DNA of 24,000 nt from Chitinophaga pinensis (lineage in GTDB: Bacteria; Bacteroidota; Bacteroidia; UKL13-3). Both the position numbers and the translations under genes were made by a program. Below the pieces are notes generated by a model. It made no database searches, was not told the DNA's origin, and saw only the letters and a program-made list of their open reading frames with translations. The stretch lies in NCBI GenBank assembly GCA_943372215.1, contig CALRXU020000010.1, positions 26,423 to 50,422 of the forward strand, read 5' to 3'. How positions within the stretch are numbered: the stretch's first letter is position 1; each line of letters starts with the position of its first letter. Shown here in pieces: positions 1 through 24,000 of this stretch.

Positions 1-1
1 A

Positions 2-970
2 GCCGGCATAGGCACCCGGTTAAGACCCCATACCCACACTCAGCCTAAAGCCTTGATACCCATAGCAGGTAAGCCTATTATTGGCCATATTATTGACACC
101 CTTATTCATGCGGGGATAAGTGAGTATGTTTTTATTATTGGTTATATGGGCGATAAAATTGAAAACTACATTTCAACCCAATACCCTAACATAAAGGCAT
201 CATTTGTAATCCAAACTACTGGAAAAGGAACAGGCCATGCCATTTGGTTGGCTAAGGACAAATTGAAAGATGATGAATTGTTAATTGTTTTAGGTGATAC
301 CATTGCTGATGTGAATGTGCAAAATCTTATTGCCCAACAGCAAACCACCTTGTGCGTAAAAAAGGTGGATGATCCAAGATTTTTTGGTGTGGCAGAGATG
401 AATGCTGACGGAACCATTAAAAGGTTGGTAGAAAAGCCTTCAATACCTAAGAGTAACCTTGCTTTGGTAGGCATATACCGGATAAAAGAGTCTGCAGTAC
501 TTTTTGAGGCCATAGAGTACAACATGAAGCAAAAAATCACTTCTCAAAATGAGTTTCACCTCACGGATGCGCTTATGCGTATGATTGATACGGGAGTGGT
601 GATGCGAACTATTGATGTGGACAATTGGTTTGACTGTGGCAAGAAGGAAATTTTGTTGGATACCAATGCCACATTGCTGAAGCGGATTAACTATGATAAT
701 TCTAAATATAAGTTTGAGAATACGATTGTTATACCGCCTGTTTTTATTGGTGAGAATTGTAAAATAAGCAACTCCATTATAGGCCCGAACGTATCTGTTG
801 GCGACAATGCCATTTTAAATTATGCGGTGTTAAAAGATAGTATTATTGGTCCTTATGCCCAAATAGAATATGCCATTCTTGATCGCTCAGTTATTGGAAA
901 TGACGCCTTATTGAAGGGGATGAAACAAAGTTTAAATATTGGTGATAGTACAGAAATTAATTTTGGATAG
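2..970 (+). CDS. Sugar-1-phosphate nucleotidyltransferase (NTP-transferase fold plus C-terminal left-handed beta-helix); 5' end cut by the window edge
   Basis: The frame of the 53..970 ORF stays open back to nt 2 and reads AGIGTRLRPHTHTQPKALIPIAGKP. This is the G-x-G-T-R-L-x-P-x-T pyrophosphorylase signature, so the TTG at 53 is not the real start. The C-terminus has hexapeptide-like repeats (IGENCKISNSIIGPNVSVGDNAILNYAVLKDSIIGPYAQI). Confidence 0.8.
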   Translation, partial: AGIGTRLRPHTHTQPKALIPIAGKPIIGHIIDTLIHAGISEYVFIIGYMGDKIENYISTQYPNIKASFVIQTTGKGTGHAIWLAKDKLKDDELLIVLGDTIADVNVQNLIAQQQTTLCVKKVDDPRFFGVAEMNADGTIKRLVEKPSIPKSNLALVGIYRIKESAVLFEAIEYNMKQKITSQNEFHLTDALMRMIDTGVVMRTIDVDNWFDCGKKEILLDTNATLLKRINYDNSKYKFENTIVIPPVFIGENCKISNSIIGPNVSVGDNAILNYAVLKDSIIGPYAQIEYAILDRSVIGNDALLKGMKQSLNIGDSTEINFG

Positions 971-979
971 TGAGTTAGT

Positions 980-1444
980 ATGAACAACAGTACACAACGT
1001 TTTGTATCGCTCCATGGTTTTTTTGCATTTGCCTACCCAACTCATTGGTTACAGGAAACAGATGAGGCCGGACATTATATTTTTTATCAACCCAATGGCG
1101 GGCAGGGTGTTTTGCGCACCATGGTGCTGCCCAATGAGTTTACTGGGGAAGATGCAGCCAAAAAAATGCTTGACGAAGTTTACAAACAAAACAGCGCATT
1201 TGAACCTGCACTTTATGCCGCCAACGAAAACAGGTTTGTTTCGTTTGTGAAGGAACATGATGTAAATGGCGCAAGTTATACGGTGTATTACTGGGCCACT
1301 GCTAAAGATAGTCGGGTGGTGTTGTTTACTTATACGGTGCAAACAGACATGAAAAACATGGATGTACCTGAATTGGAAAAACAAGAAATTGAAGCCATGA
1401 TGGGCTCGTTTGAGTTTTTAAAGGAGGAAGAGCACCAACATTAA
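980..1444 (+). CDS. Hypothetical protein (154 aa), no recognisable catalytic motif
   Basis: Clean ATG ORF starting 9 nt after the upstream stop. The overlapping alternative-frame and antisense ORFs are shorter and low-complexity. I cannot assign a family by eye. Confidence 0.5.
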   Translation: MNNSTQRFVSLHGFFAFAYPTHWLQETDEAGHYIFYQPNGGQGVLRTMVLPNEFTGEDAAKKMLDEVYKQNSAFEPALYAANENRFVSFVKEHDVNGASYTVYYWATAKDSRVVLFTYTVQTDMKNMDVPELEKQEIEAMMGSFEFLKEEEHQH

Positions 1445-1450
1445 TTGTTA

Positions 1451-3559
1451 TTATTTTACCACGCTTCCCGGTTCAATATCTTTTTCAGCACCTACGCTGT
1501 ATAGTTTTCCAAAATCATTTCCGGCCATTAACAACATGCCCTGACTTTCTATTCCCCTTATTCTACGAGGAGCTAAATTTGCCACTACGGTTACCAACTT
1601 GCCTACCAATTCTTCCGGCTGGTAATACTCTGCAATGCCACTTAAAATGGTACGTTTTTCAAAGCCAAGGTCAACTGTAAGTTTTAATAGTTTATCAGCT
1701 TTTGGCACGCGTTCTGCCTCTAAAACTTTACCCACCCGTAAATCAATTTTATCAAAATCATCGTAGGTAATATCTGGTTTTACCGGATGATGGCTTGAGG
1801 TTTCCCTGTTTTCGGAAGTCAGGTTCGGTTCATTGGGTTTGGTGCTTGTTTCGTTTTCTGTTTTGATGCGTTGAAGCCTATCCAGTTGCGATTGTATTTC
1901 TGCATCTTCAACTTGTTTGTATAAAATTTCTGCCTTGTTCAATTGGTGTCCACTGCTGATGATGGTTTCATCAAACAAATTATTCCATTGCAAGTTGTGG
2001 GCATTAAGCATGGCCTTTAATTTAATTGTGGTATGCGGTAAAAATGGTTCGGCTGCAATGGCCAGTTTTGCACAAATTTGTAAAGCATCAAATAAAATGG
2101 CTTTAACCGCTTCTTCGTTGGTTTTTATCAGTTTCCAAGGTTCAGTATCTGCCAAGTATTTATTGCCGGCACGTGCAGCATTGATGAATTCGGCTTGGGC
2201 ATCACGCAATTTTACGGCTTCTAAATCTTCAACCATGGCATGTAAACTTTGGGCAATAGCATCAAAACAAAGTTTGCGTGAAGCCAATAGTTTTTCATCA
2301 GCAACAGTAGTACTCACTTGCGGAACGGAGCCAGCATAGTATTTATCGCACAATACCAATACGCGGTTTACAAAGTTGCCAAAGATGCTCACCAATTCGC
2401 TGTTAATGCGGGTTTGGTAATCTTTCCAAGTAAACTCACTGTCTTTGGTTTCAGGAGCAATGCTGGTTAACACATAACGCAATTCATCTTGCCTGTTTGG
2501 AAAATCAATCAGGTATTCATGCAGCCAAACCGCCCAATTACGCGAGGTAGAAATTTTATCGCCTTCTAGATTTAGAAACTCGTTTGCAGGAACATTGGTG
2601 GGTAAAATGTAATTGCCGTGTGTCATTAACATCATCGGGAAAATAATGGCGTGAAACACAATATTATCCTTGCCGATAAAATGAATCAAAGCAGTGTCTT
2701 CATCCATCCAGTACTTTTCCCACTTGGCATCACCTTTAAAATACTCTTTGGTGGCACTGATGTAACCTATGGGTGCATCAAACCACACATAAAGCACTTT
2801 GCCGTCAGCGCCATCTACAGGCACAGGCACACCCCAATCCAAATCACGGGTCATGGCGCGAGGTTGCAACCCCTCATTTAACCAGCTTTGGCATTGGCCT
2901 TTGATGTTGCTCTTCCAGCCATCAAAACGCTTAATGTAGTTCTTAAATTGTTCACTTTGCTGAATATCGCCCATAGGCAAAAACCAGTTTTTGGTTTCTT
3001 TTAACACAGGCACAGCGCCACTCAATGCTGATTTAGGATTGATTAAATCTGTAGGACTTAAGCTGGTACCACATTTTTCGCATTGGTCGCCATAAGCATT
3101 GGGGTTTCCGCAGCGTGGGCAGGTACCCGTAATGTATCGGTCAGCTAAAAACTGGTTGGCTTCAACATCAAAATACTGTTTGGTAACTTCCTCTTTAAAC
3201 ACCCCTTTATCATACAATGTTCTAAAAAATGCCTGGGCAGTTTCGTGGTGTGTTTTGCTGCTGGTTCGGCCATAGTAGGTAAAATCAATACCAAAATCTT
3301 TGAAGGCATTTTTCATAATGCCATCATATTTATCTACCACTTGCTGCGGGGTAATGCCTTCTTTTTTGGCTTTAATGGTAATGGGTACTCCATGCTCATC
3401 ACTCCCACAAATAAAAACAACATCTTTGCCCGTTGCCTTTAAATAACGCACATAAATATCGGCTGGTAAGTAACATCCAGCCAAATGGCCAATATGCACC
3501 GGCCCGTTTGCATAAGGCAGTGCCGCAGTTATTAAGTATCTTTTAGGTGTTTTGCTCAT
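1451..3559 (-). CDS. metG: Methionyl-tRNA synthetase with C-terminal tRNA-binding (EMAP-II-like) domain
   Basis: HIGH-type motif (ALPYANGPVHIGHLAG), a zinc knuckle (CPRCGNPNAYGDQCEKCG), a KMSKS-type motif (KISTSRN), and a C-terminal tRNA-binding domain (DLRVGKVLEAERVPKADKLLKLTVDLG). Confidence 0.95.
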   Translation of the reverse strand: MSKTPKRYLITAALPYANGPVHIGHLAGCYLPADIYVRYLKATGKDVVFICGSDEHGVPITIKAKKEGITPQQVVDKYDGIMKNAFKDFGIDFTYYGRTSSKTHHETAQAFFRTLYDKGVFKEEVTKQYFDVEANQFLADRYITGTCPRCGNPNAYGDQCEKCGTSLSPTDLINPKSALSGAVPVLKETKNWFLPMGDIQQSEQFKNYIKRFDGWKSNIKGQCQSWLNEGLQPRAMTRDLDWGVPVPVDGADGKVLYVWFDAPIGYISATKEYFKGDAKWEKYWMDEDTALIHFIGKDNIVFHAIIFPMMLMTHGNYILPTNVPANEFLNLEGDKISTSRNWAVWLHEYLIDFPNRQDELRYVLTSIAPETKDSEFTWKDYQTRINSELVSIFGNFVNRVLVLCDKYYAGSVPQVSTTVADEKLLASRKLCFDAIAQSLHAMVEDLEAVKLRDAQAEFINAARAGNKYLADTEPWKLIKTNEEAVKAILFDALQICAKLAIAAEPFLPHTTIKLKAMLNAHNLQWNNLFDETIISSGHQLNKAEILYKQVEDAEIQSQLDRLQRIKTENETSTKPNEPNLTSENRETSSHHPVKPDITYDDFDKIDLRVGKVLEAERVPKADKLLKLTVDLGFEKRTILSGIAEYYQPEELVGKLVTVVANLAPRRIRGIESQGMLLMAGNDFGKLYSVGAEKDIEPGSVVK

Positions 3560-3630
3560 AAATACCTGCGCAAATTAGCCCAATATTTCGCAAATACGAA
3601 ATTGAATTTTAGCAGAAAACCGGTTACTGT

Positions 3631-4467
3631 TTACGGATTACAAACATTACAAAACATGGGGTCTTCCGTTGTTTTTCCTTGTGGGTGCTTTTCGGTTTGA
3701 TGGTGGGAACAAGCTTTACACGTTTTTACCATGCTTAAAACTGATGAGGTTGGTAAGCCACAAAAGGCACAGGGTAAGCCTTTGATTACTTGTGTTACAT
3801 CAAAACCAGGTGTTTGGCATTGTGGGCATTGGGATTGTATTTTTTGCAATAATTTTTGTGTGGTTTGTTCAATTACTTGCATGCGGGTGGGGTTAAACAT
3901 GGCCCGCATGTCTGTTTCGGCATAAACTTTCCCAAATTTGCTGTGGTAATCATCAAAGTGGTGGTACAAATCATCCCAATTTGTAATGCCTTTAATCACG
4001 TCATCGGCATTGTTTTTTGATTTGCGAAGAATAAGTGCGTGTGATGGAAACAGGGCTTGTTTGGCAAAAGCAGTAAGTGCTTCTTTATTGGTTATTGCTG
4101 CACCATTAAAATTGGTTTTGGTGGTGAGTGTAACGGCCGTAATCTCCAAGCTGTATTTATGGTCTAACAACAGCAATCTCTCCTCATTTGCAGGTACCAT
4201 AAAAGCTTCGGGGTGCGGCCCGAATGATCCTTCACTGGCTATGGCCAAGTCAACCTGGTATTTTTCCATAGCCCATTCGCACTTTTTTCTGGCAGTGGTA
4301 ATGGGGTCAAAGGTGCGCTCAATTTCTCCGGTAAATGTACCAAATTGATCACTGTCAAAATCTTGTGGGGTAATACACACCACGCGAAGCACTGCTTCTA
4401 GCGTGGGTGCAATTACCTGTTCTTTTTTGTGTTTAGTGGCAATCAGTAATGTTCTACCTTCAAACAT
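3631..4467 (-). CDS. Conserved hypothetical protein with a C-terminal 4x CxxC (double zinc-ribbon-like) tail
   Basis: The ORF track starts at TTG 4476. An ATG at 4467 (MFEGRTLL...) lies 1 nt after the upstream gene's TAA and is preferred. The C-terminus contains CPQC...CAFC...CKAC...CNVC. Function unknown. Confidence 0.6.
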   Translation of the reverse strand: MFEGRTLLIATKHKKEQVIAPTLEAVLRVVCITPQDFDSDQFGTFTGEIERTFDPITTARKKCEWAMEKYQVDLAIASEGSFGPHPEAFMVPANEERLLLLDHKYSLEITAVTLTTKTNFNGAAITNKEALTAFAKQALFPSHALILRKSKNNADDVIKGITNWDDLYHHFDDYHSKFGKVYAETDMRAMFNPTRMQVIEQTTQKLLQKIQSQCPQCQTPGFDVTQVIKGLPCAFCGLPTSSVLSMVKTCKACSHHQTEKHPQGKTTEDPMFCNVCNP

Positions 4468-4468
4468 C

Positions 4469-4711
4469 TTAAGCAACTGTCATCTCCGCCTGAATGTCAA
4501 TCATTCCTTTGGTTGATTCAATTTGCCTGCGCAGGTCAAACAAATCTTTTTGCAATTGTTTAATGCGTGTTTCGCGCATTTTAATGGTTTCCTCTCCGCT
4601 ATCGTCATAAATTTTATCTTCATGAAACTTGATTTTTGCATGAACCATGCGTGTAACAATATCAATGGCATCTGCCGAAGAGAAATGGCCTTGAATAAGT
4701 TGAATTTTCAT
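4469..4711 (-). CDS. Small hypothetical protein (80 aa), charged and probably helical C-terminal half
   Basis: ATG ORF immediately upstream of, and tightly coupled to, the Cys-rich protein gene. I recognise no family. Confidence 0.45.
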   Translation of the reverse strand: MKIQLIQGHFSSADAIDIVTRMVHAKIKFHEDKIYDDSGEETIKMRETRIKQLQKDLFDLRRQIESTKGMIDIQAEMTVA

Positions 4712-4734
4712 GTTTATACTATTAGTGGTGAATA

Positions 4735-6171
4735 CTATTGACCCTGGCCTAATGAGAAACCAGGTTTACCATCAAAGTGGTAAAGGTTTTCCGTTTTGAT
4801 TGCATCAATACCAGCACTGTTGGCTGCTTGCAGCAGGGTTATGATGTGTTCTTTGGTCATCACTGTTTCGCCAACAGGTTTAAAGCGGCAACGCCAGTGG
4901 TCAGTACAAAAAGTTTCTTCAAATCCTTCTGGCCAAACTTTAATACCTCTGTTGGTAATCATGGTAAGTTCAACTTCAGCGGTGTTTATTAGTTTTACTT
5001 TCTCTGCCAATTCATCGGCAGATGTGCCGTTCCAATGCACAAATAAATCAACCCCAACAAGGTCTTTTTTAGCCGCTGGTTTGCGGATATATTTAGGCAA
5101 ATTAAGTGTAGCTCCGTTTGCATAGCTAACCGGTTTAAGCGTTTTAGGTTTTTGACCGAGGTTGGCAATTACCGCATCGGCAAATTCTTGTGTACCCACT
5201 TTTTGTGTGCTAATTCCTTCCTTGTACACATCATAGGTATGTATGCCGTCTTCAATGGTTTTTAACCAAGCGTTTTGAACTTTTTCAGCCACATCTGTTT
5301 GTCCGATATGGTTTAGCATAAGAATAGCTCCTTGCAATAAACCAGAAGGATTTGCCAGATTTTGTCCTGCCCTGCGTGGAGCTGAACCATGTATGGCTTC
5401 AAACATGGCACACTCTTCGCCAATATTGGCTGAACCCGCCAAACCAACTGAACCCGCAATTTGAGCAGCCACATCTGATAGCACATCGCCATATAAATTA
5501 GGCATCACAATTACATCAAATGCTTCAGGGGTATCAGCCATTTTTGCGGCTCCGATATCAATAATCCAATGTTCGTTTTCAATCTCCGGATACTCTACCG
5601 CTATTTCGTTAAATACCTGATGAAATAAACCATCTGTTTGTTTCATGATATTGTCTTTGGTAAAACAAGTTACTTTTTTGCGTCCATATTGTTTGGCGTA
5701 TTCAAAGGCGTAACGTACAATTTTTTCACACCCAGGTCTGCTAATTAGTTTTAAGCACTGCACCACTTCATCTGTTTGTTGGTGTTCAATACCCGCATAC
5801 AAGTCTTCTTCATTTTCACGCACAATAACCAAGTCCATCACAGGATGTTTGGTGCTTACGAAAGGATGTAAACTCATGCATGGGCGCACGTTAGAGTATA
5901 GCCCTAAAAACTTGCGGGTGGTTACGTTTAAACTTTTGTACCCACCACCTTGAGGGGTTGTAATGGGTGCTTTTAAAAACACCTTGTTTTTGCGGATAAC
6001 ATCCCACGATTCTTTGGCTATACCAGCAGTATTTCCTGCCAGGTAAACTTTTTCTCCTACTTCAATCTCTTCAATATCAATTTGTGCACCTGCTGCCTTA
6101 ATTACCTTTAATGTGGCATCCATAATTTCTGGTCCTATGCCATCACCTTTGGCTACTGTTATTTTTTTCAT
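4735..6171 (-). CDS. icd: Isocitrate dehydrogenase (isocitrate/isopropylmalate dehydrogenase family, about 480-aa form with C-terminal extension)
   Basis: GDGIGPEI near the N-terminus. GGGYKSLNVTTRKFLGLYSNVRP matches the IDH substrate loop (compare E. coli GGIRSLNVALRQ...RP). NLYGDVLSD is the family signature. The ATG at 6171 (MKKITVAKGDG) is preferred over the TTG at 6201 used by the ORF track. Confidence 0.85.
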   Translation of the reverse strand: MKKITVAKGDGIGPEIMDATLKVIKAAGAQIDIEEIEVGEKVYLAGNTAGIAKESWDVIRKNKVFLKAPITTPQGGGYKSLNVTTRKFLGLYSNVRPCMSLHPFVSTKHPVMDLVIVRENEEDLYAGIEHQQTDEVVQCLKLISRPGCEKIVRYAFEYAKQYGRKKVTCFTKDNIMKQTDGLFHQVFNEIAVEYPEIENEHWIIDIGAAKMADTPEAFDVIVMPNLYGDVLSDVAAQIAGSVGLAGSANIGEECAMFEAIHGSAPRRAGQNLANPSGLLQGAILMLNHIGQTDVAEKVQNAWLKTIEDGIHTYDVYKEGISTQKVGTQEFADAVIANLGQKPKTLKPVSYANGATLNLPKYIRKPAAKKDLVGVDLFVHWNGTSADELAEKVKLINTAEVELTMITNRGIKVWPEGFEETFCTDHWRCRFKPVGETVMTKEHIITLLQAANSAGIDAIKTENLYHFDGKPGFSLGQGQ

Positions 6172-6232
6172 GATTGGTATCTGGTTTAAGTTGTTCAGCA
6201 AATCTGTTAAATGTAAATCATATGTTTTTATT

Positions 6233-6240
6233 TATATTTG
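6233..6240 (+). promoter_or_regulatory. Candidate Bacteroidota -7 promoter box (TATATTTG = TAnnTTTG) for the LysR gene
   Basis: Exact TAnnTTTG match 25 nt upstream of the ATG at 6265, in the icd/LysR divergent intergenic region. No clear -33 TTTG was seen. Confidence 0.35.
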
Positions 6241-6264
6241 AAATAGCAAGCATTAAATTTATTT

Positions 6265-7188
6265 ATGAATTATACCCTTAATCAATTGCATATTTTCTTA
6301 AAAATAACCCAAACAGAAAGTATTACAAAAGCTGCAGCAGAGCTAAATTTAACGCAACCTGCAGTATCCATACAGCTTAAAAACTTTCAAGATCAATTTG
6401 ACATTCCGCTTACGGAAGTTATTGGCCGTAAGTTGTACATTACTGACTTTGGCAGGGAGATAGCCATTGCTGCTGAAAACATATTGCATGAGGTATATGC
6501 CATTAACTATAAAACATCAGCTTACAAAGGGCAATTAACGGGGAGATTAAAAATATCGGTGGTATCAACAGGCAAATATGTAATGCCTTATTTTTTAACT
6601 GATTTTATCAAGAGGCATGAAGGGATTGAGTTGTTGTTGGACGTAACCAATAAGGCTAAGGTAATTGAGAGTTTAACCCATAATGAAGTGGATTTTGCCT
6701 TGGTATCTGTGTTGCCAGAAAAATTGCAGATAGAAAAGGAAGAACTGATGCAGAACAAGTTGTTTTTTGTGAGCAATACGGAAAGGGAGTTTAAGGAAGA
6801 GAGTTATCCTAAAACTATTCTTGAATCCTTGCCACTTATTCAACGCGAACAAGGCTCAGGTACACGGCATGTGATGGAGTTGTTTTTAGAAAGTAATGGA
6901 CTAAAAGTAAAACGCAAGTTGGAGTTGGCCACGAACGAGGCCGTAAAACAAGCCGTTATTGCTGGGCTGGGTTGTTCGGTGATGCCACTTATTGGGATTA
7001 AGAATGAAATTACCAATGGTGATCTTCAGATTATCCCTGTTAAAGGTTTACCCATTAAATCAAGTTGGAACTTAATTTGGTTAAAGAACAAAAGTTTTTC
7101 TCCGGTTGGGACTTCATTTTTACAACATATTAAAAAGGAGAAGAAAAAAATTATTCAAACGCATTTTAGATGGTATGAAGAATATTAG
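6265..7188 (+). CDS. LysR-family transcriptional regulator
   Basis: N-terminal wHTH (LHIFLKITQTESITKAAAELNLTQPAVSIQLKNFQ), a C-terminal substrate-binding domain of about 200 aa, and divergent orientation to icd. Confidence 0.9.
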   Translation: MNYTLNQLHIFLKITQTESITKAAAELNLTQPAVSIQLKNFQDQFDIPLTEVIGRKLYITDFGREIAIAAENILHEVYAINYKTSAYKGQLTGRLKISVVSTGKYVMPYFLTDFIKRHEGIELLLDVTNKAKVIESLTHNEVDFALVSVLPEKLQIEKEELMQNKLFFVSNTEREFKEESYPKTILESLPLIQREQGSGTRHVMELFLESNGLKVKRKLELATNEAVKQAVIAGLGCSVMPLIGIKNEITNGDLQIIPVKGLPIKSSWNLIWLKNKSFSPVGTSFLQHIKKEKKKIIQTHFRWYEEY

Positions 7189-7247
7189 ATAACAATACCA
7201 AATTAAGGTAAAAATGTAGAGATGATTAATGGAGCTTTTTAGTGATG

Positions 7248-7745
7248 TTATTTAACCATTAGGCTTGCCATAAACAGTCCGCTTAATGCCAATAGCAGCA
7301 ATACTACGTTTAGTTTATCTCGTCTTACTTTACGGCCAAGTTTTGCGTTTTCTGCAATAAGGTGATTCATTTTGGCCACGTGCTGCGCTGCAAGGGTAAT
7401 TTTAGCTACGGCATAATCATTTTTTACAATGTAATCATAAACACCTTCTTTAATGGCATTAACAGCAATGCTAATTTTATCTTGCCCTGAGAGCAAAACA
7501 ACTGGTGATTTCAACTTTTCCTTTTGAATGTAAGCTAGTATTTGGTCGCCATTTTTTTTGTCTGGTGAAGTATTTAAGTGGTAATCCAATACTACCAAAT
7601 CAGGTTGGTTGTTTAACTCCTGAAGGCACGAGTTAACACTGTAAAAAGGATATGCTTGGTATAAACCTGTTTGGTTTAATACGTAACAAATCATTTCAGC
7701 ATATTGGATATTGTCTTCCACAACAAATGCGGTTAATTTTTCCAT
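7248..7745 (-). CDS. Stand-alone response-regulator receiver domain with a C-terminal transmembrane anchor
   Basis: Receiver hallmarks are present: an acidic pair (VVEDN), a phospho-acceptor context (PDLVVLDYHL), VVLLSG, and a conserved Lys (YDYIVKN). The last roughly 22 residues (LNVVLLLLALSGLFMASLMVK) are hydrophobic. There is no output domain. Confidence 0.75.
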   Translation of the reverse strand: MEKLTAFVVEDNIQYAEMICYVLNQTGLYQAYPFYSVNSCLQELNNQPDLVVLDYHLNTSPDKKNGDQILAYIQKEKLKSPVVLLSGQDKISIAVNAIKEGVYDYIVKNDYAVAKITLAAQHVAKMNHLIAENAKLGRKVRRDKLNVVLLLLALSGLFMASLMVK

Positions 7746-7762
7746 GGTAATTATTGTTCGGG

Positions 7763-8860
7763 TTAAATTTTATAAAAAGGATTGTTGCTTTTTAGCAGGT
7801 TAATTTGCTGGCGGTTATATGCAGCGGTGCGGATGGTTTTTACCCAAGAGAGTAAACTAAAAATGCGCAATGCGATAACATAAACAATAAATAACAACAA
7901 CAACACATACTCTATGTTTAGTAAGCTATACCAAGCATTGGTTATCATTAATAAACCAAGTGTAAAGATGAGCAATACAGCTTGTTTATGGGTTAGTCCA
8001 CCATCTATTAAGATGTGGTGAATATGGATGCGGTCAGCTTTAAAAGGAGAGTGCCCGCGCAGCAAACGTTGCGCAAAAACACGCAGGGTATCAAACACGG
8101 GAATAGCTATCAAGGCAACAATTAATCCTGGTGATTGAAGGGTGCTATTTTCAGGAGAAGCTTGCCATGAAATAAGGGTTAAATATTTTAAGCTGAATGC
8201 AGCCATCAACGTACCGAGCAATAAAGAACCAGTATCGCCCATAAATATTTTGGCTGGGTTGAAGTTGTATCTTAAAAACGCAAGTAAAGTGGCTAATAAG
8301 GAAACGCTTAAATAAAAAAAGGGCATTTCTCCTGCACGATAGAACAGCACTGAAAAAAGTACACAGCTAATAAGCCCAAGTCCTCCAGCTAAACAGTCAA
8401 TGCCATCAATTAAATTAAATGCATTTACAATTCCGGTTATGGCAATAATGGAGAGGGCATATTGCAAGCCTAAAGGAATATGATGAATACCAAATACACC
8501 AAACAGTTCGGGAATAACGAAACCGCTTTTTACAAGTAACAATGCTACCATCAATTGAATGATAAACTTAACCGAAGCTCTTAAGTTTTTGGCATCATCA
8601 ATTACACCAGTTATTGCCATGATGGTAATACTGACCAGCAGTGTAACGCACTGCTGGGTAAAATCCGCTGAAAGCAATACTGAAGTCATCATACCAAGGA
8701 ATATACCAATGCCGCCCATAGTAGGCACTGGGGCTTGGTGCGTTTTGCGGTGGTCGGGTAAATCTAATAAGTTGTATTTGTTTACCCCCCATATTACCAG
8801 TGGTGTAGTAATAAAGGTTACAAAAAAAGCAACGCTAAAATTTAAAATCAGGTTTATCAT
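7763..8860 (-). CDS. Polyprenyl-phosphate N-acetylhexosamine-1-phosphate transferase (MraY/WecA family, GT4)
   Basis: Polytopic membrane protein with NAFNLIDGIDCLAGG and FMGDTGSLLLG motifs, which are typical of WecA/MraY-type transferases. Confidence 0.85.
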   Translation of the reverse strand: MINLILNFSVAFFVTFITTPLVIWGVNKYNLLDLPDHRKTHQAPVPTMGGIGIFLGMMTSVLLSADFTQQCVTLLVSITIMAITGVIDDAKNLRASVKFIIQLMVALLLVKSGFVIPELFGVFGIHHIPLGLQYALSIIAITGIVNAFNLIDGIDCLAGGLGLISCVLFSVLFYRAGEMPFFYLSVSLLATLLAFLRYNFNPAKIFMGDTGSLLLGTLMAAFSLKYLTLISWQASPENSTLQSPGLIVALIAIPVFDTLRVFAQRLLRGHSPFKADRIHIHHILIDGGLTHKQAVLLIFTLGLLMITNAWYSLLNIEYVLLLLFIVYVIALRIFSLLSWVKTIRTAAYNRQQINLLKSNNPFYKI

Positions 8861-8871
8861 ATTGGTAAAGG

Positions 8872-10080
8872 TTATTCGTAAAACATTTTTAGGTTTTTAA
8901 AATGTGCCAGGCCATACTTTCTTAATAAGCCGGCATCCAATTGTTGTAGTGAGTCAACTACCGATTTTTTGGTATAATCAAAAGCAAACAGTTCAATGAG
9001 GTAGGCATATTTATCTGCAATAACTTTCCAAGTATAACGCCTCTTTGCGATTTGCAACAGTTGGCTGCCAATCGCTTTTAAATTTGCTTTGTCGGTTTGT
9101 TGAATTACCTGAATAAGTTCATTTGCATCTTTAAAATAGAGGCAACTGTTTTCGGTGGTGGCCCTGTTGTATGATACATCAAAAGCAATTACAGGCAACT
9201 CTAAATACATGGCTTCTACCAAAGAAGGGTTGGTGCCGCCTGCACTATGGCCATGGATATAAACTGAGCAGTTGCTGCGCAAAATGTTCAACTCTTTTTG
9301 GTTATAAATAGGGTCAAGTAAAAACAAGTTTTTAAACGCGCTATACTTATTTTTTAATTCAACACCATAAGCACTGTTTTTCCAATTGCCTACTACCACC
9401 ATGTTTTGGTGAGGCAATTGGACAAATGCTTCCAGTACCAGGTGGATATTATTTTCGGGTTCGATGCGGCATACTTTAAAAGCATAAGGTTCATGTAGAA
9501 AGGGGTATTTTACTACAGCGGGAATATTTATAGCTTGTTTTTCGCAATGGTCAGCCCCATATTCAATAAGGTGGCTCAATGTTTTGTATTGAATGGCGGT
9601 GTAACGTTTAATGGCAGCATTGTCGGTAATATCCGCATCTGAATATTTTACAGCAAGTTTTTCTGATAAATGTAAAAACCATTTGGTGTACTTGTTCCAT
9701 TTGTCTCTTCTCCATTCCAAGCCATCAATATTTACAATTATTTTTTTTCTGGTAAATAGTTTAACCAGTGGCAATACAATACCCCCTGAAACGCCTAAAA
9801 TCAATAAGGTATCAGCATAAAACAAGGCGTGAATAATGGATACCATATCGTAAATAATGCTTTGCATGCCATTGGCGTTTAGCGGAAGATGAACCAAACG
9901 CGCTTTATTCCAGGTTGGAACACGCTCTTGTTTGCTGTAATATTTGTTGCTACAATACACGGTTAAGTCGTATTGCTCATTTAGGTTATTTACCAAATGA
10001 TGCGCCAGGGTTTCAAATCCGCCATATCTGGCAGGAACTCCTGCAGTACCTATTATTGCTACTTTTGTTTTCATGGGCAT
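8872..10080 (-). CDS. Family-1 (GT-B) glycosyltransferase with a DUF1972-type N-terminus
   Basis: The N-terminus VAIIGTAGVPARYGGFETLAHHL is typical of DUF1972 glycosyltransferases. The C-terminal GT1 core contains HGHSAGGTNPSLVEAM (E-x7-E-like region). An alternative ATG lies at 10074. The gene ends 12 nt upstream of the WecA-like gene. Confidence 0.75.
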   Translation of the reverse strand: MPMKTKVAIIGTAGVPARYGGFETLAHHLVNNLNEQYDLTVYCSNKYYSKQERVPTWNKARLVHLPLNANGMQSIIYDMVSIIHALFYADTLLILGVSGGIVLPLVKLFTRKKIIVNIDGLEWRRDKWNKYTKWFLHLSEKLAVKYSDADITDNAAIKRYTAIQYKTLSHLIEYGADHCEKQAINIPAVVKYPFLHEPYAFKVCRIEPENNIHLVLEAFVQLPHQNMVVVGNWKNSAYGVELKNKYSAFKNLFLLDPIYNQKELNILRSNCSVYIHGHSAGGTNPSLVEAMYLELPVIAFDVSYNRATTENSCLYFKDANELIQVIQQTDKANLKAIGSQLLQIAKRRYTWKVIADKYAYLIELFAFDYTKKSVVDSLQQLDAGLLRKYGLAHFKNLKMFYE

Positions 10081-10164
10081 TGTTTTGTTTATGAATGAAA
10101 CATCTGTTGTGCCAAATGTGCCAGGCGTTGTTTGGCGGCACTTTCAGGCTATTGTTGGTTTTAG

Positions 10165-10388
10165 GCTGTTCCCAAATCTGGAATTGTTTTCCAAGGTTTA
10201 AAGGATATGAACCAACAAGCCTAATCCTGTAAAAGAGTACCCATCATTGTACCTGCCTTTTACCGCATCTAGGTTACTGGACGTGGCCAAATGGTAGTTG
10301 TGTTCCATGCGGATGCCAATGGTTTTATTGACTTTATATACCAATTCAACCCCGAGGTTTAGGGTGGCATCTTTTCTGGGTGAAATGG
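10165..10388. repeat. Copy 1 of a diverged direct repeat of about 220 bp (3' end of the OMP gene plus downstream spacer); copy 2 is at about 10955..11168
   Basis: Hand alignment: ...cccaaatctggaattg...ggatatgaaccaacaagcctaatcctgtaaaag...ccatcattgtacctgccttttaccgcatctaggttac... recurs about 790 bp downstream. Identity is roughly 90% over the first 150 nt. Confidence 0.85.
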
Positions 10389-10878
10389 GATTCAAATCGG
10401 TATCGTATCCTTCCGCATTCTTATTTATGGGGCATTCAAAGTAATGTTGGGCACTCCTGTAGCTGATTAATCCAATGCCACAAATGCCATTGAGGCTAAG
10501 CCTATTGCTTTTATTAATAATGGGGAATATTACTGAAGTGCTAAGTTGCCAGAAGTTATTTTGAAACCATACTTCATAATCGGCTTTGGTCATATTGCGG
10601 ACTCCGTTTAGTGTTCCTTTAGTTAACCCAAAACGATAACAGATGCGCTGCTTGCAAGTTGTTTGTAACAATATTCCTGAGGTAGTACCAAAATCTTTTT
10701 TGCTGGTGGATTGGTCGGGTAAAATACCCTCTCGTTGTACATTACCATAAAACATGGTGTAACCAGCAGTTATGCCAATTGCCATTGTTGAAGGTTGTGT
10801 TTGGGTTTGCTGTGCTTGTGCACTTGCCATTAAGTACATAGCTGAAATAAGGAGGATGGATAGCTTTTTCATATTCAT
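10198..10878 (-). CDS. Outer-membrane beta-barrel protein (porin-family/OmpA-beta-barrel-like) with signal peptide
   Basis: Signal peptide MNMKKLSILLISAMYLMASAQAQ, alternating hydrophobic beta-strand pattern, and an aromatic-rich C-terminal strand (YSFTGLGLLVHIL). Confidence 0.7.
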   Translation of the reverse strand: MNMKKLSILLISAMYLMASAQAQQTQTQPSTMAIGITAGYTMFYGNVQREGILPDQSTSKKDFGTTSGILLQTTCKQRICYRFGLTKGTLNGVRNMTKADYEVWFQNNFWQLSTSVIFPIINKSNRLSLNGICGIGLISYRSAQHYFECPINKNAEGYDTDLNPISPRKDATLNLGVELVYKVNKTIGIRMEHNYHLATSSNLDAVKGRYNDGYSFTGLGLLVHIL

Positions 10879-10985
10879 GTTGTTTTATGCAACATCAACA
10901 TAGGGCGTGCCAAACGATAAAAGCCTTGTTTTACTGGGTTTTTATAGCCTTGGGTTGTTCCCAAATGTGGAATTGTTTCCAATGT

Positions 10986-11168
10986 TTAATGGATATGAAC
11001 CAACAAGCCTAATCCTGTAAAAGCATACCCATCATTGTACCTGCCTTTTACCGCATCTAGGTTACTTGACGTGGCCAAATGGTAGTTGTGTTCCATGTGG
11101 ATGCCAATGGTTTTGTTGATTTTATAAGCCAACCCCAGTTTAGGGTAACATCGTTTATGGGTGAAATG
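10986..11168 (-). pseudogene. Truncated, frameshifted 3' fragment of a paralog of the 10198..10878 OMP gene
   Basis: The reverse strand ends ...GLLVHIH-TAA, against ...GLLVHIL-TAA in the intact copy. Homology runs for about 180 nt into the coding region with 5-nt and 2-nt gaps, then stops abruptly near 11170. The ORF track has no minus-strand ORF of 60 aa or more here. Confidence 0.65.
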
Positions 11169-11233
11169 TACTTACCCTTAATCATGCACAACAATATTGT
11201 GCGTTTTTACACCATTAGAAAGTGTGTTTTTAC

Positions 11234-11241
11234 TATATTTG
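11234..11241 (+). promoter_or_regulatory. Candidate Bacteroidota -7 promoter box (TATATTTG) for the XRE-hsdR operon
   Basis: Exact TAnnTTTG match 28 nt upstream of the ATG at 11269. It is the only obvious promoter-like element between the OMP relic and the first island gene. Confidence 0.4.
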
Positions 11242-11268
11242 ACCTGTTAAAAATTTATTAGACTTCAA

Positions 11269-11457
11269 ATGAATAGAATTAAAGAAGTTCTGAAAGAAAA
11301 AGGCATCTCACAAACTTGGCTGGCGAAACAGTTAGACAAAAGCTATAACACGATTAACGGGTATGCCCGAAATGTGAGACAACCAAGTATTGAGGATTTG
11401 TATCGCATTGCTAAAATTCTGGATGTTAACGCCAAAGATTTATTGAAAGAAGAATAA
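11269..11457 (+). CDS. XRE-family helix-turn-helix protein (62 aa), candidate controller of the R-M operon
   Basis: Canonical HTH_3 pattern: GISQTWLAKQLDKSYNTINGYARNVRQPSIEDLYRIAKILDV. Its stop overlaps the hsdR start (TAATG). Confidence 0.8.
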   Translation: MNRIKEVLKEKGISQTWLAKQLDKSYNTINGYARNVRQPSIEDLYRIAKILDVNAKDLLKEE

Positions 11458-14400
11458 TGAGTAAAGAGAACCAAATAGAAGAAAATCTTATAGAGCAACT
11501 AAAAGGGCTAAAATATCTTTATCGTCCCGATATAGTTGATAGGAAAACGCTTGAGCAAAACTTCAAAACAAAATTTGAAGCACTTAACCGTGTTCGTTTG
11601 TCAGACAATGAATTTTTGCGATTAAGAGAAGAAATTATTAAACCTGATGTATTTGCAGCATCTAAGTTTTTGCGCGAAAGACAATATTTTCAGCGTGAAG
11701 ATGGAACGCCATTACATTACACTTTAGTTAATACAAAAGAATGGTGCAAAAACGATTTTGAAATAATTAACCAACTTAGGGTTAATACCGAAAACAGCCA
11801 CCAACGATACGATATTATTTTGCTTTTAAATGGTTTGCCTTTGGTTCAAGTTGAACTGAAAAAAGTGGATGTTTCCCCAAGGAAAGCCATGCAGCAAATT
11901 GTTGAATATAAAAACGAACCTGGCAATGGTTATGGAAACTCTTTGCTTTGTTTTATGCAGCTTTTTATTGTAAGCAATGGAGGTAGAACGCTTTATTTTG
12001 CCAATAATAAAAACCAACACTTTGCTTTTAATGCCGATGAGCAATTTTTACCTGTATATGAACTGGCAGATAAGGACAACAAAAAAATTAGTGGCTTACA
12101 TGATTTTGCTGAAAAATTCTTAACCAAGTGTACACTTGGCGAAATGATTAGTAAATACATGGTTTTGGTAGAAAGCGAACAAAAACTGTTAGTGATGCGC
12201 CCTTACCAAATTTATGCCGTAAAAGCCATTGTAGATTGTATAAAAGACAATAGAGGTAACGGCTATATTTGGCACACTACAGGAAGTGGTAAAACACTTA
12301 CTTCGTTTAAAGCATCTACTTTATTAAAAGACAATCCTGATATTGAAAAATGTTTGTTTGTGGTGGATAGAAAAGACCTTGACCGACAAACACGCGAGGA
12401 GTTCAATAAATTTCAAGAGGGAAGTGTGGAAGAAAACACCAATACCGAAACATTGGTAAGGCGATTATTATCTACCGACTATGCCGATAAGGTAATAGTT
12501 TGTACCATTCAAAAATTAGCTTTAGCAATTGATAGTACTAATAGCCGTAACTATTTTGAGCGATTAGCACCTCTAAGAAATAAAAAAATAGTATTCATTT
12601 TTGATGAGTGCCACCGTTCTCAATTTGGACAAAACCATAAAGCAATTACTAAGTTTTTCCACAACGCTCAACTTTTTGGTTTTACTGGTACTCCAATATT
12701 TTCTGATAATGCTAATTACAGTTATATTGAAGGGCAAGAAGCTACTTTAAAAACCACTGTTGATATTTTTGAAAAGGAATTACATGCTTACACTATAACG
12801 CATGCCATTGAGGATAAAAATGTATTGCGTTTCCATATAGATTATTACAAAGGAAAAGGCACCCAAAATGTTAAAGCGGGTGAACCTATTGCCCAACAAG
12901 CAGTAGTGGAAGCCATTTTAGATAAACACAATGCAGCCACCAATCAAAGGCGATTTAATGCTACATTGGCAACTGCTTCAATAAACAATGCCATTGAATA
13001 TTATAGGCTTTTTAAAGAAATGCAAATTCTTCGTAAGGCTCAGGATGCTGAATATGTGCCTTTGAATATAGCCTGCGTATTTTCGCCACCAGCGCAACTT
13101 ATAGCCAAAGAAGGCGACCAAAAAAGCCAGAAAAATGCTGATGATATAAAACAACTGCAAGAGGATTTAATTCAGGAAAAAGAAGACAACAAACAAAATC
13201 CTGATGAAAAGAAAGAGGCTTTGATGCAAATTATTGCAGATTATAATTTGCAATATGGTACAAACCATACCATAAACGAGTTTGACTTGTATTACCAAGA
13301 TTTACAAATACGTATAAAAGACCAAAAATATAGCAATAAAGACTATCCACATAAAAACAAAATAGATATTACCATAGTGGTAGATATGTTGCTTACGGGT
13401 TTCGATTCTAAGTATTTGAATACTTTGTATGTAGATAAAAACCTAAAATACCATGGGTTAATTCAAGCATTTTCGCGCACTAACCGTGTGCTTAATGATA
13501 CCAAACCTTATGGCAATATTTTAGATTTCCGTTCGCAAAAAGAGGAAGTAAACAAAGCCATTGCCTTGTTTTCTGGCCAAGATAATAACAGTGCAAAAGA
13601 AATTTGGTTGGTTGACCCTGCTCCTGTAATGATTGAAAAATACCAAAAAGCAGTAGAAGCTTTGGGTGTATTTATGCAAGAACATAATTTGTTAAACGAA
13701 CCGCAAGAAGCTTATAACTTAAAAGGCGATGCCGCACGAATAGCATTTGTTAAAAACTTTAAGGAAATACAACGCTTAAAAACACAACTAGACCAATATA
13801 CAGACTTAAACGAAGGGCAGGTTGATTTAATTGAAGCCATTTTACCAAATGAAACTTTATTAGAATTTAGAAGCTCATACATAGAAACGGCTAAACAGCT
13901 AAGAACAATACAGCAAAAAGAGGGCGACCAAGCACCTACCGAAATTCAACAATTGGATTTTGAGTTTGTGCTGTTTGCTTCTGCGGTAATTGATTACGAC
14001 TACATTATGAACCTGATTGCTGACAGTACCCAACAAAAATCTGTTAAGCAAAAAATGACCAAGGCACAAGTAATTAGTTTACTAAGTGCCAATGCCAACT
14101 TAATGGATGAGCAGGAAAATTTAACTGAATATATTAATAGCTTAGACTGGAACAAAGGGCAAGATGTAAATGCTTTAACCAAAGGTTACGAAATTTTTAA
14201 AGTAGAAAAAAACGATAAGGAATTAACGGACATAGCCCACAAACATGGATTGCAAACAGCAGACTTGAAAGCCTTTGTAGAAGAAATAATGAGCCGAATG
14301 ATATTTGATGGTGAAAAATTAACTGACTTGTTAGAACCATTAGAATTAAGTTGGAAAGAACGCAGGGTAAAAGAATTGGCTTTAATGGTAGACTTAGTAC

Positions 14401-14459
14401 CACAATTAAAAAAACTGGCCGAAGGGCGGGAAATATCAGGATTAGCAGCTTATGAGTAA
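11457..14459 (+). CDS. hsdR: Type I restriction endonuclease, R subunit
   Basis: N-terminal PD-(D/E)xK-type region (YDIILLLNGLPLVQVELKK), SF2 helicase motif I (HTTGSGKT) and motif II (FIFDECHRSQ), motif VI-like QAFSRTNR, and a length of 1000 aa. Confidence 0.95.
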   Translation: MSKENQIEENLIEQLKGLKYLYRPDIVDRKTLEQNFKTKFEALNRVRLSDNEFLRLREEIIKPDVFAASKFLRERQYFQREDGTPLHYTLVNTKEWCKNDFEIINQLRVNTENSHQRYDIILLLNGLPLVQVELKKVDVSPRKAMQQIVEYKNEPGNGYGNSLLCFMQLFIVSNGGRTLYFANNKNQHFAFNADEQFLPVYELADKDNKKISGLHDFAEKFLTKCTLGEMISKYMVLVESEQKLLVMRPYQIYAVKAIVDCIKDNRGNGYIWHTTGSGKTLTSFKASTLLKDNPDIEKCLFVVDRKDLDRQTREEFNKFQEGSVEENTNTETLVRRLLSTDYADKVIVCTIQKLALAIDSTNSRNYFERLAPLRNKKIVFIFDECHRSQFGQNHKAITKFFHNAQLFGFTGTPIFSDNANYSYIEGQEATLKTTVDIFEKELHAYTITHAIEDKNVLRFHIDYYKGKGTQNVKAGEPIAQQAVVEAILDKHNAATNQRRFNATLATASINNAIEYYRLFKEMQILRKAQDAEYVPLNIACVFSPPAQLIAKEGDQKSQKNADDIKQLQEDLIQEKEDNKQNPDEKKEALMQIIADYNLQYGTNHTINEFDLYYQDLQIRIKDQKYSNKDYPHKNKIDITIVVDMLLTGFDSKYLNTLYVDKNLKYHGLIQAFSRTNRVLNDTKPYGNILDFRSQKEEVNKAIALFSGQDNNSAKEIWLVDPAPVMIEKYQKAVEALGVFMQEHNLLNEPQEAYNLKGDAARIAFVKNFKEIQRLKTQLDQYTDLNEGQVDLIEAILPNETLLEFRSSYIETAKQLRTIQQKEGDQAPTEIQQLDFEFVLFASAVIDYDYIMNLIADSTQQKSVKQKMTKAQVISLLSANANLMDEQENLTEYINSLDWNKGQDVNALTKGYEIFKVEKNDKELTDIAHKHGLQTADLKAFVEEIMSRMIFDGEKLTDLLEPLELSWKERRVKELALMVDLVPQLKKLAEGREISGLAAYE

Positions 14460-15702
14460 AAAGGATTTAATACCTGAATTGCGTTTTCCTGAGTTTAAGA
14501 ATAATGGGGAATGGGAACTTACATCAATTGGTGAAATCGGTAATTTTTACTACGGTAAAAGTGCCCCAAAATGGTCATTATCGGAAGAAGCCTCAACACC
14601 TTGTGTAAGATATGGCGATTTATACACTAAATTCGACACTATCATTTCTGAAATTAAATCTCGAACTAATATTGAGCCAAGCAATTTGAAGTTTAGTAAA
14701 GGGGGTGAAATATTAGTTCCTCGTGTTGGCGAACGTGCAACTGACTTTGCAAAAAACTGTTGTTACTTACCATTTTCAAATATTGCGATTGGTGAAATGA
14801 TAAGTGTTTTTGAAACAAAAGAATTCCCATTATTCTATACACATTACTTTAGAACACTTTGGAAAGAATTTGCTGAAGTTGTTGAAGGCCAAAATGTAAA
14901 AAATTTATACTTCGTAAACCTTGAGCCTATTAAAATAGGAAAAACATCCTATGCTGAACAACAAAAAATAGCCTCATGTCTTTCATCTTTAGATAAAGTA
15001 ATTGCTGCCGAAAGCCAAAAGTTAGATTTACTCAAAGAACACAAAAAAGGCTTGATGCAAAACCTTTTTCCTCAAGAGGGTGAAAAAGTGCCTAAGTATC
15101 GGTTTAAAGAGTTTGAGAAAGATGGGGAGTGGGTGGAGAAGAAGTTGGGGGAAGTGGGAGAATTTTTAGGTGGAGGAACTCCAAGCAGAACAAATAGTGA
15201 ATATTGGACAGGAAATATACCTTGGATTTCAAGTTCTGATATTAATGAAAACGATGTTCATAGCATTTCAATATCTCAATACATAAATGAAATTGCAATT
15301 ATTGAATCGGCAACTAAAATAATTCCCAAAGGAAGTGTTCTATTCGTTTCAAGAGTTGGGGTCGGCAAATTAGCAATCAATAATGAAGAGCTTTGTACAA
15401 GCCAAGATTTTACAAGTTTCATTCCTACAGAAGTTTTAAATTTATTTGTTGCTTATTATTATTTATCAAATAAAAATGCGTTACAATCTTTAAGTCAAGG
15501 TACATCAATTAAAGGCTTTTCAAAAAGCGATTTGGAAGACTCAAAAATAGGATTCCCAAGGAACCCCAAAGAACAGAAAAAAATCGCTAGCTGTCTTTCT
15601 TCCTTAGATGCACTTATTACTGCACAAGCGGAAAAAATAGAACAGTTGAAGTTGCATAAAAAGGGATTGATGCAGGGCTTGTTTCCAAAAATAAATGATT
15701 AA
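14452..15702 (+). CDS. hsdS: Type I restriction-modification specificity subunit (two TRDs)
   Basis: Start LRFPEF..EWE, then a second TRD start YRFKEFEKDGEWVEKKLGEV. The conserved coiled-coil region is duplicated (QQKIASCLSSLDKVIAAESQKLDLLKEHKKGLMQNLFP and EQKKIASCLSSLDALITAQAEKIEQLKLHKKGLMQGLFP). The gene overlaps hsdR by 8 nt (ATGAGTAA). Confidence 0.95.
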   Translation: MSKKDLIPELRFPEFKNNGEWELTSIGEIGNFYYGKSAPKWSLSEEASTPCVRYGDLYTKFDTIISEIKSRTNIEPSNLKFSKGGEILVPRVGERATDFAKNCCYLPFSNIAIGEMISVFETKEFPLFYTHYFRTLWKEFAEVVEGQNVKNLYFVNLEPIKIGKTSYAEQQKIASCLSSLDKVIAAESQKLDLLKEHKKGLMQNLFPQEGEKVPKYRFKEFEKDGEWVEKKLGEVGEFLGGGTPSRTNSEYWTGNIPWISSSDINENDVHSISISQYINEIAIIESATKIIPKGSVLFVSRVGVGKLAINNEELCTSQDFTSFIPTEVLNLFVAYYYLSNKNALQSLSQGTSIKGFSKSDLEDSKIGFPRNPKEQKKIASCLSSLDALITAQAEKIEQLKLHKKGLMQGLFPKIND

Positions 15703-15705
15703 AAT

Positions 15706-16800
15706 ATGAGTACAGTTATAGAAATAGCAGAGGATCTAAAAGGAACAAAAGAAAATATAATCCTTATTTATGCTTTTAATGCAACAGGCAAAACTCGTCT
15801 TTCAGTTGAATACAAAAACATTACTAAAAATCCTAATAATGGCGAACATGCGGGTGTTTACTACAATGCTTTTAGTGAAGATTTGTTTGTTTGGGATAAT
15901 GATAATCCAAATGGGGAAAAAAATATCAAACTCGACATTAAATTCAGTAGTTTAAATAGTTTACACAATTTAATGACGGAAGAAGATGTTGAAAAAAAGT
16001 TAATTCCTTACAAAAGGAAATATAACTTCTATTTTAACTCTAATAAAGACCTTGAGAAAGGTTATGATTCGATAGCATTTTATAAAATAGACGATAAAGA
16101 AAGTAAAACTCCTATTAAAATTTCGAGAGGTGAAGAAAGGATATTTGTTTGGTGTTTCTTTCTGGCTCTTTTAGAAGTTGAAGGTTGGGCAGACACACAA
16201 AATGCACACTTCTTTATTGATGACCCTGTTTCAAGTTTGGATGACCACAATATTTTTGTGACTGCTTACACCGTTTTTGACTTAATTGAACGTGAATTTG
16301 AAAAAAGAAAAATTATTATTACTTCGCATCACTTTGGTTTTCTAACCATTTTATCTGATATGCTTGGCAAAGGTGATAAAGCTGATAAATTTAGAAACAG
16401 AGATAAATCCAAAAAATATAAAGAATTTATATTAGAAGGCAATGGAGAAGATTTATCATTAGTTAAAACTAAAAATGGAGTATTTCTTTACCATTTGAGA
16501 TTGCTTCAAATCTTAAATCAAGCTGCCGAATCGAATAACGTTTACACTTATCACTTTGCACTTTTGAGGCAAGTGCTTGAAAATGTTGCATCATTTCTTG
16601 GTGTTGGTCAATTCAGTTATGTTTTGGAACAAATCGGAATCAATGACAAAGAAAGAGTTGCTTTCATTGTGAATGCACTTTCACATTTGAATGTTTATTA
16701 CCAACAAATCGACAAGCCTGTTCCAGATAATTTAGAATTGTTCAATGAGGTTTTAAGTAGGTTGATGAACAAATATCGTTTCTTAATACCTAAAGATTAA
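15706..16800 (+). CDS. prrC: PrrC-like anticodon nuclease (ABC/AAA_13-type ATPase N-domain plus C-terminal R-x3-E...H nuclease motif)
   Basis: P-loop AFNATGKT (aa 23-30), YYNAFSEDLFVWDND, signature-like ISRGEERIF, Walker B/D-loop HFFIDDPVSSLDD, and H-loop IITSHH. The C-terminal R288-x3-E292 (LLRQVLEN) and H327 (NALSHLN) sit at the same distance from the C-terminus as the Arg320/Glu324/His356 triad I recall for E. coli PrrC (396 aa). The gene is embedded in a type I R-M operon, 3 nt after hsdS. Confidence 0.65.
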   Translation: MSTVIEIAEDLKGTKENIILIYAFNATGKTRLSVEYKNITKNPNNGEHAGVYYNAFSEDLFVWDNDNPNGEKNIKLDIKFSSLNSLHNLMTEEDVEKKLIPYKRKYNFYFNSNKDLEKGYDSIAFYKIDDKESKTPIKISRGEERIFVWCFFLALLEVEGWADTQNAHFFIDDPVSSLDDHNIFVTAYTVFDLIEREFEKRKIIITSHHFGFLTILSDMLGKGDKADKFRNRDKSKKYKEFILEGNGEDLSLVKTKNGVFLYHLRLLQILNQAAESNNVYTYHFALLRQVLENVASFLGVGQFSYVLEQIGINDKERVAFIVNALSHLNVYYQQIDKPVPDNLELFNEVLSRLMNKYRFLIPKD

Positions 16801-16807
16801 AAACGAA

Positions 16808-16840
16808 ATGACAAATAAAGACCAACAACAATTAATTTAA
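16808..16840 (+). repeat. Relic copy of the hsdM 5' end (ATGACAAATAAAGACCAACAACAATTA..., mini-ORF MTNKDQQQLI*)
   Basis: Positions 16808..16834 match the real hsdM start at 17502..17528 (ATGACACAAAAAGACCAACAACAGTTA) at 24 of 27 positions in the same orientation. The two copies bracket the 211-aa gene. Confidence 0.7.
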
Positions 16841-16853
16841 TTGGTAAAATACA

Positions 16854-17489
16854 ATGGCGAGTAAAAGGGTAACAAAACATAAATTTATTAATGAATTAGT
16901 GGAATACGAACGAAACCCTCTAACGGGTAATTTTAATATTTTAGTTATTGGCACATTCAATCCGGCAATTGAAAGGAATAAAGCCAACTGGTTTTATGGG
17001 AGATCGGCAAGTGAGTTTTGGTATTTATTACCCAAAGCATTAAATTTTGATAGCCTTTATCCATCTGATATTGGAGTGAAAATAGAGGATGTTCATACAA
17101 AACAGAAAGCATTTTGCAAGGAGCAAAAAATTGTAATTGTTGATGTGTTTAAAAAAGTAAACATTAAATTGGATGGATATAGGGATAACGAATTACATAC
17201 ATTAGAAGAAAATCAATTTGAAGGATTTGATTATAAAAAAGCATTTGGTGAAGCCAACTTTAAGCTAGTTGCATTTACTTGGAAAACTAAAACTAAAAGC
17301 CATAGGCAAAATAAAATAAGAGAATCAATCATTGCCTTTTTTGCAGGTAAAGGAGTTCCTTGTTTATTGCTTGATTCGCCATCACCATCCCATCAAATTG
17401 GCAGGTACGATAAACTCACAAATTGGCAAGAATCCTTTGAGCCATATTTGGATAGGCTCAAGTTAGTAAAACCAAAATTAGACATATAA
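16854..17489 (+). CDS. Uracil-DNA-glycosylase-superfamily-like protein (MUG/family-6-like motifs); candidate DNA glycosylase
   Basis: Motif 1: ILVIGTFNPAIERNKANWFYGRSASEFWYLL (compare MUG VGINPG...F....NRFW..L and family-6 GSxPS...YY...N.FW). Mid region: IVIVDVFKKVNIKLDGYRDNEL (compare family-6 ..WDV......GSLDS.I). Motif 2: LLLDSPSPSHQ (compare LPNPSGLS and LPSTSPAN). The comparison sequences are recalled from memory, not searched. Confidence 0.5.
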   Translation: MASKRVTKHKFINELVEYERNPLTGNFNILVIGTFNPAIERNKANWFYGRSASEFWYLLPKALNFDSLYPSDIGVKIEDVHTKQKAFCKEQKIVIVDVFKKVNIKLDGYRDNELHTLEENQFEGFDYKKAFGEANFKLVAFTWKTKTKSHRQNKIRESIIAFFAGKGVPCLLLDSPSPSHQIGRYDKLTNWQESFEPYLDRLKLVKPKLDI

Positions 17490-17501
17490 TTACTGAAGGA
17501 T

Positions 17502-19160
17502 ATGACACAAAAAGACCAACAACAGTTAGGTAAAACCCTTTGGGATATAGCAGATAACTTACGTGGAGCAATGAACGCGGATGATTTCCGTGATTATATG
17601 CTTTCGTTTCTTTTTTTAAGGTATTTGTCTTACAACTACGAAGAGGCAGCAAAGAAAGAACTGGGAAAAGATTATCCTGAAACAACCGACAATCTCGTAA
17701 AAGATTTTGGTGTAACTACCCCACTTCAATTGTGGTATGAAAGTAATTTAGATGAAATAGCTGAATTTGAAAAACAAATGCGCAGAAAGGTGCATTATGT
17801 TATTGAACCAAGTCATTTGTGGAGCAATATCACTGAAATGGCTCGTACACAAGACTCAGAGTTATTGGTTACACTTGAATCGGGCTTTAGGTATATAGAG
17901 AATGAATCTTTTGCAAGTGCATTTCAAGGCTTGTTTTCTGAAATTAATTTGAATTCTGAAAAACTTGGGAAAACACCAGTAGAAAGAAACAAGAAACTTT
18001 GCACCATCATTCAGAAAATTGCGGAAGGTATTGCAGATTTTTCTGCTGATTCCGACACACTTGGCGATGCTTACGAATATTTAATTGGCGAATTTGCAGC
18101 AGGCTCAGGCAAAAAAGCAGGTGAATTTTATACGCCTCAACAAATATCTAAAATATTATCTAAAATAGTAATATTAGATAGTCAGGACCCGACAACTGGG
18201 CCAAAACTAAAGTTAGATAGAGTACTTGATTTTACATGTGGTTCAGGTTCATTATTGCTAAATATACGAACGCAATTAAAAAAAGCAACTAAAAGCAAAG
18301 GAACAATAGGCAAAATTTACGGACAAGAAAAAAACATTACCACCTATAACCTTGCCCGGATGAACATGCTTTTGCATGGCATGAAAGACACCGAGTTTGA
18401 AATTTTTCATGGAGATACTTTAGAGAATCAATGGCCTCTGCTTAATGAAATGAACCCAAGTAAAAAGATGGAGTTTGATGCCATTGTAGCCAATCCGCCA
18501 TTTAGTTTACGTTGGGAACCAACTGATGTACTGGCAGAAGATTTTCGTTTTAAAAGTTATGGTTTAGCACCTAAATCAGCCGCGGATTTTGCTTTTTTAT
18601 TACATGGTTTTCATTTTTTAGGGAAAGAAGGAACCATGGCCATTATTTTACCACATGGAGTTTTGTTCCGTGGTGGAGCAGAGGAACGTATTAGAACCAA
18701 ATTGCTAAAAGACAATCATATTGATACGGTCATTGGTTTACCTTCAAACTTATTTTACTCAACAGGTATTCCAGTCAGCATTTTAATTTTGAAAAAGTGC
18801 AAAAAACATGATGATGTTTTATTCATTAACGCAAGTGAACGCTATGAAAAAGGGAAACGCCAAAACACGTTAAGAGATGGAAAAGAAGCAGGAGAACGCA
18901 ACGATATTGATGATATTGTAAACACCTATAAAAACCGTCCAGATTACATTGAGCGTTACGCACGCAGGGTGTCAATGGACGAAATAGAAAAGAATGGTTA
19001 TAACTTAAACATTTCAAGGTATGTAAGCACCTCCATTGATGAAGTAAAAATTGATTTGAAAGAGGTGAATGAAAAATTGACTGAAATAAATAAAAGTATA
19101 AAAGTGAATACAGACAAACACAATAAATATCTAAAAGAGTTAGGATTGAATTTAATTTAA
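17502..19160 (+). CDS. hsdM: Type I restriction-modification N6-adenine DNA methyltransferase subunit
   Basis: HsdM N-terminal domain (LWDIADNLRGAMNADDFRDYMLSFLFLRYLS), AdoMet motif I (VLDFTCGSGSLLL), catalytic motif IV (IVANPPFS), and GEFYTP. Confidence 0.95.
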   Translation: MTQKDQQQLGKTLWDIADNLRGAMNADDFRDYMLSFLFLRYLSYNYEEAAKKELGKDYPETTDNLVKDFGVTTPLQLWYESNLDEIAEFEKQMRRKVHYVIEPSHLWSNITEMARTQDSELLVTLESGFRYIENESFASAFQGLFSEINLNSEKLGKTPVERNKKLCTIIQKIAEGIADFSADSDTLGDAYEYLIGEFAAGSGKKAGEFYTPQQISKILSKIVILDSQDPTTGPKLKLDRVLDFTCGSGSLLLNIRTQLKKATKSKGTIGKIYGQEKNITTYNLARMNMLLHGMKDTEFEIFHGDTLENQWPLLNEMNPSKKMEFDAIVANPPFSLRWEPTDVLAEDFRFKSYGLAPKSAADFAFLLHGFHFLGKEGTMAIILPHGVLFRGGAEERIRTKLLKDNHIDTVIGLPSNLFYSTGIPVSILILKKCKKHDDVLFINASERYEKGKRQNTLRDGKEAGERNDIDDIVNTYKNRPDYIERYARRVSMDEIEKNGYNLNISRYVSTSIDEVKIDLKEVNEKLTEINKSIKVNTDKHNKYLKELGLNLI

Positions 19161-19265
19161 GAACAAGATGTATTTGTAACCACAGAAAGCCTTGATTTAC
19201 TGGTGTTTACAAGTGATAGCTGTAAAAAGGCTATTCCTGATTTTGGAAATGAATTCCTATAAAAA

Positions 19266-19304
19266 CCAAAGCGGCTGTTTCAACAATTGAAACAGCCGCT
19301 TTGG
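19266..19304. terminator. Bidirectional intrinsic terminator between convergent hsdM and the large secreted-protein gene
   Basis: Perfect hairpin ccaaagcggctgtttcaa-caa-ttgaaacagccgctttgg (18-bp arms). An A-run lies upstream (aaaaa) and a T-rich tract downstream (tattggtttt). Confidence 0.8.
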
Positions 19305-19326
19305 CAATATTGGTTTTAACAATTAA

Positions 19327-22300
19327 TTATTCAATCAATATTTTTTCTGTGTAAACAGCACCGTTGTTATCCATTACTTTCAGGTAGTACTTGCCTGGTT
19401 TAAGGTTGGTTTTATCCAAGCTTACTTCCTCTGCAAATACTTGTTCTTGCTTGTACACTTCAATGCCTGTTTCGGTGTAAATAACGCATGCGCTAATTAA
19501 GCCCTTATCAGTTTCTGCCAGCTTCATTAACTTAACCACTGTATTGTTAGAAACTGGATTTGGGTAAACACTCAGGTATCGGCTATCACTGTTAAAGTAA
19601 CTAATTACATGCGTTAATTTATTGGTAATTACTGGTTCTTCATAATCAAAAACAATGGCTGCCTGATTATCAATTGCAGTACCTTCAGGTAAATGTGCAT
19701 TTGGCAAAATGGTGTATTCTACAAACCCATGGCTTCCTGCTTCATCAGTGGTACTATCAGGTAAGTTGATGTTTTCAAAAATGAAGGTTAAATCGTTACC
19801 ACTAATTTCATAGCGCATCAGGTGACTTGCCCTTTTCACTTTAAACGTATTCATGTCTAAGTCGCTTGGAATTGTATTGAATAACCTTGCGATATACACT
19901 GGCGCTGAACCCACATTTTGAAACCTGATGCGGTAAGTTAATTCCTGATCATGTGCAATAAACCTGTTTTTTCCAATTGGGTCTGGATTGGCTATAATGT
20001 CATTTGGATCAATTGGGCCAGTAATTGGAGCAATAAGCAGCTTGGTATTATCAAGCGGGTTTAAATCATTGTTGTTGGTAATGGTAGCCGAAATGTTAAC
20101 CAAAGTACCCGTTGGTTTGGTCAGGTTTACTGAATCAACCAAGGTAATGGTTTGCACACTTCCTTCTGGAATGGCAGTGATGTTCCAAGTATAGGTGTTT
20201 CCAGATTTAATGCTCCATGGTGTACTTGCTGATACCAATATAATGGATGGGTCAAGGGTAAGGGTAATTACTTCAAAACTTCCCGCAAGAGTGCCTTTGT
20301 TTCCATAAGTTAGTAGCATATCATTTTTAAAACCACGCCTTAACGAAGTTGCATCTACATCAACAAACAAATCTTTGCCAGCACTTGCAGGAACCAATCC
20401 AAAATTGCGGTTGGTAAACGTTTGCGCAGCAGCAGTTACGGAGATGGCATGTCCGCCATTTGCAGCAGGAGCTGATTGACTCCAGTATAATGGAGACTCT
20501 TGAGTAATGGTGTAATTGCCAACAGCAGGGTACACGGCAAAACTGTAATTACCATTGTTATCTGTATAAGTAACCGTTGCACCATTGGCTTTAACTTTTA
20601 CATTGGCAATGCCGTTTTCTCCGGCATCTTTTGTGCCGTTGTTGTTTTTGTCATTAAACACCACACCCGAAGCAGTGGAGTGATTATCCTCTGTTAGTAC
20701 CAAAAATTTATTGCAAGCCTGGTTGGTTACTTTTTTAGTTAAACCCGATGGCCATTTAATCACTATCGAATCAATTACCGAGGCATCACCTAAACCAAAT
20801 ACGGCAGCCATTTCGTCTTGGCTTCCAAAACCGCTGTTGCTAATCATTTCACGCATTTGAGTAATTCTTGTACCATTGATTAAAGCCGTTACATAAACCC
20901 TTGCTCCAATGGCATTTTTATTTGATGCAGTTCCCGTTAATTTGATGTTTATCCATTTGTTGGTATTGCCATTATTGGTAAAAAACATGTTTTTATTTTT
21001 GCCATGTGTAGCAATAAACACATCCTGGTCTCCATCTTTGTCATAATCGCACCAAGCTGTGCCAAATGTTTCTCCGCTTGCAGCAATAATAGGGTCTTTA
21101 ACCACTTTGGTAAATGTGCCATTGCCATTATTTTTGTATAAAAACTTAGCTTGGTTGCCATCATTGGCCACAAACAAATCTAACCAGCCATCGTTATCAA
21201 AGTCAACCCAATTGCAACCATGCGAGTTGCCTTTGTCGGTGGCAATTTCTCCAGTTAAAATTCGGGTAAAAGTACCATTGCCGGCATTGTTGTATAAAAA
21301 GTTAACTTCATTGGATGCATTGCTTACAAACAAATCCAGGTCTCCGTCATTGTCATAATCTCCCCAGCAGCTTGCTGTGGAGTTTCCTCCATCAGTTACT
21401 GGCCTGCCAGTAGTTATTTTTGTAAATGAGCCATTGCCATTGTTTTTAAACAACGCATTATTTTGGTTGCCTATATTTTCTGGTCCTCCACCATTCGGAA
21501 TAAACACATCTTGCCAGCCATCATTGTCATAATCAGCCCAAGTTGCGCCAATGGCATAATTCTGGTGTTGGGCAAGCTCATTGTTTAATACGCGGGTAAG
21601 CACCCCACTTCCATCATTGTGGTATAACCTGCAAAATGAAGTAGGCAAGAATTCTGAAACAAACAAATCCAACTTGCCATCTTTGTCATAATCCACCCAA
21701 TTGGTGCCATGTGCATAACCATTATCATCAGTAGCATCTATGCCATTTAGTTTGCCAAATCCTGTGGTTAAATTTTTAAACAGGTTTGATGTTTTGCCCA
21801 AGTTATTTGCGGTGTAAATATCTATCCTGCCATCATTGTCATAATCAGCCACACCCGATGAAACAGTGGATACATAATAATTACTTACGGCAACATTACC
21901 CGTTGTAATTTTGGTGAGTTTGGCATTACCATCGTTGCGGTATAAAATGTTGCCAAGGTTTTTGTTGTACACACTAATGTATAAATCTTGGTCATTGTCG
22001 TTGTCGTAATCAAACCATGCGCCATTCCAGGTATCAATGCTATCTGCAACTACATCACCTGTAGTAAGTTTGGTGAAATAAAAATTGGAGGTGTTGGCCG
22101 CATTATTGGTAATCCCTTCCGATGATGATGATTGCTGAGTAACCCCATTTACAGTGCCGCTAATAATCGTTTCAACAGAAACAACCGTATTGTTGGGAAT
22201 GGGTGTGCCATCATTGTAAGCAGTGTTTAGCTCTACTTTAGTAACTACTTGGTATTGTTTGGTTGGGTCTAAATTGGGTTCGTTGCTAAAAGTAATGGTG

Positions 22301-24000
22301 CTGTTTCCATTGCTTGTGCTAATGGTGCCTTGGTTGGTTTGGTTATTGGTGGCATTAACCAACGTTGACGAAATGGGTGTTGCACCATCTCCAACAAGTA
22401 CGGTAACATCGGTGTTGGTTACCGGGTAACCAGGTGTAATGACAAGGTTTGAAACCACAGTAACCGTATCACCAGGTTTTGCAGTATTGCTTGATGATGA
22501 TGAGGTTTGTTTAAAGTCCTGAACAAGAGAAGTACCAAAATACATCATCCAATTGTCGTTAAAATTGGTGGTCATTACAGAAACCTCATCCGTTGACTCC
22601 ACCAATAGATATGGCCTTTCTGGGCCAGCAGCAGTGGTTCCTGTGCCATTGTATATTTTTCTCCATTCTGTCAAATCAAGCGCACAATCCACGTAACGCC
22701 CAGCCAACATATTGTATGTTCTGTTAATATCTGCACCATTGGTATAGGCATCTTTAACCGTAACCGTGCAGTTGTTTTTTGCGAATAAATAAGCATGGGT
22801 AAATTGGCCATTATACTTTAATCCCGTTGCAGGGTTGGTTACATTGTTTTCGTTTCCGGGAGGAGCCATGTACACCAAAAATTTATTGCCTGCGCAAGTT
22901 CCAAACTCGCTTGATACCATAGTGGCAATATCTGAAGTACCGGGTGAGCCAGTCTCTAACCAGTTGGCCTCAAAAACAGAAACTTTTTTACCAGCAGTAC
23001 ACCTTACCCTGAACACCGTTGGGAAAGTTTGTCCAGCGGTTTTGCCAATCCAATCCGCAGCTTTCAGTTTATTCAGTGGATTGTAGTTTTGTAAATTAAC
23101 CCATGTGCCGTTATTGTAACGTTCTAACACCACCGCATTGTTATCATCCCAAGATACTATCCGTATTTCTTGCTCAGTAGTAACTTGATAAGGTACGGTG
23201 AAATAGAACAACTCACCAGCAGAGCTTCCATTGGATGAAGGTACGTATCCTCCTCCATCTCTTTCATTGCCAAACAATGCACCATATTGTACGGTTACTG
23301 ATTTGCTCGTTTCAATAATATACGTGTGGCCAGTAATTAATAAGTTTCGGGCTTCGGTGTAAAAGTGTATCAGGTCTTGCCCACGACTAATCATTTTTTG
23401 TAATACGACTTCGTTGTTGCCTGCATCCACAGTAGTGTAACCTTGCGCAGTTAATGCAACCGTTGATATTTTACGTACCGTAACCATGGTAGAATCTTCA
23501 TAGGCCATTACATTAATATCGCGGTTTGACGAAGTAACTTTGGGTGCGTAAACAATAAACTTTTGCCCTAACGATGATTTATTGGTAGAAGGTAACCAAT
23601 CATGTTGCCAATCCGAATCCGTTGATTGTGATGCATACACAATGTTGTTGGATGTGATGATAAAGTAATCACCATCTTGTTTGGTAGCACTTTCATTGCT
23701 GTGAGGTGCATCATCATTTACACCATTGTTTCTAATGTAAAGTACATACGATTGTCCGGCCATTAACATGCCTGTTTTGGTATCGTCCCAATCACCATCG
23801 GCACTATCATCTTTAATGGTAAAATACGTACTATCATAAATGGCGGTAACAATTAAGCACACATCCCGCGATACTTTATCGTTATTAGGTGGGACAAAAA
23901 TGTTAAAATACGTGGATGGCTCTCCTGTAGCCATCGCACGCTGAATGGGTATCATGCAAATAAGCATGAGTACGAGTAGAGGGAATGTAATTTTATTCAT
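19327..24000 (-). CDS. Large secreted FG-GAP/VCBS-repeat plus ASPIC/UnbV-type protein with SdrD-B-like and DUF11-like Ig folds and a T9SS C-terminal sorting domain
   Basis: The ATG falls exactly at 23998-24000, followed by a signal peptide (MNKITFPLLVLMLICMIPIQRAMA). There are seven W/V-x-DYDNDG-x-x-D-[LIV]-[FY] repeats, an UnbV-like block (NKNAIGARVYVTA...SGFGSQDE...FGLG), and an SdrD-B-like block (FNDKNNNGTKDAGENGIANVKVKA...TDNNGNYSF). The C-terminus (LSVYPNPVSNNTVVKL...GKYYLKVMDNNGAVYTEKILIE) is typical of Por/T9SS tails. Confidence 0.85.
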   Translation of the reverse strand: MNKITFPLLVLMLICMIPIQRAMATGEPSTYFNIFVPPNNDKVSRDVCLIVTAIYDSTYFTIKDDSADGDWDDTKTGMLMAGQSYVLYIRNNGVNDDAPHSNESATKQDGDYFIITSNNIVYASQSTDSDWQHDWLPSTNKSSLGQKFIVYAPKVTSSNRDINVMAYEDSTMVTVRKISTVALTAQGYTTVDAGNNEVVLQKMISRGQDLIHFYTEARNLLITGHTYIIETSKSVTVQYGALFGNERDGGGYVPSSNGSSAGELFYFTVPYQVTTEQEIRIVSWDDNNAVVLERYNNGTWVNLQNYNPLNKLKAADWIGKTAGQTFPTVFRVRCTAGKKVSVFEANWLETGSPGTSDIATMVSSEFGTCAGNKFLVYMAPPGNENNVTNPATGLKYNGQFTHAYLFAKNNCTVTVKDAYTNGADINRTYNMLAGRYVDCALDLTEWRKIYNGTGTTAAGPERPYLLVESTDEVSVMTTNFNDNWMMYFGTSLVQDFKQTSSSSSNTAKPGDTVTVVSNLVITPGYPVTNTDVTVLVGDGATPISSTLVNATNNQTNQGTISTSNGNSTITFSNEPNLDPTKQYQVVTKVELNTAYNDGTPIPNNTVVSVETIISGTVNGVTQQSSSSEGITNNAANTSNFYFTKLTTGDVVADSIDTWNGAWFDYDNDNDQDLYISVYNKNLGNILYRNDGNAKLTKITTGNVAVSNYYVSTVSSGVADYDNDGRIDIYTANNLGKTSNLFKNLTTGFGKLNGIDATDDNGYAHGTNWVDYDKDGKLDLFVSEFLPTSFCRLYHNDGSGVLTRVLNNELAQHQNYAIGATWADYDNDGWQDVFIPNGGGPENIGNQNNALFKNNGNGSFTKITTGRPVTDGGNSTASCWGDYDNDGDLDLFVSNASNEVNFLYNNAGNGTFTRILTGEIATDKGNSHGCNWVDFDNDGWLDLFVANDGNQAKFLYKNNGNGTFTKVVKDPIIAASGETFGTAWCDYDKDGDQDVFIATHGKNKNMFFTNNGNTNKWINIKLTGTASNKNAIGARVYVTALINGTRITQMREMISNSGFGSQDEMAAVFGLGDASVIDSIVIKWPSGLTKKVTNQACNKFLVLTEDNHSTASGVVFNDKNNNGTKDAGENGIANVKVKANGATVTYTDNNGNYSFAVYPAVGNYTITQESPLYWSQSAPAANGGHAISVTAAAQTFTNRNFGLVPASAGKDLFVDVDATSLRRGFKNDMLLTYGNKGTLAGSFEVITLTLDPSIILVSASTPWSIKSGNTYTWNITAIPEGSVQTITLVDSVNLTKPTGTLVNISATITNNNDLNPLDNTKLLIAPITGPIDPNDIIANPDPIGKNRFIAHDQELTYRIRFQNVGSAPVYIARLFNTIPSDLDMNTFKVKRASHLMRYEISGNDLTFIFENINLPDSTTDEAGSHGFVEYTILPNAHLPEGTAIDNQAAIVFDYEEPVITNKLTHVISYFNSDSRYLSVYPNPVSNNTVVKLMKLAETDKGLISACVIYTETGIEVYKQEQVFAEEVSLDKTNLKPGKYYLKVMDNNGAVYTEKILIE
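21000..22030 (-). repeat. Seven tandem FG-GAP/calcium-binding (DxDxDG) coding repeats inside the large gene
   Basis: A recurring DNA motif cc(a/g)tc(a/t)ttgtcataatc appears at about 21036, 21345, 21520, 21676 and 21830, with diverged copies near 21190 and 22000. Spacing is roughly 150-310 nt. Confidence 0.8.

What the first reader, a model, noticed from the sequence alone, without database searches (positions are those of the whole stretch)
11269..19160. Composite defence operon: type I R-M, PrrC-like tRNA nuclease and a glycosylase-fold gene in a non-canonical R-S-prrC-X-M order
Six co-oriented genes are packed with a 1-nt overlap (TAATG), an 8-nt overlap (ATGAGTAA), and gaps of 3, 53 and 12 nt. 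The order is XRE HTH, HsdR, HsdS, PrrC-like ATPase/nuclease, UDG-superfamily-like protein, HsdM. The classical E. coli prr locus is hsdM-hsdS-prrC-hsdR. Here the methyltransferase is last and is separated from its specificity subunit by two non-R-M genes. If all parts are active, the operon layers three different mechanisms: cleavage of unmodified DNA, abortive tRNA cleavage when the R-M complex is inhibited, and possibly base excision. To my knowledge a prr-type locus with a glycosylase-fold partner has not been described, but I cannot check databases.
Basis: partly seen in the sequence, partly recalled or inferred. Interest (0 to 1): 0.8.

Follow-up and report, generated by a model that had tools for sequence, protein, structure and literature searches.

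The report
Glycosylase-fold gene inside PrrC restriction operon
A widespread Bacteroidota restriction-modification operon that already carries the tRNA-cutting "guardian" PrrC has gained an extra gene for an uncharacterised protein with a uracil-DNA-glycosylase fold; relatives of that protein turn up repeatedly inside restriction operons, which suggests an untested base-excision layer of phage defence.

Summary
Six co-oriented, tightly packed genes lie at 11269-19160: XRE-HTH, HsdR, HsdS, PrrC, a 211-aa protein ("X") and HsdM. PrrC is a genuine family member (PADLOC E=1e-103, with all NTPase and nuclease motifs). X has a UDG-superfamily fold (AF2 pLDDT 89; best Foldseek hits 2L3F, MUG, SMUG1). 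Its family profile matches 2L3F at E=7e-8. It falls below the family-6 model cutoff and shows no sequence similarity to Brig1.

The order HTH-R-S-PrrC-M is not unusual. It is the standard layout of a large, highly conserved Bacteroidota PrrC lineage, and four of four relatives examined have it with prrC abutting hsdM. The window differs by a ~670-nt insertion carrying X. The insertion is flanked by a 33-nt direct repeat of the hsdM 5' end, and the left copy is a 10-codon hsdM relic.

X belongs to a rare, unnamed family with no Pfam hit. At least 12 independent loci place a family member inside other type I operons, usually as hsdM-hsdS-X-hsdR, or in defence islands. None of these loci has PrrC.

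X is most likely an accessory antiviral DNA glycosylase that works like Brig1-3, but no activity has been tested. I rate it a new variant of a known kind, of moderate interest.

The parts
11187..11268 (+). Conserved upstream leader of the operon module (probable promoter/operator for the HTH regulator)
   Evidence: Nucleotide homology to the sibling operons L166 and L165 starts at 11187 (86% and 83%) and to L168 at 11222; upstream of that there is none. Imperfect inverted repeats lie at 11179-11209 and 11237-11270. Promoter function is inferred; the sigma-70 scan was uninformative.
11269..11457 (+). 62-aa XRE/Cro-type HTH protein, probable controller of the operon
   Evidence: Pfam HTH_3 E=1e-12; PADLOC 'Control_protein' models E=2e-5. 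It shares 1 nt with hsdR. It is 98% identical to the L166 counterpart and sits in the same position in L165 and L166.
11457..14459 (+). HsdR, type I restriction subunit (EcoR124-type C-terminal domain, type IC-like)
   Evidence: TIGR00348 E=4e-114; Pfam HSDR_N, SWI2_SNF2, T1R_D3-like, EcoR124_C; PADLOC REase_I, 1072 bits.
14452..15702 (+). HsdS, specificity subunit with two target-recognition domains
   Evidence: Pfam Methylase_S with two stretches, E=1e-38; PADLOC Specificity_I E=7e-103. It is only ~40% identical to the siblings while R, M and PrrC are 79-89% identical, which means a different specificity.
15706..16800 (+). PrrC-family anticodon nuclease (ABC-type NTPase domain plus C-terminal RNase domain)
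   Evidence: PADLOC PrrC E=1.4e-103 over residues 3-360. Motifs AFNATGKTR (23), KISRGE (138), FIDDPVSSLD (170), HFALLRQVLE (283) and NALSH (323) correspond to the EcoPrrC A-box, C-loop, B-box/D-loop and Arg320-Glu324/His356 elements described in PMC3025547.
16802..16834 (+). Left copy of a 33-nt direct repeat: relic of the hsdM 5' end (relic ORF 16808-16840, MTNKDQQQLI*)
   Evidence: the repeat finder family D1: 16802-16834 versus 17496-17528, 85% identity, spacing 694. Nt 16808-16831 are 24/24 identical to the start of hsdM in L166. Homology to L166 runs from prrC to 16831 and then breaks.
16854..17489 (+). X: 211-aa UDG-superfamily-fold protein (GTFNP / WFYGR..EFW / SPSPS motifs), an inserted accessory gene
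   Evidence: AF2 model pLDDT 89.3, pTM 0.88. Foldseek PDB hits: 2L3F E=5e-6, MUG 1e-3, SMUG1 3e-3. Family profile versus PDB: 2L3F E=6.8e-8. 26 of 40 family members hit TIGR04274, best E=4.6e-10. No Pfam, PADLOC or PHROG hit. Absent from the sibling PrrC operons.
17496..17528 (+). Right copy of the 33-nt direct repeat: the functional hsdM start region
   Evidence: Homology to L166, L165 and L168 resumes exactly at the ATG at 17502.
17502..19160 (+). HsdM, type I N6-adenine DNA methyltransferase subunit
   Evidence: TIGR00497 E=6e-111; Pfam HsdM_N + N6_Mtase E=2e-99. It is 87% identical to L166 HsdM. Module homology ends at about 19163.
19266..19304 (.). Perfect 18-bp hairpin between the convergent hsdM and 1557-aa genes; probable bidirectional terminator that closes the operon
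   Evidence: the repeat finder I1: 18-nt arms, 100% complementary, 3-nt loop. Listed as terminator-like with a T-run on the minus strand. Function inferred.

Best explanation
The locus is a horizontally mobile Bacteroidota defence module with a fixed layout. An HTH controller is followed by a type IC-like restriction-modification enzyme (HsdR, HsdS, HsdM), with the PrrC anticodon nuclease embedded between hsdS and hsdM. By analogy with E. coli, PrrC is held latent by the R-M complex and cuts tRNA when a phage inhibits restriction.

A ~670-nt cassette was inserted into codon ~9 of hsdM in this pre-existing module. It left a duplicated hsdM 5' end on both sides. [quoted passage not shown]

Most likely X is a monofunctional DNA glycosylase that excises a non-canonical base found in phage DNA, creating abasic sites that block replication. 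It would cover phages whose modified DNA escapes type I restriction. This is the role shown for Brig1/2/3 next to BREX and R-M, and for the type IV systems embedded in type I operons.

Shown here: gene content, fold, homology, the insertion scar, and the recurrent embedding of the family in type I operons and defence islands. Inferred: catalytic activity, substrate, antiviral role, and that all layers are active.
For: Operon content and PrrC authenticity.

Standard layout without X: in L165 (Sphingobacterium humi), L166, L168 and a JGI contig, prrC is followed by hsdM after 5-7 nt.

Insertion scar: a 33-nt direct repeat; 24/24 nt identity of the relic to L166 hsdM; homology breaks at 16831 and resumes at 17502.

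UDG fold and homology. Conserved polar residues across 40 members are H9, N36 (in G-T-F-N-P, next to Pro as in the MUG motif G-I-N-P), N42, Y48, R50, D97, D111 and P176. PMC5387724 describes that family-2 Asn as water-positioning.

Recurrent embedding of family members in type I operons: L001, L007, L010, L027, L037, L038, L089, L128, L130, L159, L176. These are nearly always hsdM-hsdS-X-(...)-hsdR, with HsdR C-terminal domain content differing among the loci checked (EcoEI_R_C in L001; neither that nor EcoR124_C in L176; EcoR124_C in the window). Type I genes are the second commonest neighbour set of the family. About half of the clade nearest to X is R-M-embedded.

Other neighbours are defence genes: GmrSD, AbiC, a Schlafen/AlbA_2 protein, UvrD- and RecD-like helicases, a reverse transcriptase, PD-(D/E)XK, NucS_C and PLD nucleases.

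Precedents: Brig1 (PMC11078745), Brig2 (10.1101/2025.10.29.685425), Brig3 (10.64898/2026.02.25.707755), TgvAB in a type I operon (10.1101/2024.04.04.588119), DarTG2 between hsdS and hsdR at a proposed recombination hotspot (PMC12255303).
Against: No biochemical or phage data exist for any member of this family.

X has no detectable sequence similarity to Brig1 (hhalign probability 0.06%). Brig2 and Brig3 could not be compared.

The closest characterised relative is a repair enzyme family (family 6 HDG).

Most family members surveyed (about 135 of 152 loci) are not next to type I genes within the DNA available. A large sister clade pairs instead with a PAD_porph-type gene. One close homologue (L004, 67% identical) stands alone beside ftsK.

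The enrichment next to type I genes was not compared with a formal background.
Confidence: 0.5

Rival explanations
1. X is a repair glycosylase that accompanies the adenine methyltransferase, a 'Vsr-like' companion. Just as Vsr endonuclease is co-encoded with Dcm and m5C R-M systems to repair T:G mismatches from 5-methylcytosine deamination (established knowledge, recalled from memory), a relative of hypoxanthine-DNA glycosylase linked to hsdM/hsdS would remove hypoxanthine or another lesion that arises at or near N6-methyladenine sites. It would protect the host genome rather than attack phage.
For: The closest characterised family is hypoxanthine-DNA glycosylase (TIGR04274 sub-threshold hits in 26 of 40 members; 2L3F E=7e-8). 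The stereotyped position is directly after hsdM-hsdS in at least 10 loci. L131 also has a DNA methylase nearby.
Against: X is absent from 4 of 4 sibling operons that have 79-87% identical HsdM, so it is not needed by this methyltransferase. The family also occurs without a methyltransferase in view: L004 (stand-alone copy), the PLD-nuclease operon in L171, and the PAD_porph pairs. I know of no evidence that m6A deamination is a significant mutagenic burden (own knowledge). X carries an Asn before Pro in motif 1 that, according to PMC5387724, family 6 lacks, so its chemistry or substrate probably differs.
Confidence: 0.2
2. X is functionally coupled to the type I complex, as a second 'guardian' or an added effector arm. 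It occupies the same slot that PrrC occupies in the classical locus (between hsdS and hsdR). X would be kept inactive by, or recruited by, the R-M complex, and would deglycosylate DNA when restriction is inhibited. Alternatively it would act as a UDG-fold decoy or sensor for DNA-mimic anti-restriction proteines.
For: Family members sit exactly in the hsdS-hsdR slot, with start and stop codons overlapping or within 1-3 nt of hsdS and hsdR (L001, L010, L037, L130, L159). PrrC and DarTG2 use the same slot. UDG folds are classical targets of DNA-mimic inhibitors such as Ugi (own knowledge), and type I enzymes are inhibited by DNA mimics such as Ocr.
Against: There is no evidence of physical interaction. 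Other embedded systems (TgvAB) act independently of the type I enzyme. The family also occurs outside R-M operons. The conserved motif residues fit an ordinary active enzyme. In the window X sits beside PrrC rather than replacing it.
Confidence: 0.12
3. X is a selectively neutral or decaying passenger that was carried in by an illegitimate recombination event and has no role in the operon.
For: The insertion left a scar and a relic ORF. The X-containing version is rare: only the window/L164, and probably the contig of P0001.
Against: The ORF is intact and is closely spaced with its neighbours (53 nt and 12 nt), with no terminator-like site between prrC and hsdM. Homologues at 91%, 67% and 30-44% identity keep the same motifs. 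Independent embedding of the family in many other type I operons argues for selection.
Confidence: 0.05

Closest known systems
E. coli prr locus (EcoprrI type IC R-M with embedded PrrC anticodon nuclease)
   Same: A type I R-M system with an EcoR124-type HsdR and a PrrC gene embedded directly after hsdS. PrrC keeps the A-box, C-loop, B-box/D-loop and Arg-Glu-His nuclease motifs. The review PMC12707154 describes PrrC as a guardian activated when EcoprrI is inhibited.
   Different: The gene order here is HTH-hsdR-hsdS-prrC-(X)-hsdM, not hsdM-hsdS-prrC-hsdR (classical order from own knowledge). An XRE-HTH gene leads the operon, and there is an extra UDG-fold gene. The activating trigger and tRNA target in Bacteroidota are unknown.
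Brig1, Brig2 and Brig3 antiviral DNA glycosylases (UDG superfamily)
   Same: Small single-domain UDG-superfamily proteins encoded in defence islands or inside multi-gene defence loci. They are proposed to complement systems that modified phage DNA evades.
   Different: X has no detectable sequence similarity to Brig1. Brig1 is 261 aa and structurally nearest to family 4, while X is nearest to family 6, MUG and SMUG1. Brig2 homologues are mainly Pseudomonadota, while the X family is mainly Bacteroidota and Campylobacterota. No activity is known for X.
Family 6 UDG / hypoxanthine-DNA glycosylase (TIGR04274; PDB 2L3F)
   Same: Best sequence and structure match. Shared elements are G-[ST]-x-P, (F/Y)YG..N.FW and a conserved Asp (D97, aligned with the 'WD' of 2L3F).
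   Different: X scores 17.9 bits against a cutoff of 80. It has an inserted Asn (G-T-F-N-P versus G-S-L-P) that resembles the family-2 catalytic Asn, an R in place of the N in 'YGN', and an N-terminal extension with an invariant His. Its genomic context is defence rather than housekeeping.
Type I R-M-embedded accessory defence systems (TgvAB in V. cholerae VPI-2; DarTG2 in the EPEC RRDM island)
   Same: Unrelated defence genes inserted within a type I operon, typically between hsdS and hsdR. The site has been described as a probable recombination hotspot, and the combination as layered defence against modified and unmodified DNA.
   Different: The cargo here is a UDG-fold protein. The operon already carries one embedded system (PrrC), so it has two different embedded genes. 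The insertion point is the 5' end of hsdM.

Membership tests
PrrC anticodon nuclease | Full-length match to a PrrC profile | tested here: met
   PADLOC PDLC02360 E=1.4e-103, residues 3-360 against profile positions 20-347 of 372. Close homologues are named 'anticodon nuclease' by NCBI.
PrrC anticodon nuclease | N-terminal ABC-type NTPase motifs (A-box AxxGxGKT-R, C-loop LSKGE, B-box/D-loop FIDDPVSSLD, H-loop) | tested here: met
   AFNATGKTR at 23, KISRGE at 138, FIDDPVSSLD at 170, SHH at 207. Reference motifs are from PMC3025547. Small deviations: A for the first G in the A-box, R for K in the C-loop.
PrrC anticodon nuclease | C-terminal nuclease Arg-Glu-His triad (EcoPrrC R320, E324, H356, plus H315) | tested here: met
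   H-x4-R-x3-E (HFALLRQVLE, 283-292) and NALSH (323-327). These are present in 115/115 and 112/115 close homologues respectively. Assignment is by motif spacing, not by a structure.
PrrC anticodon nuclease | Genetic linkage to a type I (type IC) R-M system | tested here: met
   The gene lies 3 nt after hsdS in an operon whose HsdR has the EcoR124_C domain.
PrrC anticodon nuclease | tRNA(Lys) anticodon cleavage, latent until R-M is inhibited | not testable with these tools
   Needs biochemistry and phage assays.
Type I restriction-modification system | HsdR, HsdM and HsdS with their characteristic domains in one operon | tested here: met
   TIGR00348 (382 bits, cutoff 285); TIGR00497 (372 bits, cutoff 243); Methylase_S x2.
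UDG superfamily | UDG-type alpha/beta fold | tested here: met
UDG superfamily | Motif 1 (G-x-x-P region with the water-positioning residue) and motif 2 (xPSPxx) | tested here: inconclusive
   G33-T-F-N36-P and S175-P-S-P-S are conserved in the family. Their equivalence to the catalytic motifs is inferred from alignment to 2L3F for motif 1 only. Motif 2 lay outside the aligned region.
UDG superfamily | Match to the Pfam UDG domain model | tested here: not met
   No Pfam family at E<=0.1 apart from a spurious DUF2852 hit. No homologue has a precomputed Pfam domain.
Family 6 UDG (hypoxanthine-DNA glycosylase, TIGR04274) | Score above the curated cutoff of the equivalog model | tested here: not met
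   17.9 bits against a cutoff of 80. 26 of 40 family members hit the model at E<0.01, best E=4.6e-10. X is therefore a related but separate family.
Family 6 UDG (hypoxanthine-DNA glycosylase, TIGR04274) | Hypoxanthine excision without uracil activity | not testable with these tools
   Needs enzyme assays.
Brig1 antiviral glycosylase family | Sequence homology to Brig1 | tested here: not met
   hhalign of family profile A2 against Brig1: probability 0.06%. BLASTP E=0.22 over 11 residues. The Brig1 sequence was taken from the machine-read supplement of PMC11078745.
Brig2 / Brig3 antiviral glycosylase families | Sequence homology to Brig2 or Brig3 | not tested
   Sequences could not be retrieved: the tables were truncated and no supplements are held. 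No Brig-named entry appeared among the top 50 Foldseek PDB hits listed.

The most novel reading that the evidence does not exclude
The X family is not just another stand-alone antiviral glycosylase. It would be a dedicated partner of type I restriction enzymes: a base-excision effector that is recruited or held in check by the HsdM/HsdS/HsdR complex. It occupies the same hsdS-proximal slot as PrrC. That would make the window a type I system guarded by two mechanistically different fail-safes, one attacking tRNA and one attacking DNA.
Probability: 0.12. Interest if true: 0.8.

Novelty: new variant of a known kind. Interest (0 to 1): 0.55.

Why it matters
If X is active, it defines a new, sequence-distinct branch of the UDG superfamily recruited to immunity, related to family 6. 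It would be the first such branch tied specifically to type I R-M operons, extending the Brig1/2/3 story to Bacteroidota. The insertion scar gives a rare base-pair-level view of how an accessory gene enters a defence operon. The window also provides a natural experiment: nearly identical HTH-R-S-PrrC-M modules exist with and without X. That makes it straightforward to ask what X adds and whether it depends on the R-M complex or on PrrC. The family's relation to a purine-specific (hypoxanthine) glycosylase, together with the PAD_porph partner in its sister clade, hints at substrates other than the modified pyrimidines targeted by the known Brig enzymes.

Tried and rejected
I replaced it with a hand-made degenerate DNA pattern for [WF][FY]YGR-x4-[FL]W-x-[LFVI][LFM]P.

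The exact-sequence look-up of X found nothing, although the identical locus L164 lists the gene.

There are no relatives of X in phage genomes, plasmids, IMG/VR contigs or BFVD structures, so I rejected a phage or plasmid origin.

The sigma-70 promoter scan found no more sites than shuffled sequence (29 versus 33.8), and Bacteroidota promoters are not covered by it.

There are no Rfam families or tRNAs in the window.

The Brig2 sequence was not recoverable from the truncated supplement, and no Brig3 supplement is held.

Eight of ten unannotated neighbours of X homologues had no PADLOC hit; the other two had only weak DrmC/DpdK-like hits.

I considered and rejected three ideas. That the 364-aa protein is a generic ABC ATPase: the nuclease motifs are present. 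That the R-S-prrC-M order is exceptional: it is the lineage norm. That X is a Brig1 orthologue: there is no similarity.

The NJ tree has no support values and is used only descriptively.

Full report
OBSERVATION. The junctions are as described. HTH and hsdR share one base (AATAATGAG). hsdR and hsdS overlap by 8 nt (ATGAGTAA). The remaining spacers are 3, 53 and 12 nt. The minus-strand ORFs inside the region are all shorter than 76 aa and lie within the long + strand genes. No Rfam family or tRNA is present. The operon is A+T-richer (G+C 0.337; prrC 0.304; X 0.322) than its flanks (0.39-0.40). A public assembly contig (L164, Logan ERR9580588) is identical over 12,964 nt.

WHAT THE GENES ARE. 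Profile searches identify five of the six genes:
- a 62-aa XRE/Cro HTH that also weakly matches R-M 'control protein' models;
- HsdR with HSDR_N, SWI2/SNF2, T1R_D3-like and EcoR124_C domains (TIGR00348, 382 bits against a cutoff of 285);
- HsdS with two Methylase_S halves;
- HsdM (TIGR00497, 372 bits against 243);
- for the 364-aa protein, a full-length match to the PADLOC PrrC model (E=1.4e-103).

The EcoPrrC elements shown by mutagenesis to be essential (PMC3025547) are present in the window protein: A-box AFNATGKTR, C-loop KISRGE, B-box/D-loop FIDDPVSSLD, an H-loop, and the nuclease H-x4-R-x3-E (HFALLRQVLE) and NALSH. The nuclease motifs are conserved in 112-115 of 115 close homologues. The 364-aa protein is therefore a real PrrC, not a generic ABC ATPase.

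THE 211-aa PROTEIN (X). Pfam, PADLOC and PHROGs give nothing. NCBIfam gives only a sub-threshold hit to the family-6 UDG model TIGR04274 (17.9 bits, cutoff 80). phmmer against PDB sequences gives 2L3F at E=0.045. The word-indexed search found five homologues. An exhaustive HMMER search of 1.84 billion cluster representatives with their alignment found 199 proteins at E<=1e-3, of which 14 reach E<=1e-30, so this is a rare family.

An AlphaFold2 model built on only six sequences was nevertheless confident (pLDDT 89.3, pTM 0.88). Its five best Foldseek matches in the PDB are all UDG-superfamily structures: 2L3F (E=5e-6), MUG (1e-3) and SMUG1 (3e-3). A 40-member family profile matches 2L3F at E=6.8e-8, and 26 of the 40 members hit TIGR04274 at E<0.01, the best at 4.6e-10.

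The family conserves G-T-F-N-P, N-x-A-x-W-F-Y-G-R-x4-F-W-x-L-L-P, an Asp (D97) that aligns with the 'WD' of 2L3F, D111, and an S/T-P-S motif near the C-terminus. Compared with 2L3F (G-S-L-P-S), the family has an extra Asn directly before the Pro, as in the MUG motif G-I-N-P. PMC5387724 states that this Asn positions the catalytic water in family 2 and is missing in families 4-6. I take this as a hint of catalytic competence, not as proof.

X is thus a UDG-superfamily protein related to family 6 but not a member of it. It shows no similarity to Brig1 (hhalign probability 0.06%, BLASTP E=0.22). Public sources call family members 'hypothetical protein' or, in JGI's automated annotation, 'G:T/U-mismatch repair DNA glycosylase'. 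None has a precomputed Pfam domain.

THE GENE ORDER IS THE LINEAGE NORM, AND X IS AN INSERTION. PrrC has more than 6,000 homologues at E<=1e-10 in the protein collection. Those at 85-90% identity come from different Bacteroidota genera, including Sphingobacterium, Mariniflexile and Flavobacterium. I examined four close relatives:
- L165 (S. humi): HTH-hsdR-[YhcG/DUF1016]-hsdS-prrC-hsdM;
- L166: mcrBC, then HTH-hsdR-hsdS-prrC-hsdM;
- L168: gmrSD and abiC, then hsdR-hsdS-prrC-hsdM;
- a JGI contig: hsdR-hsdS-prrC followed by the next gene.

In all four, prrC is followed after 5-7 nt by hsdM, or in the JGI contig by an unannotated downstream gene fragment, and there is no X. R, PrrC and M are 79-89% identical to the window's, while HsdS is only ~40% identical, as expected for swapped specificities. 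Nucleotide homology of the module starts at window 11187 and ends at about 19163.

At the prrC-hsdM junction, homology to L166 runs through prrC and the first 24 nt of L166 hsdM (window 16600-16831) and then breaks. It resumes exactly at the window's hsdM ATG (17502). Bases 16808-16831 are 24/24 identical to the L166 hsdM start, but here they form a 10-codon relic (MTNKDQQQLI*). The repeat finder reports the corresponding 33-nt direct repeat (16802-16834 and 17496-17528, 85% identity, 694 nt apart).

So a cassette of about 670 nt carrying X was inserted into codon ~9 of hsdM in a pre-existing module, and the hsdM 5' end was duplicated or supplied anew. The nearest stand-alone homologue (L004, 67% aa identity) shares nucleotide similarity only within the ORF, so the donor context is unknown. 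P0001 (91% identical to X) lies on a 1.6-kb contig with the same spacing pattern: a 57-nt gap upstream and a 12-nt gap to a downstream gene. It is probably the same arrangement, but no DNA was available to check.

WHERE THE FAMILY LIVES. Automatic back-translation failed. I therefore scanned one genome per GTDB species with a degenerate pattern for the WFYGR..FW..LLP motif, and scanned JGI metagenome contigs with the tight alignment. Of 163 loci then held, 152 encode a family member. They are mostly Bacteroidota, with a Campylobacterota (Sulfurimonas) group.

Using iterated profiles seeded with the window's own HsdR/S/M and PrrC, 17 loci have type I genes nearby and none has PrrC. After removing duplicates and weak cases, and adding two later look-ups, at least 12 independent loci embed the gene in a type I operon: the window, L001, L007, L010, L027, L037, L038, L089, L128, L130, L159 and L176. 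The arrangement is almost always hsdM-hsdS-X-(other genes)-hsdR, with X starting within a few bases of the hsdS stop or overlapping it. The HsdR C-terminal domains differ among the loci checked: EcoEI_R_C in L001, neither that nor EcoR124_C in L176, and EcoR124_C in the window. This suggests repeated capture by different type I families.

Among all immediate neighbours, HsdS (position -1) and HsdM (position -2) form the second largest neighbour clusters. In a rough NJ tree, about half of the clade nearest to X is R-M-embedded.

Other neighbours of this clade and of the R-M-embedded copies are defence-type genes:
- GmrSD (L007);
- AbiC, a UvrD-like helicase, a DNA methylase and an endonuclease (L131);
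- a Schlafen/AlbA_2 protein (L159);
- a RecD-like helicase (L027);
- a reverse transcriptase and a dNK-like kinase (L128);
- PD-(D/E)XK (L130);
- NucS_C/DUF8426 nucleases (L001, L176);
- a PLD/DrmC-like nuclease with a WD40 protein (L171-175).

I did not compute a formal background. With one or two type I operons among several thousand genes per genome, the chance that a random gene sits directly after hsdS is of order 0.1%. The observed rate is roughly 6%. This is my own inference, not a computed statistic.

Against a purely defence-linked picture, most loci show no type I genes in the DNA available, and one close homologue stands alone next to ftsK. A large ~180-aa sister clade is instead followed, in 28 loci, by a PAD_porph-family gene. 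No relatives were found in phage genomes, plasmids, IMG/VR contigs or BFVD.

HOW IT MOST LIKELY WORKS. Shown: an HTH-led, type IC-like R-M operon with an authentic PrrC and an inserted UDG-fold gene, closed by a perfect 18-bp hairpin at 19266-19304.

Inferred from established knowledge (PMC12707154): the R-M enzyme cleaves unmethylated DNA, and PrrC is a latent tRNA nuclease released when a phage inhibits the R-M complex.

Inferred for X (about 50% confidence): it is a monofunctional glycosylase that removes a non-canonical base present in phage DNA and so covers phages whose modifications blind type I restriction. This is the logic demonstrated for Brig1 next to BREX and restriction systems (PMC11078745). 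It also holds for Brig2, Brig3, and the type IV-like TgvAB embedded in a V. cholerae type I operon. The hsdS-hsdR interval has been called a likely recombination hotspot for defence cargo (PMC12255303).

The rivals are:
- a Vsr-like repair companion of the adenine methyltransferase (about 20%);
- a glycosylase-fold protein functionally coupled to the R-M complex, as a second guardian or a DNA-mimic sensor (about 12%);
- a neutral passenger (about 5%).

COMPARISON AND NOVELTY. The PrrC/type I part is a member of a known system in a lineage-typical, already abundant arrangement, so it is not novel in itself. Three things are new as far as my searches reach. First, an unnamed UDG-superfamily family with no Pfam hit, related to family 6. 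Second, its recurrent embedding in type I operons. Third, its co-occurrence with PrrC in one operon, with a legible insertion scar. Antiviral UDG-fold glycosylases and type I-embedded accessory systems are both established concepts, so I rate this a new variant of a known kind rather than categorically new. It is interesting mainly as a well-posed, testable candidate, because natural operon versions with and without X exist. Overall interest is 0.55.

Noticed in passing
L143 816-1652(+), L025 6008-6829(+), L108 2177-3346(-), and about 25 further loci among L006-L163: In the ~180-aa sister clade of the family, the gene immediately downstream on the same strand is a PAD_porph-family protein (agmatine or peptidyl-arginine deiminase fold, Pfam E~1e-28, catalytic Cys motif retained). 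This holds for 28 loci and looks like a conserved two-gene unit of unknown function. A UDG-like protein paired with a guanidino- or amidino-group hydrolase might act on amidine-bearing modified bases, but that is speculation.
   Followed up: partly
L165 5703-6740; L166 1-3090; L168 221-3103: Sibling HTH-R-S-PrrC-M modules carry or adjoin other defence cargo: a YhcG/DUF1016 nuclease-like gene inserted between hsdR and hsdS (L165), McrBC immediately upstream (L166), and GmrSD plus AbiC upstream (L168). The module therefore accepts insertions at several different junctions and sits in different defence islands.
   Followed up: partly
L001 6350-7255; L176 7673-8599 (also L177, L178): A DUF8426/NucS_C-domain nuclease gene co-occurs with the glycosylase-like gene in two independent type I operons. 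In L176 it lies directly after X; in L001 it lies three genes after hsdR. It may be a partner nuclease, for example for abasic-site or mismatch cleavage.
   Followed up: no
L171-L175, e.g. L171 3777-7627: A family member (P0302, seen on 24 contigs) ends a four-gene same-strand cluster: an unknown 243-aa protein, a WD40 beta-propeller, a PLDc_2 nuclease (weak DrmC-like PADLOC hit) and X. The cluster is flanked by umuDC-like genes and a Ser/Thr kinase/phosphatase pair. It may be a distinct candidate defence operon.
   Followed up: no
L128 2311-12634: About 10 kb of cargo is embedded between hsdM/hsdS and hsdR. It includes the glycosylase-like gene, a sigma-54-activator-type AAA+ protein on the opposite strand, a dNK/thymidylate-kinase-like protein and a reverse transcriptase. 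This is an unusually large island inside a type I operon.
   Followed up: no
window 15706-16800 and homologues P0156-P0275: PrrC is 85-90% identical between different Bacteroidota genera (Sphingobacterium, Mariniflexile, Flavobacterium), while the adjacent HsdS is only ~40% identical. This points to recent horizontal spread of the module with replacement of the specificity domains.
   Followed up: partly
window 19266-19304: A perfect 18-bp inverted repeat with a 3-nt loop lies between the convergent hsdM gene and the 1557-aa FG-GAP/ASPIC gene that has a Por secretion tail. It is probably a bidirectional terminator.
   Followed up: partly
window 16854-17489 versus L164 5818-6453: The exact-sequence look-up reported that no gene with the X product is on record, yet the identical contig L164 lists a 211-aa gene at the matching position. 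The index is incomplete for this protein, so 'not on record' results should be read with care.
   Followed up: no
window 11079-11261: A 60-aa ATG ORF lies just upstream of the HTH gene. It partly overlaps the conserved leader (11187-11268) that is shared with sibling operons. It was not tested for conservation as a protein, and it may be only promoter/operator DNA.
   Followed up: no

Follow-up and report, generated by a model that had tools for sequence, protein, structure and literature searches.

A UDG-superfamily protein encoded inside a Bacteroidota type I restriction-modification operon is a candidate phage-defense enzyme

Antiviral DNA glycosylases (Brig1, Brig2, Brig3, and Dag1/2) were recognized only in 2024–2026, and to our knowledge each of them was discovered through functional screening or a search guided by structure. 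Brig1 is a small standalone UDG-superfamily protein encoded among defense genes; it is an antiviral α-glucosyl-5hmC DNA glycosylase, which defends by excising modified phage bases (PMC11078745). Brig2 is described as a UDG-like protein that also excises modified phage bases and defends against phages with modified thymidines (bioRxiv 10.1101/2025.10.29.685425). Base excision is the restriction step in R-M systems of the R.PabI type as well, where the glycosylase has a half-pipe fold, is sequence-specific, and is blocked by cognate methylation (PMC10273834). Other accessory functions are encoded within type I operons. In the VPI-2 type I R-M operon of V. cholerae, the type IV genes for TgvAB are embedded between the hsd genes and complement the system against phages with modified DNA (PMC11411939). 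The type IC hsd operon of the EcoprrI locus contains PrrC, an ATPase-anticodon nuclease that guards against inhibition of the R-M system (PMC12707154).

Family 6 of the UDG superfamily comprises archaeal repair enzymes, the hypoxanthine-DNA glycosylases (HDG), such as the one from M. barkeri, and is represented by the NCBIfam model TIGR04274 and by PDB entry 2L3F from M. acetivorans. Enzymes of this family act on hypoxanthine and have no activity on uracil. The Asn of the N-x-F-W block was reportedly found to be catalytic in HDG by Lee et al. in 2011, and by counting we take it to be N39 of 2L3F. Motif 1 of family 6 is of the G-S-L-P-S type and lacks a catalytic Asn or Asp, and motif 1 of family 2 (MUG/TDG; E. 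coli Mug, PDB 1MUG and 1MTL; D. radiodurans MUG, 2C2P) is G-I-N-P-G with a water-positioning Asn (PMC5387724).

The gene studied here, ORF211, lies in a stretch of 24,000 nucleotides that was analyzed as a whole and is called the window below. It is part of an uninterrupted operon with the order hsdR-hsdS-prrC-ORF211-hsdM, in which all genes are co-oriented. The features of the operon are as follows.

11269..11457, + strand: gene of a 62-residue XRE/HTH_3 protein (Pfam HTH_3, E 1.2e-12); its end abuts the hsdR start
11457..14459, + strand: hsdR, type I restriction subunit, type IC-like, 1000 residues, with an EcoR124_C domain
14452..15702, + strand: hsdS, specificity subunit, 416 residues (Pfam Methylase_S in two stretches; PADLOC Specificity_I, E 7e-103)
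15706..16800, + strand: prrC, anticodon-nuclease-type guardian gene, 364 residues (PADLOC PrrC, E 1.4e-103)
16806..16853, + strand: ORF211 leader, 48 nucleotides, conserved together with ORF211 in loci L098/L099; the blastn alignment begins at 16806
16854..17489, + strand: ORF211, ATG to stop, 211 codons, predicted UDG-superfamily protein; its family is uncurated and akin to family 6 (HDG)
17502..19160, + strand: hsdM, methyltransferase subunit, 552 residues; its start lies 12 nucleotides past the ORF211 stop
19265..19305, no strand assigned: hairpin 3' of hsdM with a 19-bp stem

Besides EcoR124_C, HsdR contains the Pfam domains HSDR_N and SWI2_SNF2 and a T1R_D3-like domain, and it matches TIGR00348 (E 4e-114) and PADLOC REase_I (1072 bits). 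HsdM matches Pfam N6_Mtase (E 2e-99), HsdM_N, and TIGR00497 (E 6e-111). The original prediction, which was made from the DNA sequence, had placed a 211-residue reading frame between prrC and hsdM, and both its coordinates and its flanking genes were borne out. The gap to prrC upstream is 53 nucleotides, and the 12-nucleotide spacing to hsdM recurs in L098/L099 and in the P0001 contig. No terminator-like site was found on the + strand from 11457 to 17489; the hairpin downstream of hsdM is likely the terminator of the operon, common to it and a convergent gene. The XRE/HTH_3 protein is possibly the controller of the operon. A T9SS sorting domain encoded near the operon and the taxonomy of the relatives point to Bacteroidota.

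The ORF211 protein is identical to an entry of the protein collection (P0157), and the strand opposite the gene has many stop codons throughout. The gene is under purifying selection, with a dN/dS of 0.27 relative to a 90%-identical copy and 0.14 relative to a 67%-identical copy. The G+C content is 0.30 for prrC and ORF211, 0.34–0.36 for the hsd genes, and 0.40 for the flanks.

The prrC gene is variable cargo of the operon. In L098/L099, the 90%-identical copy of ORF211 also precedes hsdM, and two unrelated genes, SLFN_AlbA_2/HATPase_c_4 and ParA-like, take the place of prrC. DNA homology between the window and L098 ends at 15702 and restarts at 16806, that is, between prrC and the ORF211 leader. 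Apart from the window and probably the near-identical P0001 contig, no operon with a family member has PrrC. A link to the second UDG-like gene of L098 was considered and rejected.

ORF211 belongs to a rare, uncurated family with a G-T-F-N motif 1. The family has a patchy distribution, with 199 clusters among 1.84 billion representatives, and its members come mostly from Bacteroidota. No relatives were found among the viral structures of BFVD, in 50,697 phage records, or in 72,556 plasmids. IMG gives two members the name "G:T/U-mismatch repair DNA glycosylase", following COG3663 Mug, and a search of the defense literature for COG3663 returned nothing relevant.

ORF211 is an accessory gene of type I R-M operons. 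Thirteen non-redundant operons of this kind carry a family member, with the gene on the same strand inside the hsd array (the window, L098/99, L001, L008, L049, L050, L075, L070, L065, L102, L007, L018, and L071). In the window's own clade, 10 of approximately 16 independent loci lie within such operons. The gene recurs in two separate clades and in operons of two layouts, M-S-X-R and R-S-cargo-X-M, and six loci across the family have its stop codon overlapping the start of hsdR. GmrSD-family modification-dependent nucleases adjoin the gene or share its operon in L007, L018, L049, and the P0007 contig; in L007, L018, and the P0007 contig the family gene lies directly upstream of a GmrSD-type gene pair within a type I operon. 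Further neighbors are RE_endonuc/methylase/UvrD/AbiC genes, Mrr with MmeI, and Piwi with REase; the defense types represented beside the family are GmrSD, MmeI, type III-like, and Argonaute. The placement inside an R-M operon, which had been singled out originally as noteworthy, is not accidental, as relatives recur in type I operons and beside other defense genes. Type I operons also collect unrelated cargo, and in the non-core clades from Bacteroidota, which make up about two-thirds of the wider family, the neighbors look ordinary (FtsK, DprA, peptidases, and TonB receptors, for example). The nearest non-operon copy (L004, 67% identity) lies beside ftsK; at this level of identity, the gene is found alone or beside quite different systems (L004 and L103).

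ORF211 is predicted to have the α/β fold of the UDG superfamily, which has a central parallel sheet; the nearest structure is the family-6-like 2L3F, followed by the family 2 MUG. The AlphaFold2 model (pLDDT 89.3, pTM 0.88) has a β-α-β order. When it was compared with the PDB using Foldseek, the top five matches were 2L3F, MUG (three entries), and SMUG1, with probabilities of 0.98–1.00 and E values of 5e-6 for 2L3F (TM 0.66 on the target), 1e-3 to 5e-3 for E. coli MUG, and 3e-3 for SMUG1. The single sequence matches 2L3F with an E value of 0.045, and a profile of 62 relatives matches it with an E value of 4.7e-11. TIGR04274 is matched by the single sequence at 17.9 bits (E 0.0025) and by 39 of the 62 relatives, the best of which has an E value of 2.2e-15. 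ORF211 itself has no match in Pfam, PF03167 included, or to TIGR00584 (mug) at E values up to 0.1, and PADLOC has no model for it. The distant family members P0135 and P0092 pass PF03167, with 76.8 and 31.9 bits relative to a cut-off of 24.3.

For the residue comparisons, conservation was taken from a HMMER-derived alignment of 62 members, a locus set (n = 56), and the window's clade (n = 14). The locus set was gathered using the degenerate DNA pattern N-x3-W-[FY]-Y-G-R-x4-F-W. Positions 42, 46–50, and 55–56 are therefore invariant by construction in the loci found with the pattern, and statements on their conservation rest on the HMMER-derived alignments. Pattern matches in L005 and L089 (one viral contig), L006, L010, L012, L014, and L031 were due to chance and encode no family member. 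The candidate functional residues of ORF211 are listed below.

16950..16964, + strand: motif 1, G33-T-F-N36-P37; N36 is the candidate water-positioning residue
16995..17021, + strand: block Y48-G-R-S-A-S53-E-F55-W56; Y48 is aligned to the base-stacking F30 of MUG and S53 to the N-x-F-W Asn
17142..17153, + strand: D97-V-F-K100, at the predicted end of strand β2; aligned to W-D-V-F-K of 2L3F
17184..17186, + strand: D111, in the predicted loop after β2; invariant in 62 relatives and aligned with an Asp of 2L3F
17376..17405, + strand: motif 2 loop with the P-S motif, S175-P176-S177-P-S-H-Q-I-G-R184

All residues named in the original prediction were confirmed: G33-T-F-N36-P37, F47-YGRSASEFW56, V96-DVF99, D107-GYRDNE113, and D174-SPSPSH180. 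In motif 1, G33 is invariant. The 62-member alignment shows no variation at T34 and F35, which are found in 51/56 and 53/56 of the locus set, respectively. N36 is found in at least 90% of the 62 relatives and in 14/14 members of the window's clade. HMMER places it as a one-residue insertion relative to the G-S-L-P-S of 2L3F. In an hhalign comparison with an E value of 0.017 and a probability of only 2.6%, N36-P37 falls on N18-P19 of E. coli MUG, where N18 is the catalytic Asn, Y48 falls on F30, and F55-W56 falls on F37-W38, with the same 20-residue spacing from the Asn to the Phe-Trp pair. Y48 and W56 are invariant in the relatives, as is D97 in the 62-member alignment. As a lead, Asp93 of D. 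radiodurans MUG may be the counterpart of D97 or D111. P176 is present in at least 90% of the relatives. Within the window's clade, S177 is found in 13/14 members, as are K100 and R184, the latter two with one conservative K/R swap each; W143, K144, and K187 are invariant there and of surface type. These last five residues (K100, R184, W143, K144, and K187) are absent from the standalone clades. Position 53 is Asn in 41/56 sequences and Ser in 15/56. That ORF211 has Ser at this position, which in family 6 is the Asn of N-x-F-W, had been noted originally, and the Ser counts against catalysis.

Family 6 is the best match of ORF211 in both structure and sequence. Both have the Y-G-x-x-x-[N]-x-F-W block and a P-S motif 2; D-V-F-K is identical between them, and a further conserved Asp is common to both. 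ORF211 differs in its score (17.9 bits, compared with the equivalog cut-off of 80 for TIGR04274), in motif 1 (G-T-F-N-P with an extra, nearly invariant Asn, as opposed to G-S-L-P-S in 2L3F), in S53, and in its setting, which is that of bacterial defense loci rather than archaeal repair. It is also some 45 residues longer, with predicted N- and C-terminal helices. Family 2 is the second-best structural match, but the identity in the structural alignments is 12–13%, neither PF03167 nor TIGR00584 is matched, and motif 2 is unlike the P-N-P-S-G-L-S-R of that family. The resemblance to UDG families that had been seen by eye is thus beyond chance, as indicated by TIGR04274, the 2L3F profile match, and the structure prediction and fold comparison named at the time as the way to check it, in which UDG-superfamily folds matched best. 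Membership in family 2 or family 6, in contrast, did not hold up: ORF211 falls short of the curated thresholds, and its motif 1 does not have the family 6 form.

Membership in the Brig1 family was rejected, as a 21-member alignment of the ORF211 family compared with Brig1 by hhalign detected no sequence relationship (E 0.5, 6 columns), and Brig1 was not found among the Foldseek PDB matches of ORF211. The nearest fold to Brig1 is family 4 (S. tokodaii UDG), whereas for ORF211 family 6 comes first, followed by families 2 and 3. The activity of Brig1 has been shown, whereas ORF211 is known from its sequence, predicted fold, and context; base excision from modified phage DNA, as by Brig1 (PMC11078745), is the mode that we propose for ORF211. 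As described in its preprint, Brig2 resembles ORF211 in its UDG fold, A/T-rich setting, proximity to mobile or defense genes, and occurrence in several phyla including Bacteroidota. Brig2 comes from integron cassettes and its homologues are mainly from Pseudomonadota (735) with few from Bacteroidota (32), whereas ORF211 lies in a type I operon and its family is mainly from Bacteroidota. TgvAB consists of GmrSD-type type IV nucleases with DUF262/DUF1524, whereas ORF211 has a predicted glycosylase fold and the window contains no GmrSD gene. PrrC is embedded in a type IC hsd operon, as in the window, but ORF211 is unrelated to it in fold. ORF211 is also unlike the R.PabI-type enzymes, and nothing suggests sequence specificity in its 211-residue UDG domain.

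The UDG-type fold, together with relatives in at least a dozen other type I R-M operons, makes ORF211 a good candidate for a phage-defense enzyme. ORF211 is probably a monofunctional UDG-superfamily DNA glycosylase that serves as an accessory defense gene of the type I operon. We give a probability of roughly 50% to the reading that it is an active, Brig-like defense glycosylase, which excises a modified base from invading DNA. The base would be flipped into a pocket formed by motif 1 (G33-T-F-N36-P), Y48 as the stacking residue, F55-W56, and the P176-S177...R184 loop. N36, possibly together with D97 and D111, would then position a water molecule that hydrolyzes the N-glycosidic bond. The substrate may be a non-canonical base in invading DNA that is poorly handled by type I enzymes, and the abasic sites would block replication or be cut by host AP endonucleases. 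The nearest characterized relative removes hypoxanthine, which is a purine, so modified purines and modified pyrimidines are equally plausible as targets. The recurrence of the family near defense genes fits the precedent cited originally, that of Brig1-type antiviral glycosylases (PMC11078745). Defense genes cluster for many reasons, so adjacency by itself is no proof of function, and with wider-family members in ordinary neighborhoods the context leaves room for a family-wide repair role.

Alternatively, although we think this unlikely, ORF211 may function in type I restriction enzymes as an accessory subunit that converts or senses modified bases. It would be made together with HsdR by means of the overlapping stop and start, and it would either accompany the complex or work immediately in front of it. 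Modified bases that stand in the way of recognition or cleavage would be turned into abasic sites, or would be sensed. Such a type I system would be "base-excision-assisted", with restriction extended to hypermodified DNA.

It is also doubtful that ORF211 is a non-catalytic UDG-fold subunit, which would bind DNA or a base. It might serve as a sensor of modified DNA, as a modulator of HsdR, or as a decoy for DNA-mimic anti-restriction proteins. Such proteins bind UDG-type DNA clefts. In six loci the overlap with hsdR is a sign of co-translation, perhaps also of a complex, and the clade-specific surface-type residues and the Ser in place of the HDG-type Asn are consistent with a binding role. 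UDG-fold proteins that bind without turnover exist, UdgX for example (PMC4787834). However, the putative active-site residues (N36, Y48, D97, D111, and the P-S loop) are the most conserved in the family, which is an enzyme-like pattern, and at 67% identity the gene is found by itself or next to quite different systems.

Similarly improbable in our estimate is a repair glycosylase linked to the methyltransferase in the way that Vsr is linked to Dcm. ORF211 would remove a lesion at or near the adenines flipped and methylated by HsdM, such as the hypoxanthine that forms when adenine or N6-methyladenine is deaminated, and so would protect the host chromosome and not attack phage DNA. Its closest characterized relatives are hypoxanthine-DNA glycosylases (family 6; PMC5387724 and PMC8438529). 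ORF211 and hsdM form one conserved block, 12 nucleotides apart, in the window and L098/99, and many non-core relatives have housekeeping-like neighborhoods. In most operons, however, the coupling is to hsdR and not to hsdM, and the gene also lies beside systems that share no methyltransferase (GmrSD, MmeI, Argonaute, and type III-like). The family is also far too rare for a need general to type I systems, and we know of no evidence that N6-adenine methyltransferases promote the deamination of adenine.

The chances are poor that ORF211 is a housekeeping-type MUG/HDG repair enzyme without a defense role, whose presence in the operon would reflect no more than the tendency of type I loci to be hot spots for insertion. 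The IMG name of two members, the 67%-identical copy beside ftsK, and the unrelated cargo that does collect in type I operons are in agreement with such an enzyme. It would not be expected to occupy the same slot repeatedly, in two operon layouts and two separate clades, with the gene end overlapping the hsdR start in six loci, or to be kept while neighboring cargo is swapped; the rare and patchy distribution of the family also argues against it. Finally, a regulator or sensor module for PrrC, which the original prediction had offered as its alternative from the location of ORF211 53 nucleotides downstream of prrC, is very improbable and largely refuted by the comparative data, since the ORF211-hsdM block is kept while prrC is replaced in the 90%-identical copy, with the homology break exactly at the boundary of prrC and the leader, and PrrC occurs in only one family-bearing operon and probably the near-identical P0001 contig.

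As a defense glycosylase, ORF211 and its family would add a further UDG lineage to the antiviral glycosylases, one that would be unrelated to them in sequence. The family is close to the purine-excising family 6 and yet has a MUG-like Asn. Its genomic signature is very clear: the gene lies inside type I R-M operons, often with apparent translational coupling to hsdR. Were ORF211 inactive, the conservation of a UDG-fold partner of HsdR would in turn call for an explanation. If it is active, it would be a new base-specific glycosylase for the detection of modified DNA and a clean system in which to ask whether classical restriction and base excision cooperate. An active enzyme would also point to a phage base modification, possibly of a purine, that is countered in Bacteroidota, whose phages have a DNA chemistry that has been little studied.

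ORF211, the 211-amino-acid protein encoded between prrC and hsdM, has an ATG start, and the opposite strand is closed in that frame. The blocks on which the original prediction relied are all present: G33-T-F-N36-P37, FYGRSASEFW (47-56), VDVF (96-99), DGYRDNE (107-113) and D174-SPSPSH. The gene lies in a single same-direction array, with gaps of 53 nt on the prrC side and 12 nt on the hsdM side, and a scan of the plus strand within the hsd array found no terminator-like site.

Features of the operon and its flanks
11079-11261, plus strand: 60-aa ORF of no family, preceding the HTH_3/XRE gene
11269-11457, plus strand: 62-aa HTH_3/XRE protein gene, first of the array, its 3' end abutting the hsdR start
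11457-14459, plus strand: hsdR, type IC-like, with an EcoR124_C domain
14452-15702, plus strand: hsdS
15706-16800, plus strand: prrC (PADLOC PrrC, E 1.4e-103)
16854-17489, plus strand: ORF211, 211 codons, UDG-superfamily protein
17502-19160, plus strand: hsdM, last of the array
19265-19305: perfect hairpin with T-runs and a 19-bp stem, flanked by the convergent genes hsdM and FG-GAP/ASPIC
19327-24000, minus strand: 1557-aa FG-GAP/ASPIC protein gene with a T9SS C-terminal sorting domain

Across prrC and ORF211 the G+C content drops to about 0.30; the hsd genes have 0.34-0.36 and the flank 0.40. The T9SS sorting domain of the FG-GAP/ASPIC protein identifies the DNA as coming from Bacteroidota. 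The two small genes at the operon head could be a C-protein-like controller or a small toxin-antitoxin pair; neither is conserved ahead of hsdR in L098, a related operon.

No family in Pfam or PADLOC matches ORF211. The sole curated match is the NCBIfam hypoxanthine-DNA glycosylase model TIGR04274 (17.9 bits, E 0.0025, below the cut-off of 80), and the sole PDB sequence match is 2L3F (E 0.045), a Methanosarcina acetivorans structural-genomics entry titled 'putative uracil DNA glycosylase'. A 62-member family profile reaches 2L3F with an E value of 4.7e-11, followed by D. radiodurans MUG at 0.37. TIGR04274 is touched by 39 of the 62 members (best E 2.2e-15), and a few distant members pass the Pfam UDG model PF03167. 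An AlphaFold2 model of ORF211 from a small alignment has a pLDDT of 89.3 and a pTM of 0.88. The top Foldseek match of this model in the PDB is 2L3F (E 5e-6, TM 0.66 on the target), and E. coli MUG, G. metallireducens SMUG1 and other SMUG1 entries rank below it; unrelated Rossmann-like folds appear only further down, with much lower probability. Because a confident model gives this ranking, the predicted UDG-superfamily fold, as first proposed by eye, is considered secure. The closest branch is family 6, then families 2 and 3.

Motif 1 sets the family apart, since 2L3F has G-S-L-P-S in place of G-T-F-N-P, and the HMMER alignment leaves a one-residue gap in 2L3F facing N36. In a weak pairwise hhalign alignment with E. 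coli MUG (E 0.017), N36-P37 corresponds to N18-P19, Y48 to F30, S53 to N35 and F55-W56 to F37-W38; the Asn-to-F-W spacing, 20 residues, is shared. Because these statistics are weak, the putative equivalence of N36 and N18 is a lead rather than proof. N36 is kept in 14 of 14 sequences of the clade around ORF211 and in 34 of 42 others, and in alignments independent of the DNA search pattern G33, Y48, W56, D97 and D111 are invariant or almost so. D97 lies within D-V-F-K, identical in 2L3F, where D111 also has an Asp counterpart. The caution that ORF211 carries Ser at the Asn of N-x-F-W, which Lee et al. 2011 reportedly identified as the family-6 catalytic Asn, was justified: this column is Asn in 41 of 56 members and Ser in ORF211 and its closest relatives. 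The family appears to have another, better conserved Asn, N36, at the position used by family 2. With dN/dS ratios of 0.27 against L098 and 0.14 against L004, ORF211 evolves under purifying selection.

The family is genuine but rare. Among 5.8 billion proteins, a word-indexed search picked up five relatives; their profile, run with HMMER over 1.84 billion cluster representatives, matched 199 at E ≤ 1e-3, of which 14 reached E ≤ 1e-30. Most host genomes belong to Bacteroidota and a few to Helicobacteraceae; phage records, plasmid records and viral structure models yielded no member. IMG labels two members Mug-like.

To locate relatives, one genome per GTDB species and JGI metagenome contigs were scanned with the degenerate DNA pattern N-x3-W-[FY]-Y-G-R-x4-F-W, and verification by the family HMM left 71 ORFs. 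Further loci came from exact-protein look-ups. Neighbouring genes were assigned with Pfam and with phmmer, the latter seeded from the window and confirmed operons. In a neighbour-joining tree ORF211 belongs to a clade that holds some 16 independent loci, of which 10, given in the first six lines below, lie within type I R-M operons.

Gene orders (X, family member; R, S, M, hsd genes)
Window: R-S-PrrC-X-M
L098/99: R-S-[SLFN_AlbA_2/HATPase_c_4]-[ParA-like]-X-M
L001, L008, L075, L102: M-S-X-R
L049, L050: M-S-small ORF(s)-X-R
L070: M-S-X-eight cargo genes-R
L065: M-S-X-PDDEXK_4...
P0007 contig, same clade: X 5' of a GmrSD_N gene
L046, same clade: X after a RE_endonuc/N6_N4 methylase/UvrD/AbiC block
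L103, same clade: X adjoining Mrr_cat and MmeI genes
L007, L018, different clade: hsdM-hsdS-X, then two GmrSD-family genes
L071, different clade: X-hsdR
L077 (321-4363) and L017, different clade: X directly 5' of a Piwi-domain gene, then a DpnII/MboI-type nuclease-domain gene, on one strand

In the same clade, the neighbours of L004 (by ftsK) and L100 include no defence genes, and two contigs are too short for judging context. By the first-start-codon rule, the 3' end of X and the hsdR start overlap by 4-34 nt in L001, L008, L049, L050, L075 and L071, the layout typical of translational coupling. The L077 neighbours are a 689-aa prokaryotic Argonaute and a 361-aa nuclease-domain protein. The remaining loci (about 35), all outside the core clade, have mixed, often housekeeping-like neighbours.

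Several neighbours deserve mention in their own right. At L070 (5177-12618), the cargo that splits the operon includes a reverse transcriptase (RVT_1), dNK/thymidylate-kinase-like and GreA/B-C-terminal-like genes and a divergent sigma-54 activator. Two unrelated islands each carry, close to the family member, a gene that joins DUF8426 to a nuclease domain, either NucS_C or Mrr_cat (L001, 6350-7255; L103, 3681-4718). Two genes past hsdM in the L098 island lies a second UDG-superfamily gene (11357-12046, plus strand; PF03167, 26.3 bits), which has no similarity to the ORF211 family and is another candidate defence glycosylase; nearby are genes for an unannotated 463-aa protein, a Holliday-junction-type endonuclease and an Mrr_cat protein (9932-11323, 12061-12627, 15637-16353).

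The best-supported reading, to which we give a probability of about 0.5, is that ORF211 is an active monofunctional glycosylase serving defence. It draws on analogy with Brig1, a UDG-fold enzyme that excises alpha-glucosyl-5hmC (PMC11078745), Brig2, a UDG-like protein countering phages with modified thymidines (bioRxiv 10.1101/2025.10.29.685425), and TgvAB, type IV genes within a type I operon that cover phages escaping type I restriction (PMC11411939). The fold of Brig1 is closest to family 4 (PMC11078745), and hhalign detected no sequence-level relationship between it and the ORF211 family (E 0.5). In the scheme we infer, the fold would provide a base pocket, N36 would assist hydrolysis and the substrate would be foreign DNA; the fate of the abasic sites left behind belongs to the same conjecture. 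Because the closest characterised enzymes excise purine, modified adenines and guanines may merit as much attention as T-even-type cytosines.

Two other explanations, both unlikely and to a similar degree, are a methyltransferase-linked repair enzyme following Vsr/Dcm logic and a non-catalytic subunit of the type I enzyme, acting as accessory or decoy. An incidental housekeeping glycosylase is more doubtful still. The suggestion that ORF211 regulates PrrC is largely refuted, as P0156 of L098/99, 90% identical to ORF211, keeps the slot before hsdM where prrC has been replaced.

At the nucleotide level the window and L098 are similar through hsdR and through those parts of hsdS that are conserved; the similarity ends with hsdS at 15702, and restarts at 16806, six bases past the prrC stop, to span a 48-nt leader, ORF211 and hsdM. 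This break shows prrC to be a swappable cargo gene and ORF211 a conserved part of the operon lineage. Identity is 90-92% over about 16840-17620, comprising ORF211 and some 120 nt at the start of hsdM, compared with 57-88% deeper in hsdM, and dS is 0.25 for ORF211 against 1.7-2.1 for hsdM and hsdR. These differences mark a recent recombination tract within the operon, in which ORF211 and the hsdM 5' end were exchanged between the operons more recently than the rest.

Antiviral glycosylases are already a known kind; the fold is not new, nor is the general concept of a defence glycosylase. What appears new is the family itself, which combines a family-6-like scaffold with a distinct G-T-F-N motif 1, and its recurrent, often translationally coupled siting within type I R-M operons. 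Pfam, NCBIfam and PADLOC hold no model for the family, and a literature search, whose coverage left out most subscription journals, found neither the family nor this siting described. ORF211 is a candidate that is specific, open to testing and well supported by these comparisons.
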